Shown: positions 1-64,000 of the stretch, piece after piece | Layout of the letters: every line of letters starts with the position of its first letter | Numbering within the stretch: the stretch's first letter is position 1 | DNA from: an uncultured Gammaproteobacteria bacterium | GTDB lineage: Bacteria > Patescibacteriota > Patescibacteriia > UBA9934 > GWF2-40-263 | Assembly (NCBI GenBank): GCA_964538435.1 | Contig: CAZIDX010000006.1 | Location: 11,923-75,922 of the forward strand | Length of the DNA: 64,000 bases | Direction: 5' to 3' | Program-made: the position numbers and the translations under genes | The notes under the pieces: generated by a model | Databases searched by the model: none | The model's input: the letters and a program-made list of their open reading frames with translations, nothing else | What the model was told of the DNA's origin: nothing

Positions 1-1
1 C

Positions 2-544
2 GACCTGATCGTAGAGGCTCCGCAGTTTAGCGGGCTCCCAGACTTTGAGTTCCAGATCACACTACAGCGAGGCGTGCGCCGGAAGATGCGCGCATTCGCA
101 CTGGCAGCACTCACGGCCCAGGAACGTGGTGTGAGGGTGTACCTTGAGGTCTGGGCGAGCAGATGGAAGAAGCTGCGTGACATTGCTCGGCGTGTGGCGC
201 ATGCCATCCGCGACATCACGCGCTTTCGCAAGTTCAACGAGGATCGCTTGCTCGGCGTGCGTCTGCGCGCAGGCCGGAGCGTTCGTGGGCAAAAACTCGA
301 AACCTTTTCGATCATGCACCTGGTTGGTGACTGGGTGCGAGAAAAGCTCGAGGAGCGGCGCTTGATCACACAGGAGAAGGCTCGGCTTGAAGCAGAAGAG
401 CGGCTTCGCGCGCAAAAGCTTCGCCGGAACTTCCCTGCTCCGTCCCGAGGTCCACTGAGCCCCATGGACATCCCCATCCATCGCAGGTGGTTTGTGCCGC
501 GCTGCCACCCCAGGATGCACATGCCGATTCGCCAGCCTCGATAG
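2..544 (+). CDS. Partial (5'-truncated by window) hypothetical basic protein, GC-rich
   Basis: ORF 74..544 starts with GTG but the frame stays open back to position 2. About 58% GC. Ends at a strong hairpin terminator. No recognisable domain. Confidence 0.35.
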   Translation, partial: DLIVEAPQFSGLPDFEFQITLQRGVRRKMRAFALAALTAQERGVRVYLEVWASRWKKLRDIARRVAHAIRDITRFRKFNEDRLLGVRLRAGRSVRGQKLETFSIMHLVGDWVREKLEERRLITQEKARLEAEERLRAQKLRRNFPAPSRGPLSPMDIPIHRRWFVPRCHPRMHMPIRQPR

Positions 545-552
545 GCAAACGC

Positions 553-582
553 AAAGAGACCCCGCAAGGTCTCTTTTCTAAT
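553..582. terminator. Bidirectional rho-independent terminator between the convergent upstream gene and efp
   Basis: Hairpin aaagagacc-ccgcaa-ggtctcttt followed by a T-run; AT-rich on the other side. Confidence 0.6.
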
Positions 583-585
583 TAT

Positions 586-1152
586 CTATTTTGAAATACG
601 CTCTGAGTACTCGCCTGTGTCTGTGTTTACTGTGATCTCGTCGCCTTGGTTGATGAATGCTGGGACTTTTACTTTGAGTCCGTTATCGAGCTCAGCGTCT
701 TTGTACACATTCCCTGATGCAGTGTCCCCTTTTACAGCTGGTTCTGTGTACGTGACTGCGTACTGAATTTTCATTGGGAGCACAACTGCCATTGCTCGCC
801 CATCATGCATCATGACTTTCACACCGAGGCCTTCTTTGAGGTATGGGACTTCTTCTTTTACATCTTCCGCAGCGATTGGAACCTGCTCGTATGTGACGGT
901 GTCCATGAATGTGTAGAGGTGCCCGTCATTGAACAGATATTGCATGTTCTTGTGCATGACATCTTCAAAGATCAGTTGCTCTGAGGACTTGAGATTCTCT
1001 TCATTTACTTTTCCGTTCTTGAGATTCTTCATTTTCGTTCGAACAAATGACGATCCTTTTCCTGGGCTCACGCGCTGGAAGTCTACAACGATCCAGAGGT
1101 CTCCATTTCGATTGATCACGGTTCCTTTCTTAATATCATTTGGGCTTGGCAT
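586..1152 (-). CDS. efp: Elongation factor P
   Basis: 188 aa. The N-terminus and the PGKG loop (SPGKGSSFVRTKMKN) are typical of EF-P, as is the three-domain length. The loop carries a Lys in the modification position. Confidence 0.92.
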   Translation of the reverse strand: MPSPNDIKKGTVINRNGDLWIVVDFQRVSPGKGSSFVRTKMKNLKNGKVNEENLKSSEQLIFEDVMHKNMQYLFNDGHLYTFMDTVTYEQVPIAAEDVKEEVPYLKEGLGVKVMMHDGRAMAVVLPMKIQYAVTYTEPAVKGDTASGNVYKDAELDNGLKVKVPAFINQGDEITVNTDTGEYSERISK

Positions 1153-1161
1153 AAATACGTT

Positions 1162-2127
1162 TTATGTAAAAAGTTCTGATGCTGGAAACAGGAGCACATC
1201 ATTGATTGAAGCGCGCCCTGTAAGCACCATGTGGAGCCTGTCGATTCCAAGTGCATTTCCAAACGTTGGATTCTGAATCGATCCTAGCAGCTTAAGAAGC
1301 GTTTCGTCAATTGGAAACATGGTTTTTCCGAGCTCTTTTCGCTCTTTGGCCTCTTGATCGAATCTTGCGCGCTGCTCAGTTGGGTCCGTGAGCTCTGTAA
1401 ATCCATTGCAGAGCTCGAGTCCGTTCATGTAGAGCTCAAAGCGCTGACCAAAGTTTCCGTCAGGCGTGAGTGCTGCAAGCGCGGCTTGGTACTTGGGATA
1501 GTCATAGACAAAAATGTTTTTCCCTTTGAAGCACGGTTCGATCTTTGCAAGAAAGAGCCTGTAGAAGAGATCGCTCTCTGTATCATTTTCCTCAGTGTTG
1601 ATCTCCAGTCGCGCGCACGCATCACGCAAAGCGCTCTTGGTGGCGCTTTGCAGATCAATATCAGCATGCTGGAGGAATAGTTCTTGAAGGGTTTTTCGCT
1701 CAAAACCACCTGGAATATCAACATGTAGAGCCTTTGCGCAGCGGCGGATAATCTCTTCAGTCTGGTCCATGCATACGTGGTAGTCGTCTCCCTGTTGGTA
1801 CCACTCGAGCATTGAAAACTCTGGGTTGTGCTCTCCACCCATGCTTTCCATGTTGCGGAATACCTTTGTGATTGTGAACGTGCGCTGCAGACCAAGACCG
1901 AGGAGTTTTTTCATGGAGTACTCAGGGGATGTGATCAGCCCACTTAGAAACTCCTGGCCCGCTGGTTCTATCACCTTTGTCTCGAATGGAAACAGATTAG
2001 GCTCCATGCCGGGCGATGCGACCAAAAGAGGGGTCTCAACTTCAACTGAACCTAGCTCTGAGAGATAAGTTCGTATGGTGTTGTTAATTGTCTCGCGCTC
2101 TTTTGCGATCTGCTGAACGTTTTTCAT
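1162..2127 (-). CDS. epmA: EF-P lysyl-transferase-like class II aminoacyl-tRNA synthetase paralog (EpmA/PoxA/GenX-like)
   Basis: Class II aaRS core motifs are present (FRNMESMGGEHNPEFSMLEWY; GNALGIDRLHMVLTG). About 320 aa with no anticodon-binding domain. Lies next to efp. Start refined to ATG at 2127 (MKNVQQ...), because the longer track ORF would overlap rpsR. Confidence 0.65.
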   Translation of the reverse strand: MKNVQQIAKERETINNTIRTYLSELGSVEVETPLLVASPGMEPNLFPFETKVIEPAGQEFLSGLITSPEYSMKKLLGLGLQRTFTITKVFRNMESMGGEHNPEFSMLEWYQQGDDYHVCMDQTEEIIRRCAKALHVDIPGGFERKTLQELFLQHADIDLQSATKSALRDACARLEINTEENDTESDLFYRLFLAKIEPCFKGKNIFVYDYPKYQAALAALTPDGNFGQRFELYMNGLELCNGFTELTDPTEQRARFDQEAKERKELGKTMFPIDETLLKLLGSIQNPTFGNALGIDRLHMVLTGRASINDVLLFPASELFT

Positions 2128-2162
2128 AATCAAAAAGACGGGATCTCTCCCGCCTTTCACTT

Positions 2163-2393
2163 TTACCTTTGTACGAATGGAAGAAGAGCCATGACTCGTG
2201 CTCGCTTGATTGCATTTGAGAGCTTTCTCTGATGCTCCATGCAAACGCCTGAGCGCTTTCGTGGAACAATCTTTGCAAACGAGGAGATGTATCGGCGCAG
2301 TGTCCCCACATCCTTGTAGTCGATGTGGTTTGTGTTTGAGTAGCAGAAGTAACACTGCTTGTTCTTCTTTGTTTGTGGCTTATTGTTTCGCAT
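2163..2393 (-). CDS. rpsR: 30S ribosomal protein S18
   Basis: 76 aa with CYFC...IDYKD...LRRYIS...AIKRAR motifs. Sits in the rpsF-ssb-rpsR arrangement. Confidence 0.85.
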
Positions 2394-2401
2394 ACTTGTT
2401 T

Positions 2402-2881
2402 TTAGAATGGGATGTCCTCAACTTTGATCTCGTCATCTGCATTCACAGCTGGATCGTCCTGCGTCGGAGGCTGTGGAGGAGTGAATCCGCCACCTTGATT
2501 TCCAAATGGTGCTGGCGCTGCTGCTGGAGCTGCTGTGCCACCTCCACCAGGTCGGCGATCTAGGATGATCATATTTTCTGCAACGATTTCTGTTCGGTAT
2601 CGCTTCACACCGTCTTGACCGTCCCAATCACGTGTCTGCAAACGTCCATCAATGTAGACCTTGCGTCCTTTGGTGAGGTACTGGCCACAGATCTCTGCAA
2701 GTTTGCCCCAAGCCACGATGTTGTGGAACTCAGATGCTTCCTGCTTTTGCCCATCAGCACTTTGCCATGAGCGGTTGGTTGCAACAGAGAAGTTGCATAC
2801 CTGCTGACCAGATGGGGTCTGCCGCATTTCTGGGTCCCTGGTCATGTTTCCGATGATCATTGCCTTGTTGAGTGAGTACAT
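2402..2881 (-). CDS. ssb: Single-stranded DNA-binding protein
   Basis: N-terminal OB fold ([14 protein letters not shown]), a Gly/Pro-rich linker and the canonical acidic tail [11 protein letters not shown]. Confidence 0.9.
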
Positions 2882-2892
2882 AATCCCTAATG

Positions 2893-3489
2893 TTAAATGT
2901 TATCTCCAATGTCTCCTTCGAGAATCTTGTCGAGTTGCTGATCGAGCTCTTGCATCGTCATCTTTGACTCTTCAGCTGTCTTTTCTGCTGGAGCTGGAGG
3001 GGCGATTGCCTCTGCCTTTTCTTCAGCAGGTTTTTCCTCAACAACTTTCTCCTCAACCTTTTCAGGGGCTGGGGTTGCCACTGGAGCTGGAGCTGGTTTT
3101 GTATCCTTGATTGGTGTCTCTTTTGCTTTAGGGGTTGCGCGCTTTCCTTCTGGTGTCAGAGGGGCTACGTAATCTGAGATCTCGAACTGAGCTTCCTCAA
3201 CTCCTTCAGGTCGATCAACAATTGTGTGTCTGAGGACCTCATCTGAGAGTCGGAGGAGTCGGTCGAGCTCTGCGATCTCACTTCCGTCTGCGTCAAAGTA
3301 GACGAGGATGTAAGATCCGTGCTGGACCTTGTTAATGGTGTAGGCGAGTTTGATCTTTCCGAGAATTTCATTTCGGATGATCTTCCCACCAGTCTTCTCG
3401 ACGAGCGCAGCGATCTGTTCTTGGATCGAACTGATTTCTGTATCAGTGTATTGCGCTGGTACGATGTAGAGAAGTTCGTACTTTTGCAT
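2893..3489 (-). CDS. rpsF: 30S ribosomal protein S6 with a long Pro/Ala/Glu/Lys-rich C-terminal extension
   Basis: The N-terminal 100 aa are S6-like (MQKYELLYIV...). First gene of the S6-SSB-S18 operon. The C-terminal ~90 aa are low-complexity. Confidence 0.85.
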   Translation of the reverse strand: MQKYELLYIVPAQYTDTEISSIQEQIAALVEKTGGKIIRNEILGKIKLAYTINKVQHGSYILVYFDADGSEIAELDRLLRLSDEVLRHTIVDRPEGVEEAQFEISDYVAPLTPEGKRATPKAKETPIKDTKPAPAPVATPAPEKVEEKVVEEKPAEEKAEAIAPPAPAEKTAEESKMTMQELDQQLDKILEGDIGDNI

Positions 3490-3548
3490 AATTTCTGGCC
3501 TGATTTCTCTTCAGGCAATCCATATTTGGACTATGGACAGATTAGTTT

Positions 3549-3562
3549 ATTAGCGCGCTAAT
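3549..3562. promoter_or_regulatory. Perfect 14-bp palindrome ATTAGCGCGCTAAT in the divergent promoter region between rpsF and the methyltransferase gene; candidate operator
   Basis: Perfect dyad symmetry read directly from the sequence, inside a 122-bp divergent intergenic region. Confidence 0.3.
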
Positions 3563-3611
3563 CCTAGCGATGTTTGGTAAAAAAGTCAAGATTGGGGCAC
3601 AATAGGTCTAT

Positions 3612-4784
3612 ATGATTTATGTTATCTCTGGCGCACAGCCTGAACTGACTCGAAAAGAGCTTGAATCCGTGCTCAAAACCGACCTTTCAGACAGCTTTGA
3701 TTCTGGTTCGGTTCTTTTGCTGGATATTGAAACAAAGAACCTAACCTTCTTGCAAGACAGGCTTGCTGGCATTGTGAAAATTGGCCATGTGATTGGGGAA
3801 CTTGATGAGTGGGACGAGAACGCAGCTGCAGAACTTATTGCTGCGAGCGCGAGTGGTGCCATGGGAAAGAACAAGATTAGTTTTGGGATCAGTGTGTATG
3901 ATCTTGGAAACAGCAAGCGCACGCGAGAGCTTGAGGGTGAGATTGATTCGCTTGGCGGTTCTGTGAAACGCTTCTTAAAAGAGAGCGGTCGGCCTGTTCG
4001 CTATGTGACGAGCAAGGAACCTCGTCTGTCATCAGCTATTGTGGAAACAAATGGACTGCTCCTCTCAGGTGGAGAGTATGTGCTCTTGGTTGGGCCTGAC
4101 TCGATCTTGATTGGGCAGACAGAAGCGGTGCAGGATTTTAAAGCGTGGGGAGATCGCGACTATGGACGACCCAAGCGAGACAAACGCTCTGGCATGCTTC
4201 CACCAAAACTTGCGCGGATGATGATCAACCTTTCTGGTATTGAGCCTGAGGGGCATTCCATTATGGATCCGTTTTGTGGATCTGGTACCGTGCTTATGGA
4301 AGCGCAGCTGATGGGGTTTGAAAAGATTGTTGGGAGCGACATCTCAGAGAGAGCCACAGCAGATACAAAGAAGAACATGAATTGGATGACACGGCACTTT
4401 GAGCTTGCGCCTCCAGACCTTGAGCTCTTTACCACACCGGCAGCAACGCTTGTAGAGCAGTATTCTGAGCCAGTGGATGTGATTGTTGCAGAGGTGTTCC
4501 TTGGAACTCCGCGTGTGAGAACGATTGAAAAGGATGAGGCAGCGTCGATTAGGACAGAGCTTATGGGGATGTTTGAAGAATCGTTTGAAGGACTCAAGAC
4601 GTTTTTCAAAGACGAGACCATGGCTGTGGTTGCGTTCCCGGCATACAAGCAAACAGACGGGAACTGGTATCGGCTGCCTATTGGGGAAATGCTTGAGAAG
4701 CTTGGATTCAACGTAACAGATAATGTTCTATATTTCCGTGACAAGCAGTTTGTTGCGCGAGATATCTATACCTTCACAAAATAA
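3612..4784 (+). CDS. Putative SAM-dependent RNA (guanine-N2) methyltransferase, UPF0020/RlmL/Trm11-like
   Basis: Motif I DPFCGSGTVLMEA followed by an acidic residue is typical of the N2-G/N6-A amino-methyltransferase family. 390 aa. Confidence 0.55.
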   Translation: MIYVISGAQPELTRKELESVLKTDLSDSFDSGSVLLLDIETKNLTFLQDRLAGIVKIGHVIGELDEWDENAAAELIAASASGAMGKNKISFGISVYDLGNSKRTRELEGEIDSLGGSVKRFLKESGRPVRYVTSKEPRLSSAIVETNGLLLSGGEYVLLVGPDSILIGQTEAVQDFKAWGDRDYGRPKRDKRSGMLPPKLARMMINLSGIEPEGHSIMDPFCGSGTVLMEAQLMGFEKIVGSDISERATADTKKNMNWMTRHFELAPPDLELFTTPAATLVEQYSEPVDVIVAEVFLGTPRVRTIEKDEAASIRTELMGMFEESFEGLKTFFKDETMAVVAFPAYKQTDGNWYRLPIGEMLEKLGFNVTDNVLYFRDKQFVARDIYTFTK

Positions 4785-4824
4785 TCAAAAAACTCGAGTG
4801 TACTGCTCGAGTTTTTGGTTTGGT

Positions 4825-5901
4825 TTAGGTGCTGATGCGGAAGTGGCAGACGTCGCCGTCTTGCACTACGTAGTCTTTTCCTTCGATACGCTGCTTTCCT
4901 GCGTCGCGAGCTCCAACTTCTCCACCGAGCTCAACAAAATCTTTGTACTCGATCACTTCTGCTCGGATGAATCCTTTTTCAAAGTCTGTATGAATCACTC
5001 CTGCAGCCTCTGGTGCTGCTGCTCCGCGCGGGACGGTCCAGGCTCGGGTTTCTTTTTCTCCAGTTGTTAGGTAGGTGATGAGGTCGAGGAGCTCGTAACA
5101 TTTTTTGATCAAACGATTTAATCCTGATCGCTCGAGCCCGAGCTCTTTGAGGAACTCGGTTTGCTCATCAGAACTCATCTCTGCGATCTCGCTTTCGAGC
5201 TTTACGCTCACAGGGATTGCCATGCGCTCTGCTCCCAGTGGGCTGGTCCAGGCTTTGTCTACTGCGGCTTCCTCGTCAACGTTTACGATGTAGAGGATTG
5301 GCTTGTTTGTGAGAAGGTTTACTTCGCGAACAAGTTTTTTCTCTTCGTCTGTGAGCTCAACGAGATTTGCCATCTTCCCCTGCTCGAGAACCTCGAGCCA
5401 GCGTGTGAGTATTGATTCTTCTGCTTCTAGTTCTTTTGTTTTTCCTGATTTCATTTTTCCATGAACGCTCTCGAGTCTTTTGCTGACTGTGCTCATGTCT
5501 GCCATAGCCAGCTCGATCTCGATTGTCTCCACATCGCTTGCTGGATCGATCTTTGCTTCTACGTGATGCACGTTCTCGTCGTGGAAGGCACGGACGACGT
5601 GTACGATCATGTCTACTTCTCGGATGTTGGCTAGGAATTTATTTCCAAGTCCCTCGCCTTTGTGCGCGCCTTTGACGAGACCTGCGATGTCCACGAACTC
5701 GATTGCTGTTGGGATGGTTTTTTCTGATTTTGACATCTCTGCGAGCACTGCTAGACGCTCGTCTGGCACCTCAACAACACCGACATTTGGTTCGATGGTG
5801 CAGAACGGAAAGTTCTCGCAGTCTACCTGCTTTTTTGTGAGTGTTTTAAACAATGTGGACTTTCCCACGTTTGGGAGCCCTACGATTCCAACTTGTAACA
5901 T
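4825..5901 (-). CDS. ychF: Ribosome-binding ATPase YchF (Obg-family GTPase)
   Basis: G1 motif [12 protein letters not shown] plus FCTIEPNVG and a TGS-like C-terminus. Start refined to ATG at 5901 (MLQVGIVG...). Confidence 0.85.
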
Positions 5902-6189
5902 ACGCGGCTGAGTATAGCCGAGAAAGCCCGCTGTGTCGAGATTGGGAATGGAGAAACTCTTGGATTGAAACCTGTTCGCAAGAGATAAAAAGTGACTCAA
6001 AACTCTCACCATGGTGAGGGATTTGAGTCACTTTGCCTTAATCAGCCTTTAAATTCTTTGATTTTCTTTGACTTTAGAACGCTCGACTTTTTTCAGACAA
6101 AATAAAAACCTCGGCACAAGCGGATGCACCCAGGGGAGAAACTGTTCTTGTTTTTAGGGTACGTGCACCTTGACCGCCTGTCAAGTCAT

Positions 6190-6230
6190 GAGAAAAGCCC
6201 ACCATCTAGGCGGGCTGCGTGAAGCTTGAT
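6190..6230. repeat. Terminator-promoter module, family member 1 (GAAAAGCCC-hairpin-GCGTGAAGCTTGA)
   Basis: Hairpin gcccgcc/ggtgggc followed by TTTTC in minus orientation, with a TTGACA box just beyond. Shares its flank sequence with the copies at 8350, 10269, 36985 and 50839. Confidence 0.5.
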
Positions 6231-6233
6231 ACG

Positions 6234-7379
6234 TCAGAGCTTTCTGATCTGTTCGAGCATCTTTTTCATTCTGTGCTCGAACGGGATGTTTTGCGGTGTG
6301 TTGGTGAACACCAGATACTCCCCAAAGTGATCACGTTTGATCACAGATTCGAGGCGAGCGACCTTTTGTCGAGCTGACCATTGCACTTTGAGTACGTCAG
6401 CGATCTGATCTGGGCGCAGGTGACGCTTGTGCAGGAACCGCCGCGCATCTTCATCCCCTTGGACACGAACCACGATGACGCGGTTGTTGACCAGACCCAT
6501 CATGTCCATCTCAACGAGCTGAGCCCACTCGAGAATCGCGACTCCGCGCAACCCCTTGAGCCTTGCTCGGAGCAGGCGCATGACATGTGGCTTGGTGATC
6601 TCTTCGAGCTGAGCGCGACGCTCGTCTGCCTGGGCTGAGCCAAACAGTCGTTGGCGCATGAGCGCTCGGTCAAGCACGTCATCCACGAGCACGTCCGCAC
6701 CCAGAAGCTCTGCGATGCGCTGCCTGGCCAACTTGGCGCCATGTGTCTGCTCGGCATAGAGATCGTGCACGAGCTTATCCACGTTGATGTGAGTGCCGCC
6801 CAGTTGCGAAGCTAGGCGCTCGGCCACGTAGCTCTTGCCAGTTGCGATGCCGCCAGTGATACCGATCAGGGTGAGGTTATGGATCCGCTGCTCGAGCGCA
6901 ACCTTGACGTGCAAGGGAACGAACTCAGACACATCGATCCCGATCTCTACAAAGCCTTTGACCTGGCTTGAGGAGACGTACTTGAGCTCCTGGCGGGCAG
7001 GGATGTACTCGACGCAGTCCCCATACCCCTGAAGGACCATGTTGTTGAGACCCTTCTGCTCTTCCTCGTAACCCTCATCGACATCGTTTCGCACGCCACG
7101 GAAGACCACATCGATCCCCAGACGCAGGAACTCGTCCACGAGCAGGCCGCTTGAGGAGATGACGAAGATACCAAACTCATCCTTGAGAGCTTCGGCAGCC
7201 ATATGCATGCGCTCATCGAGTGTGAACATGTAGCGACCGATCTTGGTCTCGCTGTTCATGATGACCACAAAGAGGGTCTTGCAGCGCGCCTTGGCCTTGC
7301 GGATCACATCGATATGACCGTTGGTGATGGGGTCGCCGCTGATGGGCACCATTCCTCTCTCGAACGTGAACGTGGGCAT
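6234..7379 (-). CDS. Bifunctional phosphopantetheine adenylyltransferase / dephospho-CoA kinase (CoaD-CoaE fusion)
   Basis: N-terminal PPAT signature ISGDPITNGHIDVIRKA. C-terminal half has the DPCK P-loop IGITGGIATGKSYVAERLA. Start set to ATG at 7379, preceded by GGGAGG. About 58% GC. Confidence 0.8.
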   Translation of the reverse strand: MPTFTFERGMVPISGDPITNGHIDVIRKAKARCKTLFVVIMNSETKIGRYMFTLDERMHMAAEALKDEFGIFVISSSGLLVDEFLRLGIDVVFRGVRNDVDEGYEEEQKGLNNMVLQGYGDCVEYIPARQELKYVSSSQVKGFVEIGIDVSEFVPLHVKVALEQRIHNLTLIGITGGIATGKSYVAERLASQLGGTHINVDKLVHDLYAEQTHGAKLARQRIAELLGADVLVDDVLDRALMRQRLFGSAQADERRAQLEEITKPHVMRLLRARLKGLRGVAILEWAQLVEMDMMGLVNNRVIVVRVQGDEDARRFLHKRHLRPDQIADVLKVQWSARQKVARLESVIKRDHFGEYLVFTNTPQNIPFEHRMKKMLEQIRKL

Positions 7380-7460
7380 TTCGCCTCCCAAGGTTTTGAG
7401 TTCACCAGATCGGGAGCATAGGCCAAAAAGACAGTTTTGTCAATAGAAATACTCCGGTTT

Positions 7461-8270
7461 TTAGCCGGAGTCGTTGAGGAGATCCTTCTGGGGAACACGA
7501 GGACTTCTCATGAGCGAGGGAAAACGCTCGGTGATGCGCAGTTGCTTCGCAATCTTCTGGTGGCTGATCGAGGCAACCTCACCCAAGATCTCTTTGTCGA
7601 CCTCGGCGACGATTGCGATCACCTGCTCGTACAGCGCTTTTGAGATCACATTGTTTGACTTGCATCCGCCGAGCATGACGGAGATAAAGTTGATACCTCC
7701 ATCTGTTCGCCTCTGGAGCGTGAGCTTGTGTGGGATACTTGCTGCCTTGTCCCAAACAAGAACAGGGGCATCCTCGATCTTTTGCTCGTCTTTGATCTCG
7801 AAGCTATGATCAAAATCGATGAAGAGCGGCTCGATGCGATGCGAGCTCCAAACCTTGCGCTTGAGGTAGTCGAGGAAGGCGAAGCGGAGCGCTTTACGCA
7901 CAAAGACATCGAGTTCTTCTTGGGTGGGAAAGCCTTCCATCACGCGGCGGAGGCCATCAACTTCCTGAAGGAGGTTTCTCTGAATGAATGCTACAGGCAC
8001 ACCCAAGGTTGGTGCGGGCGTCTCTTGCGCGTGCGAGACTTCGACTTGACCGCCCTCACCCACCTGGAAGAGGTACTCCCCTTCACCGAGCCCAGGCAGG
8101 AGTCCATTGTACATGAATCCGATGAGCCATCTCCACTGCTCGAGCTCCATGGGAGCCGAGCACTCGAAGTGCTGCTTGACCTGCTCTTCTTCGGTGTAGC
8201 AGGAGATACGAAACCAGAACTCGAGCTGGTCGACATCGAACGGAGGTCCGAAGTTCACGTCCTTGGACAT
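7461..8270 (-). CDS. Hypothetical protein, paralog family member A1 (269 aa)
   Basis: Paralog of 9433..10188. Shared blocks include FxVDQLEFWF, RFECSxPM, NGxLPGLGxGEY, ALRFAFLDYLxRxVWSxHRIEPLF and KLTLxRRxDGGIxxxSVMLxGCKS. Has its own promoter and terminator. Confidence 0.6.
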   Translation of the reverse strand: MSKDVNFGPPFDVDQLEFWFRISCYTEEEQVKQHFECSAPMELEQWRWLIGFMYNGLLPGLGEGEYLFQVGEGGQVEVSHAQETPAPTLGVPVAFIQRNLLQEVDGLRRVMEGFPTQEELDVFVRKALRFAFLDYLKRKVWSSHRIEPLFIDFDHSFEIKDEQKIEDAPVLVWDKAASIPHKLTLQRRTDGGINFISVMLGGCKSNNVISKALYEQVIAIVAEVDKEILGEVASISHQKIAKQLRITERFPSLMRSPRVPQKDLLNDSG

Positions 8271-8310
8271 GAATCACTTGATTCCTTTATGGCACTTGGT
8301 CGCTGCCGGG

Positions 8311-8327
8311 GCCATATCCGGGAATAA
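8311..8327 (-). promoter_or_regulatory. Conserved quasi-palindromic motif CCCGGATATGGCCCCGG just downstream of the A1 promoter (candidate operator)
   Basis: One of four near-identical copies, all about 45 nt upstream of the start codon of an A or B gene. Confidence 0.5.
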
Positions 8328-8349
8328 AACTTGCGATTCGTAGTTGTTT

Positions 8350-8425
8350 TTGTCAATTCCGACGCTTCGGTCGGAATGTATTGAAAAAGCCCGACTCTGG
8401 AGAGAGGGGCTGCGTTGAGCTTGAG
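8350..8425. repeat. Terminator-promoter module, family member 2, about 85% identical to the copy at 50839..50924
   Basis: GAAAAAGCCC-hairpin-GCGTTGAGCTTGA, plus a second hairpin CCGACCGAAGCGTCGG directly abutting TTGACA on the minus strand. Confidence 0.55.
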
Positions 8426-8431
8426 ATGAGG

Positions 8432-9298
8432 CTAGGGCTTCCCCCTGCCTTCTTCCTTGTTGAAGAGACGCTCGAGGATGTCTGCGGCCTGACCAACCCC
8501 TCCGTCAGGGAAGGCAAGCATGACCTCATCAGCCACGGTTGGACGCCGCTTCTTGATGTGAGCACTCAGCCGCTCTGCGGCGCACTCGGCCAGGAACGGG
8601 CTGAACCAGCCGCTTTGGATCTGCTTGCCAGGCCTGCGATAGGCGACCAGGACCGCACGATCCTTGCCAGAACCTTCCATATCGACCAGGAGCTGCCCGG
8701 TGCTGAACACATCTTGCATGCTTGTGCTGGGCGGCTGCCCTGGGCGGCCGAGCGAGAGGATACGCTCCACTGACACTGGCTTGACCGGGATCACTGGAAG
8801 CGGGGCGTGAGGAAGCTCGGGGTCAGCGTAGGTGATGCGCCCGCCACAGCTTTCTGCTGCTCGGTGCATGCACCAGACATCTGCGACTTGCTCGGCAATG
8901 CGCTTGAAGTTCTCTAGACTGGGGAATCGGATCAGGGACACTACGAGCTCGGTGTGGAGCCCCCGCATGCTCGGCTCGATCGCTTGCATGAAGGGATCTG
9001 CACCTCCTTCGGGCATGTTGCACTCGATCGGATCGAACTGGATCTCATCGGCGCGGACCGTGATACAGAACGTTCCCATGGGGTGTGGCGCCTTCAGGCG
9101 AGTGCGCAGAGCCTTGAAGTAGCTGTTCCAGTCCATCTCGTCGGAGATGGGTGGATTGCTCTCGACTGAGACGATCACTTCACCACCCGCACCAACGAGC
9201 GTCCCGATCTTGAGAACGATCTCAAGGCTGTTTGGGCACAGTGGCGGGGAAACGGTCTCGAAGTTGACATCTGTCGAAAGGAAGGTGCGCTTGGGCAT
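8432..9298 (-). CDS. Hypothetical protein, paralog family member B1 (288 aa)
   Basis: Paralog of 10314..11105 (shared TxESNPPxxDExDW block). The N-terminal DVNFETVSPP motif is shared with the A proteins. Start refined to ATG at 9298; the 5' leader is homologous to those of A1 and A2. Confidence 0.6.
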   Translation of the reverse strand: MPKRTFLSTDVNFETVSPPLCPNSLEIVLKIGTLVGAGGEVIVSVESNPPISDEMDWNSYFKALRTRLKAPHPMGTFCITVRADEIQFDPIECNMPEGGADPFMQAIEPSMRGLHTELVVSLIRFPSLENFKRIAEQVADVWCMHRAAESCGGRITYADPELPHAPLPVIPVKPVSVERILSLGRPGQPPSTSMQDVFSTGQLLVDMEGSGKDRAVLVAYRRPGKQIQSGWFSPFLAECAAERLSAHIKKRRPTVADEVMLAFPDGGVGQAADILERLFNKEEGRGKP

Positions 9299-9334
9299 CT
9301 TGTCTTCTGGCCTTTGTGACACTTGGAGGCTTTG

Positions 9335-9351
9335 CCGGGGTCACATCCGGG
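9335..9351 (-). promoter_or_regulatory. Motif copy CCCGGATGTGACCCCGG downstream of the B1 promoter (TTGACA-17-TAGATT)
   Basis: Same architecture as for A2: -35, 17-bp spacer, -10, 6 nt, then the motif. Confidence 0.5.
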
Positions 9352-9395
9352 TCGATCAATCTATCAAGAAGTCGGCTCTGTGTCAATTGAAAACT

Positions 9396-9416
9396 CCGGA
9401 GGTTAACCGGAGTCGT
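9396..9416 (-). terminator. A2 terminator hairpin (ctccggttaacctccggag + T-run) placed right before the B1 promoter
   Basis: Perfect 7-bp stem followed by TTTTC on the minus strand. Confidence 0.55.
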
Positions 9417-9432
9417 TGGGTCGTCTCATGAG

Positions 9433-10188
9433 CTAGAAGAGCTCTTGGATGATGCGTTGCTGGAGCTCGATCTTCTGCTGGCTGATTGAGGAAACCTCGC
9501 TGAGGGCGTTTTGCTCGAGTTGAGTGATGAGGGCTCGAATCTGCTCGCAGAGAACGGCCTGAATAACTTTTTTTGATTTGCAGCCGCTAAGCATGACCGA
9601 CACAATACTGATTCCACCATCCCTTCTGCGCCGGAGCGTCAACTTGCAGGAAGTGCTTACACCGACACCCCAGATCAAGTCTGGAGCGTGTCGAATTCTA
9701 TGATCGTCCTCGATTTCATGACTACTCTCAACATCAACGAACAACGGTTCGATGCGGTGCGGGGACCACACGCTGCGCTGCAGATAGTCAAGAAAAGCAA
9801 AGCGGAGAGCGTTTTGAACAAAACTCCTGAGATCATCTGCAGATGGGTAGTTTGCCGTTATGTTGCGAAGGTGTTCATCCTCGTAGTGGAGATGTCGCCG
9901 AATGAGACTAAGCGGATGACTCAACTTCGGTGCAGGCGTATCTTCATCATAGAAAATACGTGTCTGGCCCTTCTTGGGAATCCTGAGAGTGTATTCCCCG
10001 ACTCCAAGTCCGGGAAGATGCCCGTTGTAAATGGCTTCAATGAGCGCATTCCACTCATCAAGATCCATGGGGTACGAGCATTCGAATCGCTGCTCAAGCT
10101 TCCCCTCCTTCATATAGCCGATCACCTTGAACCAAAATTCGAGCTGATCAACATAGAATGGGAGACCGAATTTCTCGTTAGCAGACAT
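9433..10188 (-). CDS. Hypothetical protein, paralog family member A2 (251 aa)
   Basis: See A1. The N-terminal MSANEKFGLPFYVDQLEFWF block is conserved. Confidence 0.6.
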   Translation of the reverse strand: MSANEKFGLPFYVDQLEFWFKVIGYMKEGKLEQRFECSYPMDLDEWNALIEAIYNGHLPGLGVGEYTLRIPKKGQTRIFYDEDTPAPKLSHPLSLIRRHLHYEDEHLRNITANYPSADDLRSFVQNALRFAFLDYLQRSVWSPHRIEPLFVDVESSHEIEDDHRIRHAPDLIWGVGVSTSCKLTLRRRRDGGISIVSVMLSGCKSKKVIQAVLCEQIRALITQLEQNALSEVSSISQQKIELQQRIIQELF

Positions 10189-10223
10189 GAATCACGAAAA
10201 TCCTTTATGGCGCTTGGTCGACA

Positions 10224-10240
10224 CCGGGGCCATGTCCGGG
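10224..10240 (-). promoter_or_regulatory. Motif copy CCCGGACATGGCCCCGG downstream of the A2 promoter (TTGACA-17-TAGATT)
   Basis: Read directly from the sequence. Confidence 0.5.
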
Positions 10241-10268
10241 TCGATCAATCTATCAATGACCAGTGTAA

Positions 10269-10316
10269 TTGTCAATTGAAAAGCCCACCTCCGAGGAGGC
10301 GGGCGCGTTGGCCTTA
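10269..10316. repeat. Terminator-promoter module, family member 3, overlapping the B2 stop codon
   Basis: Hairpin gcccgcctcc/ggaggtgggc followed by TTTTC and AATTGACA in minus orientation. Confidence 0.55.
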
Positions 10317-11105
10317 GCGATGCTTGGACTGGCCGCGCAAGACGCTGAGGATCTGGTCGATGAGCCCTTGGTTCTTTTCGATCTCTCCCAACTCGATCTC
10401 GAGCAGGATGGGGAGTTGCTCGGTGACCAGAGTCTCGATCTGGCGCACGAGATGGGAAGCGACCCACTCGCGGTGGATGGACTTGGTCTGGATGGTGACC
10501 TGGATGGCGCTGGAGCCGTCTTCGCGGCGACGCAGAGCGAACAGGTAGGGTGTGGAGCGCAGGCGAAGCATGCCGACGTGGTCACACTCCTTGCTCTTGT
10601 GCAGGATTGTGCCGAAGCGCTCGCCATCGAACTCTGCTTCCACGCTCAGACGCATCCCTTCGTCGATGTTGCCATCACCCACCATGGCGGACTCGATGTG
10701 ATGTGAGACCGCGAGTCTGGCCAGGTGCTCCACGAGATCCATGAGATCCTCATGATCCGGGAAGTGGATCATCATGGAGACGAGCTTGTTGAAGTGCATG
10801 CGCATGAATGCACGGAACTGCATACGAACCTGCTCGCGACGCTCCTCCCCCAGCTCGAGAGGGAGATCCTCGATACTGAGACCACCAGACTCGGAGTAGG
10901 TGAAGTTGTAGAAGCCGCTTGGCAAGGGCTGCTCGGGCGTGTCGAACCTCTCGAACACCACAGTCCAGTCCAGCCCCTCATCGACAGGGGGGTTGGACTC
11001 TGTAGTTACCTTGAGCTCGCCTTCTTCTCCGCGCTGGAGGTTGAGACTGAGCTCGAGGGTGATCTTGCTGATACGGAGCGGGGCTCCGAACTTGACATCG
11101 CTCAT
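10314..11105 (-). CDS. Hypothetical protein, paralog family member B2 (263 aa)
   Basis: See B1. Start refined to ATG at 11105 (MSDVKFGAPL...), which is preceded by GGAGGA. The longer track ORF would overlap this ribosome-binding site. Confidence 0.6.
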   Translation of the reverse strand: MSDVKFGAPLRISKITLELSLNLQRGEEGELKVTTESNPPVDEGLDWTVVFERFDTPEQPLPSGFYNFTYSESGGLSIEDLPLELGEERREQVRMQFRAFMRMHFNKLVSMMIHFPDHEDLMDLVEHLARLAVSHHIESAMVGDGNIDEGMRLSVEAEFDGERFGTILHKSKECDHVGMLRLRSTPYLFALRRREDGSSAIQVTIQTKSIHREWVASHLVRQIETLVTEQLPILLEIELGEIEKNQGLIDQILSVLRGQSKHR

Positions 11106-11140
11106 CTTGAGCTTCCTCCGTGGCACGCATCTTGATTATT

Positions 11141-11156
11141 CCGGGGCCACATCCGG
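11141..11156 (-). promoter_or_regulatory. Motif copy CCGGATGTGGCCCCGG downstream of the B2 promoter (TTGACA-17-TATTCT)
   Basis: Read directly from the sequence. Confidence 0.5.
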
Positions 11157-11283
11157 CTGCAGGAGAATAGCTTGAATTGCACGCTGTGTCAAGGTAACGA
11201 TCTTGACAAAGCCGTGTATTTTTGGCAGATTTGGACCTTAAGCCCCTCTTGGGCTTGAGTTGAACTATAGGGGAGACTGACTG

Positions 11284-12753
11284 ATGGCAGACAAAAAGGA
11301 TCCAAAGGCCAAAACACCACCGGCCTCGATCCAGATGGCCGGTCACCCACCTCGAACACGCGGGTCTGGAGACGGTTCTGCGCCTCCTGAAGACCCTACC
11401 AATGTTCCGGAGTTTGACGACTTCCGCCCTAAGAAGCTGGAAGCTGACCTGAAAGATCAACAGCGCATGGTTGATCGGTGGCTACGCTCCTGCGAGCTCC
11501 CAAATCCTGTCAGTGTGCTTCCACCTGGGAGGAGTGCGGAAGACGTATGTAATGCGCTCGCCTACCTGTGCCCCAACTCCAGTGGACGTCACCAAGGCCT
11601 CGTCACTCGAGTCTTGCTCGGGGAGGCTGTGGATCCGGATGAGCTGGTGCATGCCATGGTCGAACTTGGCAGACAGGCTCGCGTGCGTGCGCTCAGGCTT
11701 CGCTCAGACGGATTCACTCCGGATGAGGATGATGTGGCTGCCATGACTCGCTTTTGGGAGAAGGTTCCGGAGATTTCTCCTCCTGAAGATGGATGGGTTT
11801 TCCGAAACTGGAACCATGCCTTTGATGCAGCCGCTCTTGCATTCCCGTACCTCATTGAGGAATATCGAGACATGCTCGGACAGCTCGCGTACGGACTGTA
11901 CGGTGGGCTGCAGAACCATGACTTCGCGGTCTTTCGAGATTTGGTTGATCAGATTCGCCTGACCAATCGCCTCAAGGAGGAGGACAAAGAGCGCGAAGAA
12001 ATGATCACGCTTACGGACGCTGACGATGCACCTGATGAAGAGGCAGTCGCGGCCACTGTGTCACTGGAGCTCGATGATCATGAGGAGACCACGCTCGAGC
12101 AGATCGATGTGGTGGACCCTGTATTCATCGACGATGACGAAGACCCGTTTGTCCACCCTGGAGACGAAGTCTGGTTCATTGATGATGAAGACGATACTGG
12201 AGATGTTGTCGAGCAGGCAGGTGATCGAGACGTCTCGCATGTCGAGTTCGTGCCTATCGAGGAGCAGGAGGCTCATGAGCCTGACGGACCGCGTTGGCTT
12301 ATTGGGGTGATTCTGCTCGTGGTCATACTCTGTGTGATCGCGCTTGCCTGGTGGAAGATGGGTGGGTTCCTGGACTTCTCCAGGCTCGTGCTCGAACACG
12401 AGAGCTACGACACACATACGCCTGATATGCTGGCTGAGCAGGAAGATGCTCCTGTAACAGAGATCGTGACACCTGAGCCTCAGAAGGTCGCCACGATCCC
12501 TCTTGCTTGCACCAACTATCAGATGCTGCACACACCCAACATGGGTCCGGCACCTGAGGGTTGCTACGTGGTTGGGTGCTCTCAGGGGTATCCTGCGCTG
12601 CGTAGCTATACTCCTGAGACGGGGTGGCTCGCGTGCACCAAGGATCAGGTGATTCCCAAGCGCGGGGATTGCTACTTGGTCGAAAACAAGGACAACTCTG
12701 TGCGATCTGTTGCCTTCCACGATGGCAGCTGGATCGATGAGGATTGCCTCTGA
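11284..12753 (+). CDS. Hypothetical single-pass membrane protein: acidic cytoplasmic N-domain and Cys-rich extracytoplasmic C-domain (489 aa)
   Basis: RBS GGGGAG precedes the start. One strongly hydrophobic helix (LIGVILLVVILCVIALAWW). A D/E-rich stretch. Six Cys in the C-terminal 90 aa. No recognisable catalytic motif. GC-rich. Confidence 0.55.
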   Translation: MADKKDPKAKTPPASIQMAGHPPRTRGSGDGSAPPEDPTNVPEFDDFRPKKLEADLKDQQRMVDRWLRSCELPNPVSVLPPGRSAEDVCNALAYLCPNSSGRHQGLVTRVLLGEAVDPDELVHAMVELGRQARVRALRLRSDGFTPDEDDVAAMTRFWEKVPEISPPEDGWVFRNWNHAFDAAALAFPYLIEEYRDMLGQLAYGLYGGLQNHDFAVFRDLVDQIRLTNRLKEEDKEREEMITLTDADDAPDEEAVAATVSLELDDHEETTLEQIDVVDPVFIDDDEDPFVHPGDEVWFIDDEDDTGDVVEQAGDRDVSHVEFVPIEEQEAHEPDGPRWLIGVILLVVILCVIALAWWKMGGFLDFSRLVLEHESYDTHTPDMLAEQEDAPVTEIVTPEPQKVATIPLACTNYQMLHTPNMGPAPEGCYVVGCSQGYPALRSYTPETGWLACTKDQVIPKRGDCYLVENKDNSVRSVAFHDGSWIDEDCL

Positions 12754-12756
12754 CGG

Positions 12757-12786
12757 CTCCGAGCCAGACTCGGGGCTTTTCTATTT
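12757..12786 (+). terminator. Rho-independent terminator of 11284..12753 (family-like, GGGGCTTTTCTATTTG)
   Basis: Stem ccgag/ctcgg followed by a T-run. Confidence 0.5.
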
Positions 12787-12834
12787 GATTTTGAAAATAA
12801 TCATTAATGCGTGTTCAGGGGGGTGTTCAGGGGG

Positions 12835-13015
12835 GGCCGGGTCGTTACTTGTAGCATGAAAAAATACCACTAATCACTTGAATTTATTTATGTTGACACC
12901 TCAAATGGAAATAAAAATCTTTCGTTCCGTATCTTGCCACAATCTTTTTTGCCTAAAAACAATGAGTTTTTAATTTTCTAATTTGTTTCTCCATGCTACA
13001 AGTAACGACCCGGCC
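12835..13015. repeat. MITE-like element: perfect 24-bp terminal inverted repeats (GGCCGGGTCGTTACTTGTAGCATG) flanking about 133 bp of AT-rich DNA
   Basis: The inverted repeats (IR) are at 12835-12858 and 12992-13015, extended by a G-run on the left and a C-run on the right. A tandem GTGTTCAGGGGGG x2 lies to the left. Sits 68 bp upstream of tRNA-Ala. Contains no ORF. Confidence 0.6.
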
Positions 13016-13042
13016 CCCTTCCGGCCCCCTTCTGTTGGAATC

Positions 13043-13071
13043 TTGAAAAAATATCGAAATCTGTGTATCCT
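13043..13071 (+). promoter_or_regulatory. Candidate tRNA-Ala promoter (TTGAAA-17-TATCCT)
   Basis: Spacing and sequence fit a sigma70 promoter 11 nt upstream of the tRNA. Confidence 0.4.
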
Positions 13072-13082
13072 TTTTGCGTTGT

Positions 13083-13159
<77 letters not shown>

Positions 13160-13170
13160 TGCAAATAAGA

Positions 13171-13195
13171 AACAACCGTTTTGGCGGTTGTTTTT
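13171..13195 (+). terminator. Terminator after tRNA-Ala
   Basis: aacaaccg-tttt-ggcggttg followed by TTTTT. Confidence 0.55.
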
Positions 13196-13277
13196 GGTTA
13201 TCCCCTTGACGGGAATCTGTTTTGTGAGCAAAGTCCGTAATTAAGGGAACGGCACCTTTTGGAGAAGGGCGGACCGG

Positions 13278-14444
13278 ATGGCGCAAAAGCCGGTTGTTGT
13301 TTACATCGAAGACACGCATGGCACCATGGGGCTTGGCAACTTCGAGCAAGAGGCACTTCGCGTGTTCCTGGAAAAGGATCGTGAATGCAATGTGCACTGC
13401 TACAGCGGTTTCTGGGGGTTCGAGGATGACCTCGACCAATTCAGGAAGTATGCAAAGCATGGACTCCTGGTCCTCGTGATTGTGGCGCAGGAAAAATACT
13501 CGGATGAGCAACACACAAGAGCACTGGAGACTGTTCGCCAACATCTTGGCAAGCAGATTCCAGTGGTTGTTATTCCTGACGGGTACAGGGATCGCTTCAA
13601 GGGCACGGATGATGCGTTCGTGTACGCACATGATCACACAGACCCTGAGTTCGCCGAGCTCATCGACGCAACCCTCAAGGCCTGGACACCTCCTGTGGAC
13701 TGGTTGGGTGCTGACACACCTGCTGATAGAGCCAGGCTCGGACGTCAGCTGCGTCGATCGTATCGCGCGAACCACCCGGATGATGAGCGTGCGGTCGCTG
13801 TGGGTGATCACAACCACATGACGGTTGCTCAGGCGCTGCGTATCCGTATGCTCCCTTCGGCGTGCCTGAAGTCCGAGTTCGAAGACTCGCTGGAGCGCAA
13901 GACTCGCAGGTTCGATTCTGCGGATTCTGGAGTGTACGAGTGCGAAGTCGAGATCGTTCGCTCTATGACTGACGAGGAGCGCACACGCTTTGATGAATCA
14001 CTCTCAATTGCGCGAGGACACATTTCTCAACGTGGGGGCGGCATCAAAGTTGCAAGCGTGAGCTGTGGCAGTGATGTCAATGGGTATGCGATTGATCCTG
14101 AAACCCTGGAGACACGTGTTACCTATGGTTTTGGTGAACATCACAAGGTCAAGAAGCTCCTGTCGTACCGTGTGCACAGGATCCTGGCGTGGCGCAAGAA
14201 AAAGCACTACTTTGACATGGAGGATGACGAAACCGATGACAGAGTCACTGAGGCGCGGATTCGCGCCCGCTTCCTCAATGGACTCATCTTCACCAAAATC
14301 CGCGGCTTTGAGACACCGATCGTTCAGCTTTGGACCAACTGCGCCAGCACGGAGCAGATCAACCGGGCCATCACGCATATTTTCCGTGAGCGTAAGTTCA
14401 TTCCAGTGGACTGCTACGGAAAACTCTACGAACCCTCTGCCTAA
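13278..14444 (+). CDS. Hypothetical protein (388 aa), GC-rich
   Basis: RBS GGAGAAGG precedes the start. No recognised domain. The minus-strand ORF 12996..13817 that overlaps it also overlaps the tRNA and is rejected. Confidence 0.55.
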   Translation: MAQKPVVVYIEDTHGTMGLGNFEQEALRVFLEKDRECNVHCYSGFWGFEDDLDQFRKYAKHGLLVLVIVAQEKYSDEQHTRALETVRQHLGKQIPVVVIPDGYRDRFKGTDDAFVYAHDHTDPEFAELIDATLKAWTPPVDWLGADTPADRARLGRQLRRSYRANHPDDERAVAVGDHNHMTVAQALRIRMLPSACLKSEFEDSLERKTRRFDSADSGVYECEVEIVRSMTDEERTRFDESLSIARGHISQRGGGIKVASVSCGSDVNGYAIDPETLETRVTYGFGEHHKVKKLLSYRVHRILAWRKKKHYFDMEDDETDDRVTEARIRARFLNGLIFTKIRGFETPIVQLWTNCASTEQINRAITHIFRERKFIPVDCYGKLYEPSA

Positions 14445-14597
14445 CGGTGGTGGGTTTTCTAATCCCGACGTTTCCTTCCTTCCGGCAGGCAGTCGGGATG
14501 AATAGCATGCTTTTTGTAAAACACTCGTATTCAACTCGTGTTTTCTAAACCTTGTAATTTTCCTTTTTGCTAATATTGGCGTTTTTTTCAAACAAAA

Positions 14598-14650
14598 CAC
14601 GACACAAATTCTCACCGGGGTGAGTTTTTGTGTCGTGCTGTTTTGTTTTA
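14598..14650. terminator. Strong bidirectional terminator between convergent genes
   Basis: 11-bp perfect outer stem (cacgacacaaa/tttgtgtcgtg) with a nested 6-bp stem, T-rich on both sides. Confidence 0.6.
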
Positions 14651-17077
14651 TTCAATTGGTTCTGTGGTCTGTGGATCAGAGAGTAGAGACTCGTCAGTTT
14701 CATCTATGGCCTCTGGGATCTCTTCCTCGAGTTCTCCGCGATACAACCGACTGAGACGACTCTGTACAAGCTCGTTTCCTGGATTAAGCTCGAGCACGGC
14801 TTCTACTTGTCCGATTGCTAGCGCGGTCTCGCCTTGAATCTCGTACACAGTTGTAAGGAACCAGCGTGCGTTTGAGTAGCTTGGCATGAGCGTGACTGAG
14901 CGTTCGAGTACTGACTGAGCACGCTCAACGTCGCCTTCTGCTGCGCGGCGTAGGTAGAGCACGCCGAGCTGGAAGTGTACGCCGACATCGAGTGGATTGT
15001 ATGTGGCTACGCTTTCTAGTTTTCCGATTGCGCTATCGACGAGCCCTTGTTGCTCGTAGGTGATTCCTAGTTGGTAGTGAGCTGGGGCGTAGTTTGATTT
15101 AAGAGCGATAGCTTGGCTAAATGCTGCTTCTGCGTTTTGCAGCGCTAGGAACCACTGCTGCTCGGCTTCCTGGGCGGTTTGCTCGTAATCTGAAACTTTG
15201 AGCGGCTCAACAAGCCCAGCTTGAACGAGATAGGCTTTTCCAAGCTCGGTCCAGTTTGAAGGGTTGGCAGGCTCGAGGCTCACGCTCTGCAGGTAGGCTT
15301 GGATGGCAAAGTCACTGGCGGATGGATCAAGTGCAGTGATCTCTCTGTACACAAGGGCGCGCGTAAGCCAGTTTCGGACATTTTTTGGTGAGAGCTCTGT
15401 TGCGTATGCGGCTGCGTTAATAGATGCCGCAACCAGAGACTGAAGGTATTCTTGAGACTCTGTGGTGAGCGTGTCGATTGATGAAACGTTTTGAAACTGC
15501 TCACCCACACTGAGAAGCAGAGCTGATGAGAGGCTTCTATAGTACGTGTCGTGATATTGATTGAGTGTGGCAGCGCGATCTAGGTGCGTTATCACTTCCT
15601 GAAGGTCTGCACCCTGCTCATCGAGCTCGATTGCCTCGGCGTAAGCCACTTCTGCTGCGTAGCGCTGAGTCGTAACAAAGATTCCAACGAAGAACACAAG
15701 CGCGGCGACAAGAAAGAAAAAGGCGAGTGTCAGGCTGATAAATGGTGATTTTGAAAAGGACCGTTTTGCTGGAGTGCGCATGAGCTGGGATGCCACCAGT
15801 GCTGAGAATAGGCAGAATAATCCGACCAGCGTCATGTTCCAGGAATAGAGGAAGGCGGAGAGCATGAGCACAACCCATGGTGAGGTGTGCACGAAACTTT
15901 CAAGTCTCTCTGATGGTTTTTTGGGTTTTATGACCTGTTTTCCTGCTCGGAGTAGGAGCATGAGAGAGAATGCAGCCAAGAGCATGAGCCCAAGATGCCC
16001 AATGGTTGGCAGTAGAGTGAGCACATGGGAGGAAGCGCGGTCAAAGCGAGCGGACCAGAGGTCAGACTCGTTGATTGATGCTGTATGGAACTGCGTGTAG
16101 TCAAATTGAAAGGTTCCAGGTCCTGTGCCGTACACACTTGAGGTGGACTCAAGAGCTTTTTGTCCGATCTCAAGGCTCGCCTGATTACTGAGACTAATTT
16201 CGTAGGGGAGATTGGCTTCAAACGGTCTTGGGATCCAGAGCCAGAATGGAAGCGAGATGACGAGCAGGATAGCAGGGAGCCAGAATCGGTTTGTGTTCTT
16301 TATTTCTTTGCTTTGGTAAAAGCCAAAGGCCAGGATAAGCACGAGCCCGCAGATGAGGAGCAGCCAAAGCACGCTGTAGTCGATGGCAAGAAGCACGATC
16401 AGTGTGAGCAAGGAAAGCGTAACAGCAAGCACTTGCTCTGCAGAGCCAAGCACTCCTTTGTGAAGCAGGGAATCGTTTTTTTTGTGTGCGATCCAGACTG
16501 CTAGAGAGAAAACACTCATCACGACCAGGAAGATTGCGAATGTGTTTACGGTCCCCACTGTGTTGAATGCCATTATCTGATTCAGCGGCTCTGGGAAGAG
16601 GTTGCTTCCGAACATGGAAAGGGCTCCAAGGAGTGCGACTAGCGTGGATGATACGAGCAGCACGGCGTGCATGATCTTGTGAGCACTGCGCGCATTGAAT
16701 GTATTGGCAACTACGTAGAAAAGCACAGCTCCGGCCGCGATTGTTAGCACGCTTGTGTATTCTTGGTTATTGCTTCCGATCCAGGAGACGTATGGTGCTG
16801 ATGACTTCAGTGCTGGGATCACAAAGGCTGCGAGAAATAACACAGGCAGAAGATTTGACCACCCTCTCTGCAATCTGATTGTCTTTTCTGCCATCATTCC
16901 CCCGAGCCAGCACAGCGCTGCTGCGCAGACTGCAAGCACAAAAAAGGTTTGCTTATTGATCTCGAGTGCATCAAGTGTCCAAGGGAGGAAGATCAGTGGA
17001 AGCAAAAAAGCAATTGCGAAAACGATGATTCTTGAGGCTGAGCGCAGGTGTGCTGCAAGGTGTGTGTGTTTTGACAT
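14648..17077 (-). CDS. Polytopic membrane protein with O-antigen ligase/polymerase-like (Wzy_C-type) core and C-terminal TPR repeats
   Basis: More than 10 hydrophobic helices and a large periplasmic loop. C-terminal ~300 aa carry TPR-like repeats. Start set to ATG at 17077 (MSKHTHLAA...), directly downstream of a TATAAT box. Confidence 0.65.
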   Translation of the reverse strand: MSKHTHLAAHLRSASRIIVFAIAFLLPLIFLPWTLDALEINKQTFFVLAVCAAALCWLGGMMAEKTIRLQRGWSNLLPVLFLAAFVIPALKSSAPYVSWIGSNNQEYTSVLTIAAGAVLFYVVANTFNARSAHKIMHAVLLVSSTLVALLGALSMFGSNLFPEPLNQIMAFNTVGTVNTFAIFLVVMSVFSLAVWIAHKKNDSLLHKGVLGSAEQVLAVTLSLLTLIVLLAIDYSVLWLLLICGLVLILAFGFYQSKEIKNTNRFWLPAILLVISLPFWLWIPRPFEANLPYEISLSNQASLEIGQKALESTSSVYGTGPGTFQFDYTQFHTASINESDLWSARFDRASSHVLTLLPTIGHLGLMLLAAFSLMLLLRAGKQVIKPKKPSERLESFVHTSPWVVLMLSAFLYSWNMTLVGLFCLFSALVASQLMRTPAKRSFSKSPFISLTLAFFFLVAALVFFVGIFVTTQRYAAEVAYAEAIELDEQGADLQEVITHLDRAATLNQYHDTYYRSLSSALLLSVGEQFQNVSSIDTLTTESQEYLQSLVAASINAAAYATELSPKNVRNWLTRALVYREITALDPSASDFAIQAYLQSVSLEPANPSNWTELGKAYLVQAGLVEPLKVSDYEQTAQEAEQQWFLALQNAEAAFSQAIALKSNYAPAHYQLGITYEQQGLVDSAIGKLESVATYNPLDVGVHFQLGVLYLRRAAEGDVERAQSVLERSVTLMPSYSNARWFLTTVYEIQGETALAIGQVEAVLELNPGNELVQSRLSRLYRGELEEEIPEAIDETDESLLSDPQTTEPIE

Positions 17078-17467
17078 AGCGATCTTATTATAACGCAAAA
17101 ACCGCGAATGTGGGGGATCCGCGGCTTTTGCTATAAAGTTGTGACGGCCCACTCGGAGCCTGTCCGAACCTAAACAGTGGGACTGCTTGGGCTTAGACAT
17201 CTTGTCTGTATGCAGTTTGGGGTCACATCCACTCAATTGTCGGAATTTGCTCCAGACCTATTGAGTAGCTGCGTGCTACAACGAAACAAGCATGGCGTCT
17301 CGTTCGGGCCAAATCTACCATCCAGTGCGGGAATGGAAGGAAAGGCCCGTCAATGTCACTTGGCAAACTCTCAAAGAACGTTTCAGCTCGATGGTAACCT
17401 TAACCAGGCCGGAGGAGATAACCAATATCTCCGGTTGTTCTATCGCGCTGATTGATTCGATACACAC

Positions 17468-20400
17468 TTAAGATGGCTCCTCGGCTGTTGCGCCGCCGTC
17501 ATCTGTTTGTGGGGGATCGACCTCGTCTAGCTCCGGGCTCTCCGGAGATGCTGGTTCTTCCTGTGCTACAGGCTCAGGCTCGAGAGCTGGCTCTTCTTCT
17601 TGAGCAACAACCTCTTCAACCGGCTCTTCTTGTGGTGGTGCTTCTTCCTCTACAGGTTCTTGGGTTGGTTCTGGATCCTCAACAACTTCTTCAATTGGCT
17701 CTTCAACAATTGGTTCTGGCTCTGGATCCACTGGAGTTGGCTCTGGCTGATCTGCGATCACCTCAGGCTCAACAGGTTCAAATCCCTTTCGGTAGGCTGT
17801 CACCATCCAGTCAAACTCGATGTCGCTTGCACCACCAAAGCTCTTCACAATGAAGTGGTTCTGGTCTTTTTCTGATACGTAGAGTGAGGTTGGTCCGTTT
17901 GGTGTGGCAACAACTCTGATCGGTGCAATTGCAGAGATAACATCGTTATACTCTGGAGCCACGTTTTCAAATCTGACATGTGCCTCTCCGTTTACAAGCG
18001 TTGCTGTTCCCGAGAGCGTAATGATTGCCTCAGGTGAGGTTACTGCGATGGTTTCTACTTTTTCGTTTAAGTGAGAAGTGATCACATTCTTCACAACTGA
18101 CTCTGTCTTGATCGTTCCGTTTGAATCAATTGACCAGAACTCTCCCATTCCTGAAATGTGTCCGATTGAGAAGATTGAATGTGTATTCATTGAAATGTTT
18201 CCACTCATATTGAGTGCAACATAATTTGTGGTTTGTCCTTCTGCGAACCCTGATGCTGCATTGTTTGTTCCTGGAGCTGGGAGTGAACCTGAACCTCCCC
18301 AGTACCCAACGTTTACGTAGGTGAGAACCAGGTTATCATTTTCAGATCCAGTGTATGGCTCAAGCGCGTAACCAACTACAGGCCCGGCTTCCTTTGCTTT
18401 CATTGCCACACCTGGAATTGATGAACTTGTAAGTGGGTCTCCCACGTTCACTGCGCCGTTTTCTAGGTTTACGCGTGTTGGCACGCGTCCGGCAAGTGCA
18501 ATTGGGTAGTTGCCTTCAATATTCTCACCAGCTAGGAACCCTGGCCTTGTTGAGACAATACCTGCTAGGGCATTTGCTGTTGCTGCATCTGATCGCTGCA
18601 CGTACTCTCCGTTTCCTGAGAACATTACGATGTCTCCTGGCTCAAGCTCTTGGCTCGACGGGAACATCTCAGCAAAGTCGTATGAGCCTGTAGACCAACC
18701 CTTTGCGTTTGTGCGCATGAAGTCTCCTGCAGGACCAGATGAACCATCATAATAAATGTACTTGTCTGTCTGAGGTGTTCCACGGTCTGATGGGTAGATG
18801 TTTCCACCCGCAACTATATGATTTGCAATTCGCATGGTTCCCTCATTTGTGATGTAGGCGACCTCTGTGTCTGTTGCATCAGTAATTGAGAGGCGATAGT
18901 TATCCTCGTCTTCAACTACGTTTTGCATCATCATCTCAACAACCTCTGCTTCGGATCCATTCCATGCAGATCCGCGGAATGCGAGACCGTAGGAATCAAA
19001 TGATTCTTCGCTTGCTGTTGCCTCACCTACTGGCGAGATGACCACATTATCTGTCACAAGCGTTGATTCGCCATCTGTTCCAATTATGTCTCCCATGTAC
19101 CAACTATTGTTCACCTGGACCATGACGGTTCCAGAGACATCATCAAAATCCGTGAGCGCCATACCAATCACACGCCCAACCTTGGTTGCCTTCATGGCAT
19201 GCCCAGGAGTAGACGAGGTGGTGAGGTAGTCACCAACTTCGATAGAGCCGTTTTCATTTGTCACCTTCACTGGGACACGCCCAACCAAGGCAACCGGCAT
19301 TGGGTTGTCTTCTTCTTCAATGTTGTACCCAGCTGATGTGAAGTCTCCGTAGTTGTCTGAGACGATTCCTACGATTGGTCCAGTGTATGGCTCAGATGAT
19401 TTGACCATCTTTGCAATCACATCACCGTCCATTGTTGTTACGCTTTCTGTTCCTGGCACGACGATGTCACCATACTCAACACCTTCTTCTACTGGGTATT
19501 GCTCAGCATAGTCAGCTGTTGGAGCTCCAGTACAGTCAAGAAGTGTTGTGTCGTTGGTAACACCAGTTGTGTGACAAACCGCTTCAGTTGCACCAGATGT
19601 TGGGAGGTCAACCACCACATTTCCCTCTACATCAAACGTTCCTGTCATGGTTAGTGAAGCTCCACTTGTTCGCTGCAGTGTGATTGTGTTGTCAGCGTAG
19701 AGTCTGATTTCGTCGTCGGCAGAGAGACCAACGTCTCCTCCATTAAGACCCAGCGTTGGAGCCGTTCCTCCAGATACAGCTGAAATATTTCCTTCTGCAC
19801 CAGCTCCTGTTTTTGATCCCGCTGTCAAAGAAACGCTTCCTCCGGCATTTGCTCCAGTCCCTTGAGCGTCACCTGCAACCACAGACACACCTCCACCAGC
19901 ACCACCATTTCCAGCAGCAAGCCCGTCTCGACCAGTAATATCAACTCCTCCGCCCTGTCGAGCTACTGCTCCGTTTCCTGTTGGTAATCCTCCAAGAAGA
20001 GAAACTTTACCGCCGTCTCCTCCAGTTGTTTGAGAAGCACCTGCTCCTCCAGTAATTGTTGCAGTTCCACCACCGTTTCCTGCACCATCACCTGTCCCTG
20101 CTGTGACAACCACATCACGACCGACGGCGGCAGATGCAGCACCTGCCACAATGTTGAGATGGCTCGCTGCAAATGAACCCAATTCATTTACATTGATTCT
20201 TCCGTACGCCCCCTTGTCATCAATAGACATTAATGGGTTTGCCCCTGAGGAAGAATCTGCAAATGTAATTGTTCCTGTATCTTCGATGGTGATGTTTGCG
20301 GTTGTGTCTTTAAATGCAATCTCACTGTCCCAGCCAGACCCAAAGTTCAGACCAAATGAGTTAATTGTTCCGGCCCCGGATTCCGTGAGCCCACCGATAT

Positions 20401-23400
20401 CAATACCATAGGCTGTATCTGTTCCAGTTGTGTTTGAGAATGTCATTCCCGCAGCACCAATGTTTACTGCCCTGAATGCCGTATCTGTGCCTGTTCCTGC
20501 TACACCTGGAACAATGTGAAGGGCATTTACACTGGCATCGCCACCTACATACGTTAGGTCGATTCCATCAACACCTGCTGTTGCGGTTGGGTTTGCATTG
20601 TTGGTCAGGGTAAGCATGTTACCTGCTGTCATTGCAGCAGATGTATTGAGTTGAACTTGTGAATTTGCATCAATATCAAACACAACATGCCCAGCTCCAC
20701 CTGCTTGGAGCACTAGATTCTCACCAGCAGCAGAGGTGATATCAATGTCTGTGTCTGCGGCACTATCAAAACTGAGAGCTGTGTTGGCGTCTACAAACAC
20801 TGTGTGATTGACACCTGTGGTTGAACCAAAATTCACACTTCCGTTATCTGACACAGTGAATGCTGCAGCACCTGAATCCTGAACAACAAAGTCTCCTGTT
20901 GATTGCAGGTTGATAAGTGTATTTCCGGATGAATTGTTAACAATCGAGAACACCTCAGCGCTGTCTGCGGTAATGCTGGTAGAGGCGTCCATGATCATTG
21001 CGTCTTGGAACTGTGCAAAGTCAAGGCAGTCAATACAGGAGATCGATCCACCTGTGATCGTTCCGGCAATGTCAAGGTTTCCGTCGGCTTCAATTGCATC
21101 TGCTACGTAGAGGTCACCCGCTCCGGTTGCGACTCCTGGTGTGTTTGGTGTGGCATCGTTGTCCACGAACATTGGTGAGCCGTAGAAGTAACCTGAGTAG
21201 TTATTTGTTCCACCTGAGGCTGTTCCAGCAACTCCGTATCGGTTTGTTCCGTCGCCAATGTTTTGGAAGAATCCTCCAAAACCGTTTGTGATATTTCCAC
21301 TTCCAACATCGATCGTACCTTCAACACCAAAAGCGTTGGTGATTGTTCCACCTGAGACTGTTGAGTCAACAACACCTCGGACACCTGCGACACTTGGCGC
21401 GGTTTGAGAATTTGACATGTACCTTCCAAGACCATAAACACCTGTAACCTCTGCTGGTCCAGCAGCCGTGTTGTTGCTAAATGGTGTGATGCCAGCCAGA
21501 CCACGCGCTCGGTATGTGCTTGCTGATTGATCAACTTCGGTATTTAGCTGGAAGTAACCGCCGTAATGATTTGTGTTTGCGCCGATGGATCCACTTGGAC
21601 TAGCACCTGCATCAATCACTGTTGCTCCTGAGGTCCCAGAGATGTCAGTGAGGCTCTTAAAGTACCCAACTTTAAGCCCTCCACCATCCATGTCGTAGTA
21701 GTCTCCAGTGTTAAAGGTGATGGTTCCTGTTTCTCCGTTTGATGCATACATATCGATCGATGCACTTGTTGTAGCTGCATCACCGATTCGAATCTTGTTT
21801 GCTGACTCGTCAACTGAGAATGCAGAGACCAAAGTTGCTGCATTACCCACTGAGAAGTCATCACCTGTGTTTGTTGCAACAATTCCAGAAGATGATTCAA
21901 GTGTGAGGGCTCCACCAGATGCAGACCCAATTGTCAGTGCTCCTACACCTTGAATCACATCGTCGTTGACTGTAAGTGTTCCACTTGAATCAAGAGTGAG
22001 CGCATCTGCGCCATCACCAATCGTTGTTGCTTGATCAAACGTCAAATTACCTCCATCAATATCTAGAAGGAGATCTGCTGTCGTTTGAATTTCTCCGTCC
22101 ATGTAATTGGTGGAGAACGCGCCGGCTGTGAATCCGATATCTGAGAAGACTTCACCGTCTGCTTCGATGCGGAAGACATTGTTTCCTGCTCCACCATAGT
22201 CTGTTTGGATGTTTACAATGTCTGCTGTCTCAGTCGTCTCTGTGACGTCAATTGAGAGAGCGAGCCCTGTGTCGTCTGTGAAGTTTCCTCCGAGAAGGTT
22301 GAGGATTGTTCCTGTAGTAGTTGTGGCGCCATCTAGACTGAATACAGATTGTGAGGTTGACTCTGAATCGATGCTTAGCGCTGTCCCGTTTCCATCTTGA
22401 TCGATTGTCACTCCGATTCCTGTACCTGTGTTTAGGTGACGCACCAAATCCTCAGTGTACAAACCATAGTCCCAGGCTGTGCCTGTTTGGTATAGGGCGT
22501 ATTCCTTTCCATCTGCCTGATTTGCACCTCCGAGGTTGTTGATCAGAATTCCGTAAATGTCATCATCTGTTCCGGCATCAGTTGCGTTGTTTGTTACGTT
22601 GATATCGAGCGCTCTTCGAACATCAGCAGCTCCATCGTCGGCATACTGAGAGAAGACAGAGGTGATTGTCGTTGCTGATGCATTTCCAGCGTTCGTTGTT
22701 GCTGAGGTGTAATCAATATCAACCATTGGCACTGTTCCTGTGGCAGTGTTGTTTTGAATCCACATGATTTCACTTCCTCCAAGCTGGTGGAAGGTCTCAT
22801 CATTAAACGTAACACCTCCTGCTAAGTAGATGTCTTGGTAGGCTGCGCTGCTGTCTGTTGTGATAAACAACTGATCCACTGAGGAACCACCGAGCGTGGC
22901 GCTTGTTCCTGTTGAACCAAGAAGGAGCTGGCCTCCTGCAACGGGATCGATGTCAATGTTTCCCGTTGAAGTGATGTTACCTCCGTTGAGCGCTAAGTCT
23001 CCTGCTGTTGTAATGTTTCCGGTTGCTGGAGCAACTGAGTAATTTGCTCCCCCAACTGTAAGCGCAGCACCTGTGATATCGAGTCCGTTTGTTGCATCAA
23101 GATTTCCATCAAATGTTGCTTGTCCGGTTGAACCGAAGTTTAGCTGTCCTGTTCCTGAGGTTGAGAGGTTGTATGCCCCGAGATTGATGCTTGTAGAAGC
23201 ATCGAGAGCGAGCGTGTCTGAGAAACTGTCGAAGTCGAGGCAGTCTGTGCAGGAGATTCCTGACAGATTTGCTGTGCCGTTGACTGTTAGGTCTCCTGTG
23301 ATGGTCAAATCACCTGTTGTCCCAGCGTCTGCAAGTGTCATCAAGGTGTTTGTTCCATCATTGAACGCAATAGACCCTCCGCCAGCTACTTGAATATTTG

Positions 23401-25006
23401 TTGTTGTGTCATCAAGTAAAAGATTTGCATCCCATCCACTTCCAATCCTAAGTCCTGTTTCTGTCACTGTCCCATCAGGGCTTGTTAGGTTTGCGATATT
23501 TATTCCTCGAAGTGTGTCTGGGTCACCTGTGGCTGCTGATGTCACGTTCACATCTAGCGCTGACACTGTGTCTGTGTTTGAGTTGTTGCCAAGCGTGAAG
23601 GCAAGGTTCTGACCATTTGCTTCTGAGGAAGTTGTTGTTAGTGAAAACGTATTCGTTGATGCGCTTGAATTTGTAATGGAGAGATTCTCAGATCCAGCGA
23701 GACTTAGATCTACATCAGTGTTGAAGGTTGCGGCACCGTCAAACTGAGCGGTACTAGAAGCAACCAATGCCCCATTTATGGACACTTGACCTGTCCCGGT
23801 TGAGAGCGTTCCTGATCCGGTTTGTGAGAAACTTCCATCCATTGTGATCCCACCAATTCCAGTGAGGTCACCAGTTGCGGAAATATCCCAATCTGAGGAA
23901 TTAACAGAAAGAACATTGGAACCACCACCAATGACTGTTGTTTGCCCGAACGTCAAATCTCCGCCTGCAATCGTAAGAAGCAGATCTGTCGTTCCGGTTG
24001 AGGTGATGGTTCCGTTTCCATAGGTTGTTCCACTACCGACCGTGAGACCACCGTCGGTGTAGATCACACCTTCTACACCAGCATCACCAGCAACGAAGAG
24101 ATCGTCGCCCCCGAGAGTGAAGCTTGAGTGTGCAAGTGTTTCTGTAGATGAGGTCGATGCTCCGACTACAACATCGGTAGCAAAGAAACTATCTGCAAGC
24201 ACTTCGAGTTCGTCAGCGATACTGAGGTCTCCGACGCTTTCTGTTGCGTATGTTAGAGCCCCGTTTGCACCAATACGTACAGCATAATCATCTTCAAAGA
24301 CACGAGTGCTCACTTCCCATTCACTGCTTGTGATATCGGAAGTGAATGCAACTGTCCCTGATCCATCTTGGAATGTGATTGTGTTTGCACCTGATGGATC
24401 TGTAATTGCGAACGTTGTTGTGTTCCCGTCGTTAGATGCACCTTCAAACACAATTGGAGATGCGCCAGTAAGTTCTGCGCCGGTGAGGTTGTAGTCTCCA
24501 GTACCTGTGTCGCCAGTTGCTGAGAGGAATCCTGTGGAGTCGATTCCGTCTAGTCTTTGGGCGTTAAGGGCATATGGAGCAGAAGTGAGTTGTTTTCGTG
24601 GGGAAAGCGTTTCACTTCCGATTACAACCTCAAGGAACATGCTGGTGTTATCACCAAACACAGAATCCGCGATAGCTGCATATGAATCACCGGTGTCACC
24701 CAGGTTTTCTGTGTAGAGACCTGAGGTGAGCGTGATGCTCTTTGCAACAACTGAAGCTGGGGTATTTGTGTGACAATCGGCCGAATCATTTGACCAGACA
24801 CAGGTTCCCCCTGTCAGCGCGTCGTAGAGCATGAACTTCATGCTTAATGATGTATCCGATACAGGAACACCGTTTGAGTTGAGAACACGCCCTTGATATG
24901 TGAGGATGTTCGGAGGTGCGGCCGCATGAGCAACCCCAACAATCATCAACATCAATGATGCGATGAGTGTGGCTGCTATGCGCTTGTATCCCCGAACGTG
25001 ATACAT
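17468..25006 (-). CDS. Giant secreted surface protein (2512 aa): signal peptide, long G/T/S/N/D-rich beta-repeat region, two SC(T/I)DCLDF Cys motifs, acidic Pro/Glu-rich C-terminal tail
   Basis: N-terminal signal peptide ...VGVAHA/AAPP. Low-complexity repeats typical of beta-helix or adhesin-like proteins. Last gene of a four-gene operon. Confidence 0.8.
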   Translation of the reverse strand: MYHVRGYKRIAATLIASLMLMIVGVAHAAAPPNILTYQGRVLNSNGVPVSDTSLSMKFMLYDALTGGTCVWSNDSADCHTNTPASVVAKSITLTSGLYTENLGDTGDSYAAIADSVFGDNTSMFLEVVIGSETLSPRKQLTSAPYALNAQRLDGIDSTGFLSATGDTGTGDYNLTGAELTGASPIVFEGASNDGNTTTFAITDPSGANTITFQDGSGTVAFTSDITSSEWEVSTRVFEDDYAVRIGANGALTYATESVGDLSIADELEVLADSFFATDVVVGASTSSTETLAHSSFTLGGDDLFVAGDAGVEGVIYTDGGLTVGSGTTYGNGTITSTGTTDLLLTIAGGDLTFGQTTVIGGGSNVLSVNSSDWDISATGDLTGIGGITMDGSFSQTGSGTLSTGTGQVSINGALVASSTAQFDGAATFNTDVDLSLAGSENLSITNSSASTNTFSLTTTSSEANGQNLAFTLGNNSNTDTVSALDVNVTSAATGDPDTLRGINIANLTSPDGTVTETGLRIGSGWDANLLLDDTTTNIQVAGGGSIAFNDGTNTLMTLADAGTTGDLTITGDLTVNGTANLSGISCTDCLDFDSFSDTLALDASTSINLGAYNLSTSGTGQLNFGSTGQATFDGNLDATNGLDITGAALTVGGANYSVAPATGNITTAGDLALNGGNITSTGNIDIDPVAGGQLLLGSTGTSATLGGSSVDQLFITTDSSAAYQDIYLAGGVTFNDETFHQLGGSEIMWIQNNTATGTVPMVDIDYTSATTNAGNASATTITSVFSQYADDGAADVRRALDINVTNNATDAGTDDDIYGILINNLGGANQADGKEYALYQTGTAWDYGLYTEDLVRHLNTGTGIGVTIDQDGNGTALSIDSESTSQSVFSLDGATTTTGTILNLLGGNFTDDTGLALSIDVTETTETADIVNIQTDYGGAGNNVFRIEADGEVFSDIGFTAGAFSTNYMDGEIQTTADLLLDIDGGNLTFDQATTIGDGADALTLDSSGTLTVNDDVIQGVGALTIGSASGGALTLESSSGIVATNTGDDFSVGNAATLVSAFSVDESANKIRIGDAATTSASIDMYASNGETGTITFNTGDYYDMDGGGLKVGYFKSLTDISGTSGATVIDAGASPSGSIGANTNHYGGYFQLNTEVDQSASTYRARGLAGITPFSNNTAAGPAEVTGVYGLGRYMSNSQTAPSVAGVRGVVDSTVSGGTITNAFGVEGTIDVGSGNITNGFGGFFQNIGDGTNRYGVAGTASGGTNNYSGYFYGSPMFVDNDATPNTPGVATGAGDLYVADAIEADGNLDIAGTITGGSISCIDCLDFAQFQDAMIMDASTSITADSAEVFSIVNNSSGNTLINLQSTGDFVVQDSGAAAFTVSDNGSVNFGSTTGVNHTVFVDANTALSFDSAADTDIDITSAAGENLVLQAGGAGHVVFDIDANSQVQLNTSAAMTAGNMLTLTNNANPTATAGVDGIDLTYVGGDASVNALHIVPGVAGTGTDTAFRAVNIGAAGMTFSNTTGTDTAYGIDIGGLTESGAGTINSFGLNFGSGWDSEIAFKDTTANITIEDTGTITFADSSSGANPLMSIDDKGAYGRINVNELGSFAASHLNIVAGAASAAVGRDVVVTAGTGDGAGNGGGTATITGGAGASQTTGGDGGKVSLLGGLPTGNGAVARQGGGVDITGRDGLAAGNGGAGGGVSVVAGDAQGTGANAGGSVSLTAGSKTGAGAEGNISAVSGGTAPTLGLNGGDVGLSADDEIRLYADNTITLQRTSGASLTMTGTFDVEGNVVVDLPTSGATEAVCHTTGVTNDTTLLDCTGAPTADYAEQYPVEEGVEYGDIVVPGTESVTTMDGDVIAKMVKSSEPYTGPIVGIVSDNYGDFTSAGYNIEEEDNPMPVALVGRVPVKVTNENGSIEVGDYLTTSSTPGHAMKATKVGRVIGMALTDFDDVSGTVMVQVNNSWYMGDIIGTDGESTLVTDNVVISPVGEATASEESFDSYGLAFRGSAWNGSEAEVVEMMMQNVVEDEDNYRLSITDATDTEVAYITNEGTMRIANHIVAGGNIYPSDRGTPQTDKYIYYDGSSGPAGDFMRTNAKGWSTGSYDFAEMFPSSQELEPGDIVMFSGNGEYVQRSDAATANALAGIVSTRPGFLAGENIEGNYPIALAGRVPTRVNLENGAVNVGDPLTSSSIPGVAMKAKEAGPVVGYALEPYTGSENDNLVLTYVNVGYWGGSGSLPAPGTNNAASGFAEGQTTNYVALNMSGNISMNTHSIFSIGHISGMGEFWSIDSNGTIKTESVVKNVITSHLNEKVETIAVTSPEAIITLSGTATLVNGEAHVRFENVAPEYNDVISAIAPIRVVATPNGPTSLYVSEKDQNHFIVKSFGGASDIEFDWMVTAYRKGFEPVEPEVIADQPEPTPVDPEPEPIVEEPIEEVVEDPEPTQEPVEEEAPPQEEPVEEVVAQEEEPALEPEPVAQEEPASPESPELDEVDPPQTDDGGATAEEPS

Positions 25007-25009
25007 ATC

Positions 25010-28000
25010 TTATTGGTTTGCATTTGGGTCAAGCCCGATATCCTCAGAGAAGTTTTGTGCTTCTGTGGTCTGAGTGAAATCGATTGGCCTGATTTCTTTT
25101 GGATTGAACCCGTTTCGCTCGAACACAGCGAAGTACTGATTTGGTCCGAGCATGAAGGCATATCTTCCTTTACTATCCGTCACCTGTGTTTCAAGAAGCT
25201 TGTTGTAGGTAGGCTCAAAGATTCGCGCGACCACTCGTGAGAGCGGGCGTCCGGTCTGAGAGTCATATACAATGCCCCAACTTATTGGTTTGCGTGGTTT
25301 GGCCAATCGTCGCGCGAGCAGGTAAACGACAACCTGCACAGCGATCATTGCAATCGAGAGCGGTGTTGGACGAATTATGGCAAACACTACAGCTGCAATT
25401 ACACCCAGCATTGCAACTACATGTTGGAACACACGAAGGCGTGCGCGCCACATGATTGATGATGGAGCGTGGAACTTCTCGGTTTGTGACGGATCCATTG
25501 GAATGTTTGCGGTGATAACCGCATCATCCTGCGTGACCTCGATCGTGTGACCGTGGTAGAGATCAAGCATGTTTCCATCTGTTGGCTGACCTTGGAGGTA
25601 CGCAGATGGGAAGTCGTACCCCGCCTTTGAGACAGCGATGTAGTACCTACCTGGTTTTGCCAGGAAAAAATACCGCCCCGCTTTGTCTGTTACGCGACTC
25701 TTTACGAGTCGGCCTGGAAGGTTCTGAGCCTCAGCCTCTGGCGTAAGCTCGAACAATCGCACGACCGCAAGATCAATTGGAGTCTTGCTGATCGCGTTAT
25801 AGACAACTCCGAATCCCTTTCGCTTACGGCGCCAGAAAAAGAGAATTGGCGCAGTGAAAAGATATTGAAGGAATGGGAGAAAGTCGAAGGCGATTGCCAT
25901 CACCACTGTGCTAGCACCTGCTGTTACAACAAGTGCTGGGACAGAGACTTCTGCCGCCTCTTCGACACCTGGAAGTTCACGAATCGTTTCCAGGGTTTCT
26001 TCTACGACTTCACCGACAGGATTATCAAGGATGGCCTCAATAATCGTTTCCGGCTCTTTGTCTGTAGAAACTTGCTCTTGAGCGTCAGGCTCAGATTCTT
26101 GTGTGTCATCGATGAGGACATCCTCTTCCTCTTCTTCATCTTGAGGAGTCATCTCAATGGACGGATTCACGATCCAGTTGGTGATCGTTAGAGACCCGAC
26201 CTTGGTCTCATTGAACCCATCGATCTGCGCCTGTAGTTCGTACGTCCCGTTTTGCACATACCATGCGAATGTACCTGCGGGAGGTGTCTGGATTGGGTTG
26301 AGTTGACTGTATGGGGATCCATCCCATACAACAAACTCACCGTCGATCTGCTCGGAGAGCGTCACAGTCACACCTGGAAGAGGCGCTTCTTCACCATCGA
26401 TGTCCTGGTAAACAATCCCGTCGGATTTTACACGCAGGAGTGAAGAAACATTTTCTTCAGAGTCGTCTGCGTACGTCACCTCGATGGATACGAGGTACGT
26501 AGCAACGCTATCAGGAGTTGTGACTTGTGCTGAATAAAGAACGCTTGTCTCATCTAGAGACATTAGGTACTGGTCTGAGCCGATTTTGAGCGTGACGTTT
26601 TCAATGTCATCACTCAGCTCTGATACGGGAATCTCGATTCTCAGTGTGCTTGTGGGAAGCACATCAACAACGCCTGAGTCGTTGATCTCGAGTTCGATTT
26701 CGCCGCCTGCTACTAGGAAGCCCATGTCTTGTACGTCGAGGTCTCCAGATTCCGCACCCATGGAATCAGGATCACTGACAGAACAATCTGCTGGACAGGA
26801 GTATTCAGATTCCGACTCGGCACAAATGCCGTCTCCGCAGACAACCGCCTCGTCTGCATCGTCGTCGTCCTCTTCGCCGCCCCCACCATCATCTGGTGGA
26901 GTGGCATCGTCTCCTTCTTCCCCGCCACCACCGTCATCACCCTCTTCACCTCCTGCATCTTGATCCTCTCCGTCATCTGGAGGATCTTCCTCATCATCGG
27001 GTGGCTCTTCAACTGGAGCACTTGGTGTGCCTGTACCAAGAGCGCCAGATGCAAACTGCCCGATCTCGTCGTAAACAAATACGCCGAGGTAGTATGTGAC
27101 ATCGTTAGTGAGTCCGTTGAGCGTGGCTGTTTCAGCCAGAGAATCGAATGCTTCTACACAATCTTCATCGTCTGGTCCTGAAGGATGCTCGTCCTCGCAA
27201 TAGAGAATAAGAACGCCAGCCAGGTCATCTTCGTCTGGGTTTGTCCATGTAAGAACCAACTCTTGATCTCCCTCTTCAACCGCGAGGTCTGAAACATTTG
27301 TTGGTGCTTCGTCTGCAATCGTTGAAAAGGTGTAGTCATCTGAGTATGTCTCGTTTCCTAGCTCGTCGATTGATCGAATCTGATAGTGATATTCGGTTTC
27401 TGCTGCAAGACCAGACAATAGAATAGAGTGAGCTATTACGTACTCACTGTCTGACTCAGAAGACCCATAGCTCTCTGTCTCTCCATATGAGACTAAGCTG
27501 TCAGCGTCTTCGTCTGTATCCCAAGTGATGGTCGCTGTGTAGGCTGTGATATCGATAACCTCGATGCCAGAAATGACAGGCCCTGTTCCATCTAGGGTTG
27601 TAAACGAATAGGTTGGGGATGAAGACTCATTTGCGTTTCCATCTGCGGAGCGTGCTCGGATGTAATATGTGGTGCTTCCGGTTAGCCCTGTGAGCGTCAT
27701 GCTGTGAGACGTGACTAAGGATGCGTCATATTCAGTTCCAAGCTCGAAGTAGACTGTGAGCCCGTAATCAACCGCTGTTGTTGCACCTTCATTTGTTGTC
27801 CAAGTAACAGTCGCTGTTGTGGCTGTGATACTTGAGACAACCACATCTGTTATGTATGGAGGGGATGTGTCGGTTTCAGACCCTGGATCTGGAGTTAGGT
27901 CTGGGACCGTTGCTGTAACAGCAACTGAATCGTCGCTTCCGATTGGAAGTGCGATCGATCCAGTGTCACCAAACGTGCCAGCAATGGACAGAAAGTATGT

Positions 28001-28474
28001 TCCTGCGCTGGTCGGATTGGTGATTTGATTTGAACCTGTTCCTGAAGCCGTAGCATTTGTTCCAATCTCGACCTCAACTACGCTTGTTGCCGCAATTGCA
28101 CCTCCGTCCCCTGCACAAACCTCTAGCGTTACAACGTCTGATGCAATTGAGATGGCAACCTGCTCAGACCCGGAGCAATCAGCTGCGGTTGTGAGCTCAG
28201 TATCATCGTCTTCTACATCAATATCGTCCTCTACGAGAGACGACGTATCGAAATCAGAGGCAAATGTGAGCGTAACTGTTTCTCCTTCTGCCACTCCTGA
28301 TGGAGTTGTAAAGACCACGTGGTGATTTGCAGATTCCCCAGCCTGAAGCGTGCTTGGGTAATCATTTGCAGTTGTCACCGTTGCTGCATGCACAATTGAA
28401 GCAGCCACAACAGCCGTTGTGATAAGCACAACGATCGATAGGCTTCTCCAAATGGATGACATTGAACACACCAC
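25010..28474 (-). CDS. Large surface protein (1154 aa) with signal peptide, FN3-like repeats, acidic linker, Cys knot, and C-terminal TM segments alternating with Cna-B/carboxypeptidase-regulatory-like domains
   Basis: FN3-like blocks (TVTWTT...YYIRARS; TITWDTDEDADSLVSYGE...YHYQIRS). Hydrophobic helices followed by RRKRK. Blocks resembling GRYFF...YY..VS.AGYDF. Confidence 0.75.
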   Translation of the reverse strand: MVCSMSSIWRSLSIVVLITTAVVAASIVHAATVTTANDYPSTLQAGESANHHVVFTTPSGVAEGETVTLTFASDFDTSSLVEDDIDVEDDDTELTTAADCSGSEQVAISIASDVVTLEVCAGDGGAIAATSVVEVEIGTNATASGTGSNQITNPTSAGTYFLSIAGTFGDTGSIALPIGSDDSVAVTATVPDLTPDPGSETDTSPPYITDVVVSSITATTATVTWTTNEGATTAVDYGLTVYFELGTEYDASLVTSHSMTLTGLTGSTTYYIRARSADGNANESSSPTYSFTTLDGTGPVISGIEVIDITAYTATITWDTDEDADSLVSYGETESYGSSESDSEYVIAHSILLSGLAAETEYHYQIRSIDELGNETYSDDYTFSTIADEAPTNVSDLAVEEGDQELVLTWTNPDEDDLAGVLILYCEDEHPSGPDDEDCVEAFDSLAETATLNGLTNDVTYYLGVFVYDEIGQFASGALGTGTPSAPVEEPPDDEEDPPDDGEDQDAGGEEGDDGGGGEEGDDATPPDDGGGGEEDDDDADEAVVCGDGICAESESEYSCPADCSVSDPDSMGAESGDLDVQDMGFLVAGGEIELEINDSGVVDVLPTSTLRIEIPVSELSDDIENVTLKIGSDQYLMSLDETSVLYSAQVTTPDSVATYLVSIEVTYADDSEENVSSLLRVKSDGIVYQDIDGEEAPLPGVTVTLSEQIDGEFVVWDGSPYSQLNPIQTPPAGTFAWYVQNGTYELQAQIDGFNETKVGSLTITNWIVNPSIEMTPQDEEEEEDVLIDDTQESEPDAQEQVSTDKEPETIIEAILDNPVGEVVEETLETIRELPGVEEAAEVSVPALVVTAGASTVVMAIAFDFLPFLQYLFTAPILFFWRRKRKGFGVVYNAISKTPIDLAVVRLFELTPEAEAQNLPGRLVKSRVTDKAGRYFFLAKPGRYYIAVSKAGYDFPSAYLQGQPTDGNMLDLYHGHTIEVTQDDAVITANIPMDPSQTEKFHAPSSIMWRARLRVFQHVVAMLGVIAAVVFAIIRPTPLSIAMIAVQVVVYLLARRLAKPRKPISWGIVYDSQTGRPLSRVVARIFEPTYNKLLETQVTDSKGRYAFMLGPNQYFAVFERNGFNPKEIRPIDFTQTTEAQNFSEDIGLDPNANQ

Positions 28475-28491
28475 ACATTAATAAGGAATAG

Positions 28492-29421
28492 TTATTTTCG
28501 TTTTCTTCGTCCAAGAGCAAAGACGCCGATTAAGACCACGAGAGCACCAAGCAGAGTAGATAGGAGTTGCCACGGTACAAGCGTGAACGCGCTTAACTCT
28601 ATAGAAAGCCGTTGGTTTCCTGCGTATTCGAGCTCAAGCTGTGCTGTCACAGGCCCCAGAGAGAACAATCGCATCTGCTCTGAAATGGTTTGGAGCCATC
28701 CCGATACCCCTGACTCAATGCTGACTGAATATGTTCGGGTGGAACCCGGAAGCACACGCCCCTCATTCTCGTTGATGTTGGCAGAACTGAGCACTCTTCC
28801 GAATACATCCTTTAGTAAGAGTGTTCCTTGTGGCATCACGTGAACATTCCCCTGGTTTTGAACACGAAACTCAAACTCTCCTTCTGGCAAAGATTTCATG
28901 GACTTACCACCCACCTCAACAAGGTCGAGGATTGCGGCTTGAGCATTCATCTCTACACCCCCGACACTGAGCAGAACAAGGACAGCTGTTTTCGCTTCAA
29001 TAATCGCCCCGTTTGATGCAACGACATCGTATGGGGCTGAAGACACAGTAATTGCAGCATAATGACCGCTGTTTTGCGCACTGTCTGGGATAAAGATCTC
29101 AAAAGGAACTTCTGCTTGTGAATGAGCTGGGATCACCACCTGAGACTCATTGAACCGAATCCAGTTCGCAAGCACCTGAGCTTCGTCTTCTTCCTCAAAA
29201 AATGTTGGTGATTGTCCATCTTCATCTGCCTGAAACCCCATGGTGTCCACAAAATACGTCTGGTCGGTGTCATTTGGGTTAATAATGGTGATTGATGAGC
29301 TGACCAGATCACTTCTATCTCCTTCAAGTTCAAGCACGGATGGAAGAACGGAAGCAGAAAGCACCGCAGAAGGAACCAGGAACGCTACCAGCGCAACAAT
29401 TGTGAGAAGAAGGCGTTTCAT
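28492..29421 (-). CDS. Secreted, C-terminally membrane-anchored protein (DUF916-like cell-surface protein)
   Basis: Signal peptide MKRLLLTIVALVAFLVPSAVLSA. A C-terminal TM helix followed by GRRKRK. Start refined to ATG at 29421, preceded by AGGAAA. Confidence 0.65.
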   Translation of the reverse strand: MKRLLLTIVALVAFLVPSAVLSASVLPSVLELEGDRSDLVSSSITIINPNDTDQTYFVDTMGFQADEDGQSPTFFEEEDEAQVLANWIRFNESQVVIPAHSQAEVPFEIFIPDSAQNSGHYAAITVSSAPYDVVASNGAIIEAKTAVLVLLSVGGVEMNAQAAILDLVEVGGKSMKSLPEGEFEFRVQNQGNVHVMPQGTLLLKDVFGRVLSSANINENEGRVLPGSTRTYSVSIESGVSGWLQTISEQMRLFSLGPVTAQLELEYAGNQRLSIELSAFTLVPWQLLSTLLGALVVLIGVFALGRRKRK

Positions 29422-29422
29422 A

Positions 29423-30328
29423 TCAGAAGTTTCCTGAGGCAATGACTGAAATCGTGTGACCGTATGATCCAGCAGTTGAGGTTGTTGCTGCTGCAATCTT
29501 TAGAGCTAGGAAGTCTCTGGACTCAAAGGCAAACGTTGATTCTGTATCGACATCCTGGAATGACGTGGTAATTGCTGAGTCTTCTGTGTCAAAACTTGAA
29601 TCTGTAAGTGTTGTGTCTGAGGAGCGAGCACCGTATTCTTCTGATCCAGCTGTAACTGTTCCGTCGCTGACATCTGAAAACGATGCGGCCCCGTCCCTGA
29701 GATTTCCATCCTCAACCACCTGAACAACATATCCGTTGCTATTATCAACGGTTACCTCCCATCCAATCACTGCCAAATCAACAGTTGTTGCATCCAGGTT
29801 GCCAAATCCGATTGATGCACCATTGAGTTCATAGACATAGTCACCTGATGCATCTGGAACAGGCATTGTTCCGGCGTGCTTCCACTCGTCAACAGTTACT
29901 TCTCCTGTTCCAACGACTGTTATTTGACCAATGGCTACGACATTGTCTGTTCCATAGTCCTCTACAACCGAGATGTAATCATCGACGACCAATCCAGATG
30001 TTGAGGAAACCGTCACAGTGTTTCCGCTGATTGCCCCTGCTGTGCGTCCGGTTCCTGAGCTTGTTGCGAAAAGATCGAATTTTATTATCTGTGCAAAATC
30101 ACCTGATCGATAACCTTGATCAAGCTGATACGAGGAGCTAGTAGATGTTCCTGCCACACCGGTCTCTACGGTGTCATGCAATTGATAGCTGGTGGAACTT
30201 GAAGTATCGGACCCACCGGTACTAAACGTATCCCACCGAATTTGGTAATTGGTAGAGCTCATTTGCGCGCTGGCAAAACTCGCCCATACAAAAACCCCCA
30301 CAATTGCAAAGGCTAGAGGTTTCCCCAT
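29423..30328 (-). CDS. Secreted Thr/Ser/Asp-rich protein (301 aa), first gene of the surface operon
   Basis: Signal peptide ending ASA/QM. The promoter (TTGACT-17-TATACT) and RBS AAAGGA lie just upstream. Confidence 0.65.
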   Translation of the reverse strand: MGKPLAFAIVGVFVWASFASAQMSSTNYQIRWDTFSTGGSDTSSSTSYQLHDTVETGVAGTSTSSSYQLDQGYRSGDFAQIIKFDLFATSSGTGRTAGAISGNTVTVSSTSGLVVDDYISVVEDYGTDNVVAIGQITVVGTGEVTVDEWKHAGTMPVPDASGDYVYELNGASIGFGNLDATTVDLAVIGWEVTVDNSNGYVVQVVEDGNLRDGAASFSDVSDGTVTAGSEEYGARSSDTTLTDSSFDTEDSAITTSFQDVDTESTFAFESRDFLALKIAAATTSTAGSYGHTISVIASGNF

Positions 30329-30351
30329 ATCTTTCTATCCTTTACAAACAT

Positions 30352-30380
30352 AGTATATCATGAATACGAAAAGTAGTCAA
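30352..30380 (-). promoter_or_regulatory. Sigma70-like promoter of the surface-protein operon (TTGACT-17-TATACT)
   Basis: Near-consensus hexamers with 17-bp spacing, about 25 nt upstream of the start codon. Confidence 0.55.
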
Positions 30381-30434
30381 CCTAGGATTATGCTAAGTTT
30401 AGCAAAGAAATTATGGTTTGGAAGGATAAAATGA

Positions 30435-30467
30435 GCCCATTTCTGGCCTTGAGGGCCAAAAATGGGC
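30435..30467. promoter_or_regulatory. Extended nested hairpin GCCCATTT-TGGCC-TTGA-GGCCA-AAATGGGC upstream of the operon promoter (insulating terminator or regulatory RNA element)
   Basis: Near-perfect dyad with T-runs on both strands. Confidence 0.4.
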
Positions 30468-30595
30468 ACTTTTTTAGATTTATCCACATATTTAGCATGT
30501 TTGTCTACACTATACTGGACAAATAGATCAAAAATCGGTGTTTTGTTTCCTGTGAAACCAATTACAGCTTCTATTCCTGATAGTTTGTGTTAAAC

Positions 30596-30625
30596 AAAAA
30601 GACACGGTTATTTCCGTGTCTTTTT
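30596..30625 (-). terminator. Terminator of the HAD hydrolase gene
   Basis: agacacgg-ttatttc-ccgtgtct followed by TTTTT on the minus strand. Confidence 0.6.
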
Positions 30626-30654
30626 ATCTTCTAAGAAGGGCACTTCCTTCTTTT

Positions 30655-31329
30655 TTATCTTACACCAACGATTATCTGTTCAATCTTCTTCACACATGCT
30701 TCTAAGCTCTCAAATACATCGTTTGCAATTGAAAAGTCTAACCCTGCTGAGTATTTTCCTGGGATAGCACAAACATGTGTACCTGCACCACAAGCAGATT
30801 CTACGCCACTATAGGAATCCTCAATTGAAATACAATGTTTTGGTTCAGTCCCCGCTTTCTTTGCTCCCAGGACAAATGGCTCTGGATCTGGTTTCCCGTT
30901 TTCAACAGAATCAGCAGTTACCCATCCATCAAATGGATTTTGAAGCTGCAAGATATCAAAGTTCCTCAGCACTGATCTTTCTAGAGATGATGTAACGAGG
31001 ATGAATTTGATGTTATTTGCTTTTACTAGTTCAACCAATCTTTCAAACCCAGGCATGAGATGCATTCTTTTCTTCACAAGCTCATGCTCAAGCTCAGATA
31101 ATCTTTTCCTGAAAACATCTTGCTCGACATTCATACCCAGCGTATCTATCAAATAACGCGACCAGTGGTCACCTGTGGTTCCTAGAATATCTCGATGATG
31201 CACTTCTGTGAACTCGCCACCGAACTCAGAGCACACTTGCCTGAAACAGCTGTGTGAAATTTCTTCTGTGTTAATAATTGTGCCATCCATGTCACAGAGG
31301 ACAGCTTTAAGTTCATGTTCCATAGACAT
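30655..31329 (-). CDS. HAD-superfamily hydrolase (beta-phosphoglucomutase/phosphatase-like)
   Basis: Motif I LCDMDGTII and other HAD motifs. 224 aa. Confidence 0.8.
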   Translation of the reverse strand: MSMEHELKAVLCDMDGTIINTEEISHSCFRQVCSEFGGEFTEVHHRDILGTTGDHWSRYLIDTLGMNVEQDVFRKRLSELEHELVKKRMHLMPGFERLVELVKANNIKFILVTSSLERSVLRNFDILQLQNPFDGWVTADSVENGKPDPEPFVLGAKKAGTEPKHCISIEDSYSGVESACGAGTHVCAIPGKYSAGLDFSIANDVFESLEACVKKIEQIIVGVR

Positions 31330-31351
31330 GTTTCACAAGGAACAGATTTAG

Positions 31352-31427
31352 TGGTGTCCCCGGGAGGACTCGAACCCCCATGTCATCCTTAGGAGGGATG
31401 CGCTCTATCCTGTTGAGCTACAGGGAC
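31352..31427 (-). tRNA. tRNA-Arg (anticodon CCT), CCA encoded
   Basis: The reverse complement folds as a cloverleaf. Anticodon loop CUCCUAA. T-arm GGGGG-TTCGAGT-CCTCC. Confidence 0.85.
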
Positions 31428-31518
31428 ATTATGTGTCGTAAAACGTTAAACTTCTTTTCGTGATATACTGTAGTTCGACGTAATTGTACGTCTCAATCCA
31501 CTAAGCGTCAAAGCACCT

Positions 31519-32634
31519 ATGCTAACTGAAATCTTGCTTGCAGTCGTCATTGCTCTTCTTGTTGCTGTCTTGTTGTTTCTTTTAAAAAAGCGACCTGTTT
31601 CCTCAGAGCAAGCCGACACTCAGCTCTTTACTCTTATCAATGATCTGAGGAAGGAGATTCAAAGCACTACAAACTCTTCGCGAAAAGAAGTTGAGACAAA
31701 GCTCGATCAGATGCATGAGCGTATGGTTTCTAACTTAAACACGTCCTCAGCAACGCTGCAAAAGCATTTTAAGCACACTCTGTCTTCCTTTGCAGGTGTA
31801 AAGGAGCAACTCACACAGCTTGATGAGACAAATAAGCAGGTACTTGGGTTCTCAGAGCAGCTTCAGAGCCTTGAAAACATTCTTAAAAACCCAAAACAGA
31901 GAGGTATTCTTGGTGAGTATTGGCTAGAGTCGCTTTTGGGGCAGGTTCTGGCGCCAGGACAGTACAAAATGCAGCATCATCTCGGTACTGATGAGAAGAC
32001 TGGGCAGAAACTTATTCCAGATGCTGTTCTATTTATCAAGGATCTTGTTGTTCCAATTGACGCTAAGTTTTCCCTTGAAAATTACAATAGAATCTCCCAG
32101 GAGCCTGATGCTACGAGGCGAAGCAAGCTTGAAAAGGAATTTAAGGCTGATGTGAAGCTTCGTATTGACGAAACAGCTAAGTATATTCAACCAGAAAAGG
32201 GGACTACGAACTTCTCATTCATGTTTGTTCCAGCAGAAGGGGTGTACCACAACCTTATTACTTCAGATGTTGGTGCTGTAAAGGTGAATACACGCAACTT
32301 GATTGAGTACGCTTTTGAAAAAGGAGTGATGATTGTGTCGCCAACCAGCTTCTTTGCCTACCTTCAGACCGTCATTCTTGGCCTTAAAGCGCTTCAAATA
32401 GAAGACTCGGTCAAGGAGATCCAAAAGCAGGCAGAGGCCCTTATGAGGCACATGAAGGCTTATGAGGATCACCATAATCGTGTTGGAAAACATCTTGATA
32501 CTACTGTTAGGGCCTATTCAGCCTCAAATAAGGAGCTTGGGAAGATTGATAAGGACATCTTTCGCATCACAGGAGGGGATGCAGGAAAGGAACTTGAGCT
32601 TCTTGAGGTCGATCTGCCTAGCAAGGACGAATAG
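31519..32634 (+). CDS. rmuC: DNA recombination protein RmuC
   Basis: N-terminal TM and coiled coil, then NPKQRGILGEYWLESLLGQVL and the RmuC nuclease-like C-domain. Confidence 0.85.
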   Translation: MLTEILLAVVIALLVAVLLFLLKKRPVSSEQADTQLFTLINDLRKEIQSTTNSSRKEVETKLDQMHERMVSNLNTSSATLQKHFKHTLSSFAGVKEQLTQLDETNKQVLGFSEQLQSLENILKNPKQRGILGEYWLESLLGQVLAPGQYKMQHHLGTDEKTGQKLIPDAVLFIKDLVVPIDAKFSLENYNRISQEPDATRRSKLEKEFKADVKLRIDETAKYIQPEKGTTNFSFMFVPAEGVYHNLITSDVGAVKVNTRNLIEYAFEKGVMIVSPTSFFAYLQTVILGLKALQIEDSVKEIQKQAEALMRHMKAYEDHHNRVGKHLDTTVRAYSASNKELGKIDKDIFRITGGDAGKELELLEVDLPSKDE

Positions 32635-32711
32635 TTGACAACTTGGCCAATTCGGCTATACTACCCGCGTCTCAGTTAGCTACTGCTAACATCACACGCT
32701 CAAGCAAAACT

Positions 32712-32981
32712 ATGCCAAATTTAGCAAATGCAAAAAAAGCTCTACGTCAGAGTGATAAGCGAGCTCAGCGAAACAAAATTGTGAAAGCTGAGATCAAGTC
32801 TCTTCGCGTAAAGCTTAGAAAGATGATTGATGCTGCAAATACCAAGGAAGCTCAAGCGATTGCTCAGGTGATCTGCAAGAAGCTTGATAAGGCTCAGCAG
32901 AAGAACATCTACAAAAAGAACACTGTAGCGCGATACAAATCTCGACTCATGAAGAAAGTAAACGCGCTTACAACCAAGTAA
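32712..32981 (+). CDS. rpsT: 30S ribosomal protein S20
   Basis: MPNLANAKKALRQSDKRAQRNK... is typical of S20. Start refined to ATG at 32712. Confidence 0.8.
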   Translation: MPNLANAKKALRQSDKRAQRNKIVKAEIKSLRVKLRKMIDAANTKEAQAIAQVICKKLDKAQQKNIYKKNTVARYKSRLMKKVNALTTK

Positions 32982-33022
32982 ACAAAAAAGCAGTCTCTCA
33001 CGAGCTGCTTTTTGGTTTGCAT

Positions 33023-33634
33023 TTAGTCTGAGAGCTCTGTGATATAACCATCTTCAATGTAGAGAGCTTGAGCATCGGTTAGAACAAAGGTTTTGAGATC
33101 TGTTTTTGCCATTCCTTTGTCTGTTGCTTCTTTGTGTTGCTGCTCAAAGTGCACTGACACAAGAAAAGGCACAAGCCCCATGCCTTCCAAGCCCTGATTT
33201 TCTTCTGGGAAGTATTTTGTTGTTTCTTTCCAGAGACACATCTCGAGTGACGGACATGCTACATAGGCACCTGCACTTGTCCCGGAGTAGAGCACACCTT
33301 TTTCCATCAGCTCCTCGAGTACTTCTTGGAATCCAGATTCTTTGATTGCTCGCATGAGATAGAACGTATTGCCTCCATGCATGTAGATTACGTCTTTTTC
33401 AGCAAGGAGCTCTCTGAGCTCGTCCTGGTTCTTGCCCTCAATATCGATCTCTTCATACTCAAATGGCATTTTATTCATGCGCTCATAGTGCTTTTGCATG
33501 TAATCCGTACCAGTTGCGCCGTTTTTTGCTGTTGTCACCCAAGCGATCTTTGCTTGGTCAAGAGGCTTTTCGACATATTCATCAACATGTTCGTACCAAT
33601 AGTCTGAGGCAGATGTGAGAAGAAGTTTTTTCAT
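33023..33634 (-). CDS. Peptidase S51 family (dipeptidase E-like)
   Basis: GGNTFYL and GTSAG nucleophile motifs. 203 aa. Confidence 0.7.
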   Translation of the reverse strand: MKKLLLTSASDYWYEHVDEYVEKPLDQAKIAWVTTAKNGATGTDYMQKHYERMNKMPFEYEEIDIEGKNQDELRELLAEKDVIYMHGGNTFYLMRAIKESGFQEVLEELMEKGVLYSGTSAGAYVACPSLEMCLWKETTKYFPEENQGLEGMGLVPFLVSVHFEQQHKEATDKGMAKTDLKTFVLTDAQALYIEDGYITELSD

Positions 33635-33635
33635 A

Positions 33636-34088
33636 TTATTCTCCTAAAGCCTTGAGGGCTTTGGTTCCGTAATAGGTTACGTTCTCGAGAAGATCGTCTG
33701 AGCCTAACTCTTCTTTTGTAAACCACTTAATATCGTTATGTTCTTGCTCGGCTAGCACGATCTTGTCTGTCTTGCTGGTTGCAAAGTAGACCATGCCGAT
33801 GTGTCTGTGCTCGTCCGTGATCTTGTGGATGTCGAGATAGACCGGTGGGATGAGTGATTTTATGTGGTCAGAGTCAATATTCTCACGCGCGCCCATGATT
33901 TGGACATCAAGACCGCTCTCTTCTTTAATCTCGCGCATGAGAGCTTGCTCTGGATCCTCGTCGAGTTCAATGTGACCACCCACTGGGAGCCAGGTGTCGA
34001 GTTTTTTGTGGTGCACAAGCAGGACTTTATCTGCGTGAACAATGAACGCGGCGATTGTGAAATCAATCAAATCGTGAAGGTGGGCCAT
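33636..34088 (-). CDS. NUDIX hydrolase
   Basis: Nudix box GGHIELDEDPEQALMREIKEESGL. Confidence 0.8.
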   Translation of the reverse strand: MAHLHDLIDFTIAAFIVHADKVLLVHHKKLDTWLPVGGHIELDEDPEQALMREIKEESGLDVQIMGARENIDSDHIKSLIPPVYLDIHKITDEHRHIGMVYFATSKTDKIVLAEQEHNDIKWFTKEELGSDDLLENVTYYGTKALKALGE

Positions 34089-34091
34089 AGT

Positions 34092-35069
34092 CTATTTTGT
34101 TAAAAGTTTTGTTGTTGTGAGATCAACTGCGAGCTTGGCGTCGATTTGACCAGTTTTCAGTTTTTGATCGAACTCGAATAATAAGTCGTGCGCGCTGCGC
34201 AGGGTGTCCATGTTGAATCCGCGTGCTTGTTGCAAGGCTTTTTGCGCAACAAAGGGATGCACACTCAGTGCGCTTGCGAGTTCTTGCTTGGTCACAGCTG
34301 GATTCTCATCGAGAAGGGCGCGTGCACCAAGCAGGATTCGCACCTGACGACCAAGCATAGTGAGTAGGTAGTGATCGTTTGCACCTGACCATCGCTCTTC
34401 TTCGAGTAGTTTGAGGGCTTGTTTTGGTTGTCTGCGCGAAATCGCGTCGATGAGATCAAAGATCTTTCCTTCAAATGATGCATGTACGAGCCTGTCCACC
34501 ATTTCTAAATCGATTTGCTTACCTGATGCAAAAGAAACGAGTTTGCTGATCTCATGATCCATTTGCCAAAGGTCTGGGCCAACGCGCTCGATCAGCCCCT
34601 GCATTGCCTGCCTGCCAATTGTGCCACCACGTTCTTTTACGCGCGTTGCAATCCACTTTCCAAGCTTGGTACCATCGAGCTCTGGAAATGGGTAGTGATG
34701 GACATCTGCTTCGTCTTTTAATGCCTTGAAGATGGCTTTTTTCTCAAGCGTCTTTGGGCTGGTTGTTTCCCAGAAGATCACGATACTCGACTGAGGCGAT
34801 GACTTTAGCCCATCCACCCAAATGTCCATGTCAGCTTTTTTTGTATTTGTGACAAGATCACGAATAATAACCATGCGCCTATCTCCCATGAATGGAAGTG
34901 ACTTGATAGCTTGCAGCACCTCACCTGGCTCAAGCTTTGTTTTGTTTTGAGCAGGAAACTCGGCAGTGTTAAGGCCGGTTGGATCAAACTTTTCCTTAAA
35001 CGCCTTTTTCATTGCCTGAACCTTTTCTTGCACTTGAAATGTGTCGTCTCCGTAGATAAAGATGAGCAT
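34092..35069 (-). CDS. holA: DNA polymerase III delta subunit
   Basis: N-terminus MLIFIYGDDTF..., 325 aa, helical C-domain. Length and motifs fit HolA. Confidence 0.7.
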   Translation of the reverse strand: MLIFIYGDDTFQVQEKVQAMKKAFKEKFDPTGLNTAEFPAQNKTKLEPGEVLQAIKSLPFMGDRRMVIIRDLVTNTKKADMDIWVDGLKSSPQSSIVIFWETTSPKTLEKKAIFKALKDEADVHHYPFPELDGTKLGKWIATRVKERGGTIGRQAMQGLIERVGPDLWQMDHEISKLVSFASGKQIDLEMVDRLVHASFEGKIFDLIDAISRRQPKQALKLLEEERWSGANDHYLLTMLGRQVRILLGARALLDENPAVTKQELASALSVHPFVAQKALQQARGFNMDTLRSAHDLLFEFDQKLKTGQIDAKLAVDLTTTKLLTK

Positions 35070-35164
35070 AGTGTGGTCATGTTACCTGATGGGGGCTTGC
35101 CAGGGAAGTGAGGGTGTGGTGAGGTGTTGGTGACGGGACAGACCCGTTAGATTGGAGCGGAAGA

Positions 35165-35962
35165 GTGACACGCGGAACAGAGAATGCTTCGAGCAATGTA
35201 GCGCAGGAGTTCGATGCGCCCATCATCAAGCTTACGAACCTGATCCTCCTCGATATCTGTCGCAAGGATGCAACAGGTTCCCGCTGGGTGGAGGGCGAAC
35301 GAACCCTCCAGATTAACTACATCATCGATGATGTCGAGCATCAGGTCATGCGCCCGCCGCACAAGCTTCTTGGGTCCATGCTCGCGTACCTGCGACATCT
35401 GTGCGGGGTCGGGCCCGAGGACATGGGAGGATCAGCAACCCTCTCCAGCGAAGAGTTCGGAGAGGTGGTGTACAACATCACGTTCCCGAACACGAAGCTT
35501 GTGGAAGGCGGCACGCTCGTGTGCGAGATCACGGCGCACGTAGAAAGCGAGGGGCAAGATCTGGGAATCGTTCTAGGAGGCAGGCGCCGTCTGTACACGC
35601 TCGAGGAAGTGATCGAGCCAGAGCGAATTCCAGTCGTCTTCGGCCTTGCGACCAACATCATTCTCCGTGAGCTGCGTCGGCAGGGTGCGGAATTGATCTT
35701 GGTTGTACTTGGTGAGAGGCTGGCCTTTCACTACACGATCGGTGATCGCATGCCGATGCACAACTCGTTTTCTGCCAAGAGGTGGGAGCACATCGAGAAG
35801 CATCTGCGCGAGAGCTCGAACTTCGATGAGGAGAAGGGGCTCGGCAAGATCGAGTTTCCCGAGACGCACCACTACCATGCATGCGAGTTGGATGTCACGT
35901 TCCCGGACGAGCCGTTCGAGGGAGGTGGTCAGCTCGTGTGTGAGATCGTGGTCAACTACTAG
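35165..35962 (+). CDS. Hypothetical protein (265 aa) in a short GC-rich (~58%) segment
   Basis: Internally duplicated-looking halves (…LVEGGTLVCEITAHV… / …FEGGGQLVCEIVVNY). No known domain. The many overlapping ORFs on both strands come from the high GC. Confidence 0.45.
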   Translation: MTRGTENASSNVAQEFDAPIIKLTNLILLDICRKDATGSRWVEGERTLQINYIIDDVEHQVMRPPHKLLGSMLAYLRHLCGVGPEDMGGSATLSSEEFGEVVYNITFPNTKLVEGGTLVCEITAHVESEGQDLGIVLGGRRRLYTLEEVIEPERIPVVFGLATNIILRELRRQGAELILVVLGERLAFHYTIGDRMPMHNSFSAKRWEHIEKHLRESSNFDEEKGLGKIEFPETHHYHACELDVTFPDEPFEGGGQLVCEIVVNY

Positions 35963-36011
35963 AAAACCTGGCACGTAGCCAGGCTTTCACGTCCCGCCAA
36001 TGGCGGGATTT

Positions 36012-36800
36012 CTAATTGTATTCTTCGAGCATGGCACGGAAGATTTCTCTTTGGCTTTCTGCAAATGCTGCGTCGTGGATTTCCACAAGACGTTCAGGTT
36101 TGGACGTGAGCGAGAAGAGCACCACATAATCTCCCATGACCCAGAGTGTGGATGTGAAGTGTTTTTTGTTTTTCCATTCGATAATCTTGCGCTGTTCATA
36201 TCCTTTGTTTGCTACAGCGATCTCTGCTTCCGTTTGATTACTGAAAAGTATGAGCTTGATCATTTTTGGAGCATTGTTCCAATACCAGTCAATCCAGGCT
36301 GCAAAACGTTTTGGAAACTCTGGCTCCTGAAACCCAAGGTATGAACCATCACTAGCTAATATGCTCTCATTCCACACAGGTGTTCGTCGATATAGAAACT
36401 CTTCGATTTGTTCTCCGAGAATATATTGAACTTTTGGAACCGGAACTGTTGCTGTGCGCTCGATGTCTTGGACTTGTTTCATTGCTGTGTTCACAAGCTC
36501 TTTTTTCTTGTTGAGCTTTTCTTGCTCTTTCCGAACCACTCGGCCAAGCGCGTCAGGGGAGGAGGCAATGAAGAACCTTTTACCACCCCGATGTTCTTCT
36601 TTAATGAGCCCACGATCGATCAATGCCTTTGCAACCGAGTACACCGTCGTTCTATTGATATTTGTGATGTGTGAGAGTTCAGTTGCTGGGATTTGGCCGT
36701 GTTTTTGAATTGCAAGATACACAGCGGTTTCGTTGGCTGTGAAGTCTAGTTGAGTGAGGATTTGCTTGAGATTTGCTTGCATACACGGATATTCTACCAT
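36012..36800 (-). CDS. TrmB-family transcriptional regulator
   Basis: N-terminal wHTH (ANETAVYLAIQKHGQIPATELSHITNINRTTVYSVAKALIDRGLI) and a TrmB-like C-domain. Confidence 0.7.
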   Translation of the reverse strand: MVEYPCMQANLKQILTQLDFTANETAVYLAIQKHGQIPATELSHITNINRTTVYSVAKALIDRGLIKEEHRGGKRFFIASSPDALGRVVRKEQEKLNKKKELVNTAMKQVQDIERTATVPVPKVQYILGEQIEEFLYRRTPVWNESILASDGSYLGFQEPEFPKRFAAWIDWYWNNAPKMIKLILFSNQTEAEIAVANKGYEQRKIIEWKNKKHFTSTLWVMGDYVVLFSLTSKPERLVEIHDAAFAESQREIFRAMLEEYN

Positions 36801-36984
36801 TTTGTTGGAGCTTCGTCAACAATATATAGTTTTGTCTTTAAAAATAGGGTTTTTCTTGTTCTTGATGGATTGACATTTTAGCTTCAGCGTGGTAGTATGT
36901 AGTCACAAGATACAAACAGCACCTTACAACTTGGAGAGAGCCCTTACACTTGTGGGATACAAGTGATCACAAGTTTTTGTGATG

Positions 36985-37030
36985 AGAAAAGCCCGGCTCT
37001 CTAGCTTCTTAGAGAATCGGGCTCTTTCTT
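36985..37030. repeat. Terminator-promoter module, family member (GAGAAAAGCCC-GGCTCTCTA...TAGAGAATCGGGC-TCTTTC)
   Basis: 12-bp imperfect stem. T-rich on both sides. Same GAAAAGCCC lead as the other copies. Confidence 0.45.
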
Positions 37031-37066
37031 TACAACAACACGCGGCGCGGCCGCAGAGGAGAAGAC

Positions 37067-37687
37067 ATGACGAACAAGAACTATGATGACTACACGGATG
37101 CCGTTCATGCCTATATGCACTCTTCGCTAGAAGTGCGAAGGATCCAAGCAAATCTTACCAATGCTCAGATTGAGCACTCGAAGGCTGCAGAGATTCTGGG
37201 TAAGACAATGTTCGAAGTCGGCTTTGAGCACACCCTGTCTTACAAATTCAAATTTGTTCCGCTGGATGGCTACGGAACACTTCTCATCATCCCAGGAACG
37301 TCTGGCGCCCTGCTGCTGAACTACAAAAACTATGGGTCTGACGTACATCGGTACTGGGTCAGGGCTTCTGAGCATTTCTACAAGCGGCTGTACCTGATGT
37401 GCGGCTGCTGTGGTTGGACCACGGGAGAAAAGGGAGACCCTGATGTGATGCGAGGGTTGCTCGAGCGCGCTTGCACGGAGCACGGGATCAAGTACGTGTT
37501 TTTGCGTCGGGCAGAGCACATGCGTGAGGGACTTGGTGAGATCAACGGATTCGAGCTGGTCGAGGGGAGTTACAGAGAACTTTCTGAGAAGCTGCATGTT
37601 GACACGGTTCCTTTCCTGAAAGAGCTCGGAATCTACACCAGAGGAAACGTTCCGCACCGTGGTCAGCGCAAGGATCAGTTTTGCTGA
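37067..37687 (+). CDS. Hypothetical protein (206 aa)
   Basis: Strong RBS GAGGAGAAG and a strong downstream terminator. The antisense ORF 37127..37693 is rejected. Confidence 0.5.
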   Translation: MTNKNYDDYTDAVHAYMHSSLEVRRIQANLTNAQIEHSKAAEILGKTMFEVGFEHTLSYKFKFVPLDGYGTLLIIPGTSGALLLNYKNYGSDVHRYWVRASEHFYKRLYLMCGCCGWTTGEKGDPDVMRGLLERACTEHGIKYVFLRRAEHMREGLGEINGFELVEGSYRELSEKLHVDTVPFLKELGIYTRGNVPHRGQRKDQFC

Positions 37688-37695
37688 GCACACGA

Positions 37696-37731
37696 ACCCG
37701 GAGGAGATGCGATATCTTCTCCGGGTTTTTC
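37696..37731 (+). terminator. Rho-independent terminator (cccggaggagatgcgatatcttctccggg + TTTTT)
   Basis: 11-bp stem with a T-run. Confidence 0.65.
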
Positions 37732-37737
37732 GTTTAC

Positions 37738-37768
37738 AAAAACAGAGTCCTCAGACTCTGTTTTCTAT
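37738..37768. terminator. Second, bidirectional hairpin (aacagagtcctcagactctgtt) serving polA on the minus strand
   Basis: T-runs on both sides. Confidence 0.5.
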
Positions 37769-37773
37769 TTGCT

Positions 37774-40413
37774 TTACTTCTCCCAACTCTCCATCTCTCC
37801 CCAGTTCTTTCCGGTTTCTACGTCGACTTTGAGGGGGACGTCGAACTCGGCTACGCTTTCCATCATTTCCTTGAGGCCGCGGGCGACGTCGTCGACAAGA
37901 CCTTCGTCTGCTTCGAGTACAAGTTCGTCGTGTACTTGTAGGAGCACTCGAGCCGGGAGTCCGCTTGCGCGCAGCCAGCCGTCTACAGCGAGCATGGCTT
38001 TTTTCATGAGGTCTGCTGCAGTTCCCTGGATTGGCATGTTGATTGCCATGCGCTCGGCCTGGGCGATCAGCATTGGGATGCCGGTTTCTATTTCTGGGAG
38101 GTAGCGGCGGCGGCCGAAGAGTGTTTCTACGTAGCCTTGCTCGCGTGCGAGGTCTTTTGTGTCATCGAGGTAGGCTCGCACCGCTTTGTGTACTTGGAAG
38201 TACTTTTCGATGAACATCTTTGCTTCTTGTTGGGAAAAACCGGTTGAACGGGCGAGGGCGCGTGAGCCCATGCCGTACATGATTCCGAAGTTGATGGCTT
38301 TTGCTGCGCGGCGCTGCTCCTTTGTGACTTCCTCCTCGCTGATATCCCAGACTTCTGATGCTGTGCGTGTGTGAATGTCGGCACCTGATTGGAATGCCTC
38401 GATAAACGGCTTGTCTCCTGCGATGATGGCCATGAGGCGCAGCTCTACTTGTGAGTAATCTGCTGCGATGAGGGTTTTTCCTTTTGGCGCGATGAATGCT
38501 TTTCTGATTTCGCGCCCTAGTTCTGTTTTGATTGGAATGTTTTGCAGGTTTGGCTCAGAAGAAGAGAGTCGGCCGGTTGCTGTGACAGTCTGGTTAAACG
38601 ATGTGTGTATGCGCGCGTCTTTTTCTACGAGTTTTGGCAGAGCCTCGACGTACGTTGATTGGAGCTTTGCGAGCTCCCGGTATTCTGAGATGAGAGGAAT
38701 GACTTCGTGTGTACCATGAAGTTTTTCTAGCTCGCTTGCGGCTGTGGAGTATCCTGTTTTTGTTTTCTTGATTCCTTTGGTTGGGAGCTCTAGCTTTTCA
38801 AAGAGAACCTCTGCTAGTTGAGCAGGGGAGTTGATGTTGATCTCGTCTCCTGAGAACTTGTGAATCTTTTTTGTGAGCGTCTTGATCTGCTTTTCTAGTT
38901 TCTTTGAGAAACTTTCGAGTCCTTTTGTGTCGAGTTCGATGCCTGCTTTTTCCATTTCTACAAGCACTGGGACGAGAGGGATCTCAATCCCATCAAACAC
39001 TCCGCAAAGCTCTGCGTCTTTTAGATTGCGGTGCATGACATCTTCGAGCTTTGGCATGAGCGCGACAAGGGCTGCGAGCTTTTTGTAGTCTGCGTCTTTG
39101 TTGTAGTGAAGCGGGAGCTCTGGCGCTGAGGTGCCCAGTTGCTTGTTGATTGCAGAATGCAGATCGTGTGCGCGTGAACCTGAGTGCAGCAAATATGAGG
39201 CGATGGTTATGTCAAATACTTGTGTGCTGATTTTCCATCCTGTGCTGTGCATGAGCGTCTTGAGATCTGGAACCACGACTCGCGACGTCTTTTGAAGGGC
39301 TGCACCCACCTCGTCGAATACCTCTTGCTTTGGGTTTGGAATGACGAGTGTTTGTTTTCCATCAGAGAGCGCGATTGCTGCGACTGTGCCACCGAATAGA
39401 TCTGCTTGTTGCTCAGCTAGAATGAGACCGACTGTTTTGTCTGCGAAGTTTGAAAGCTTGTCTGAAAGCTCTTCTGTGTCTTTTAGGATCTCAACGGTGT
39501 CTTTTGCTTTTTGTTGACGCTTTGGTGCAGGTACATCTGCCATTGGGACCTGATGCTTTCTAAGGAGAGAGCGGAACTCTAGGTTGCGGTAGATCTCGAG
39601 CAGGGTCTTCCAGTCTGGTTCTTTTACTTTTGCAGAAGGGAAGCGGAAGCCGGTTTTTACGTCTCGCACAATCGTTGCAAGGAGTTTCGACTGCTCTGCG
39701 ACTTCTTCTTGACCTCGGAGCTTCTTTGCAAACTTCTCCACGATCTTTCCGTTCTTGAGCGCTTTGTATACACCGCCTAGTGTCTTGTGCTCTTGCAGAA
39801 GAAGGGTTGCTGTTTTGTCTCCCACCCCTGCTACGCCCGGGATATTGTCGCTTGGATCACCGCGAAGGGCTTTGTAGTCGATGAGTTGATCTGGTTTTAA
39901 TCCGTAACGCTCAAATACAGCTGCCTTGTCGTAAATTCGTGTTTCCCCGATACCCTTGATAAAAAACAGGATATGCACGCTGTCGTCTACGAGCTGAAGT
40001 GCGTCTAGATCGCCGGTTACAATCATGACGTCCATGCCTTTTTTTGCACCTTTAAGAGAGAGTGTGCCGATGACGTCGTCTGCTTCGAATCCTTCTGCGT
40101 CGATTGATGGGATTCCAAAGCCGTCGAGGATCTCTTGGATAAGATCGATCTGGTCGTAGAGCTCTTGCTCTTTTGTTTCGCGATTGGCTTTATAGTCTTC
40201 GCTGATGTCGTTGCGGAATGTGCCGCCTGGCAGGTCCCATGCAACCGCCATGTAATCTGGTTTGTGACGCTCGAGCATCTTTTCAATGACCATGGCAAAG
40301 CCATAGGCCGCATTTACAACAAGACCGTCTTTGGTGGTCAAAGGCGGTATTGCATGCCAGCTGCGATGGAGGAGTGCATTTCCATCGAGAAGTAGGAGAG
40401 TTGGTTTTTTCAT
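37774..40413 (-). CDS. polA: DNA polymerase I
   Basis: 879 aa. 5'-3' exonuclease N-domain (LLLLDGNALLHRSWHA), then the polymerase palm, fingers and thumb motifs (RRAAKAINFGIMYG, QVHDELVLE). Confidence 0.92.
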   Translation of the reverse strand: MKKPTLLLLDGNALLHRSWHAIPPLTTKDGLVVNAAYGFAMVIEKMLERHKPDYMAVAWDLPGGTFRNDISEDYKANRETKEQELYDQIDLIQEILDGFGIPSIDAEGFEADDVIGTLSLKGAKKGMDVMIVTGDLDALQLVDDSVHILFFIKGIGETRIYDKAAVFERYGLKPDQLIDYKALRGDPSDNIPGVAGVGDKTATLLLQEHKTLGGVYKALKNGKIVEKFAKKLRGQEEVAEQSKLLATIVRDVKTGFRFPSAKVKEPDWKTLLEIYRNLEFRSLLRKHQVPMADVPAPKRQQKAKDTVEILKDTEELSDKLSNFADKTVGLILAEQQADLFGGTVAAIALSDGKQTLVIPNPKQEVFDEVGAALQKTSRVVVPDLKTLMHSTGWKISTQVFDITIASYLLHSGSRAHDLHSAINKQLGTSAPELPLHYNKDADYKKLAALVALMPKLEDVMHRNLKDAELCGVFDGIEIPLVPVLVEMEKAGIELDTKGLESFSKKLEKQIKTLTKKIHKFSGDEININSPAQLAEVLFEKLELPTKGIKKTKTGYSTAASELEKLHGTHEVIPLISEYRELAKLQSTYVEALPKLVEKDARIHTSFNQTVTATGRLSSSEPNLQNIPIKTELGREIRKAFIAPKGKTLIAADYSQVELRLMAIIAGDKPFIEAFQSGADIHTRTASEVWDISEEEVTKEQRRAAKAINFGIMYGMGSRALARSTGFSQQEAKMFIEKYFQVHKAVRAYLDDTKDLAREQGYVETLFGRRRYLPEIETGIPMLIAQAERMAINMPIQGTAADLMKKAMLAVDGWLRASGLPARVLLQVHDELVLEADEGLVDDVARGLKEMMESVAEFDVPLKVDVETGKNWGEMESWEK

Positions 40414-40442
40414 GTAGTCTCAGTTTACGAGACTTTTCCGGT

Positions 40443-41207
40443 CTAGTCTATGTGTGTGCTTGCGCAGTTCCACACAAGATCAAAGAGTGTGCGGTATGTG
40501 CGAGCGACATCACCTGAGGCAACAATGATCATAGTGTTCTCGCGACGGGTTGTAATAAAAGCAACTTGATCTGCAAAGATAATGACAGATGAAGGCAGAT
40601 CTAGGCCAGCTGGAATAAATCGGGACTCGCGAAGCTCAGCCTCGTCACGCTCAACGATTTTTCGTGTTTCGCGATTCTCTGGAATGAGTTGCTTGCTTTT
40701 AATGCCGCGTCGCTTGCGCTCTGCAATCACGCGCTCTACAAGATAAGGCTCCTTCACGTAATCGAGCAGGCCAACTCCTGAGGTGATGAGCCTGTACTCT
40801 GTGACTCCTGATGCGTAGATGTGGCGCCAGAGCTTTTTGAATCCGTCTGTGCCTTCAAAGAAAGATACACCTGGTCCACCCTGAGCTGTTTCTTGCAAAA
40901 CCTCGAGTGATGGAAGGCTTTTCTCGAGCAGGCTCTGCCGATCTAGTAGATGTTGGCGAAGGAGCTCTGGTGATTCTGCTGTGTAGACGATTCGTTTTTT
41001 TTCTTTTCCGCGCTTGTATGCACCCAGGCGTCTGAGTTTTTCAAGCATTGGATACAGTGTGGTGCGGGGGATTTGTGTGCGGCGCGAGAGCTCGAGCACG
41101 GTTGCTGTGCCAAGCTCAAGACCAGCCAAGTAGATCTTGGCTTCTTTTTTGTCGAGACCGAATGCCTCGAGGCCTTCGAGTACTTCGGGTGAGTAGTGCA
41201 TACGCAT
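40443..41207 (-). CDS. TrmB-family transcriptional regulator (second copy)
   Basis: wHTH LELGTATVLELSRRTQIPRTTLYPMLEKLRRLG and a TrmB C-domain. Confidence 0.7.
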   Translation of the reverse strand: MRMHYSPEVLEGLEAFGLDKKEAKIYLAGLELGTATVLELSRRTQIPRTTLYPMLEKLRRLGAYKRGKEKKRIVYTAESPELLRQHLLDRQSLLEKSLPSLEVLQETAQGGPGVSFFEGTDGFKKLWRHIYASGVTEYRLITSGVGLLDYVKEPYLVERVIAERKRRGIKSKQLIPENRETRKIVERDEAELRESRFIPAGLDLPSSVIIFADQVAFITTRRENTMIIVASGDVARTYRTLFDLVWNCASTHID

Positions 41208-41368
41208 ATATCATACGATCTCACACCTTAGCTGAGGAGTCAAAAAGTTGTCGAATTTTTAGACACTATTTTTTGCACATGGTCGAAACCTGAGACAACT
41301 GCTCTGGGCGAGGGGATGTTTTGTCGATACGGTGAACATGCGAGACGCTTTCCTCTGAACCTAATGAG

Positions 41369-41743
41369 GTGGTCATGCTGACTCTTTCCGTCTTCGTCTC
41401 CAGCATGGTCTTCCTGGCTGCTGCGCATTTTCTGGGCGACTACGCGTTCCAGAGTGCGTGGATGGCTGCCAAGAAGGTTCCGTCCAACCACGTTCCAGGC
41501 AAGGATCCGGCAGGGCCTTGGGAGGTCCTGACCTACCACTGCCTGACCTACACGGCCACGTTCCTCCTGCTCCTTGAGATCCGCGGCGCGCCGTACTCGC
41601 TCTGGGCCCTCGTGTTCATCTTCGCGATGCACATGGCCTGCGACGCGCTCAAGTCGCGAGAGATTCTGATCAAGAAAATCTGGCAGGACCAAGTGGTCCA
41701 CCTTGGCACGCTCGCCATCGTCATTTTGGCGGGGTGGGTGTGA
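41369..41743 (+). CDS. Small polytopic membrane protein (DUF3307-like)
   Basis: Four hydrophobic helices. Starts the GC-rich island. Confidence 0.4.
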   Translation: MVMLTLSVFVSSMVFLAAAHFLGDYAFQSAWMAAKKVPSNHVPGKDPAGPWEVLTYHCLTYTATFLLLLEIRGAPYSLWALVFIFAMHMACDALKSREILIKKIWQDQVVHLGTLAIVILAGWV

Positions 41744-41859
41744 TCCCAGCCTTCTCATAGCCTCGACACGCAGTCGGGGCTTTTTCGATTGAATCATTGA
41801 CTAAAAGTCCCAATTTTGCTTTAATCTTTTGGTGGTAACAACGACCTGAGGAGGGGTTA

Positions 41860-43140
41860 GTGCAAGAGCAGAAGTTGTTTTTTCCTGAGCAGGCACATGT
41901 ATTCCACTCGATGCCAGAGCAGTTCTGGATCATTCGACAGATGGAGGAGATCTATCGAAATCTAGTTGATCATGGATACTCGCGGGCTGATGCGCTGTAC
42001 TTTGCCTATGTGCAGACGCACAAGAATCAGTTTGAGACATCCTGCGGGGCAGGGGCTGATACGTTCCGACGCGACATGACATCGCTTCTTCGCTCTGCAA
42101 AAGACATCATCCGTGAGGTCACCAAGGATTACTACTGGCCCATGCGCGAACCGCTTCAGCTTCACAACACCATCTCGCTGTGCCTGGACCCGATCCGCAT
42201 GTTCGAGATTGCGATCGCAGGACCGACACCGAGAGCAGACCCGCTTGAGCAACGTCGCGACTTCGAGGCTCTTCGCCAGTTCGCGATCGCGCTTCAATTC
42301 TACGCGATCGAGTGCGCAGATCCTGAGCACGAGGTTGCAGAAGACCTGTTCAGGATCGAGGAACTTTCCTGGGAGCGTCTGTTCATTCGTGGTGAAGGCC
42401 TGACGCTTTGGGTCATCAACCACATGAACCCTTCAAAGGGATATCGGTCTGGGAAGATCGAGTTCTTTGACAAGAAGAAGCCGGCCACGAGACGATCGAA
42501 AAGCCTCGCGCGCAAAGGCGTCCCGCACAAGGTGCACATCATTCCGAGTCGCTTGGTGAGAATCGGGAAAAAGGAGCTCATTGTTTTTGCTGCAGAGCGC
42601 AGCAAGGACCTGTTCTCCACCTTGCTCAAACTCGAGCGAGGTCGAAAGGCTGTGGACCGGCGTGGGTGGAAGTACGTCATTGTTGGATCGCGCGGCACCA
42701 AGAAAATCAAGCTCGCAACGCGAACTGATGCCGAACTCTTCCTGGAGCACACAAGGACTTTTCTCTGGCAGGACCCGCTCTTTGCGAATCCTGACGACTC
42801 TGAAGAGGTTGGAAATCCTTACCGCGACCCAACGTACTGGGACAAAAAGATCGATGGTCGGTTCCATCATCAAAACGGGGAACGCATCATCGCTGGCGCT
42901 GCTGAGCAGATTGTGACCACGCTTCGTGACTACCTGGACGCAACAACGTGTCACGATCGCCTGAACCACACTCTGTACAAAGCAGATCAGATCTTCGACG
43001 TGATCACCCCGATCTGGTTCCCGCGCAGGCGCGGCCCTTATCAGGACAATGATCGCATTCGGATCCCCAACTACGGTATCAACTGGGAGCTGGAGAGCGT
43101 TCGACAAGAGCTCGAGAGCTTCTGGAGAACCAGGATCTAG
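41860..43140 (+). CDS. Hypothetical protein (426 aa), GC-rich island
   Basis: GTG start with RBS GAGGAGGGG. No recognised domain. Confidence 0.5.
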   Translation: MQEQKLFFPEQAHVFHSMPEQFWIIRQMEEIYRNLVDHGYSRADALYFAYVQTHKNQFETSCGAGADTFRRDMTSLLRSAKDIIREVTKDYYWPMREPLQLHNTISLCLDPIRMFEIAIAGPTPRADPLEQRRDFEALRQFAIALQFYAIECADPEHEVAEDLFRIEELSWERLFIRGEGLTLWVINHMNPSKGYRSGKIEFFDKKKPATRRSKSLARKGVPHKVHIIPSRLVRIGKKELIVFAAERSKDLFSTLLKLERGRKAVDRRGWKYVIVGSRGTKKIKLATRTDAELFLEHTRTFLWQDPLFANPDDSEEVGNPYRDPTYWDKKIDGRFHHQNGERIIAGAAEQIVTTLRDYLDATTCHDRLNHTLYKADQIFDVITPIWFPRRRGPYQDNDRIRIPNYGINWELESVRQELESFWRTRI

Positions 43141-43149
43141 CTCAACGAA

Positions 43150-43185
43150 GCTGCCTTTTGAGGCGGCTTTTCTAATTGACAGAAT
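43150..43185. repeat. Terminator-promoter module family member in + orientation (GGCGGCTTTTCTAATTGACA)
   Basis: Same GGCTTTTC(T/A)AATTGACA junction as the other copies. A further copy lies at 43676-43700. Confidence 0.4.
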
Positions 43186-43241
43186 TCGGGATGGGGAGTA
43201 AATTCAGTCCTCGCACTGTCGAGAGGAAGGAGGTAGATACC

Positions 43242-43655
43242 ATGACCGATCAGGAGGCACTTTTTCAGCTACTCAGCGAGGAGGGTCTTCTCGTTGGAGG
43301 CACCATCGTGGAGCACACCCCCAACGGACTAGTGTATGGAACGATCAGTGGTTCTGACGTGGGAGAGTCTGGGTCATTGTCCATCGAATGGAACGATGGT
43401 TCTTGCAGAGTTGCTTTGTTTCACCAACTTCATTGGTTGCTCTCGGTGATCAGTGGTGTCGTTTTCCTACAACGAGTCCTGCGGAACCCTATGGGTTGCA
43501 ACCTACCCCCCAAAGAAATGAACCTCTACACCCTGATCCCGCCCCAGCAGGAGTCCGTGTCTGAACACGAATCGATCTTCGAGACCCCGCGGCGTCGGCC
43601 ACCCCCAAGCGATGCTCTGATCAGGCTCGGACGCTGGGATCGCCGGCGTCGATGA
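43242..43655 (+). CDS. Hypothetical protein (137 aa)
   Basis: Strong RBS AGGAAGGAGG lies 7 nt upstream of ATG 43242; the longer TTG-initiated track ORF has none. Confidence 0.35.
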   Translation: MTDQEALFQLLSEEGLLVGGTIVEHTPNGLVYGTISGSDVGESGSLSIEWNDGSCRVALFHQLHWLLSVISGVVFLQRVLRNPMGCNLPPKEMNLYTLIPPQQESVSEHESIFETPRRRPPPSDALIRLGRWDRRRR

Positions 43656-43886
43656 GCTACGCAAGCTGCCCTCTAGGGTGGCTTTTTCAATTCAATTATG
43701 CTCACCCTCTCCACACCACGTCATCCTGAAGGAGTTTGAATTGACTGAAGGATCCCACACACAGCAAGACAAACCTGCAATGAGCAGCGTCGAGGTCATT
43801 GTTGGAGGGGATCCTTCGCTGCGCTCAGGATGACAGGGTGGGGTGAAGGCAATTCAAAAACCCCTGCTATCGCAGAGGTTTCTGAA

Positions 43887-43898
43887 TGGGGCGACCAA
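43887..43898. repeat. 12-bp direct repeat (TGGGGCGACCAA) identical to the 3' end of tRNA-His, 134 bp from the gene: att-like scar
   Basis: Exact copy of the tRNA 3'-terminal 12 nt. The intervening 122 bp contain several hairpins and an inverted 13-nt copy of the tRNA-His T-arm (GTTCGATTCCCGTT). Confidence 0.55.
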
Positions 43899-44020
43899 TC
43901 CCGACGATCCGGCGAAGCCGGATGTCGGGACCCCGACACCAAAAGTCGTCGGGGCGGGTGTAATTCATGTTCGATTCCCGTTTCCACTAAAAAACCCTCG
44001 CTTGCGCGAAGATTTTTTAG

Positions 44021-44096
44021 TGGGGCGACCAACGGGAATCGAACCCGTAATACCAGTACCACAAACTGGTGTGATAACCGTTTCACCATGGTCGCC
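44021..44096 (-). tRNA. tRNA-His (anticodon GTG) with encoded G-1 and CCA
   Basis: The reverse complement folds with G-1:C73, acceptor GCGACCA/UGGUCGC, D-stem GUGA/UCAC, anticodon loop UUGUGGU and T-arm ACGGG-UUCGAUU-CCCGU. ORFs 43796..44098 and 43843..44229 overlapping it are spurious. Confidence 0.85.
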
Positions 44097-44181
44097 ATGG
44101 ACGGAGGGAGGATATCAAATATTCAAAAAGAGATCAAGAGTAACAGAAACACCCCGACCTGTGCGGTCGAGGTGCCGTGTG

Positions 44182-44508
44182 TCATCTCACTCTTTTTATC
44201 CAGAACTTGATCGGGCTCTTGTAGTCTAGCCACTCGAGAGCAAGTCCTGAGACTTGTCTTTTCACCCTCCCCTGAGTTGTGTTCACCCAGATATATGGAG
44301 CGCCCTCACACCCATAATCTTTTGTCCGGCCACAACGAAAGATTGCTTCGTAGTACTTCATCCCAAAAGATTGGAATTTACCCAGATGATCAAGTAGATA
44401 TTCGAAGTCTTCCGTACCCGCCCAGTCTTCGTCATTCACCCCACCTACCTCAGGTGAGGTTGAACAAATGAGCTCGTAAACCCTATCGCCTGCGCGAATT
44501 TCCATCAT
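44182..44508 (-). CDS. Hypothetical small protein (108 aa), last gene of the low-GC operon
   Basis: Stop-start overlap with the upstream methyltransferase gene. About 40% GC. Confidence 0.45.
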   Translation of the reverse strand: MMEIRAGDRVYELICSTSPEVGGVNDEDWAGTEDFEYLLDHLGKFQSFGMKYYEAIFRCGRTKDYGCEGAPYIWVNTTQGRVKRQVSGLALEWLDYKSPIKFWIKRVR

Positions 44509-45503
44509 CCTTTCCCTTTCACACCACTGAATACGAACGTGCGTTCGATGTGTTCTGTGATGAACGTGTTTTGTGTATTCTCAAACCAACTTGCCAATGT
44601 CTTACCATCGATCACTGGACACTCGACAGGAGGCGCATCGCCATGCAGCATGAAGTGTGGTTTATACCATTTCATATACTCCTCATGTGTCGGTACATAG
44701 AAATCTGCCACCCCAATAAACCCACCGGGTTTGGCAGCCTCTTCCATTTGCTGACACAGAAGTTTTCTTCCATGAAGATTCATATGGTGGTGTGTGTAAG
44801 CCGAGAGCACAACATCAAAATTACCTATCACTTCGTCTGGTAGCTTCTCCCCATCACCAAGGTAGTAAGTCGTCTTTTCATCTGCAAGCATTTTTTTGTA
44901 CACCCCCCCGTCCTTACCAGCAAAAGAGAGCTGATACTCTTCAATCATTTCGTTTGGGACAATGAATTGACCAGCCTTTGTTACCTCAAGAACATTTGGA
45001 ACGATATCAAGCATTGCGATCTGGACCTTATCGAGAAGTCCTGCTCGATCAAATGCACGTAGCGCAAACAGGGTTGTGATTGCGCCACCGCAAGGTCCGA
45101 TATCGATAAGACTAATCTCGTCTTGCTGTTTAAGTGTTTCGATATTCTCCCACAGATAAGACTCGAGCCGATTCGACAACTCATTATTTCCTTCAGAAAC
45201 CCATCTGTCTTCAAAAAACTTCTCAGAGACATATTTCTCATTCACACCAGATGGAAACCGACGCACAGCCCCTTGCTCGAGCACACTTACGTCCATGAGT
45301 GGATGGAGGTAAAAGAGTTCTTCATCAAGATTAACAGGTGTCTCGTAAGTGAATTCACTTTGTTCGTCTCGGTGCGGATTTTTACCCTCGGGAAAGAATC
45401 TTGGATCAATGAGGTGCAGATATTCTTTTTGTTTATCAGAAAAATTTTCAGGCTTCACCAGAAGCGTGTCAAAATCAACAAGTTGTTCTAGATGTTTGCT
45501 CAT
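44505..45503 (-). CDS. Class I SAM-dependent methyltransferase
   Basis: Motif I IDIGPCGGAIT and post-I acidic LDIVP. 332 aa. Confidence 0.7.
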   Translation of the reverse strand: MSKHLEQLVDFDTLLVKPENFSDKQKEYLHLIDPRFFPEGKNPHRDEQSEFTYETPVNLDEELFYLHPLMDVSVLEQGAVRRFPSGVNEKYVSEKFFEDRWVSEGNNELSNRLESYLWENIETLKQQDEISLIDIGPCGGAITTLFALRAFDRAGLLDKVQIAMLDIVPNVLEVTKAGQFIVPNEMIEEYQLSFAGKDGGVYKKMLADEKTTYYLGDGEKLPDEVIGNFDVVLSAYTHHHMNLHGRKLLCQQMEEAAKPGGFIGVADFYVPTHEEYMKWYKPHFMLHGDAPPVECPVIDGKTLASWFENTQNTFITEHIERTFVFSGVKGKG

Positions 45504-46434
45504 ATTCTTTGATAGTTATTCCAGTAGCCTTTTCAAAATTCTTGTCTGTGATATTGCCACCTGAGACAATGCAAGCGCGGATCTTTTTGTCCTTGCCATC
45601 AATCTTTGCTGCTGCGTATGCGATTGCTCCGGCGCCCTCGACCGCCTCTCCAGTCTTTTCGTAGATCTCTCGCATTGCGTCTTTGATCTGATCCTCGGTT
45701 GGCGTAATGAAACGATCAACGTTTTCTGAGATGATCTGGTAAGTCACAGTGGACGGACTAAGGTTCACAGCAAGTTTTTCTGCTTGCGACTTGTTTGGCC
45801 TTACCTCTGTGACACCACCCTTCTCTACCGCCGTCACCATGGCGTGCATATTCTCAGGCTGCACTCCCACGATCTCGATCTCTGGCTTCATCGCTTTAAG
45901 TGCAACAGAGATTCCTGAGATGAGCCCGCCGCCACCAACAGGAACATAGACGATATCTAGGTTTTTGATTTGGTCGAACAGCTCGAGACCAATTGTTCCT
46001 TGGCCAGCGATCACATCCTCGTCGTTGTACGGGTGAACAAATGGAATACTGTTCTCACGAGCGTGCTGCACAGCCATCTGCTCAGTAGAGCCAAACACAT
46101 CTGTTCCGTAGAGCACCTCATCAACCAAGCCCTCCATCTTTTCTTCTGCATCTGCTGGTGGGTTTTGAATCATCACGCAAATCGTGTGTATGCCAAGTTT
46201 CTTTCCAATGTGACCCAAAGCAAACCCATGCGTTCCGAGCGCTGACGTCATGACTTTCTTTGATGGATTATTGGTCATTGCGCTTGCTGCCCCACGAATC
46301 TTAAAACCTTTCACAACAGGCTGGTGGTTCTCGAGTTTTAGAAAAAGACCAGGATCAATCTCTTTGACTGGTGTGAGCTCAACAAGGTCTTTGATTCTTT
46401 TTTCCGAATCTTTTATGTCTTGAAGTGTAACCAT
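45475..46434 (-). CDS. PLP-dependent fold-type II enzyme, threonine/serine dehydratase-like (EutB-like)
   Basis: PLP-Lys motif KLENHQPVVKGFKIRGA and glycine-rich PVGGGGLISG. Confidence 0.75.
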   Translation of the reverse strand: MVTLQDIKDSEKRIKDLVELTPVKEIDPGLFLKLENHQPVVKGFKIRGAASAMTNNPSKKVMTSALGTHGFALGHIGKKLGIHTICVMIQNPPADAEEKMEGLVDEVLYGTDVFGSTEQMAVQHARENSIPFVHPYNDEDVIAGQGTIGLELFDQIKNLDIVYVPVGGGGLISGISVALKAMKPEIEIVGVQPENMHAMVTAVEKGGVTEVRPNKSQAEKLAVNLSPSTVTYQIISENVDRFITPTEDQIKDAMREIYEKTGEAVEGAGAIAYAAAKIDGKDKKIRACIVSGGNITDKNFEKATGITIKEYEQTSRTTC

Positions 46435-46436
46435 AA

Positions 46437-47348
46437 CTAGTTTGAAATAATTGTCTCAGCGAGCGCAGCGTCTGTGGCTGGTGGTCCGTGGTGCTTGAAA
46501 ACGATCACACCCTCAGCACCCACAAGAGATGGATCAGAGATCGTTTGACCAAGCTCAACAATGCTTCCAAGGTCATACCCTTCACCTTTGGCTAGCTTGA
46601 TCTCATCATACATTGGAATGTTTTGCTCAGAATCCACGATCACTTGAGCGTTTCCGACCGTGCCCTCTGGAACCTCTTGGTCTTTTTTCATGGCGCCCAC
46701 ACCAATAATCAAAGCGTGCTCTGACACATCTTTGGCATCAAACACAGGATTGCTTGATGTGGTTGCTGTGACAATTATATCTGCACCGAGCACGGCTTCT
46801 TTTGCGCTTTTTGCAGCTGTGATCTTTATCTCACCAGCAAGCTCGCTTACTGACGCTTCGAGATGCTCTCTTGTTGGGCTATGCATCCGCACCTCTTTTA
46901 TCTCTGGAAAAAGTTTTGTAAGTATCCGAGCATGAGCCTTTCCTTGAACACCACTTCCAAAGATTGCCAAGATGTTCTTTTTCCGAGCGAGGTGCTTCAC
47001 ACCAACAGCAGAAGAGAGGGAAGTGCGAATCGCTGCAAAGTGCCGCGCTTCAATGATTGAGTTTAAGATTCCTGTCTTGCTATCAAACACCAAGATGTAC
47101 GGGTGAACAGTTGGTAGACCTTTTTCACGATTGCGCCTGTAGTCAGTAGCTTGCTTTGAGATAAAGATCGGGCTTTCTTGCAAGTACGCTGGGAACGAAT
47201 AAAACATCCCGTCATTTACTGACATCGAAGTTGTCTCAGGGATTTGCGTGCGCCCAGAAGAGTAGTCTTGATAGCTTTTTTCGATTGCTGCAAAAGCCTT
47301 TTCAAGATCAATGGACTCTTTCACTTGTTTTTCTGAAATGATGTTCAT
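46437..47348 (-). CDS. Ornithine cyclodeaminase / mu-crystallin family protein
   Basis: 303 aa. Rossmann motif LAIFGSGVQGKAHA. Typical OCD N-terminal region. Confidence 0.75.
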   Translation of the reverse strand: MNIISEKQVKESIDLEKAFAAIEKSYQDYSSGRTQIPETTSMSVNDGMFYSFPAYLQESPIFISKQATDYRRNREKGLPTVHPYILVFDSKTGILNSIIEARHFAAIRTSLSSAVGVKHLARKKNILAIFGSGVQGKAHARILTKLFPEIKEVRMHSPTREHLEASVSELAGEIKITAAKSAKEAVLGADIIVTATTSSNPVFDAKDVSEHALIIGVGAMKKDQEVPEGTVGNAQVIVDSEQNIPMYDEIKLAKGEGYDLGSIVELGQTISDPSLVGAEGVIVFKHHGPPATDAALAETIISN

Positions 47349-48481
47349 ACGGTTTGCATTTTGTTTTTGCTTACGATTTCTGCAATCGCATCGTATGCCT
47401 CATCGAGTTCTTCCTGCGTGGTGCTTTTTGAGATCGAGAGGCGGATGTTACCATGAAGGTATTCCATTGGGCACTTGATGGCTTTCATGACATGTGAGAC
47501 GTCTTTTGCACTTGATGAGCATGCTGATCCAGTTGAGACGTAGATACCACGCTTTGAAAGCTCAGACTGAAGCTGCTCACCTTCCATCATTGAGAAAGAG
47601 AGGTTGATGTTGTTGCAAAGCCTTTGATCGCCTTGAGCTCCGTTTACACGCACCCCATTAAGCTTTTCGAGTTTTTCAAGAAAGGCATTGCGTAGCTCAC
47701 TCATCTTTTTCACATCGTCCTGGGAAGCAATCTCAACCGCTTTTGCAAATCCGGTGATTCCGGCGATGTTCTCAGTTGAGCTTCGCAGGTTAAATTCTTG
47801 ACCACCACCATGTAGAAGAGCTTGGATGCTTGTTCCTTTCCTAATAAAGAGTCCCCCCACACCTTTTGGACCGTGGATCTTGTGAGCATTGATTGTCATG
47901 AGGTCTACTGGAATCTGGCTCACATCAATTGGAACTTTGGTGTAGCTTTGGCAGGCGTCTGTGTGAAAAAGAACTTTCTTCTCTTTGCAGATGTTTGCGA
48001 TTGCAGCGAGATCTTGAATCGTTCCGATCTCGTTGTTTGCGTGAATAACAGATACCACGATTGTTTTGTCTGTGATTGCATCTTCTACATCTTTTGTATT
48101 CACAAATCCTTGCTCGTCCACTGGAAGATATGTGACCTTGGCACCACGCGTCTCAAGCCAGCGACATGCATTGAGCACGCAGTCGTGTTCAATCTGGGTT
48201 GTGATGATGTGATTTTTCTCAGGGGCCATTTGAAAGAAGAGGCCTTTGAGTGTGAGGTTGTTTGCCTCTGTCCCGCTTCCGGTAAACACAATTTCTGACG
48301 GGTCTGCTTTGATTGAATCTGCAATTGCTTTGCGTGCAGTGCTCAGAGCTTCTTTAGCTTCGAGGCCTTTTGCGTGTACTGAAGATGCGTTCGCAAAAAA
48401 CTCAGACCAAAACAGCTGCATTGCTTTTTCTACAGCTGGGTCAACAGCTGTAGTGGCTGCGTTGTCAAGATAGATGTTCAT
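47345..48481 (-). CDS. Class V aminotransferase, cysteine desulfurase (NifS/IscS)-like
   Basis: MNIYLDNAATTAVDP... start, plus HKIHGPKGVGGLFIRKG (PLP-Lys region) and a C-terminal SxGSAC-like region (STGSACSSS). Confidence 0.8.
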   Translation of the reverse strand: MNIYLDNAATTAVDPAVEKAMQLFWSEFFANASSVHAKGLEAKEALSTARKAIADSIKADPSEIVFTGSGTEANNLTLKGLFFQMAPEKNHIITTQIEHDCVLNACRWLETRGAKVTYLPVDEQGFVNTKDVEDAITDKTIVVSVIHANNEIGTIQDLAAIANICKEKKVLFHTDACQSYTKVPIDVSQIPVDLMTINAHKIHGPKGVGGLFIRKGTSIQALLHGGGQEFNLRSSTENIAGITGFAKAVEIASQDDVKKMSELRNAFLEKLEKLNGVRVNGAQGDQRLCNNINLSFSMMEGEQLQSELSKRGIYVSTGSACSSSAKDVSHVMKAIKCPMEYLHGNIRLSISKSTTQEELDEAYDAIAEIVSKNKMQTV

Positions 48482-49215
48482 ACTTTTCCTAGGTCAAAAC
48501 TTGTTACGACTTTGTCCTCGAGAAGGTAGACGTTCATGATGTCGGTACCTGAGTAAAAATGTTCTGCGACTACACGCCCTTTCTCGATGGCAAAGTAGTT
48601 TGGAATGTTGTCCTCGTTTGCGAGGTCAACGTAATAGAAGTTTAAACTTGAATCGAACCCACGCCTCTTCATCTGCTGTGCGTACGCGGCCATGATGAGT
48701 GGACATGCTGCGATTCCGTATTTGTCGTTTGGATTTGGGCGGGAGAGCGTAATCTTTCTTCCGTCTTCTGGGTTTACGAACCAGTAGGCACCTTCTGAGA
48801 GTTCGATGTGTTCATATTCTTCTTTGATCTTTTTGAGCATTTCCTTTTTTCCCTTGTTACGCAGACTCTTTTCCCAAAAGACAACCACGTCCTGCTCATC
48901 AATGTTATGGTTGGTAAGAATCTCTTTGTACTCATCTGGAAGTGAAAAGATCTCTTTTGCTTTTTCAGGGTCAATGGTGCACACCTGCTTTTTTGCATCA
49001 CAGACCCCACCCATGTTGTTTACCAAAATTCCAAGTCCAACTTGTTTGTCGTTTCCTCGAGCTTGTACATAGGCCTCGACTGCGTTTTCGAATGATTCAA
49101 TGGTTCCTGTGTTGAGGTTTGGAGATCCGTCTTCGAGGATCATGAAGTGCCCACCTGTAATGATGGTGTGGTCTTTGATTTTACTTGAGAATAGGGAAGT
49201 GTCTGCTTTGGTCAT
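48478..49215 (-). CDS. Hypothetical protein (245 aa), first gene of the low-GC operon
   Basis: No recognised domain. Overlaps the next gene by 4 nt. Confidence 0.5.
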   Translation of the reverse strand: MTKADTSLFSSKIKDHTIITGGHFMILEDGSPNLNTGTIESFENAVEAYVQARGNDKQVGLGILVNNMGGVCDAKKQVCTIDPEKAKEIFSLPDEYKEILTNHNIDEQDVVVFWEKSLRNKGKKEMLKKIKEEYEHIELSEGAYWFVNPEDGRKITLSRPNPNDKYGIAACPLIMAAYAQQMKRRGFDSSLNFYYVDLANEDNIPNYFAIEKGRVVAEHFYSGTDIMNVYLLEDKVVTSFDLGKV

Positions 49216-49345
49216 ATATTGATTGTATCGAAGTGAGTATACACTATTTTGGGGGTTTTGTCAATGCTAATTGCAAGTTCTTACTTGACTCTTCTTGACA
49301 AACGTCAATATTTATGATATTGTTAATGCAGATTGTTAATTTTGT

Positions 49346-50344
49346 ATGTCTGAATCTGCTACAGTGCTCATTGATGAGCTCGACAAAAAAATCCTGGGGC
49401 TCCTGGATCAGGACGGGCGTATGCCCGCAGTTAAAATTGCAGAGCGTATTGGTGTTTCTCGTCAGGTTGTGAGTCAGCGAATACAAAAACTTGAAGAGCG
49501 AGGAGTGATCCTTGGTCATTATACGATTTTTGATAGTGGGGTGGTTGGGTATAACTGGTATCGTGTGCTGATCCGACTTCTGAATGCCTCCAAGTCACAA
49601 AAACAAGAGTTTCTGGATTATCTCACAACCCATGAACATGTGACTTGGCTTGGTGAGGTTGGTGGTAGATGGGATATTGCAGTGAACTTTGCTTGTGCGA
49701 GCCCTTCGGAGTTCAACACTGTCTACGAAGAGATTTCTGTGAAGTTTGGACCGATTGTGAAGGATGTTGAAGTGCTTGTGTATGTTGATATCTACGATTA
49801 CTCACGAACATATTTTGACCCTGAAGACAGCACTCGAAAACGATTCTTTCATCAAATGTCATCGGGTGGACAAGTGGAAATCGATGCGTTTGATAAAAAA
49901 CTTATTAAGGTGATTGCACAGAATGCACGACTCGATAACACCGCGCTTGGAGCTGAGCTTGGGGTCACACGCAACACGGTGAAGAATCGAATTGATCGGC
50001 TGATTGAGAAAAAAGTCATTCTTGGATTTCGTACCTTTGTTGATTTGAAGAAACTGGGGTACGAGTCGAATATGCTCTTTTTGCAGATCAACCGCATGGA
50101 TCGTGAGCGTGAGACAGAACTCTATTTATACCTACAACTCCTGACACAAGTCTCGTTCGTGGTAAAGCATATTGGAAAGTGGAAGGTGGGGCTTGAGATC
50201 GAGACCAAGGACTCACACGAGTTTCAAGAACTGCTTCTCAATCTTCGTTCAGAGTTCAGTGATCTGATTAGCGACTATGACACCTTCCCACTTCTGAAAG
50301 ACTATGCGATCAACTACTTCCCAGATGGAGTGCTTGTGAAATAG
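49346..50344 (+). CDS. Tandem Lrp/AsnC-family transcriptional regulator (two HTH + RAM modules)
   Basis: Two repeats of an HTH_AsnC plus ligand-binding domain (LDKKILGLLDQDGRMPAVKIAERIGVS...; FDKKLIKVIAQNARLDNTALGAELGVTRNTV...). Divergent from the operon. Confidence 0.75.
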   Translation: MSESATVLIDELDKKILGLLDQDGRMPAVKIAERIGVSRQVVSQRIQKLEERGVILGHYTIFDSGVVGYNWYRVLIRLLNASKSQKQEFLDYLTTHEHVTWLGEVGGRWDIAVNFACASPSEFNTVYEEISVKFGPIVKDVEVLVYVDIYDYSRTYFDPEDSTRKRFFHQMSSGGQVEIDAFDKKLIKVIAQNARLDNTALGAELGVTRNTVKNRIDRLIEKKVILGFRTFVDLKKLGYESNMLFLQINRMDRERETELYLYLQLLTQVSFVVKHIGKWKVGLEIETKDSHEFQELLLNLRSEFSDLISDYDTFPLLKDYAINYFPDGVLVK

Positions 50345-50371
50345 AAACACCCCGCCGGAGTACGGTCGGGG

Positions 50372-50791
50372 TTAGGTACTGAGTAAGGCCGCGGCTTCGC
50401 GACCTTTGTGCGTGAGTGTGTAGACGTAGCGAATCTTTACACCACCACCCTTGAAGCCACTAAGAGACGTTGGTGGGTCAGCAGCGATCTTTCCGTTTAT
50501 CTGTCCTTCGCGCAGCATGCGATCGAGAGTTCGATGGAACAGACGTCCGTCTCGCAGGAGTCCGCCGGATTTTTCTGCGAGCTCACTGGCCGTGCACTCC
50601 TCTTCGGACGCACTCACGATTCGCAGGACGATCTCGTGCGAGCGTGGGTAGATCACGTTGCTCCAAGCGAAATCGAGAACCCGCCGTACGATGAGGATCC
50701 AGCTGATCATGAGAACCATGCTCACACCAGCAGAGAGCAGAGCTGCGAGTGTGGCCAAGCCCAGAAGAACCTGAGTTGCTTGGGTATCCAT
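50372..50791 (-). CDS. Membrane-anchored winged-helix protein (putative transcriptional regulator-like), GC-rich
   Basis: Two N-terminal TM helices, then a wHTH-like region (TASELAEKSGGLLRDGRLFHRTLDRMLREGQI...KIRYVYTLT). Confidence 0.4.
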   Translation of the reverse strand: MDTQATQVLLGLATLAALLSAGVSMVLMISWILIVRRVLDFAWSNVIYPRSHEIVLRIVSASEEECTASELAEKSGGLLRDGRLFHRTLDRMLREGQINGKIAADPPTSLSGFKGGGVKIRYVYTLTHKGREAAALLST

Positions 50792-50838
50792 GTGGATCTC
50801 CCTTCTCCTTCGCTCAAGCTTTATCTAAATTCAAACTA

Positions 50839-50924
50839 TTGTCAATCCCGACGCTTCGGTCGGGATGAATAGAAAAAGCCCGATTCCAGAGGAATGGGCC
50901 TGTTGGCGGAGCCGAGCTTGGCTA
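50839..50924. repeat. Terminator-promoter module about 85% identical to 8350..8425
   Basis: GAAAAAGCCC-hairpin-...GAGCTTGGCTA, plus CCGACCGAAGCGTCGGG abutting TTGACA. Confidence 0.55.
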
Positions 50925-51563
50925 ACCGCCGCGGGAGGAGGTCTTGAGCTTGCCACCGACGTTGGTGTGGGTGTGCCAGGTGGTGACTGGTCGAGCACCG
51001 TGAGCACCGTAGCGCTTCACGGTCTTGGTCTCGATCTGCTCTCCATCCTTGAGCTGCTTGAAGTCCTCGAGAGTGGCGTGCGGCACGAGCGTGCCTGCGT
51101 TGTAGGCTTGCACGTGACTACTGTCTTCCGAGTACCCCTTCTTGTAGATCACGATCCCATCGGGCACAGGCGCGAGAGCATCGAGCTTCTCGAGCAAGAT
51201 GCTGGACTTGAGCGAGGAGTGGAAGATGCCGACGATGGTGAACATCGGGGCCCAGCCACACCAGCCATTGCACTTGCCGACCGGACGGATCTTCATCTGC
51301 GTCTTGTGAGGCTGGTGCCTTGGGTGCGGGGACAGCTCAGAGATCACCTGCTTGACCTCGTAGTGCTTGCCGCGGTAGCAGACCAGGTGCGGCCTGCCTA
51401 CGCGTGTCCGGCTGACACGGATGCGGTCACGCGGATCGAGAGCCTCGACGGCCGTGGGGTCGTACATGGCTGAGCGACCGTGGTCGAGGAGGAACTGATG
51501 CATGGCCGAGCGGGAGTGGTGACACTGGTCACCGACTTTCGCAGGCTTGGGTTGACGGGTCAT
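50922..51563 (-). CDS. Hypothetical protein (213 aa), GC-rich
   Basis: No recognised domain. Cys/His-containing. Confidence 0.45.
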   Translation of the reverse strand: MTRQPKPAKVGDQCHHSRSAMHQFLLDHGRSAMYDPTAVEALDPRDRIRVSRTRVGRPHLVCYRGKHYEVKQVISELSPHPRHQPHKTQMKIRPVGKCNGWCGWAPMFTIVGIFHSSLKSSILLEKLDALAPVPDGIVIYKKGYSEDSSHVQAYNAGTLVPHATLEDFKQLKDGEQIETKTVKRYGAHGARPVTTWHTHTNVGGKLKTSSRGG

Positions 51564-51667
51564 GATTCACCTTGGGCTGCCAGGAAGTCTTAGCAGACGA
51601 TGCAGAGTAGCGTAAAAACAGACATTTGTCAACACAAAAACCCCTCAGGCTTGCTGAGAGGTTTTTA

Positions 51668-51743
51668 TGGTAGCCCGAGCAGGACTCGAACCTGCAACCT
51701 TGAGTTTAGAACACTCCTGCTCTTCCAGTTGAGCTATCGGGCC
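51668..51743 (-). tRNA. tRNA-Arg (anticodon TCT), CCA encoded
   Basis: Cloverleaf with D-stem GCUC/GAGC, anticodon loop GUUCUAA and T-arm GCAGG-UUCGAGU-CCUGC. There is a G27:A43 mismatch. Confidence 0.8.
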
Positions 51744-51784
51744 AGATGTGGCACGGGCGAGAATACCAGAAAAATGTGTTTTTG

Positions 51785-52711
51785 TCAATCGTCTTTGCGT
51801 TTTTTGCCGTGGTACTTTTTGTGCACTTCTTTCATTTTGTTATTTGTAATGTGGGTGTAGATTTGGGTGGTTGTGATGGATGCGTGACCAAGCAAGGATT
51901 GTACTGAGCGGATGTCTGCGCCATTTAAGAGAAGATCTGTAGCAAAGGTGTGGCGCAGAGTGTGTGGTGTTATATGTTTTGTGATGCCGGATGCTTTTGA
52001 GTAGCGCTCGACTAGGCGCTGGATTGATCGTGGAGTGAGTGGGCCTGCGTTGTCTCGACCACCTTTGGCGCGGTCGTGTGAGACAAACAGATACTCTGAT
52101 AGGTCCCGGCGCTTGCCTAAGTATTCTGTTAGAGAATCGCGCGCTGTTGAAGAGAGAAATACAATGCGAGGCTTGTCGCCTTTTCCTCTAATAGTGAATT
52201 CTTCTCGTTTGAGATTGATTTGCTCGATCTTGAGGCTTGAAATCTCAGACACGCGCATACCGGTTGAGAAGAGGAGTTCGAGTACTGCTGTGTCACGAAG
52301 AGCCACCAAGCCGCTACTGATTCGCTTTGGGGCCTTGAGTAAGCGATCTAGTTCTTCGATTTCGAGAAACTCGACTGTACGAATTTCTTGTTTTGCGAGT
52401 TCGATCTTTTCTGGGGCCAGTGAGACGATATCTTGCTTTGAGAGGTACTTTAAAAATGATCGCAAGGCAATGAGGTGGTAGTTCTGTGTGCTCTTTTTTA
52501 GCTGCTCTCCATCTCGACCAACAACTGAGCGGTTAAGCCAGAGCCTGTACTTTCGCACCATCTCTCCGGTTATTTTTGCTGGCTCTGGGTTTTTTGCGTA
52601 CTCCTGAAATCTTCGCAAATAAAAATCGTAGTTTCGGATTGTTCGCGAAGAGCGACCGCGCTCGACTTCGAGGTATTCTAGAAACTGTGTAATGAGTTTT
52701 GAGATGGTCAT
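51785..52711 (-). CDS. Tyrosine recombinase XerC/XerD family
   Basis: C-terminal catalytic block HTLRHTFATDLLLNGADIRSVQSLLGHASITTTQIYTH and an N-terminal core-binding domain. Lies 42 bp from the 5' end of tRNA-Arg. Confidence 0.85.
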   Translation of the reverse strand: MTISKLITQFLEYLEVERGRSSRTIRNYDFYLRRFQEYAKNPEPAKITGEMVRKYRLWLNRSVVGRDGEQLKKSTQNYHLIALRSFLKYLSKQDIVSLAPEKIELAKQEIRTVEFLEIEELDRLLKAPKRISSGLVALRDTAVLELLFSTGMRVSEISSLKIEQINLKREEFTIRGKGDKPRIVFLSSTARDSLTEYLGKRRDLSEYLFVSHDRAKGGRDNAGPLTPRSIQRLVERYSKASGITKHITPHTLRHTFATDLLLNGADIRSVQSLLGHASITTTQIYTHITNNKMKEVHKKYHGKKRKDD

Positions 52712-53234
52712 ACGCTCATATTATACGACACTTCTTGGATGAAAGCACTTGTTGATAGATTGCGTTTTCTGCTCACGGGCGCTGTGATACGATATCCAAG
52801 CTATGCACCCAAAGACACTGCACCCAATGCTCGTCTTTAGCATCCTTGTGATGCTTTGTTTTTCGTGTTTGCTTTCTGTGCAGAGCGTCAATTGTGCATC
52901 ATCCTCGCTCTCGTTTCTAGCTGGCCCAGCAGGTGGTGTGTGTATGGCAGAGCAGACGACTCCGGCATCGCGATCAATAGACTCTCATCGAAGCCAGAGC
53001 GCTGTGATGCCAACCTTGCTGGTTCTCTTGGGTCTTTGCGCGCTTTGCAGTTGTTTTTCTAGGCGTATTTTGAAAACGGATCTTTACTTCTCATTTTGGA
53101 AACGTTGCATTGAACCACTTCTTGGGCGGACAGGCCCGATTCCGAGAAAAACCTTTATTCCAGAGATGTTTGCAACCCATGGCTTGTGATGATACGGTTG
53201 CACCCAATCGGAATTAATAACGTAACCGCTATTT

Positions 53235-54005
53235 ATGGAATCATCACATTCTAAAAAGAAAGGCTTGTTTGAAGTTTTGGAGGCAAAGCAAGCATTTTGG
53301 CTCGGATTTATCACAGCCGTGCTCGCTATCGGAACCCTTGGGTTCGTTATCCTTGGTTCATGTGTATTAAAGGGTGAGTGCGCTGTTGAAGGCGTTGCTC
53401 TTGCAGATGCAGAGGACACCGTTGAGGCAGATGAAGCAGACGATGTTGCTCCTGTTGCTGACGCGCAGCCAACTGGAGCTGTTCCTGTTGTTAGTGAGGA
53501 TGACCACATCCGAGGAGATATCAATGCTCCGATCACCATTATTGAGTATTCAGACTTTGAATGCCCGTACTGCACAAACTTCCACCAGAACACCATGCTC
53601 AAGGTTATGGAAGAGTATGATGGACAGGTCAGGTGGGTTTACCGACACTTCCCACTTTCATTCCACCCAGAGGCTGGCCCAGCTGCAATGGCATCAGAGT
53701 GTGCTGCGGATCAGGACATGTTCTGGGAGTATGCTGACGAGCTTGTTGAGAACTCAGACAACCTAGGGGACGATGTTTACACTGAGATCGCAACAACTGT
53801 TGGGCTTGATGTGGCCACATGGCAGGACTGCTATGACAATGAGACCTATGCTGACAAGGTTGGTGAGCAGGCAACGGCAGGAGCCAAGGCTGGTGTGAGC
53901 GGAACTCCAGGATCATTCATTATCGACCAGGAAGGAAACGCTGTACCTATTAAGGGAGCGCTTCCATTTGAATCAGTGGCAGCTGCTATTGATGAGATGC
54001 TCTAA
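53235..54005 (+). CDS. DsbA-family thiol:disulfide oxidoreductase with N-terminal membrane anchor
   Basis: Thioredoxin CPYC active site. TM helix, then an acidic linker. Confidence 0.75.
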   Translation: MESSHSKKKGLFEVLEAKQAFWLGFITAVLAIGTLGFVILGSCVLKGECAVEGVALADAEDTVEADEADDVAPVADAQPTGAVPVVSEDDHIRGDINAPITIIEYSDFECPYCTNFHQNTMLKVMEEYDGQVRWVYRHFPLSFHPEAGPAAMASECAADQDMFWEYADELVENSDNLGDDVYTEIATTVGLDVATWQDCYDNETYADKVGEQATAGAKAGVSGTPGSFIIDQEGNAVPIKGALPFESVAAAIDEML

Positions 54006-54053
54006 AGAGAAATTAAAAACAGACCTCAAATGGGGTCTGTTTTGTTTTTGTGT

Positions 54054-54740
54054 TTAGCTAATTAGCAGCCAGCCGATGTAGAAGAGAGTTGCGTCTACAA
54101 GTGCGTGACTGAGCCAGGGGCCGAGTAGGGAGCCTGTTTTTTTATAGATGAGTGACCAGATGGCACCACCTACACCGACCAGTGATCCAAAGAGCAGTGT
54201 GAGCTCGATGGAGAAAAACTGTGAGAGGATTACGAAGTGATGGAGAGAGAAGAGTGCAGCGCCAAGGATGATGGCAAAGACGGGTGTTAGTCTTGTTTGG
54301 AGTCCGCCGACTACATACCAACGCCAGAAGTATTCTTCAAATAGTGAGTGGACCAAGCTAACTGCGATGGCTGCTAAAAGATAGTACTCGAGGATTCCAA
54401 AGTCTTTTACTTTTTGCGTGATGTTTGGAGCGAATTCGAGGAACTGTGCTTGGAAGATGATAAAGACTCCGTAGATGAGTGCGCTGATCAGGACACCTGA
54501 GAGAAGACCTAACAGAAGAGATGTGCTGGTGTTTTTCTTGAGTGAAAATTGTGGGAGACGAAATGCAAGATAAGCAAGAGTGACGGGCGCTAAGAGCATT
54601 ACGAGCTTTGTGAATGCATACAAAGGCTGCACTACGCTTGGGTCACTGAAAACTGTGAAATACAACACTCCTCCAGCAAACTGAACAAAGAGAGTGAGGA
54701 GGAATAGATTCCAGAGTGTTTGTGATCGTGTGCGTTTCAT
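54054..54740 (-). CDS. CPBP-family intramembrane metalloprotease (CAAX protease/Abi-like)
   Basis: EExxxR motif (SLFEEYFWRWY) and FxxxH (FSLHH) in TM helices. Start refined to ATG 54740. Confidence 0.7.
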   Translation of the reverse strand: MKRTRSQTLWNLFLLTLFVQFAGGVLYFTVFSDPSVVQPLYAFTKLVMLLAPVTLAYLAFRLPQFSLKKNTSTSLLLGLLSGVLISALIYGVFIIFQAQFLEFAPNITQKVKDFGILEYYLLAAIAVSLVHSLFEEYFWRWYVVGGLQTRLTPVFAIILGAALFSLHHFVILSQFFSIELTLLFGSLVGVGGAIWSLIYKKTGSLLGPWLSHALVDATLFYIGWLLIS

Positions 54741-54789
54741 ATGATTAGTATAGCAGGGAATAGAAAAACCCCGGTCCGTGGACCTGGGT

Positions 54790-55779
54790 TTACGTTTGCT
54801 TGTGCTTTGCAATGCACTGCATGTGCTCGAGTCTGTAGGATGGTCTTGGATGAGCTCGAATTGCAAGTGTGGGAACTTGAATGCAACCACACACGAACGC
54901 GATGTACACAAGGAATTGTGCCAACCCGTCGAGAAACCCGACCCCGATCATTGTGAAGGCGAGTAGGAGCACTACCACCCCTAGCAGCAACCCTGAGCTC
55001 ACACGCTCCAGACTCCTGTGTTCTTGCCCAAGCAATTCTCGAATACTGTTGTATGGTAGCCCCATCCCATTCTGGAGCATGACTTGCGCTGCATATCCAT
55101 CTGCTGCGAATTCGACCAACTGGCTCTGAATTCCCGTGAGAGAACGTGCAAGCACAACGTATACAAGCAACAGACAAACAACCACCAGAATGGCAGGATC
55201 GAAATCACCGCCTATTACCCCCATAAGAACAAGGGGGATAATGAATGGGATCAAGCTTGTCCGAAGTTTGGGAAACCACATCTTGGAGTGTGCGTGTTCG
55301 TGAACGAGTGTGAACAGCTGGATGTCTTCAGGAAGTCTTTTGAACCTCTCGGAGATGTTGATTGTAGGTATTCGCCAGAAGCCTCTTCGACTGAACCCCG
55401 CAATGAATGGAGCGCCTGATGTAAACGCGTATCCCACAGTGCTCAACCCAACACCTTCTAGCAGACCCGCGACCATCTTGCGGTCACCCCCTTTGAGTGT
55501 AGAGTTCCTGTTTGGCACTGCCTGAATACTGGACAGCAAGACCTCGACGAGCGGAATCATCAGAACAACCCCACCTGTGAGATAGTTCACCATGTCAAGT
55601 TGTACCCAAATCTCAGGGGTTAGGAACACATTGATCTCAGTGCTAGCTTGCGCAGACAGAGTAATGAGCACCAAGCTGATTAGCACTAGATAACTCAGCA
55701 TGAGCCCGGCCAGGCCTGTGAGCCAGACAAGGACGTTCACCCCCCAAAAGGTTCTGGGGAGAAGACGGACAAAAAACAT
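54790..55779 (-). CDS. Membrane zinc metalloprotease, M48/M56-like
   Basis: HExxH (LVHEHAHSK) and a downstream EFAADGYAAQ third-ligand region. Multiple TM helices. Start ATG 55779 preceded by GGAGGTG. Confidence 0.55.
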   Translation of the reverse strand: MFFVRLLPRTFWGVNVLVWLTGLAGLMLSYLVLISLVLITLSAQASTEINVFLTPEIWVQLDMVNYLTGGVVLMIPLVEVLLSSIQAVPNRNSTLKGGDRKMVAGLLEGVGLSTVGYAFTSGAPFIAGFSRRGFWRIPTINISERFKRLPEDIQLFTLVHEHAHSKMWFPKLRTSLIPFIIPLVLMGVIGGDFDPAILVVVCLLLVYVVLARSLTGIQSQLVEFAADGYAAQVMLQNGMGLPYNSIRELLGQEHRSLERVSSGLLLGVVVLLLAFTMIGVGFLDGLAQFLVYIAFVCGCIQVPTLAIRAHPRPSYRLEHMQCIAKHKQT

Positions 55780-55865
55780 CTTCACCACCTCCAACACAAC
55801 AACCTATTCTGAAGTCGGTATTTTGTCAATAGAAAACCCGAGTCGAAGCTCGGGTTTGCGCTGGC

Positions 55866-56852
55866 CTAATTTGCCTTGATGTTTGGCATGAGGCCGGGGA
55901 TGTTGACTGGCGGCTGCTCGACCCCTTCGAGATCGTCAGGGTCGATGCAGAGATTCCAGTGCGTGTGCTGTGTTGCTGTCTCTTCGTCAATGCCGAAGAC
56001 CAGGCACAGATGATCGATCTGCTCGTCGATGCGCTTGCGCATCTTCTTACTTGTGGTCACCTTGCCACGCTCTCTCCAGAGCTGGCGCACGCGTGCGCGC
56101 ACCACGATCTCTTCGCGTCCCTTGAGGACATCAGCGACGTATCGAGTGACCGTCTCTTCGACATACTCACGGAAGGCGAAGGAGGGTTCAGGGAGCTGGA
56201 AGTAGATGATGCGCAGAGCACCGTTGTCCTGTGCCTGCTTGAAGGCAAGTGACTTCTTGCTCTCGGGTGCGAAGACGAGCCCCACACATCCAGGTTGGTA
56301 GCGCCTGATGTTGACCTTGGCCACCTTGGCGATGGTGTCGTTGATGGCCCTGTCATACTCGTCGAGCAGACGCCCCTCTTCAGGGGCGACAGCCAGAGCG
56401 TTGTAGAGGCCAGCTCCGGCAGCGACTAGGTCTTTTGCGATCAGATCACCAAGCTGGCGACCATGATTGGATCCGCTGGGTCCTGAGTAGAAGAGAAAGT
56501 GCTCGAAGCCCTCGTCTTCTTCGTCGATGCCCAGCTCCTCGGCGTTTTCGATGACCGCTTCGAAGTCATAGCGGAAACTGTAGACTCCAAGCGGCGCATC
56601 TTCGAGCCACTCGGGGGTGATGTGATCACTGAGACTCTTCAGAAAATCCGCAGCAGCCTCTGGAACCAGAGCCGTTCCAACCGTCTTCTCTCCACCCTCG
56701 CCAGGGAGCACCACCACGATGAAGAACGCGTTGTGTGCTGGCACCTCTTCCAGATCGTCTTCTGATTCCTCCCCTCCATCAACAGCCATCTGAAGCAGCT
56801 CGGCTTCCTCGTCTGTAGGAGCACGAAGCTCGGTTTCTGCATTGCTTGGCAT
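55866..56852 (-). CDS. Hypothetical acidic protein (328 aa), GC-rich
   Basis: Start refined to ATG at 56852, preceded by GTGAGGTG. Terminator and TTGACA junction downstream. Confidence 0.5.
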   Translation of the reverse strand: MPSNAETELRAPTDEEAELLQMAVDGGEESEDDLEEVPAHNAFFIVVVLPGEGGEKTVGTALVPEAAADFLKSLSDHITPEWLEDAPLGVYSFRYDFEAVIENAEELGIDEEDEGFEHFLFYSGPSGSNHGRQLGDLIAKDLVAAGAGLYNALAVAPEEGRLLDEYDRAINDTIAKVAKVNIRRYQPGCVGLVFAPESKKSLAFKQAQDNGALRIIYFQLPEPSFAFREYVEETVTRYVADVLKGREEIVVRARVRQLWRERGKVTTSKKMRKRIDEQIDHLCLVFGIDEETATQHTHWNLCIDPDDLEGVEQPPVNIPGLMPNIKAN

Positions 56853-56925
56853 TGAGCACCTCACTATCAGTGTGCTAAACAAAACTACCAGCCTGGCTGG
56901 TAGTCGTCAAATGTCTAGGTTGATT

Positions 56926-58143
56926 TTATGCTGTTTTTGCGCTGTATTTTACGAGTTGGTTAATTCCTAGGGAAATCGCTGCTGCTGCAAAGAATGCTGT
57001 GCTTATTGAGAAGAATGTTGTGAGCACAATGAGGAACACAAGCATTACTACACGCCCCATGCTAAGCGCCATCTCTCGGATTACCGTGTACTCATCAATG
57101 TAATGCCCTGAATCTGCGGCCTGCTCGTACATGAGCGTGTCCATTGGTGTGCGGAGCAAGATTGAGCCAAAGCTGTGAAACGTGGATGCTGCAAAGACAC
57201 CTATCACAGTTGAGACCAACCCCTTTGAAACCCACCCGAGCGCATATAGACCTGTTCCATACTTAAGCATTCGTTTTGCAGAAAATTTGTCTGTGCCTTT
57301 ACCCACAAAGATTTCGAGCGCAAACCCAATGACCACAATTGCTGCTGTGAAGGCCCCAACGTCTAGGTAATCACCTTTAAAGACAATGTAGAGAAAGATT
57401 GGCCAGACTGCTACACCTACAACATTCTCTGCGCCATAGGCAGCCATAGAAAGAGACATGGGGCGGAACTTTTTTGAAAAGACTTTTTTGAAACTTTCCC
57501 AGAAACCAAACTCGTATTTCACCTTAAACTCAGGAAGGAACAGGAGTGGTGTGATTGATGAAGCTGCAATAAGGAGACCAAAAATGAAGTTAATCTTGTA
57601 GCCGTACTTCATGATGATGTATCCGGCCACAAGCGGAGCAAGTACGCTGATGAGTCGCTGCGCTGCATAGAACATCCCAATCTGTTTACCGCGCTTTCCT
57701 TTTTTCGTGTGCATGGCAAAGTCGATGTGAAACGGTGACCAGTAGAACACGCTCACGATCAGAAGACCAATGAAGCCGATGGTCATGAGAATGTACGGAT
57801 GGATGAATGATCCGCTGTCGAGTAGGTAGAACATCCAGTAGAACATGACCACGCCTGTTGTTCCAAAGATCATGCTTTTAACAAGCCCGATGCGAGAGAA
57901 GATCTGCGCTCCCCAGATGTAGAACGGGATTTTGATTGCAAAGTTGATGGCGTACCACAGGAGCACCATCTGGATGGAGAAGTTGAAAAACTCGTAGAGG
58001 AAGATCGCTAGGAATCCACCAACGATTGAGGATGCTGTGAACGCCAGGAGTCGGTTCGACGCCAGGGCTGGAAGCGCTCCCACATGCGAGAGGGAGTGGC
58101 GGTGAAGTCTGAATGGATGGCTGGTGAAGTGATGTGATCGCAT
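56926..58143 (-). CDS. MFS-family transporter
   Basis: About 12 hydrophobic helices. 405 aa. Confidence 0.65.
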   Translation of the reverse strand: MRSHHFTSHPFRLHRHSLSHVGALPALASNRLLAFTASSIVGGFLAIFLYEFFNFSIQMVLLWYAINFAIKIPFYIWGAQIFSRIGLVKSMIFGTTGVVMFYWMFYLLDSGSFIHPYILMTIGFIGLLIVSVFYWSPFHIDFAMHTKKGKRGKQIGMFYAAQRLISVLAPLVAGYIIMKYGYKINFIFGLLIAASSITPLLFLPEFKVKYEFGFWESFKKVFSKKFRPMSLSMAAYGAENVVGVAVWPIFLYIVFKGDYLDVGAFTAAIVVIGFALEIFVGKGTDKFSAKRMLKYGTGLYALGWVSKGLVSTVIGVFAASTFHSFGSILLRTPMDTLMYEQAADSGHYIDEYTVIREMALSMGRVVMLVFLIVLTTFFSISTAFFAAAAISLGINQLVKYSAKTA

Positions 58144-58243
58144 ACAAGGATAAGTATAGCACCGATGTTGACACTCGTCTGTTTGAGCGTTATGATATCC
58201 ACCCGGCCCGGGGGGGATCTCAACCTAGACCGAGGAGGTCCCC

Positions 58244-58483
58244 ATGTATGTCTGTCCACACTGCAAGAACACTGGCGTGATTGATACTGGCAACAACGAC
58301 TTGCCATGTCGTAACTGCCCAGCTGGAGACAGGGCGTTGTTTAACATCGCTGAGGTTCGAGGCTTGGTGACTGGAGAAGAGGTCAAGCGCCACTTTCTCA
58401 ACACCTCTCCTGAGCCGATCGTCAGGTCTGGCCCCCACAATCTGAAGGCCGAGGATCTTCCTGGTCGACAGAAGAAAAACTAG
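58244..58483 (+). CDS. Small zinc-ribbon protein (79 aa; CxxC...CxxC)
   Basis: CPHC and CRNC pairs. RBS GAGGAGG 6 nt upstream. GC-rich. Confidence 0.4.
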   Translation: MYVCPHCKNTGVIDTGNNDLPCRNCPAGDRALFNIAEVRGLVTGEEVKRHFLNTSPEPIVRSGPHNLKAEDLPGRQKKN

Positions 58484-58661
58484 GGCATCTTGCCCCTGCT
58501 GAATGCGGGGGTTTTCTGATTGGAAAATTTTGTTATGAATTCTAGTGTTTTCTTTGTGTTTTTACCTGAATTTTACTTGAAACGATTGACAAAACCCTTG
58601 TTTTCTGCTATTCTTTTTCGTTCACAACTGACTCTTAAACTGCCAAGATACGAGGTGAAAC

Positions 58662-59480
58662 ATGGGTCCAATCGAAATCCAGTACGAGGTTTTCGAGAAT
58701 ATCGAAGAGCTCTATTCGGAGCTCAGGAAGGCAAAGCATGGATATGACAAGGAGGACGCATGGTGGGACCTTTCTTCGCCGCAGGTGATCCTTGGTTTGC
58801 TACTTAGCACTATCGCCCTCGTTTGCTCCGGTATCTGGTTGGTCTTCCGTCCGGAAGTCATCGGATTCTTCGCTGTCTTTGCTGGGATGTTTGGCTTGTT
58901 CTTTGACTGCATTTCGATCCCTGTCGTACGACGCTACGTCACAACCAGACGAAACAACGGCTGGCACAACAAACACACCGAGGAAGAAGCTGCTCTTCTG
59001 CGCGATCCCATCGTTCAGTTCGTTGGGAAGGTGGTTGCAGCTGAGCAGGAGATCACCGACTTCATCGAGAGTTGGAACGACTACGTGTGCCGGCGAGATC
59101 TGGGAATCTTGGAAGAGGATCCTGAGCTCGAGAAGATGGGCCCTGTGGCCCAGAAGGCACATGACACCATGGCGAACATCCTGCTCATGGCGCGTGAGTT
59201 CGTGAAGATTCGTGAGGAGCGCCTCGAGCGTGACGAACGGGTCACCGAGCTTCACATGGCCAGCGGGATCGACATCGCTGAGGTGCTCGACTCTCTGACT
59301 CGGGCCGCAAACGACGCCCAGTCGTACATCAAGGCCTACCAGGAGACCGAAGGCACCACATCCTGCCCACTCGATGCCATCGCGAGGATCGAGACGGTGC
59401 AGGCTGAGCTGCGGGGAGACATTCCCGAGAGCAAGAAGCTCAAGTACCTGGCAGCTGCGGCCGCAAAGGCCCATGCCTAG
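58662..59480 (+). CDS. Hypothetical membrane protein (272 aa), GC-rich
   Basis: Two TM helices followed by a helical domain. No known motif. Confidence 0.5.
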   Translation: MGPIEIQYEVFENIEELYSELRKAKHGYDKEDAWWDLSSPQVILGLLLSTIALVCSGIWLVFRPEVIGFFAVFAGMFGLFFDCISIPVVRRYVTTRRNNGWHNKHTEEEAALLRDPIVQFVGKVVAAEQEITDFIESWNDYVCRRDLGILEEDPELEKMGPVAQKAHDTMANILLMAREFVKIREERLERDERVTELHMASGIDIAEVLDSLTRAANDAQSYIKAYQETEGTTSCPLDAIARIETVQAELRGDIPESKKLKYLAAAAAKAHA

Positions 59481-59570
59481 CCCCACGCACACACCCACAA
59501 GGCGCATCAAGCCTAGCTGGGTGTGTCTTTTGTTTTAGGAATGCTCTTCAACCCAGCCTGGGTAAATTCC

Positions 59571-59681
59571 TTGACAAAAAGGGGGTAAAAAGCTATCATT
59601 GGCTCGTAATAACTTAATTGGCGGTGTCTTGGAACGGGACTAAGCACCCTTTCTCGGATACACGCACGAACACACAGAACT
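59571..59681 (+). promoter_or_regulatory. rpsO promoter (TTGACA-17-TATCAT) and ~80-nt leader
   Basis: Consensus -35 with a 17-bp spacer. The leader length is consistent with an S15 autoregulatory 5' UTR. Confidence 0.55.
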
Positions 59682-59945
59682 ATGCTTACAGCAAAGAAAA
59701 AGCAGAAGATCATTGAGAAGTACCGCACGCACAAATCAGACACTGGTTCGCCGCAGGTACAGATCGCGATTCTAACGTTTGAGATCGAGGATCTCACAAA
59801 GCACCTTCGCGATCACAAAAAGGACAACTCATCTAGGCGCGGGCTCATCAAAAAGGTAAACGAGCGACGACGTCTTCTACAGTATTTGGAGCGAGAAGAT
59901 GAGAAGGCTCATGGAAAGCTCAAAGCTGATCTCAAAATCCGATAA
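59682..59945 (+). CDS. rpsO: 30S ribosomal protein S15
   Basis: 87 aa with ...[27 protein letters not shown]... typical of S15. Confidence 0.9.
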
Positions 59946-60007
59946 TTCCACCCGGCCATTGCGGCCGGGTTTTGGCTTTTAAGAGAGCTCTTTAATTTTT
60001 CGCTCTC

Positions 60008-60712
60008 TTGCACATTAAAACTATGTTTAAGCACGAAGATCAGCGTGTCGGTGTCTTTATCGATACGCAAAATATGTACTATTCCGCCAGAAATCTTTTT
60101 AAGCGGAAGGTGAACTTTAAAAATATTCTTGAGGATGCGATAGCAGGACGAAAGCTCATCAGGGCTCGAGCCTATGTGATCCGTACGCAAAGCGATGATG
60201 CCCGACCGTTTTTCGAGGCGCTCCAGAAAGCTGGAATCGAAACTCGAGAAAAGGACCTTTTGGAGTATGACTCGGGTCATAAGAAAGGAGATTGGGATGT
60301 TGGGCTTACCATTGATGTGGTTCAAGCGCTCGACATGCTCGATGTGGTGATCATTGTTAGTGGTGATGGGGACTACATTCCTCTTGCTGAATATATCCGC
60401 AGTCGAGGTCGCATGGTTGAGGTCATGGCGTTTCGCGCAACAACTTCAAGCACACTTATCGAGCATGTTGATGACTACGTTGACCTTTCAGAAAACAAAC
60501 GGCGCTACTTGATTGGACCAGCTGCAAAGACAAGAACAAAGACAGCCTCACCGAAAAAGAAAACATCAAAAACGAAGACGGTCAAGAAAAGTAAGGATGA
60601 GCAGCTTGAAGATCAGATTGAGGAAGCGATCCTTGGTGGATTCTTTATGCCTTCAAAAGGGGATGATGAAGATGACCAGAAAGACCTTCGCAAACGTCGA
60701 CTTGAATTTTAA
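60008..60712 (+). CDS. NYN-domain (LabA-like) protein with basic K/T-rich C-terminal tail
   Basis: GVFIDTQNMYYS, GDWDVGLTIDVVQA and VIIVSGDGDYIPL match NYN/LabA motifs. Inserted between rpsO and pnp. Confidence 0.7.
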   Translation: MHIKTMFKHEDQRVGVFIDTQNMYYSARNLFKRKVNFKNILEDAIAGRKLIRARAYVIRTQSDDARPFFEALQKAGIETREKDLLEYDSGHKKGDWDVGLTIDVVQALDMLDVVIIVSGDGDYIPLAEYIRSRGRMVEVMAFRATTSSTLIEHVDDYVDLSENKRRYLIGPAAKTRTKTASPKKKTSKTKTVKKSKDEQLEDQIEEAILGGFFMPSKGDDEDDQKDLRKRRLEF

Positions 60713-60790
60713 CCTTGTTAGCCCTGACGTAGCTGCAGATCATGCAGCTACCAACTGGTCTAATAATTAACCTACGATCCTGCAGGGACA

Positions 60791-63127
60791 ATGAGATCTC
60801 GAGTTCACTCGAAATCTTCAGCTCCTGACAGGATCACAAATCTTATGCAAAACGCACAACGTTTTGAAACCGAGTGGGGTGGTAAAACACTCTCAATCGA
60901 AGTTGGGAAATTCGCCCAGCAAGCAGGAGGATCCTGCCTGGTTCAGTATGGCGAGACCGTCATTCTTGGAACCGCAACCATGAGCTCATCGCAGCGCGAT
61001 GGACTCCACTTCTTTCCACTAATGGTGGACTATGAAGAAAAGATGTATGCGGCCGGCCGCATCAAGGGAAGCCGCTTTATGAAAAAGGAAGGGCGCCCAA
61101 CTGACGAAGCCGTTCTTGTTGGTCGATCAATCGACCGCGCGCTTCGACCGCTCTTTGACCAGAGCATCCGATATGATGTTCAGGTGATTCTTACAGCCCT
61201 TGCTTACGACGGAGAAAACGACCCAGATGTTGTCGCGCTCATCGCAGCGAGTTGCGCACTTCACATGAGTGATGTGCCATGGGCTGGTCCGCTTGGAGGC
61301 GTCCGTGTTGGTCATGTTGAGGGAGACTATGTTCTTAACCCAACAAATGAGCAGCGCGAGACTTCAAAGCTCGACCTCATGTTTGCTGGAATGGACGACA
61401 AGGTAGTGATGGTTGAGGCTGATGCTACTGAAGCTGACGAGGACATTGTTCTTGGTGGTTTCTGGTACGGCCTTGATAACATGGAGGCGCCAATCAAGCT
61501 GATTGAAGAGGTGCGAGCAGCGGTTGGAAAGGAAAAACGTGACCTTTCTCCTAAAACTGATGAGGCAAAGGCGCTTCTTGAGACAAAGAAAAAGGTTGAA
61601 GAGCTTTCTGTTCCTTTTATCATGGAGCAGACAAAGGAGCTTTTCTTTGCTGAGCCTCAGGCTACAAAGGGAGATCGAAACACTCAGCGAAACGAGATCA
61701 AAGAGCGACTCACGGTTTTTCTTACAGAGAAAGAAATCGAGCCAGAGCATATTCGCTTTGGAACAGACATGATCTATGAAACGGTTGAGCGAGAAGTTTC
61801 TCGAGCGATTGTTGAAGACGGAAAGCGTGTGGATGGACGATCGCTCACTGAGATCCGCGACCTTGTTGCAGAGGTTGCTGTGCTCCCGCGCGTTCACGGA
61901 ACAGGACACTTCATGCGTGGAGAGACTCAGGTTTTGACTGTGACCACTCTTGGTTCTCCAGGGGACGAGCAAACACTCGATGGCATGGAGACGGTTGGAA
62001 CGCAACGGTACTTCCACCACTACAACTTCCCTCCATACTCTGTTGGAGAAGTGAAGCCAATGCGTGGCCCATCTCGCCGAGACATTGGACATGGTGGTCT
62101 TGCTGAAAAAGCTCTTATGCAAATGCTGCCAAACAAGGAAGACTTCCCGTACACGATCCGAACTGTGTCAGAGGTATTTGGCTCAAACGGTTCAAGTTCA
62201 ATGGGAGCAACTTGCGGATCAACACTTTCGCTCATGGACGCAGGTGTGCCTATCAAGGCACCTGTTGCTGGAATGGCAATGGGACTTGCAATGAACGATG
62301 CAGGTGACTGGAAAGTAATCACAGACCTTCAGGACCTGGAAGACGGTAAGGGTGGAATGGACTTTAAGATCGCTGGATCACGAGAGGGTATTACTGCGAT
62401 CCAGATGGACACAAAAACCCACGGACTCTCCCGAGAGATTGTTGAGCAGGCGTTCCGTCAGGCAAAGCCAGCGCGCATGGAGATCCTTGATGTGATTGAA
62501 AAGACAATTGCTGAGCCACGAGCAGAACTCTCTCCACATGCTCCGCGGATTATCACGCTACGCATCAATCCAGAACTGATTGGAAATGTGATTGGTCCTG
62601 GAGGAAAGACCATCAATGAACTTATTGAAACCACAGGCGTGCAAGCGATCGACATTGATGACGATGGGCTTGTCATGATCACCTCAACTGATGCTGAAGG
62701 TGCACAAGAGGCAATGAAACAGGTTGAGATGCTCACAAAGGAAGCGAAGGTTGGTGAGATCTATAAGGGTAAGGTTGTGCGGATCATGGACTTTGGTGCC
62801 ATTGTAGAATTCCTTCCAAAGCAGGACGGAATGGTGCATGTGAGCATGATGGCTCCATGGCGAGTTGAAAAAGTTACAGATATTGTTAAGCTCGGAGATG
62901 AAGTGATGGTTAAGATCATGGAAATGGAAGGTGGAAAGACTAGCCTTTCTATGAAGGATGCTCCAGGAAACAAGCTTCCAGAGCGACCAGCACCACGACC
63001 AGGCTCAGATCGACCACGAAACGGACGACCTCCACAGCGTGGCGGGCGAAGGGATGATCGAGGAGATCGACGTCCACCAGCACGACCAGCTAGCCGAGCT
63101 CCACAAAAACCAACAAAGGAGGCCTAA
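60791..63127 (+). CDS. pnp: Polyribonucleotide nucleotidyltransferase (PNPase) with Arg/Gly/Pro-rich C-terminal tail
   Basis: Two RNase PH domains, then KH (GPGGKTINELIETTG) and S1 domains, then a basic tail of about 55 aa. Confidence 0.92.
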   Translation: MRSRVHSKSSAPDRITNLMQNAQRFETEWGGKTLSIEVGKFAQQAGGSCLVQYGETVILGTATMSSSQRDGLHFFPLMVDYEEKMYAAGRIKGSRFMKKEGRPTDEAVLVGRSIDRALRPLFDQSIRYDVQVILTALAYDGENDPDVVALIAASCALHMSDVPWAGPLGGVRVGHVEGDYVLNPTNEQRETSKLDLMFAGMDDKVVMVEADATEADEDIVLGGFWYGLDNMEAPIKLIEEVRAAVGKEKRDLSPKTDEAKALLETKKKVEELSVPFIMEQTKELFFAEPQATKGDRNTQRNEIKERLTVFLTEKEIEPEHIRFGTDMIYETVEREVSRAIVEDGKRVDGRSLTEIRDLVAEVAVLPRVHGTGHFMRGETQVLTVTTLGSPGDEQTLDGMETVGTQRYFHHYNFPPYSVGEVKPMRGPSRRDIGHGGLAEKALMQMLPNKEDFPYTIRTVSEVFGSNGSSSMGATCGSTLSLMDAGVPIKAPVAGMAMGLAMNDAGDWKVITDLQDLEDGKGGMDFKIAGSREGITAIQMDTKTHGLSREIVEQAFRQAKPARMEILDVIEKTIAEPRAELSPHAPRIITLRINPELIGNVIGPGGKTINELIETTGVQAIDIDDDGLVMITSTDAEGAQEAMKQVEMLTKEAKVGEIYKGKVVRIMDFGAIVEFLPKQDGMVHVSMMAPWRVEKVTDIVKLGDEVMVKIMEMEGGKTSLSMKDAPGNKLPERPAPRPGSDRPRNGRPPQRGGRRDDRGDRRPPARPASRAPQKPTKEA

Positions 63128-63135
63128 TCATAGGC

Positions 63136-64000
63136 ATGCAGAGACTCAACATCCCGTTATCACGACATAAACGAACAACCCGCCGTAGTAGGTGGGTTGT
63201 TTGGGTGTTGATCTTGGTTCTGGTGGGTGGCCTCTTTTTGGTTTGGAACACTGGAAGATGGTGGTTTTCTGGTGCAGGTATTCTTGAGCATGCGCCTGTA
63301 GATACAGTTGCTGCGGTGCATTTGCGAGTGAACCCTGGAACATCCGGGGATATCGAGCAGATTTTGGCTAAGACTCCACTAATATCTGATCGGAGCTTGA
63401 CCTTCTCGGACCTAAAACCCTATATTCATGGTGATTTAGCTTGGTTTTTCACAAGTGATGGAAGGCGCACTGTTTCGATTAGGGGTGATTATTTCGAAAT
63501 TTCTGAGGCGTTTGCAAACTTGAGCCTTTCGATCGAAGAGGTGGACCAGGGAATTGTCATGCTTTCTAAGACTCTCCCTGCTATCTCTGTAGAAGATTAC
63601 GGCGTGCGAGCACCGCTTCTACCGACCGTTTTTCGGCAATATTTGGGGCAAATCGTACTCCCACTAGATGATCTTCGGAGTCGAATTTACCTGAAAAACA
63701 ACAAATTGTCGCTGAATTTGGGTGATTCGGACAATGATCATGTTGGTGAAATAAGGCTCCCACAAGGCACAATCATGGCTTTGTCAACGTTATCGTGGAC
63801 AAACAAGCTCGCAAGTGAGGATTCAGCTTTGCTAAATCGTTCATTTATTCCAGAAATAGATACTTTTTCAGCACTTTTTGAGGATTTCCAGTTTGTTCTT
63901 GCAAAAGCAGAGAACGGGAACTCCTATTTAGCTGAGGGGCAACTGGCGCAAAACATTGATATTGGAACTTTTCTGCAAACTCTTGTCTCCGCACAGTCCC
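63136..64000 (+). CDS. Partial (3'-truncated by window) membrane-anchored hypothetical protein
   Basis: ATG preceded by AAGGAGG. N-terminal TM (WVVWVLILVLVGGLFLVW). The open frame runs to the window end and, lacking a stop, is absent from the ORF track. Confidence 0.5.
   Translation, partial: MQRLNIPLSRHKRTTRRSRWVVWVLILVLVGGLFLVWNTGRWWFSGAGILEHAPVDTVAAVHLRVNPGTSGDIEQILAKTPLISDRSLTFSDLKPYIHGDLAWFFTSDGRRTVSIRGDYFEISEAFANLSLSIEEVDQGIVMLSKTLPAISVEDYGVRAPLLPTVFRQYLGQIVLPLDDLRSRIYLKNNKLSLNLGDSDNDHVGEIRLPQGTIMALSTLSWTNKLASEDSALLNRSFIPEIDTFSALFEDFQFVLAKAENGNSYLAEGQLAQNIDIGTFLQTLVSAQS

Follow-up and report, generated by a model that had tools for sequence, protein, structure and literature searches.

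A candidate folded leader RNA shared by four tandem paralogs of a lineage-restricted protein family in an uncultured gammaproteobacterium

Four paralogous genes (A1, B1, A2, and B2) lie in tandem in a 64,000-nt stretch of DNA from an uncultured gammaproteobacterium (the window), and each is preceded by a 16-nt quasi-palindrome close to the predicted start of transcription. What does this element do, at which level does it act, and what kind of proteins does it accompany? A preliminary description of the window took the motif for an operator recognized by one DNA-binding protein and likened the array to immunity-like, defence-associated, or phage-derived cassettes. The reading that we favor, with some reserve, is that the motif is a folded RNA element at the start of each mRNA rather than a DNA operator, providing shared post-transcriptional control of the paralogs.

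Genes, promoters, and terminators of the array

All four ORFs have the sizes first described, and all are on the minus strand. B2 (positions 10314 to 11105; 263 aa) starts at an ATG at 11105 with the Shine-Dalgarno (SD) sequence GGAGGA 8 nt upstream, scores 271 bits against the family hidden Markov model (HMM), and was modeled by AlphaFold2 at a pLDDT of 79.6. A2 (9433 to 10188; 251 aa) is 50% identical to A1 (7461 to 8270; 269 aa; pLDDT, 79.8; pTM, 0.74), with an E value of 3e-92, confirming the A pair as full-length paralogs. B1 (8432 to 9298; 288 aa; ATG at 9298) has an ortholog, P0006, at 66% identity on a JGI metagenome contig. The whole-length alignment claimed for the B pair was overstated, as B1 and B2 match over the N-terminal ~146 aa only (25% identity, E value of 3e-11). 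Identity between A and B proteins is only about 19%, and their assignment to one family is borne out by BLASTP (E value of 0.003 over 235 aa) and hhalign (95.6% probability, E value of 1.1e-8, 136 N-terminal columns); when modeled by AlphaFold, A1 and B2 also show an identical order of secondary-structure elements. The C-terminal block L-R-R-R-x-D-G, said to be common to all four proteins, is present in A1, A2, and B2 but unrecognizable in B1.

Each gene had been credited with its own sigma70 promoter, and this stands for three of them, which have near-consensus promoters on the minus strand: B2 (TTGACA-17-TATTCT, 11164 to 11192), A2 (TTGACA-17-TAGATT, TG-extended, 10247 to 10275, with its -35 box overlapping the T-run of the B2 terminator), and B1 (TTGACA-17-TAGATT, TG-extended, 9358 to 9386). 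Together with the promoter of coaDE, these are the best four sigma70-like matches between positions 6 and 14 kb, each at 10/12 in the promoter scan. The putative A1 promoter (8328 to 8356, minus strand), read from the sequence and absent from the scan output, has TTGACA (8356 to 8351) and, after 17 nt, a weak -10 box, CAAGTT (8333 to 8328), so that for A1 the claim holds for the -35 box but not for the -10 box. A hairpin followed by a T-run ends all four genes (ΔG of -11.4 to -21.2 kcal/mol, z of -3.3 to -4.1), as had been described; on the minus strand, these intrinsic terminators occupy 10283 to 10304 for B2 (-21.2), 9393 to 9413 for A2 (-12.7), 8388 to 8411 for B1 (-13.0, with an imperfect stem), and 7451 to 7471 for A1 (-11.4), the last with the stop codon in its loop and the coaDE promoter next. 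With -35 and -10 boxes at a 17-nt spacing (the -35 box only for A1) and a GC hairpin with a T-run, the four genes are predicted to be separate transcription units.

A conserved element at the predicted mRNA start

The motif CCGGAYRTGRCCCCGG occurs four times in the 64 kb, solely upstream of the four array genes, against 0.07 expected; a scan allowing 2 mismatches still returned exactly four copies, a number reached by 0 of 100 shuffles. All copies lie 36 to 37 nt upstream of the start codons, so the motif is specific to the array and is no wider repeat in the window, and 13 of its 16 positions are invariant. Each of the four genes has a conserved leader of about 50 nt. The earlier view that a conserved element at about +1 implies common control is retained; what changes is the probable nature of that element.

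Placing the start site from the position of the -10 box, the motif would form the 5'-terminal hairpin of each mRNA. Its outer arms (S1, CCGG/CCGG) begin about 7 nt past the -10 box, and 6 nt of the 8-nt loop (URUGRC) would pair with a downstream segment, GYCAYR (S2), ending 0 to 6 nt before the SD. In the B2 leader (11106 to 11156; all leaders are on the minus strand), S1 would pair CCGG at 11156 to 11153 with CCGG at 11144 to 11141, and S2 would pair UGUGGC (11151 to 11146) with GCCACG (11124 to 11119), directly before the SD at 11118 to 11113. The A2 leader (10189 to 10239) offers S1 at 10239 to 10236 and 10227 to 10224 and S2 as (C)AUGGC (10234 to 10229) with GCCAU(A) (10211 to 10206); the A1 leader (8271 to 8321) offers S1 at 8321 to 8318 and 8309 to 8306 and S2 as UAUGGC (8316 to 8311) with GCCAUA (8293 to 8288). 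In the B1 leader (9299 to 9350), with S1 at 9350 to 9347 and 9338 to 9335, S2 joins UGUGAC (9345 to 9340) to GUCACA (9320 to 9315), a G-C pair being compensated to A-U.

The inner variable positions of the motif thus covary with a segment 12 to 26 nt downstream of it, beside the SD. RNAalifold independently recovered S2 from the four window leaders, with 2 compensated pairs, and each helix is stable alone (-3.7 to -9.7 kcal/mol for S1 and -4.2 to -7.6 kcal/mol for S2). Folding energies of whole leaders showed no advantage over shuffles (z of -0.06 to -0.34; +0.28 for B1). In the window, the Rfam gathering score was reached by tRNAs only, and at an E value of ≤10 on positions 7380 to 11300 no match overlapped the leaders.

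Two genes of a distant relative, on a syntenic contig (L002) where ychF follows, are preceded by leaders of the same architecture. The leader of P0009 reads TAATCT, 7 nt, CUGG-UU-UGUGGC-A-CCAG ... GCCACA-UCGAGG, and that of the gene before it (gene 1) reads CUGGUCA-UAAGUGGC-UGACCAG ... GCCACU; the family membership of gene 1 is weak (hhalign E value of 0.0023, BLASTP 1e-4), and the family HMM missed it. All six leaders from the two genomes are complementary in both proposed helices, with compensatory changes, so that the loop would pair with 3' sequence as in an H-type pseudoknot, in an alignment made by hand; the four window leaders alone gave covariation that was not significant (68 of 500 shuffles reached the score). 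In the six-leader alignment, 98.4% of cells are paired, a fraction biased upward by building the alignment to fit the structure, 4 of 13 pairs changed on both sides, and 0 of 500 shuffles matched the covariation score; slid controls were 21 to 44% paired, with 0 compensated pairs. One covarying pair differs between A and B leaders in step with the gene phylogeny, so that the change may represent a single event.

A pattern combining a CYGG...CCRG stem with a loop arm RUGRC and the complement of this arm farther downstream matched the six leaders only, with 0.23 expected per 64 kb, and a sequence-agnostic structural pattern gave 9 matches in 156 kb (both strands), 4 of them family leaders and 5 not before family genes. 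The L002 leaders were not retrieved by a covariance model for which only the window leaders had been used. In two more distant family members (L003 and L004), 5' hairpins are present and the array leader element is absent.

These data bear directly on the operator reading, in which a dimeric repressor on the quasi-palindrome at +1 would occlude RNA polymerase and co-regulate the four promoters. LacI/TetR-type repression acts through palindromic operators overlapping +1, and the array resembles such systems in the terminal 4-bp inverted repeat and in its position over the predicted start site at each promoter; the 13 invariant positions also suit a protein-binding site, and both CCGG...CCGG and CTGG...CCAG are palindromic, a symmetric change that a dimer site would keep too. 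However, the palindrome comprises the outer 4 bp only, and the inner positions covary with the distant pre-SD segment, not with their mirror positions. Five leaders have CYGG and CCRG 8 to 9 nt apart, and the leader of L002 gene 1 has them 14 nt apart, whereas LacI/TetR-type operators keep a fixed half-site spacing; the S1 stem has 4 or 7 bp, and the S2 arms lie 17 to 33 nt apart, with complementarity kept throughout. One U-G pair occurs among the S1 and S2 pairs, acceptable only in sense-strand RNA, and no transcription-factor gene adjoins the array, the neighboring genes lacking a Pfam or NCBIfam regulator match. Because stem length and arm spacing vary while complementarity is kept, and because of the sense-strand G-U pair, we take RNA structure rather than a fixed operator to be indicated and regard the DNA operator as unlikely.

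It is quite improbable that the leaders have no dedicated function, their likeness being left over from upstream regions copied when the genes were recently duplicated in tandem or underwent gene conversion, and their complementarity a product of chance. Conversion could explain the 22-nt identical run, including the -10 box (TTGATAGATTGATCGACCCGGA), shared by the A2 and B1 upstream regions, and unremarkable whole-leader folding energies would fit as well. Yet the 16-mer keeps its invariant positions beside coding sequences with 19 to 50% aa identity, the substitutions that are present are compensated, and the element recurs in the second genome despite diverged promoter spacers, long loop (L3), and proteins.

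For the favored leader RNA, S1 and S2 together would form a compact H-type pseudoknot, with which loop lengths of 1 to 2 nt (L1), 0 to 1 nt (L2), and 12 to 26 nt (L3) are presumably sterically compatible, or else two alternative helices. The whole 5' untranslated region (UTR) would be folded up to the ribosome-binding site. Such a fold may shield the mRNA from decay that depends on its 5' end and may set access to the SD for the ribosome, or let a trans-acting factor do so.

Genomic setting of the array

As on related contigs, coaDE-ychF lies downstream of the array, marked here by the coaD-coaE fusion gene (6234 to 7379, minus strand); the neighbor on the other side is orf489, which encodes a membrane protein of 489 aa without a Pfam match. 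Family genes occupy this locus in two related genomes: the JGI contig has the order partial gene, B, B', A, and a partial ORF at the coaDE position, and on L002 they are directly upstream of ychF. A 33-nt inverted repeat lies between the array's neighbor and the tRNA gene.

The preliminary description placed the array in a GC-rich island beside a tRNA. GC content at third codon positions (GC3) is indeed raised in the array genes (0.58 to 0.79, versus 0.45 to 0.54 in nearby housekeeping genes), but this is shared by coaDE (0.72) and by two ORFs on the array's other side, orf489 (0.60) and orf388 (0.62), and the tRNA-Ala gene is 1.96 kb off, past another gene. That the array is an island acquired horizontally at tRNA-Ala, encoding diversified immunity-like or anti-phage proteins, is a far-fetched reading, even though diversified paralogs in tandem, raised GC3, a tRNA about 2 kb off, and the inverted repeat speak for it. 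PADLOC had no match for the four array proteins, orf489, or orf388, the other neighbors being housekeeping genes, which leaves an anti-phage defence system unsupported. PHROGs gave no match and BFVD no structural match, and phage, plasmid, and IMG/VR collections held no homolog of the family. A scan of ORFs from 3.6 to 17.2 kb (including coaDE, orf489, orf388, and a TPR protein) identified no integrase, toxin, or transposase, and no long direct repeats flanking the array were found; with the locus shared by relatives, a tRNA-associated genomic island is unsupported. The data likewise do not support a polymorphic toxin-immunity cassette, the neighbors being coaDE and the membrane protein and the family proteins having 251 to 288 aa; at about 260 aa, they exceed what we take to be the typical size of immunity proteins. 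The claim of a defence, immunity, or phage cassette is thus unsupported.

The protein family and possible roles of the leader

The preliminary description had recognized no domain in these diverged proteins, and the searches agree. The four proteins had nothing below an E value of 0.01 in Pfam, NCBIfam, PHROGs, PADLOC, or PDB sequences, and AlphaFold models (pLDDT of about 80) had no structural neighbor in the PDB. When 1.84 billion proteins were searched exhaustively with the HMM, six further relatives of 240 to 282 aa were recovered, a count that leaves out the copies in the window itself and four SprB-repeat giants regarded as noise. These proteins form a lineage-restricted family, soluble, mildly acidic (predicted pI of 5.2 to 6.2), of about 260 aa and with a predicted alpha/beta fold, that has no detectable relative of known function. 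In a group of uncultured bacteria, tandem duplication amplified it at a single chromosomal site, which lies upstream of coaDE-ychF. W46, G64, P85, and P115 are the only invariant columns; because no polar residue is invariant, an enzyme is unlikely, and the proteins are most likely non-enzymatic, e.g., structural or binding proteins, possibly oligomerizing through a 44- to 51-residue C-terminal helix. The array recalls orphan DUF-type tandem arrays in being a small family with no known domain amplified in one lineage, and it differs from them in its absence from Pfam and NCBIfam and in a predicted fold without a PDB neighbor.

Three kinds of known leader suggest what the element might do. The E. 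coli ompA leader and the B. subtilis aprE and ermC leaders carry 5'-terminal stabilizer stem-loops, and the array leaders likewise have a GC-rich hairpin a few nucleotides from the predicted 5' end, with strong promoters and terminators that suggest abundant, stable monocistronic mRNAs. Within the RNA reading, the role that we weigh most, though short of even odds, is that of a passive structure that stabilizes the mRNAs of highly expressed genes or tunes their translation; the array loop is conserved and pairs downstream, neither of which a simple stabilizer needs.

The autoregulatory leader pseudoknots of E. coli rpsO (S15) and the alpha operon (S4) and of T4 gene 32 offer a second comparison: their 5' UTRs contain an H-type pseudoknot with a 3' helix arm abutting the ribosome-binding site, and the element travels with the gene that it controls. 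Unlike these, the array leaders show no sequence or Rfam similarity to them and leave the SD outside the helix, and the array proteins are acidic, without a nucleic-acid-binding signature. Their acidity disfavors direct autoregulation by RNA binding, and we rate a binding site for a protein regulator as rather unlikely.

The array leaders also resemble the small pseudoknot riboswitches (preQ1-I, SAM-II, fluoride, and guanidine-III) in size (about 35 to 50 nt) and in a hairpin loop pairing with a 3' tail beside the SD. They differ in matching no Rfam family, in an L3 that varies from 12 to 26 nt, and in preceding genes of an uncharacterized family that are neither metabolic nor transport genes. 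The unpaired nucleotides of L1, L2, and L3 are not conserved from the window to L002, making a conserved ligand pocket unlikely, and we regard a ligand-sensing riboswitch as improbable.

The protein family and the RNA element are probably both new. We speculate, as a long shot, that the leader is a cis-regulatory pseudoknot class specific to a new-fold family whose paralogs build an abundant hetero-oligomeric structure in a groundwater-associated lineage, with stoichiometry kept by common post-transcriptional feedback on the pseudoknot. If the RNA reading is true, the array would reveal an undescribed leader motif of about 45 nt with no Rfam family, and its six natural variants with compensatory changes would make reporter testing easy. 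The case also advises caution in reading sequence alone, as a conserved quasi-palindrome at +1 need not be an operator. The array also points to a protein family without a relative of known function, and the same is probably true of its fold, and the keeping of several copies that are predicted to be strongly expressed and separately terminated suggests that this family is important in an unsampled lineage.

Four genes of one orphan family

The array consists of four ORFs on the minus strand, A1 (positions 7461 to 8270, 269 aa), B1 (8432 to 9298, 288 aa), A2 (9433 to 10188, 251 aa), and B2 (10314 to 11105, 263 aa). A1 and A2 are 50% identical over their full lengths (E = 3e-92). B1 and B2 resemble each other only in the N-terminal half (146 aa aligned at 25% identity, E = 3e-11), so the preliminary description was wrong to align the B pair from end to end; the C-terminal block that it gave to all four proteins does not hold for B1, which has no RRRxDG block. 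Its proposal that all four genes belong to one family is borne out. The A and B proteins are weakly similar by BLASTP (E = 0.003, 235 collinear residues), and a profile-profile comparison of the alignments for the two types upholds the relationship (95.6% probability, E = 1.1e-8). A1 and B2, as modeled by AlphaFold2 (pLDDT 79.8 and 79.6; pTM 0.74 each), have the same order of elements: a beta-hairpin, a helix, a second beta-hairpin, a pair of long helices, a beta region of four strands, and a C-terminal helix of 44 to 51 residues. The 3' untranslated region and terminator of A2 (9390 to 9436) share homology with the final ~18 codons and terminator of A1 (7448 to 7518), and either an earlier stop gained by A2 or read-through in A1 may lie behind this likeness.

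The family proteins had no match in Pfam, NCBIfam, PHROGs, PADLOC, or PDB sequences, and Foldseek searches of PDB and BFVD returned nothing at an E value of ≤1e-3, in agreement with the earlier remark that no domain could be recognized. The family is an orphan, and its predicted fold lacks a neighbor among solved structures. Across ten family members, W46, G64, P85, and P115 are invariant and L107 and G191 nearly so, and no polar residue is invariant; from this we infer that the proteins serve in structure or binding rather than as enzymes. Overall hydrophobicity is not marked in any of the four array proteins (GRAVY, −0.16 to −0.35).

Relatives are few. An exhaustive search of 1.84 billion representative proteins with the family HMM added six small members; weak matches to SprB-repeat giants (35 to 42 bits) were judged to be beta-repeat noise. 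With A1 as the query, a word-indexed homology search recovered only A1 and A2, and with a 10-member profile it recovered only four proteins. Among the GTDB species-representative genomes, neither the A-type proteins nor the fused coaD-coaE gene (coaDE) beside the array had a relative. Three of the relatives (P0006, P0008, and P0007) lie in tandem on one JGI metagenome contig in the order partial ORF, B, B', A, and a 340-aa partial ORF that occupies the position held by coaDE in the window. Another, P0009, lies directly upstream of ychF on Logan contig L002 and is therefore syntenic with the window. It is preceded on L002 by a gene for a 358-aa protein that is weakly family-like (hhalign E = 0.0023; BLASTP E = 1e-4 to the C-terminal block of P0009).

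Chromosomal setting of the array

The window is ordinary bacterial chromosome, carrying efp, an epmA-like gene, ssb, rpsF, ychF, coaDE, polA, holA, nifS, and pnp. The array lies upstream of the coaDE-ychF locus, its counterpart on the JGI contig precedes the partial ORF in the coaDE position, and the L002 family gene is directly upstream of ychF. Distant coaDE orthologs (41 to 49% identity, some from groundwater metagenomes) have no array and no adjoining family genes.

An island, defense, immunity, or phage-derived cassette had been suggested for these genes, and their third-position GC content (GC3) is indeed raised (0.58 to 0.79, against 0.45 to 0.54 in the surrounding housekeeping genes). 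The same elevation is found in coaDE and in two ORFs on the other side of the array, orf489 and orf388, and spans 6234 to 14444. In the ORFs that were scanned from 3.6 to 17.2 kb, no integrase, toxin, or transposase was identified, no long direct repeats flank the array, and phage, plasmid, and IMG/VR collections contain no homolog. Therefore, with the locus kept among relatives and the GC3 common to its neighbors, these readings are unsupported. By eye, the L002 family genes also appear more GC-rich than the adjoining ychF.

Several other features of the window were observed. The coaDE gene (6234 to 7379, minus strand) encodes a fused CoaD-CoaE protein (PPAT plus dephospho-CoA kinase), which is annotated as a truncated 322-aa protein in the NCBI copy and is 381 aa in the Logan copy; orthologs of this fusion are few, and several come from groundwater metagenome contigs. 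The divergently transcribed orf489 (11284 to 12753, plus strand) encodes a very acidic protein of 489 aa (pI 4.3) with, by eye, one hydrophobic membrane-like segment (approximately residues 335 to 358) and a Cys-rich C-terminal part; it matched no family and is unrelated to the array proteins. Between its terminator and the tRNA-Ala promoter, a 33-nt inverted repeat (12832 to 12864 and 12986 to 13018; 94% complementary) surrounds a 121-nt AT-rich core and may represent a MITE-like element or a noncoding RNA with a long stem. Two adjoining giant ORFs (17468 to 25006 and 25010 to 28474, both on the minus strand) encode very acidic proteins (pI 4.1), one of 2,512 aa without a Pfam domain and one of 1,154 aa with fn3 and CarboxypepD_reg-like domains. 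Farther along, a gene for a XerC/XerD-like tyrosine recombinase (51785 to 52711, minus strand) adjoins tRNA-Arg(TCT) (51668 to 51743, minus strand), possibly an integration hotspot unrelated to the array.

Transcription units and the shared 5' motif

B2, A2, B1, and coaDE have as their promoters the four best sigma70-like sites in the 6- to 14-kb interval, each with TTGACA, a 17-nt spacer, and a −10 hexamer matching at 4 of 6 positions. The claim that every array gene has its own promoter thus stands for B2, A2, and B1 and less clearly for A1, where TTGACA is followed by a poor −10 (CAAGTT), as read from the sequence. Terminators were rightly assigned to all four genes: each is a hairpin with a T-run (ΔG, −11.4 to −21.2 kcal/mol) that folds far better than shuffled sequence (z, −3.3 to −4.1). 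Since each T-run leads directly into the −35 of the next gene, four independent transcription units are a reasonable reading of this arrangement. A small hairpin, TTCCGAC-cgaagc-GTCGGAA (8351 to 8373, minus strand), abuts the −35 TTGACA of A1. On a related MAG contig, L016, a similar CCCGAC...GTCGGG hairpin abuts TTGACA upstream of coaDE, and another lies downstream of coaDE and upstream of ychF (60 to 90 and 1336 to 1370 on that contig); such hairpins may be a lineage-specific promoter-proximal module.

The motif described as common to the four promoters is confirmed, with one copy of CCGGAYRTGRCCCCGG before each array gene, 36 to 37 nt upstream of the start codon. These are the only matches in the 64-kb window, even with two mismatches allowed (0.07 expected by chance). 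At all four genes the motif begins 6 to 7 nt past the −10, that is, at about +1 as judged from the −10 position. In an alignment of the four leaders, conservation reaches past this 16-mer to a CCAAGYGYCAYAAAGG segment adjoining the Shine-Dalgarno (SD) sequence.

A proposed leader pseudoknot

RNAalifold paired motif positions 6 to 11 (URUGRC) of the four leaders with GYCAYR immediately 5' of the SD. This helix, S2, has two pairs that vary on both sides, one of which is split by gene type (G-C in B, A-U in A), while in the other only B1 has exchanged G-C for A-U. A 4-bp stem, S1, can form from the outer CCGG/CCGG around an 8-nt loop within the motif, and the window leaders can be described as H-type pseudoknots with loop L1 of 1 nt, S2 of 6 bp, L2 of 1 nt, and L3 of 12 to 16 nt. 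Whole-leader folding energy was no better than that of shuffles. Covariation is statistically weak for these four related leaders (it was equaled in 68 of 500 column shuffles), and controls with a slid partner drop to 24 to 50% paired.

The two L002 leaders carry the same architecture. That of P0009 reads TTTACA-17-TAATCT, 7 nt, CUGG-UU-UGUGGC-A-CCAG, 16 nt, GCCACA-UCGAGG, AUG; here the hairpin is retained, with one C-G pair replaced by U-A through compensation, together with the loop arm and its complement before the SD. That of the 358-aa protein gene reads TTGACA-17-TATCTT, 8 nt, CUGGUCA-UAAGUGGC-UGACCAG, 26 nt, GCCACU, GGAG, GUG, with S1 of 7 bp, a loop of 8 nt, and a U-A to A-U swap in S2. 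When all six leaders, from two genomes, were aligned by hand with N padding, 98.4% of cells were paired and 4 of 13 pairs had changed on both sides; none of 500 shuffles reached this covariation score, and slid controls were 21 to 44% paired and had none that was compensated. S1 and S2 are each stable alone (−3.7 to −9.7 and −4.2 to −7.6 kcal/mol, respectively).

Matches to a pattern shaped on the motif (a CYGG...CCRG stem with an RUGRC arm in the loop and its downstream complement) were confined to these six leaders (0.23 expected per 64 kb). A sequence-agnostic structural pattern gave 9 matches in 156 kb on both strands, 4 of them family leaders and 5 not before family genes. L003 and L004, the most distant family members, have 5' hairpins that are not of this kind. 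A scan for CCGGAYRTGRCCCCGG-N8-22-GYCAYRRRGG gave five matches in GC-rich DNA, none before a family-like ORF and at least one inside an aminotransferase-like ORF, which we attribute to chance. JGI metagenome contigs scanned with B1 patterns gave no match, and a covariance model built from the four window leaders found no further copy within the window and did not retrieve the L002 leaders. The leaders matched no Rfam family even at an E value of ≤10, and literature searches with the motif strings found nothing. In the A-type leaders (8271 to 8290 and 10189 to 10208, minus strand), an extra small hairpin pairs the GGA of the SD with GAUUC just before the AUG and may account for the unusually long 12-nt SD-AUG spacing.

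A motif recurring at about +1 in four promoters had been taken as an operator for a shared DNA-binding protein. Across the leaders, S1 varies from 4 to 7 bp, CYGG and CCRG stand 8, 9, or 14 nt from each other, the S2 arms are 17 to 33 nt apart, and one pair is U-G, tolerable on the sense strand only. Such features are hard to reconcile with an operator bound by a dimer and are readily accommodated by RNA, and we therefore consider it moderately likely that the motif is the 5' hairpin of a pseudoknot conserved among the leaders. The unpaired nucleotides of this putative pseudoknot differ between the two genomes, which makes a riboswitch that binds a ligand less likely. Strong conservation of the S2 arm sequences hints that they are recognized in a sequence-specific manner or that short helices drift slowly. 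Direct autoregulation seems less attractive because the array proteins are acidic (pI 5.2 to 6.2).

The leader is thus a candidate for a new cis-regulatory RNA, one that accompanies the genes of an orphan protein family. It would act as a shared post-transcriptional element, in which a 5'-terminal structure packages the leader up to the SD and thereby may stabilize the mRNA and set or gate ribosome access, possibly with the involvement of a trans-acting factor.

Follow-up and report, generated by a model that had tools for sequence, protein, structure and literature searches.

The AT-rich stretch upstream of the tRNA-Ala(GGC) gene, together with the perfect inverted repeats enclosing it, is best explained, in our assessment and with moderate confidence, as an orphan non-autonomous insertion (MITE-like or foldback) or as a rare mobile element reduced by internal deletion, lying harmlessly beside an intact tRNA promoter. 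It was found in the window, i.e., the whole 64-kb stretch of DNA analyzed here, which is a bacterial chromosome with genes for PolA, PNPase, YchF, CoaE and the DNA polymerase III delta subunit. Its absence from the only syntenic relative genome, the direct repeat that brackets it and the recurrence of its arm in an unrelated genome together fit DNA derived from a mobile element. In this respect they sustain the preliminary description of this DNA, which had proposed a MITE or a decayed insertion sequence (IS), although neither a second copy nor a full-length IS was found in the collections searched. Without further copies or a parent element, it is not a proven MITE.

Anatomy of the inverted-repeat unit

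A repeat search delineated inverted arms at 12832–12864 and 12986–13018 that match at 31 of their 33 positions (94% complementarity), and local BLAST placed within them the 27-nt perfect stretch listed in Table 1. The perfect 24-bp repeat, extendable to about 27 bp, of the preliminary description is accordingly borne out (27/27 perfect and 31/33 when extended). The 24-mer of the arm occurs at two sites in the 64-kb window, both of them the arms themselves, and in none of 100 dinucleotide shuffles. The expected number of perfect 27-nt inverted pairs within 200 nt of each other in 64 kb of random sequence is about 7e-10, which speaks against a chance occurrence. The other trivial account, an artefact of assembly, is suggested by the origin of the data in a metagenome-assembled genome (MAG) and by the derivation of both available assemblies from the same sample, SRR8146440. 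However, the Logan contig L003 is exactly identical to window positions 5990–13131 and crosses the element unbroken; because it was built independently of the MAG contig, the element is not an assembler artefact. The arm module additionally recurs in two other samples (the contigs L009 and L010 discussed below). We therefore regard chance or artefact as very improbable.

Table 1. Coordinates of the element, its flanking repeat and the adjoining features in the window
Feature	Position	Strand	Basis and remarks
Intrinsic terminator of the 489-aa gene (11284–12753)	12755–12777	+	Terminator scan; kept in L004; left edge of the shared spacer
Left direct-repeat copy, TTCTATTTGATTTTGAAAATAAT	12779–12801	+	Aligns to the single L004 segment TTCTAATTGATCTTGAGCAAATAAT
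Insert missing from L004	12802–13029	.	About 228 bp; three-way local alignments; boundaries ± about 10 bp
Left tandem, GTGTTCAGGGGG twice	12811–12834	+	Repeat search and double G-run regular expression; source of both G-runs, outer and inner, at the left end
Left arm, GGGGGCCGGGTCGTTACTTGTAGCATG	12832–12858	+	27 nt perfect; extends to 12864 with 2 mismatches
AT-rich non-coding core	12859–12991	.	GC content, fold z-scores and promoter scan
Right arm	12992–13018	-	Exact reverse complement of the left arm
Right tandem, CCGGCCCCCTT twice	13010–13031	+	Repeat search; end-to-end alignments
Right direct-repeat copy, TTCTGTTGGAATCTTGAAAAAAT	13030–13053	+	Contains the functional −35 box; flank alignment
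tRNA-Ala promoter, TTGAAA-17-TATCCT	13043–13071	+	Promoter scan, L004 sequence and right-flank alignment
tRNA-Ala(GGC)	13083–13159	+	ARAGORN; Rfam, 67.9 bits
Terminator hairpin of tRNA-Ala(GGC)	13170–13193		Terminator scan

The core between the arms is 133 nt long with a GC content of 27.1%, as against 49.7% for the window, and codes for nothing beyond trivial ORFs, in keeping with the non-coding AT-rich interior of about 27% GC that had been described earlier. The inverted-repeat unit measures 181–187 bp and the complete insert about 228 bp. Both ends carry a tandem duplication: the left one had been recognized in the preliminary description and is real, and its counterpart at the right end had been missed. 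On its other strand, the right tandem reads as CCGG-loop-CCGG together with a second C-run, and end-to-end alignment shows it to be homologous to a CCGA-C6-TTTT-CGG motif beside the solo arm of L009. The position upstream of tRNA-Ala and the judgment that the hairpin is not a terminator have likewise held up, the loop being 121–133 nt long.

Given its capacity to fold, the unit could be read as a structured small RNA gene or as a cis-regulatory long hairpin acting on tRNA-Ala or its neighbors, which had been the fallback of the preliminary description. Indeed, the whole unit folds beyond shuffles (z = −6.9), is intergenic and adjoins a promoter, and its core contains a weak promoter-like site on the + strand (TTGCCA-18-AACAAT, 12934–12963, matching at 9/12 positions), though chance alone would yield 0.8 such sites over the region scanned. 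The TTGACA box that had been pointed out in the core is present at 12893–12898, but the promoter scan found no acceptable −10 box 16–18 nt downstream of it that would make it a credible promoter. The energy of the fold, moreover, comes entirely from the arms, and the 133-nt core alone shows no folding above shuffles on either strand (z = +1.34 and +0.35). No Rfam family matches the element at its gathering score, and at a relaxed E-value only generic long-hairpin models were recovered, with 31–33 bits against gathering cut-offs of 117–211. There is no terminator after the unit, and the complementarity of the arms is perfect at the DNA level, with neither G–U pairs nor covariation, unlike that of an RNA under selection. 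Finally, the relative L004 (see below) conserves the tRNA and its promoter and yet lacks the element. On these grounds we consider an RNA-level function unlikely.

The tRNA-Ala locus and its syntenic counterpart

The genes on either side of the element have no match in Pfam, NCBIfam or PHROGs. The downstream 388-aa protein has 8 homologues among 5.8 billion proteins, one of them labelled Candidatus Doudnabacteria, and the upstream 489-aa protein has a single one. The Doudnabacteria label hints at a CPR/Patescibacteria origin of the window without proving it. Homologue searches with both flanking genes led to only one syntenic relative genome (GCA_900089805.1, hereinafter L004), in which the gene order is that of the window: methyltransferase, YchF, small ORFs, a 467-aa homologue, tRNA-Ala(GGC), a 384-aa homologue, a TPR protein and a giant protein. 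The amino-acid identity of the flanking genes between the two is 60% and 44%. The more distant homologue loci L006 and L008 are not syntenic with the window. In L006, a perfect 24-bp stem with a 5-nt loop (TGCCTGTAGAAATCAGATGTCTAC-GACTT-GTAGACATCTGATTTCTACAGGCA, 52–104) lies upstream of a 382-aa homologue of the downstream gene of the window; this stem and the window arm have the string CTTGTAG in common, which is probably due to chance.

The left flank of the element (terminator and spacer) aligns to L004 with a score of 40, and the right flank (spacer, promoter and tRNA) also aligns there; in neither case did any of 1000 shuffles reach the score. L004 thus retains the upstream terminator, the tRNA-Ala promoter and tRNA-Ala(GGC), and lacks the intervening approximately 228 bp, which constitutes a presence/absence polymorphism at an orthologous site as seen in MITEs, observed here with a single relative. 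With this one relative, an element that has direct repeats at its boundaries is compatible both with insertion in the lineage of the window and with deletion in the lineage of L004. The preliminary description had further pictured the locus as a GC-rich island of the kind where mobile DNA lands. However, the region is equally GC-rich in both genomes (54.7% versus 53.8% for the window locus and L004 compared, on backgrounds of about 49%); the GC-richness is therefore an ancestral composition and not a mark of acquired DNA.

In L004, a stretch of 17 bp, ATCTTGAGCAAATAAT, is covered by both flank alignments. When the window flanks are aligned to each other (TTCTATTTG-ATTTTGAAAATAAT versus TTCTGTTGGAATCTTGAAAA-AAT), 19 of 24 positions are identical, a result reached by 18 of 1000 shuffles. 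An imperfect direct repeat of 17–24 bp, about 79% identical, thus encloses the insert; both of its copies map to one segment of L004, and it amounts to a target-duplication-like repeat. The left copy has a −35-like TTGAAA and no −10 box. As the repeat includes the −35 box, a complete promoter persists on the tRNA side; it is intact in the window, and its L004 counterpart is TTGAGC-17-TATCCT. The search for a target-site duplication recommended in the preliminary description has thus yielded this long repeat, but no short perfect duplication abutting the arms. The repeat is decayed and, on the left, lies 9–30 bp away from the G-run ends, and its unusual length for a transposase-made duplication is a point against the MITE-like reading. 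At an identity of 0.8 per site, the probability of 27 consecutive matches is about 0.002. Hence, with arms matching at 27/27 positions and a repeat that is about 79% identical, repeat and arms must differ in age, or else the arms have been homogenized or selected.

Other rearrangements are apparent at the same locus in L004. The 15-nt segment GGGCCCTTAGCTTAG at 9185–9199 of L004 is a direct copy, with 14 of 15 positions identical, of the 5′ end of its tRNA-Ala (9282–9296); the 82 bp between the copies form two hairpins and lie between the conserved promoter and the tRNA. This segment is a second, different duplication-flanked insertion at the tRNA-Ala locus. Just downstream of tRNA-Ala, a perfect 26-nt inverted repeat (9368–9393 and 9892–9917) brackets a lineage-specific TspO gene (9416–9883), each arm corresponding to the terminator hairpin of the tRNA, whose loop is reversed between the two (GATTG versus CAATC). 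The window has no TspO gene and only a single hairpin at this place (Table 1). With two other lineage-specific insertions near tRNA-Ala in L004, this neighborhood therefore tolerates or attracts insertions, which also speaks for the insertion that we favor.

Such observations lend some weight to a scar that was not made by a transposase, namely the remnant of an integrative element or of other horizontally acquired DNA with attL/attR-like direct repeats, or a solo module, like that of L009, copied in inverted orientation by local duplication or template switching. Among direct repeats, a length of 17–24 bp is commoner for integrase att cores or duplications made by repair than for the target duplications of IS elements, and the length of the repeats found here favors such an origin. 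The 82-bp L004 insert with its 15-bp duplication of the tRNA 5′ end and the L004 TspO gene within its inverted duplication of the tRNA terminator point the same way. The right end, moreover, shares about 50 nt with L009, as against about 27–33 nt for the left end, which would fit the left arm being a secondary inverted copy. Against this stand the lack of an integrase or other element genes nearby, the classical transposon arrangement presented by two inward-facing copies of one end module, and the fact that L004 has no solo module at this place that could have seeded a local duplication. We accordingly take a scar of this type to be a serious, if less probable, alternative.

The orphan insertion that we favor is also to be weighed against an inverton, in which a site-specific recombinase would flip the 133-bp core between the arms and so reorient an internal promoter. 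Invertons such as fimS, the Bacteroides capsule promoters and those of the PhaseFinder type have inverted repeats of 10–30 bp around 100–700 bp of promoter-containing DNA. The element resembles these in that perfect 27-nt repeats surround about 130 bp of AT-rich DNA with the TTGCCA-18-AACAAT site, a typical geometry, and recombination between the arms would explain how they have stayed identical despite a decayed direct repeat. Unlike an inverton, it has neither a recombinase nor a target gene close by. Pfam searches of the neighboring ORFs found no transposase or integrase, and the sole recombinase of the window, encoded on the - strand at 51785–52711, lies about 39 kb away and scores as a housekeeping XerC/XerD (about 248–249 bits on both models). 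No regulated target is discernible to the right, where the tRNA, served by a conserved promoter and a terminator of its own, is followed by a gene whose upstream region is likewise its own and conserved, or to the left, where the 3′ end of a convergent gene lies behind a terminator. Only one orientation is present in both assemblies, the Logan contig (k = 31) being unbranched through the 27-nt arms, and L009 has the arm without a partner. An inverton is hence improbable.

Inspection also led us to reject further types of recombination and repeat elements. An attC site has R″ (RYYYAAC) and R′ (GTTRRRY), in that order, within an imperfect palindrome. The arms have GTTACTT ... AAGTAAC, which is the opposite order and does not fit RYYYAAC/GTTRRRY. 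Between them, the attC, dif/Xer, hix-type, retron msr-msd and CRISPR repeat/anti-repeat candidates were dismissed by wrong motif order, the lack of dyad symmetry inside the arms and the lack of associated genes.

Some other features of the window were observed in passing. The XerC/XerD-like recombinase also passes the cut-off for archaeal XerA/integron integrases (242.6 bits against 220) and directly adjoins tRNA-Arg(TCT) at 51668–51743. An inverted fragment resembling the T-arm/3′ half of a tRNA (43960–43982) lies beside tRNA-His (44021–44095), with a terminator-like hairpin (43984–44023) between them, and this region may be the remnant of an old att site. Two adjacent, very large ORFs on the - strand (17468–28474) encode proteins of 2512 aa and 1154 aa beside an 862-aa TPR protein, the 1154-aa protein having fn3, carboxypeptidase-regulatory-like and phage-tail-fibre-N-like domains; the block, which L004 conserves, probably specifies proteins for the surface or for attachment.

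Recurrence of the end module and the search for a parent element

An exact scan of the JGI metagenomes with the outer 20-mer of the arm returned a match in the 6.3-kb contig L009, listed under PVBE012999990.1 and JGI sample 3300022225, and the contig L010, from a different sample, has an identical locus. L009 carries the outer arm GGGGGCCGGGTCGTTACTTGT with 24 of 24 positions identical, preceded by GGGGGG-TCGGAAAAGA-. A double G-run thus characterizes this end along with the two ends in the window, where the layouts are G6-TGTTCA-G7 on the left and G5-CCGGAA-G5 on the right. In about 115 kb comprising the window and the related loci, a regular expression for the double G-run found only these three ends. 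A CCGR-C5–6-T-rich-YCGG motif is common to the right end and L009; the left end has TGAACAC-C6-TGAACAC instead. The neighbors of the arm in L009 and L010 encode a trypsin-like protease, a small HTH ORF and a methyltransferase, with no counterparts in the window, i.e., the end module recurs in an otherwise unrelated contig. Its arm there is solo, as no partner arm was detectable at up to 7 mismatches. A segment at 4143–4172 of L009, which appeared plausible by eye as a second, degenerate end, was rejected by shuffles.

The L009 arm overlaps the last codons and the stop (CAC AAG TAA) of the 93-aa HTH ORF. The ends of IS elements commonly overlap the stop codon of the transposase, and HTH_23 and HTH_SB, which the ORF matches, are transposase-type domains; both points count in favor of the mobile-element reading. 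The matches of this ORF are weak and generic (HTH_23, 1.4e-4; HTH_SB, 3e-3; sigma-70 region 4-like), those in PDB, NCBIfam and PHROGs also being to generic HTH domains only, and this is a further point against the MITE-like reading. Its sole homologue is the one in the identical locus L010. In the element, the frame that it shares with this ORF closes 8 codons before the arm. A derivation of the core from the L009 HTH gene by decay was considered and discarded, there being no significant similarity between them.

The surroundings of the solo arm in L009 have some peculiarities of their own. A gap of 229 bp, which separates the methyltransferase gene from the HTH ORF, holds a nested hairpin with a T-run on the + strand (4089–4127), with no + strand gene upstream of it, and, adjoining it at 4143–4172, a 30-bp imperfect palindrome centered on CGATCG; the two could be part of a small RNA or a regulatory region. 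Positions 4800–5700 have a GC content of 63–67%, versus about 40–47% elsewhere in the contig, with overlapping long ORFs on both strands that have no Pfam matches. This segment near the solo arm could represent foreign DNA or a chimeric assembly.

A scan of the GTDB species genomes recovered one more exact match to the arm, the 23 nt GCCGGGTCGTTACTTGTAGCATG at 106–128 of the contig L002 from a Candidatus Saccharimonadales MAG. It falls in the C-terminal tail (about aa 153–160) of a Nudix ORF, some 105 nt from the contig end, and lacks both G-runs and a partner arm. About 0.02 such matches are expected by chance, and this one may be fortuitous.

The checks that the preliminary description had proposed for additional copies and for a full-length IS with matching inverted repeats have both turned out negative. 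In the window and a 1.8-kb extension of it, as in all the loci, no second copy was detected with the 24-mer at up to 3 mismatches or with blastn-short. Nor did exact 17–20-mer scans of the GTDB species genomes, the JGI metagenomes and IMG/VR recover a full copy; the viral contigs of IMG/VR gave no arm match at all, and the inner arm 20-mer had no match in the JGI metagenomes. Phages and plasmids, searched by BLAST, gave matches to the tRNA alone and no copy of the element. The relaxed pattern GGGGG-N4–12-GGGGGCCGGGTCG gave 47 matches in viral contigs, which we rejected as high-GC chance matches, since none continues into the arm. The Logan contig runs unbroken through the element, which suggests that the sample contains no other identical copy longer than 31 nt. 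Neither the window nor the genome, metagenome, viral, phage and plasmid collections yielded a transposase or a parent element with matching ends.

Affinities and proposed history of the element

The features by which MITEs are recognized are therefore unevenly represented. Terminal inverted repeats are there, with arms that are 27/27 perfect, as is a small size (below about 500 bp) without coding capacity. In place of multiple dispersed copies, we find one copy in 64 kb plus 1.8 kb, from a source genome whose remainder is probably about 1 Mb, and a solo arm only in L009/L010, and an autonomous parent with a transposase is missing within the collections searched. The element thus resembles a MITE, and probably acts as one, but is not a proven member. 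A search of the literature on MITEs in CPR bacteria turned up nothing useful. Bacterial MITEs such as Correia/NEMIS of Neisseria and the Tn3-derived TIMEs are 100–260 bp long, with perfect or near-perfect inverted repeats of 25–40 bp and an AT-rich non-coding interior, and insert intergenically near promoters and terminators. The element is like them in its size, inverted repeats, AT-rich non-coding interior and intergenic site. Unlike these families, which are multi-copy and have identifiable parent transposases and short target duplications (TA in Correia; 5 bp in Tn3/TIME), it has a single full copy, an imperfect flanking repeat of 17–24 bp and no parent that we could find. The ends of the Tn3 family begin with a G-run, and so do the arms of the element, but the Tn3-type TAAG end is absent.

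Long flanking duplications have precedents in other systems. IS elements of the IS1634/IS1549 type are reported to make long, variable direct repeats, and casposons generate 14–15-bp duplications and insert near tRNA genes. The element resembles both in its long flanking duplication and, in lying next to a tRNA, the casposons in particular. However, it has neither a transposase nor a Cas1 gene, its duplication is imperfect and of somewhat uncertain length, and the likeness to both is one of description only.

Accordingly, we propose that about 228 bp inserted into the spacer that separates the upstream gene's terminator from the tRNA-Ala(GGC) promoter. Each end of this insert is a module of about 45–50 nt, made up of a G-run, 6–10 variable nt, a second G-run and then CCGGGTCGTTACTTGT(AGCATG), and the two modules face inward across a 133-nt AT-rich filler with no gene and no structure. 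The insertion would have been associated with an imperfect target duplication of about 17–24 bp that included the −35 box, so that a complete promoter (TTGAAA-17-TATCCT) survives on the tRNA side and the tRNA is unaffected. The mover was probably a transposase-type or similar enzyme acting in trans, and the element is likely to be inert by now. A transcript across both arms, if there is any, would form a perfect duplex of 27–33 bp.

As a tentative extension, which we hold to be rather doubtful, the element and the solo arm of L009 might be the first sightings of an undescribed low-copy family of mobile elements in uncultivated, probably CPR/Patescibacteria-type, bacteria. Such a family would have the above termini of about 45–50 nt (G-run, 6–10 nt, G-run and CCGGGTCGTTACTTGT), insert beside the 3′ ends of genes or tRNA promoters and produce target duplications of about 17–24 bp. 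It might also share its mechanism with the duplication-flanked insertions at the tRNA-Ala locus of L004.

The consequence of the insertion for its host appears to be local and modest, with no sign that the element regulates anything. If it is a genuine fragment of a mobile element, the double G-run followed by CCGGGTCGTTACTTGT would provide a sequence tag for finding the parent element. The locus also illustrates that an insertion beside an essential tRNA can be neutral, as the duplication regenerates the promoter. More generally, a genuine mobile-element fragment at this site would mean that non-autonomous transposon-like DNA still enters, and is tolerated by, uncultivated bacteria with small, streamlined genomes.

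What the first reader, a model, noticed from the sequence alone, without database searches (positions are those of the whole stretch)
17468..30380. 12.9-kb four-gene cell-surface operon encoding a 2512-aa giant repetitive secreted protein and three partner proteins
A single promoter (TTGACT-17-TATACT) drives four genes. The first is a 301-aa secreted T/S/D-rich protein. The second is a 334-aa protein with a signal peptide and a C-terminal TM anchor plus GRRKRK tail (DUF916-like). The third is an 1154-aa protein with FN3-like repeats, an acidic D/E/G linker, a Cys knot and TM segments interleaved with Cna-B or carboxypeptidase-regulatory-like domains. The fourth is a 2512-aa protein dominated by G/T/S/N/D beta-repeats, two SC(T/I)DCLDF motifs and an acidic Pro/Glu C-tail.

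The gene order and anchoring style resemble the surface-complex clusters of monoderm bacteria (the WxL / DUF916 / giant-adhesin type). The individual proteins are highly divergent. The operon takes up 20% of this window. It is likely an attachment or host-interaction apparatus.
Basis: partly seen in the sequence, partly recalled or inferred. Interest (0 to 1): 0.6.

Follow-up and report, generated by a model that had tools for sequence, protein, structure and literature searches.

The report
Shaft-less Pam-type pilus plus giant fibre
This operon, from an ultra-small Candidatus Uhrbacteria (CPR) bacterium, encodes a cut-down relative of the recently described CPR "Pam" pilus together with a giant phage-tailspike-like fibre, and is most likely the organism's cell-attachment apparatus.

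Summary
Four tightly packed genes lie on the minus strand behind one good promoter match. The 2512-aa ORF is intact and has orthologs of similar size.

The organism is a Candidatus Uhrbacteria (Patescibacteria/CPR).

- **g1** is a sub-threshold homolog of the Pam tip pilin PamT and of the Pam pilin C-terminal domain.
- **g2** (309 aa, not 334) is a membrane-anchored two-Ig chaperone. Its best structural matches are WxLIP and the PapD/CsuC/FimC chaperones.
- **g3** carries a Pam-pilin-type N-domain and linker strand on an FN3 stalk with membrane anchors.
- **g4** has a Bdellovibrio-MAT-like N-domain and two phi29-gp12-type (Peptidase_G2) autochaperone modules, so it is probably a trimeric fibre.
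- A fifth conserved gene, a multipass membrane protein with TPR repeats, follows g4.

The gene order is invariant in 49 Uhrbacteria-type genomes, and the cassette recurs widely in CPR metagenomes. One relative fuses g1's N-terminal extension directly to the g3 stalk and lacks both the g1 body and the chaperone. This argues that g1 and g3 form one unit joined by strand complementation.

The locus has no shaft pilins, so I read it as a shaft-less tip-on-stalk variant of the Pam system. The idea that it docks the fibre is inferred, not shown.

Verdict: new variant of a known kind, moderate interest.

The parts
30435..30467 (-). Terminator-like hairpin (14-bp stem) upstream of the operon promoter. 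It marks the 5' boundary of the transcription unit.
   Evidence: sequence
30352..30380 (-). Sigma-70-like promoter TTGACT-17-TATACT with an extended -10 TG
   Evidence: 10/12, best match in the region; an AAGGA ribosome-binding site precedes the ATG
29423..30328 (-). g1, 301 aa: PamT-like tip subunit. Layout: signal peptide (aa 1-21), conserved N-terminal extension, inserted small beta-barrel (aa 79-165), C-terminal Pam-pilin-type Ig-like domain (aa 166-301).
   Evidence: NCBIfam PamT 1.9e-11 and Pam_pilin_C 6e-4, both below the curated cut-offs. AF2 model. Weak Foldseek matches to chaperone-usher pilins. 1057 relatives found in the profile search.
30095..30265 (-). g1 N-terminal extension (aa 22-78), with three [ST][ST]x[NST]YQ[IL] motifs at residues 24, 44 and 63. 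It is the most conserved part of g1 yet is predicted disordered in the monomer.
   Evidence: The same module is fused to the anchor protein in P0365 and P0373.
28492..29421 (-). g2, 309 aa: membrane-anchored two-Ig-domain chaperone (PapD/WxLIP/PamC-D-like), with a signal peptide, a C-terminal TM helix (aa 284-308) and a GRRKRK tail
   Evidence: AF2 pLDDT 89.6. Foldseek: WxLIP 7e-11; CsuC, CfaA, DraB, FimC, PapD and Caf1M 1e-10 to 1e-7. Profile against PDB: EfmWxLIP1 1.6e-5.
25010..28474 (-). g3, 1154 aa: stalk and anchor protein. Layout: signal peptide, pilin-type N-domain plus linker strand, three FN3 domains, acidic linker, Cys-rich knot, Ig and CarboxypepD_reg domains, then TM segments interleaved with two highly conserved CarboxypepD_reg domains.
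27890..28384 (-). g3 N-domain (aa 31-180) and the following strand SDDSVAVTATV (aa 181-195). These are homologous to the N-domain and inter-domain linker of two-domain Pam-type pilins.
   Evidence: BLASTP against P0359: 3e-11, with the alignment ending at the shared DDxVxVxATV strand. The N-domain HMM hits both shaft pilins and anchors in metagenome loci.
17468..25006 (-). g4, 2512 aa: giant secreted fibre. Layout: signal peptide, MAT_N-like N-domain, about 1650 aa of diverged G/T/S/N/D-rich repeats, conserved C-terminal module of about 700 aa, acidic Pro/Glu tail.
24512..24922 (-). g4 N-terminal beta-rich domain (aa 29-165), similar to the Bdellovibrio MAT fibre N-domain
   Evidence: NCBIfam NF053851 1.4e-5, covering 3-159 of 162 positions, below cut-off. 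53-71% identity across the Uhrbacteria loci.
19103..19531 (-). g4 autochaperone-like module 1 (aa 1826-1968), with a DYAE motif at residue 1832
   Evidence: internal repeat 8e-20. Profile A3 against phi29 gp12 3gqh: 1.9e-5. Pfam Peptidase_G2 in 6/16 domain copies. Motif position.
18311..18697 (-). g4 autochaperone-like module 2 (aa 2104-2232), with a DFAE motif at residue 2110
14648..17236 (-). Fifth conserved gene: multipass membrane protein (about 11 hydrophobic segments) with a C-terminal TPR domain. The real start is probably near 17077.
   Evidence: It lies after the fibre gene or before the tip-pilin gene in related cassettes.

Best explanation
The operon encodes a reduced, shaft-less version of the CPR 'Pam' chaperone-assisted donor-strand pilus, coupled to a giant trimeric fibre. 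It probably serves to attach this Candidatus Uhrbacteria cell to another cell.

**Proposed assembly**
1. All products are exported by Sec.
2. g2 is a PapD/WxLIP-like chaperone tethered to the membrane by its C-terminal helix. It holds the incomplete Ig-like C-domain of g1.
3. The strand that follows the pilin-type N-domain of g3 then replaces the chaperone strand (donor-strand exchange).
4. This mounts g1 on top of g3. g3 is a long FN3/Ig stalk rooted in the membrane.

No two-domain shaft pilin is encoded here. The product would therefore be one tip subunit on one stalk, not a polymer.

**The fibre.** g4 folds as a trimer with the help of its phi29-gp12-type C-terminal autochaperone modules, which may then be cleaved at the DxAE motifs. 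It is the distal, variable adhesin. Its conserved MAT_N-like N-domain docks on the g1-g3 unit, most likely on the conserved three-motif N-terminal extension of g1. The downstream TPR membrane protein is an accessory of unknown role.

**Shown:** the homologies, folds, gene order and fusions.
**Inferred:** the strand exchange between g1 and g3, the docking of g4, trimerisation and cleavage of g4, and the attachment function.
For: **Host.** Homologs of g1, g2 and g4 are named Candidatus Uhrbacteria or Patescibacteria.

**g1 and Pam pilins**
- g1 hits NCBIfam PamT at 1.9e-11 and Pam_pilin_C at 6e-4.
- Intermediate relatives found with the g1 profile (1e-20 to 1e-41) hit the same two models at 1e-7 to 1e-17.

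**g2**
- The model has two Ig domains and a C-terminal TM helix. It matches WxLIP and many chaperone-usher chaperones.
- This is the architecture described for PamC and PamD (paper 10.64898/2026.03.03.709456).
- The g2 profile finds the chaperones of multi-pilin Pam-type loci at 1e-68 to 1e-77.

**g3**
- Its N-domain plus strand aligns with the N-domain plus linker of a two-domain pilin at 3e-11.
- g3 has no acceptor C-domain, as expected of a terminator or anchor such as PamR.

**Fusion evidence.** P0365 (933 aa) is a g3 ortholog (39% identity over 834 aa). It carries the g1 N-terminal extension in place of the N-domain. Its locus L055 has the fibre and the TPR gene but no g1 body and no chaperone.

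**Conservation**
- The order g1-g2-g3-g4 holds in all 49 Uhrbacteria-type genome loci as far as the contigs reach.
- The cassette tip pilin > chaperone > anchor > MAT_N fibre recurs in CPR metagenome contigs. Of 25 loci with at least 6 kb downstream, 23 have the chaperone, 19 the anchor and 18 the fibre.

**g4**
- N-domain against Bdello_MAT_N: 1.4e-5.
- The repeated C-terminal domain hits the phi29 gp12 autochaperone at 1.9e-5. Its invariant D and E align with the first residues of the cleaved chaperone.
- Pfam Peptidase_G2 reaches 1.1e-9 in orthologs.
- The gp12 C-domain is an autochaperone that is cleaved off after folding (PMC3357383).
- MAT fibres have the same layout, and their N-domain is proposed to bind an unidentified surface element (PMC10769870).

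**g1 extension.** It is the most conserved part of g1 yet has pLDDT near 30 in the monomer.
Against: - Every match to a named family (PamT, Pam_pilin_C, Bdello_MAT_N, and Peptidase_G2 for g4 itself) is below that family's curated cut-off.
- Foldseek matches of g1 to chaperone-usher pilins are weak (E 0.03-0.2).
- No complex was modelled, so strand exchange between g1 and g3 and the docking of g4 remain untested.
- The proposed g3 donor strand is only moderately conserved (0.53).
- Some relatives have the tip-chaperone-anchor trio with no adjacent fibre (L088, L094, L104). The fibre is therefore not obligatory, or is encoded elsewhere.
- The statistical link between the extension and the fibre rests on only 3 control loci (p=0.037).
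- The best-conserved parts of g3 are the C-terminal CarboxypepD_reg domains between TM segments. A passive anchor role does not explain this.
- No expression or localisation data exist.
Confidence: 0.6

Rival explanations
1. g1 polymerises into a true pilus. Its conserved N-terminal extension would be a classical donor strand that fills the C-domain groove of the next g1, as in chaperone-usher pili. g3 would cap and anchor the base, and g4 would be an independent adhesin.
For: - The extension is conserved, strand-like and unstructured in the monomer.
- g2 is a chaperone of the PapD type.
- Weak fold matches of g1 to PapA, FimA and Csu pilins.
Against: - In L055 the extension sits on the anchor protein with no acceptor C-domain in the locus.
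- In cassettes that have shaft pilins, those are two-domain proteins that use an internal linker, and the extension-bearing protein is a single gene at the head of the operon.
- The Pam paper places PamT at the tip.
Confidence: 0.2
2. It is a WxL-type surface complex. A DUF916/DUF3324 protein (g2) would hold partner proteins on the cell wall and link them to host surfaces.
For: - WxLIP is the best structural match of g2 (7e-11) and the only significant sequence match in the PDB (1.6e-5).
- WxLIP also has two Ig domains and a C-terminal TM helix, and inserts a hairpin into its partner (PMC10599100).
Against: - No WxL domain in g1, g3 or g4, and no Pfam DUF916/DUF3324 hit for g2.
- g1 hits CPR Pam pilin models instead.
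- All homologs are from CPR bacteria.
Confidence: 0.08
3. The region is a remnant of a prophage or a phage-tail-like element, and g4 is a tailspike.
For: - g4's C-terminal modules resemble the phi29 gp12 and Dpo31 tailspike chaperone domains.
- g3 and g1 give weak hits to tail proteins.
Against: - The cassette sits in the same chromosomal place, next to polA, holA and rmuC, in dozens of species.
- No capsid, portal, terminase or integrase gene is nearby.
- All products have signal peptides.
- PHROGs finds nothing for g4.
Confidence: 0.03
4. The genes are merely neighbouring envelope proteins, for example S-layer or wall-associated, with no physical complex between them.
For: - No direct interaction data exist.
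- The fibre is absent next to some trios.
Against: - Strict gene order across 49 genomes.
- Gene overlaps or gaps of 1-3 nt.
- Fusion proteins joining the g1 extension to g3, and the chaperone to the anchor (L076 and L123).
Confidence: 0.07

Closest known systems
Pam pilus system of CPR bacteria (Candidatus Mycosynbacter amalyticus; Troman et al., bioRxiv 10.64898/2026.03.03.709456)
   Same: - CPR-restricted.
- Sec-exported subunits.
- A tip protein of the PamT type and a Pam-type pilin C-domain.
- A PapD-like chaperone with a C-terminal membrane helix.
- A membrane-anchored FnIII-containing terminator that donates an N-terminal element.
- A 'tail fibre-like' gene in the neighbourhood.
   Different: - No PamA/PamB/PamE-type two-domain shaft pilins.
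- One chaperone instead of two.
- g1 has an extra inserted beta-barrel.
- The anchor (g3) is a 1154-aa multi-TM protein with a pilin N-domain, three FN3 and three CarboxypepD_reg domains, not a small RbmA-like protein.
- The host is Uhrbacteria (Parcubacteria group), which the paper does not mention.
- All HMM scores are below the curated cut-offs.
- ATP synthase genes were not looked for in this window.
WxL / WxLIP (DUF916-DUF3324) surface clusters of Firmicutes (PMC10599100; PDB 9i1y, 9i25)
   Same: g2 shares the layout of a signal peptide, two Ig-like domains and a C-terminal TM helix. WxLIP is its best structural match, and its only significant sequence match, among solved structures.
   Different: - No WxL-domain partner.
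- No Pfam DUF916/DUF3324 hit.
- A different phylum.
- The partner (g1) is a Pam-type pilin.
Classical chaperone-usher pili (Pap, Fim, Csu, CFA/I)
   Same: - The chaperone fold.
- A probable incomplete Ig-like subunit domain completed by a strand from the next subunit.
- The logic of a tip subunit plus a terminator.
   Different: - No outer-membrane usher.
- The chaperone is membrane-tethered.
- The base is a membrane-embedded stalk protein.
- No shaft polymer is encoded.
Bdellovibrio MAT (mosaic adhesive trimer) fibres (PMC10769870)
   Same: - A signal peptide followed by a conserved beta-rich N-domain of about 130 aa.
- A long repetitive body of variable length.
- A C-terminal intramolecular chaperone.
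- An organism that lives on other bacteria.
   Different: - The chaperone is of the Peptidase_G2 (phi29 gp12) type and duplicated, not S74.
- The protein is two to three times longer.
- It is genetically tied to a pilus-like cassette.
- The N-domain match is below the family cut-off.
Phage phi29 pre-neck appendage gp12 (Peptidase_G2 autochaperone; PDB 3gqh, 3suc)
   Same: The repeated g4 domain begins with an invariant D-x-A-E that aligns with the N-terminus of the cleaved gp12 chaperone.
   Different: - Two copies about 278 aa apart.
- Cellular, not viral.
- Cleavage is untested.

Membership tests
CPR Pam pilus system | Tip protein PamT (NCBIfam NF058579, equivalog, cut-off 240 bits) | tested here: not met
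   g1 scores 43.8 bits (E=1.9e-11) over residues 5-119 only. It is homologous, but not an equivalog, and it has an extra inserted domain.
CPR Pam pilus system | Pilin C-terminal truncated Ig-like acceptor domain (NF058581, cut-off 55 bits) | tested here: inconclusive
   g1 residues 169-297 score 19.8 bits, E=6e-4. Intermediates link the two families. The fold matches chaperone-usher pilins only weakly.
CPR Pam pilus system | PapD-like chaperone retained in the membrane by a C-terminal helix (PamC/PamD) | tested here: met
   AF2 model with two Ig domains and a helix at 284-308. Foldseek matches to chaperone-usher chaperones and WxLIP. No NCBIfam chaperone model matched, so sequence membership could not be tested.
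CPR Pam pilus system | Major two-domain pilins (N-domain, linker strand, C-domain) that form the filament (PamA/PamB) | tested here: not met
   No second protein in the 64-kb window matches the g1 profile. g1 and g2 are adjacent in all 49 genome loci. The rest of the genome was not seen.
CPR Pam pilus system | Membrane-anchored FnIII-containing terminator with an N-terminal donor element (PamR) | tested here: inconclusive
   g3 has three FN3 domains, TM segments and a pilin N-domain plus linker. Its architecture differs from that of PamR, and no PamR sequence was available to compare.
CPR Pam pilus system | Assembly into filaments by donor-strand exchange | not testable with these tools
   No complex prediction or experiment was possible.
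WxL / WxLIP cluster | WxLIP protein with the DUF916 (PF06030) and DUF3324 (PF11797) domains | tested here: inconclusive
   No Pfam hit at E<=0.1. However, the profile hits EfmWxLIP1 at 1.6e-5, and WxLIP is the top Foldseek hit at 7e-11.
WxL / WxLIP cluster | One or more WxL-domain proteins in the cluster | tested here: not met
   No WxL Pfam hit for g1, g3 or g4. The WxL chains of 9i25 are not among the 50 g1 fold matches listed.
Classical chaperone-usher pilus | Outer-membrane usher | tested here: not met
   No usher family hit in the operon or its flanks. No usher-like gene appeared in the related cassettes scanned with the module HMMs, though that scan held no usher model.
Bdellovibrio MAT fibre | Conserved N-terminal domain after the signal peptide (NF053851, cut-off 60 bits) | tested here: inconclusive
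   24.9 bits, E=1.4e-5, covering 3-159 of 162 model positions. A related fibre in L057 scores 34.4 bits.
Bdellovibrio MAT fibre | Homotrimeric beta-helical fibre | not tested
   No structure was predicted for g4. Trimerisation is inferred only from the autochaperone homology.
Peptidase_G2 intramolecular chaperone (phi29 gp12) | Domain match to PF11962 or to the gp12 chaperone, with the D-x-A-E motif at its start | tested here: met
   The domain profile hits 3gqh at 1.9e-5, starting at chain residue 1. D7 and E10 are invariant. PF11962 is found in 6/16 copies, best 1.1e-9. g4's own copies are below cut-off (16.1 bits).
Peptidase_G2 intramolecular chaperone (phi29 gp12) | Autocatalytic release of the C-terminal domain after trimer folding | not testable with these tools
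   This needs protein expression and mass spectrometry.

The most novel reading that the evidence does not exclude
The conserved, intrinsically unstructured N-terminal extension of PamT-like tip subunits has three SxNYx[IL] strand motifs. It may be the docking site for the N-domain of MAT-type trimeric fibres, one motif per protomer. CPR cells would then use a chaperone-assembled pilus tip, or here a shaft-less stalk, as a holder for exchangeable phage-tailspike-like adhesins. This would also suggest what kind of surface element MAT-type N-domains bind, a question left open for the Bdellovibrio MAT fibres.
Probability: 0.3. Interest if true: 0.75.

Novelty: new variant of a known kind. Interest (0 to 1): 0.55.

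Why it matters
CPR bacteria are thought to live attached to other microbes, yet their attachment machinery is mostly unannotated.

This locus extends the newly described Pam pilus family to Uhrbacteria (Parcubacteria group). There it takes a minimal form: one tip subunit, one chaperone and one membrane stalk.

The locus is also tied, by strict gene order and by natural gene fusions, to a giant variable fibre and a TPR membrane protein. Together these give a concrete, testable parts list for cell-to-cell attachment in a large uncultured lineage.

They also suggest how pilus-like and phage-fibre-like modules are combined. The fusion variants show which proteins should bind each other, which makes structural tests straightforward.

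Tried and rejected
- **Exact-sequence look-ups.** Look-ups of g1 and of P0001 found no contig on record. The source contig was therefore not retrieved, and the organism was inferred from homologs.
- **Direct family searches on g4.** Pfam, PHROGs and PDB sequence searches of full-length g4 gave nothing. Only a profile of the repeated domain worked.
- **TPR membrane protein.** Pfam, NCBIfam and PDB found no family for its membrane part. My guess that it is an O-glycosyltransferase or ligase-like enzyme has no support.
- **Microgenomates locus L054.** It was reached through the chaperone motif and has a chaperone-like gene next to an adhesin-like gene, but no Pam-type pilins. It did not help.
- **Cluster names.** The names of distant g1 relatives were uninformative.
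- **Small ORFs and RNAs.** None were found in the g4-TPR gap or around the operon, apart from a tRNA.
- **Rejected readings.** Assembly artefact, prophage origin and a WxL cluster in the strict sense.

Full report
**1. Observation**

The region holds four ORFs, all on the minus strand:
- g1: 29423-30328, 301 aa
- g2: 28492-29496 as listed, 334 aa from a TTG
- g3: 25010-28474, 1154 aa
- g4: 17468-25006, 2512 aa

g2 most likely starts at Met26 (29421), giving 309 aa. Only then is its hydrophobic segment N-terminal, and the identical database protein is 309 aa (P0121). The g1 stop and g2 start are 1 nt apart, and the g3 stop and g4 start are 3 nt apart.

It lies right after a 14-bp-stem terminator-like hairpin at 30467-30435. 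Promoter-like sites are not enriched in the region overall, so this is a plausible assignment and not a proven one.

All four proteins begin with a hydrophobic segment ending in an AxA-like motif. g2 ends in a TM helix plus GRRKRK. g3 has TM segments near residues 845-882 and 1016-1057. That call used a hydropathy scan, because SignalP and TMHMM were not available.

Pfam confirms three FN3 and three CarboxypepD_reg stretches in g3 and finds nothing in g1 or g4.

The giant ORF is not a repeat-assembly artefact. It has no DNA-level repeats. Orthologs of 2606 and 2814 aa sit at the same place in other genomes.

**2. Organism and conservation**

Homologs of g1 (359 hits), g2 (131) and g4 (127) come almost entirely from Candidatus Uhrbacteria and other Patescibacteria. 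NCBI taxonomy places Uhrbacteria in the Parcubacteria group.

A scan of one genome per species with the g2 alignment returned 50 loci. In 49 of them g1, g2, g3 and g4 follow one another in that order wherever the contig reaches. They usually lie downstream of polA, holA and rmuC, as in this window.

A fifth gene follows g4 on the same strand in all 12 loci that extend far enough. In the window it is the 862-aa ORF at 14648-17236. It has about 11 hydrophobic segments and a C-terminal TPR domain. No terminator is predicted between g4 and this gene. Its membrane part matches no known family.

**3. g1**

NCBIfam gives two sub-threshold but specific hits:
- CPR_pilus_PamT: E=1.9e-11, residues 5-119
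- CPR_Pam_pilin_C: E=6e-4, residues 169-297

These families come from a 2026 preprint on Candidatus Mycosynbacter amalyticus. It describes cryo-EM structures of two pilins (PamA and PamB) that assemble by donor-strand exchange. It also describes a tip protein PamT, membrane-anchored PapD-like chaperones PamC and PamD, and an FnIII-containing membrane anchor PamR. It notes a 'tail fibre-like' gene as a constant neighbour.

The AF2 model of g1 has a confident body (residues 79-300, two beta domains) and an unstructured N-terminal stretch (residues 16-78, pLDDT about 30). That stretch is nevertheless the best-conserved part of the protein. It holds three [ST][ST]x[NST]YQ[IL] motifs at residues 24, 44 and 63.

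Foldseek against the PDB gives only weak matches. Chaperone-usher pilins recur among them: the PapG pilin domain, Csu, PapA and FimA, at E 0.03-0.2.

A profile search of 1.84 billion representatives found 1057 relatives. They fall into three groups:
- Orthologs of about 300 aa.
- Many proteins of 215-240 aa that have the N-terminal extension and the C-domain but lack the middle barrel.
- Two-domain pilins of 320-406 aa that share only the C-domain.

Sampled members hit the same two Pam models at 1e-7 to 1e-17. g1 therefore belongs to the Pam pilin superfamily as a PamT-like protein with an inserted domain. It is not a PamT equivalog.

**4. g2**

The AF2 model is confident (pLDDT 89.6). It shows a signal helix, two Ig-like domains and a C-terminal TM helix.

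The best Foldseek matches are:
- E. faecium WxLIP (9i25, 9i1y) at about 7e-11.
- The chaperones CsuC, CfaA, DraB, FimC, EcpB, CupB2, PapD and Caf1M at 1e-10 to 1e-7.

The g2 profile also hits WxLIP1 by sequence at 1.6e-5. WxLIP is the DUF916-DUF3324 protein of Firmicute WxL clusters, and it too is predicted to insert a hairpin into its partner (PMC10599100).

The cluster is still not a WxL cluster, because no WxL domain is present.

**5. g3**

The N-terminal domain (residues 14-190) aligns with the N-domain of a two-domain Pam-type pilin (P0359) at 3e-11. The alignment ends at a shared DDxVxVxATV strand. In the pilin, that strand lies between the N-domain and the C-domain, the position of the donated linker in PamA and PamB.

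After this strand g3 has no acceptor C-domain. Instead it continues into FN3 domains, an acidic linker, a Cys-rich knot, Ig-like domains and membrane segments. A subunit that can donate a strand but cannot accept one is what a terminator or anchor should look like.

Across 31 orthologs the N-domain is well conserved (0.72-0.81). The proposed strand is conserved only moderately (0.53). The most conserved parts are the juxtamembrane region and the C-terminal CarboxypepD_reg domains (up to 0.91). The anchor reading does not explain that last point.

**6. Natural fusions**

P0365 (933 aa) and P0373 (715 aa, partial, Liptonbacteria) are g3 orthologs. P0365 shares 39% identity with g3 over 834 aa. 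In both, the g1-type N-terminal extension replaces the g3 N-domain.

The P0365 locus (L055) contains the fused protein, a g4 ortholog and the TPR membrane protein. It has no g1 body and no chaperone.

The simplest reading has three parts:
- g1 and g3 form one physical unit.
- The g1 C-domain, the g3 N-domain and strand, and the chaperone exist only to make the non-covalent joint between them.
- The N-terminal extension is the functional distal element.

In two metagenome loci (L076 and L123) the chaperone and the anchor lie in one ORF.

**7. g4**

The protein has old internal repeats and a duplicated domain near the C-terminus (residues 1832-1954 and 2110-2218, 41% identity). 114 of 120 listed homologs carry this domain, and most have two copies about 278 aa apart. 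Total lengths range from about 1400 to 4300 aa. The N- and C-terminal modules are therefore fixed and the middle varies.

A profile of the duplicated domain gives these matches:
- The phi29 gp12 autochaperone at 1.9e-5, aligned from residue 1 of the cleaved fragment, with D and E of a D-x-A-E motif invariant.
- The Dpo31 tailspike chaperone at 1e-3.
- Pfam Peptidase_G2 in 6 of 16 copies, best 1.1e-9.

The gp12 C-domain is an intramolecular chaperone for trimer folding and is cut off afterwards (PMC3357383).

The N-domain after the signal peptide matches Bdello_MAT_N over nearly its full length (E=1.4e-5, below cut-off). Bdellovibrio MAT fibres have the same plan. Their N-domain is thought to bind an unidentified element on the predator surface (PMC10769870).

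g4 is thus best read as a trimeric, tailspike-like adhesin. This matches the 'tail fibre-like' neighbour noted in the Pam paper.

**8. Wider cassette**

A metagenome scan with short PamT-like proteins returned 80 loci. I scanned them with module HMMs. They show one recurrent cassette:

[TPR membrane protein] > tip pilin (extension + C-domain) > zero or one two-domain shaft pilin > chaperone > anchor (often with the pilin N-domain) > MAT_N fibre (often with the autochaperone) > [TPR membrane protein]

Among the 25 loci with at least 6 kb downstream of the tip gene:

| Module present | Loci (of 25) |
|---|---|
| Chaperone | 23 |
| Anchor | 19 |
| Fibre | 18 |
| TPR protein | 10 |
| Shaft pilin | 4 |

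Three loci end after the anchor, with a housekeeping gene next. The fibre is therefore frequent but not obligatory.

Loci without an extension-bearing pilin had no MAT_N fibre (0 of 3; Fisher p=0.037). That control is too small to carry weight.

Other lineages attach the giant protein differently. In L056, L074 and L129 a protein of 1700-3000 aa itself ends in a Pam pilin C-domain.

**9. Mechanism, with status of each step**

*Shown*
- The homologies, the predicted folds, the gene order and the fusions.

*Inferred, fairly well supported*
- g2 chaperones the g1 C-domain.
- The g3 N-domain strand then completes that domain, mounting g1 on a membrane-rooted stalk.
- No polymer forms, because no shaft pilin is encoded in the operon or the window.

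*Inferred, weaker*
- g4 trimerises and is processed at D1832 or D2110.
- g4 docks through its N-domain on the three-motif extension of g1.
- The whole assembly mediates attachment to another cell.

The main rival is that g1 polymerises through its extension. The L055 fusion and the operon layouts speak against this, but it is not excluded. The WxL-cluster, prophage and 'unrelated neighbours' readings are unlikely, for the reasons given under rival explanations.

**10. Novelty and verdict**

The Pam system is published (preprint, 2026), so the kind is known. This locus differs in lineage, in lacking shaft pilins and a second chaperone, in the nature of its anchor protein, and in its fixed coupling to a MAT-like fibre with a G2-type autochaperone and to a TPR membrane protein. 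All named-family scores are below the curated cut-offs.

I class it as a new variant of a known kind, of moderate interest. The fusions and the possible fibre-docking role of the tip extension are the points most worth following up.

Noticed in passing
window 14648-17236 (-): An 862-aa ORF with about 11 hydrophobic segments and a C-terminal TPR domain. It is conserved next to the cassette, after the fibre gene or before the tip-pilin gene, in many CPR lineages. Its membrane part matches no Pfam, NCBIfam or PDB family.
   Followed up: partly
g3 residues 885-1000 and 1062-1140 (window 25055-25822): The two CarboxypepD_reg-like domains between and after the TM segments are the most conserved parts of g3 (up to 0.91 majority fraction). 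Each follows a basic stretch, so by the positive-inside rule they would be cytoplasmic. That is an odd place for such domains and is not explained by a passive anchor role.
   Followed up: partly
L056 834-9821; L074 1332-9254; L129 5252-10399: Giant proteins (1716-2996 aa) in other CPR lineages end in a Pam-type pilin C-domain. These are candidate tip adhesins built directly into a pilus. The L056 protein also has an N-terminal HTH_17-like stretch.
   Followed up: partly
L076 10638-14633; L123 10768-13464: In both loci a single ORF carries both the chaperone module and the anchor module, which suggests chaperone-anchor fusions. I did not check for frameshifts or sequencing errors.
   Followed up: no
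window 30470-30650 (-): About 140 nt with no ORF lie between two terminator-like hairpins. One hairpin follows the HAD gene, the other lies just upstream of the operon promoter. Rfam at gathering threshold found nothing there.
   Followed up: partly
loci L008, L009, L015-L017, L020, L028, L029, L032, L034, L048, L051-L053: These MAG records are titled 'uncultured Gammaproteobacteria bacterium' yet carry the complete Uhrbacteria-type cassette and its synteny. The titles look like placeholder or wrong taxonomy.
   Followed up: no
window 11284-12753 (+) and 13278-14444 (+): Two ORFs of 489 and 388 aa downstream of the cassette have no Pfam or NCBIfam match. Neither is found in the related loci.
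   Followed up: partly
g4 residues 69/78, 586/589, 1324/1327, 1811/1825: All eight cysteines of the 2512-aa protein occur as four close pairs. Two of the pairs sit inside the repeated SCxDCLDF motif. This suggests local disulfides or metal sites at module boundaries.
   Followed up: no
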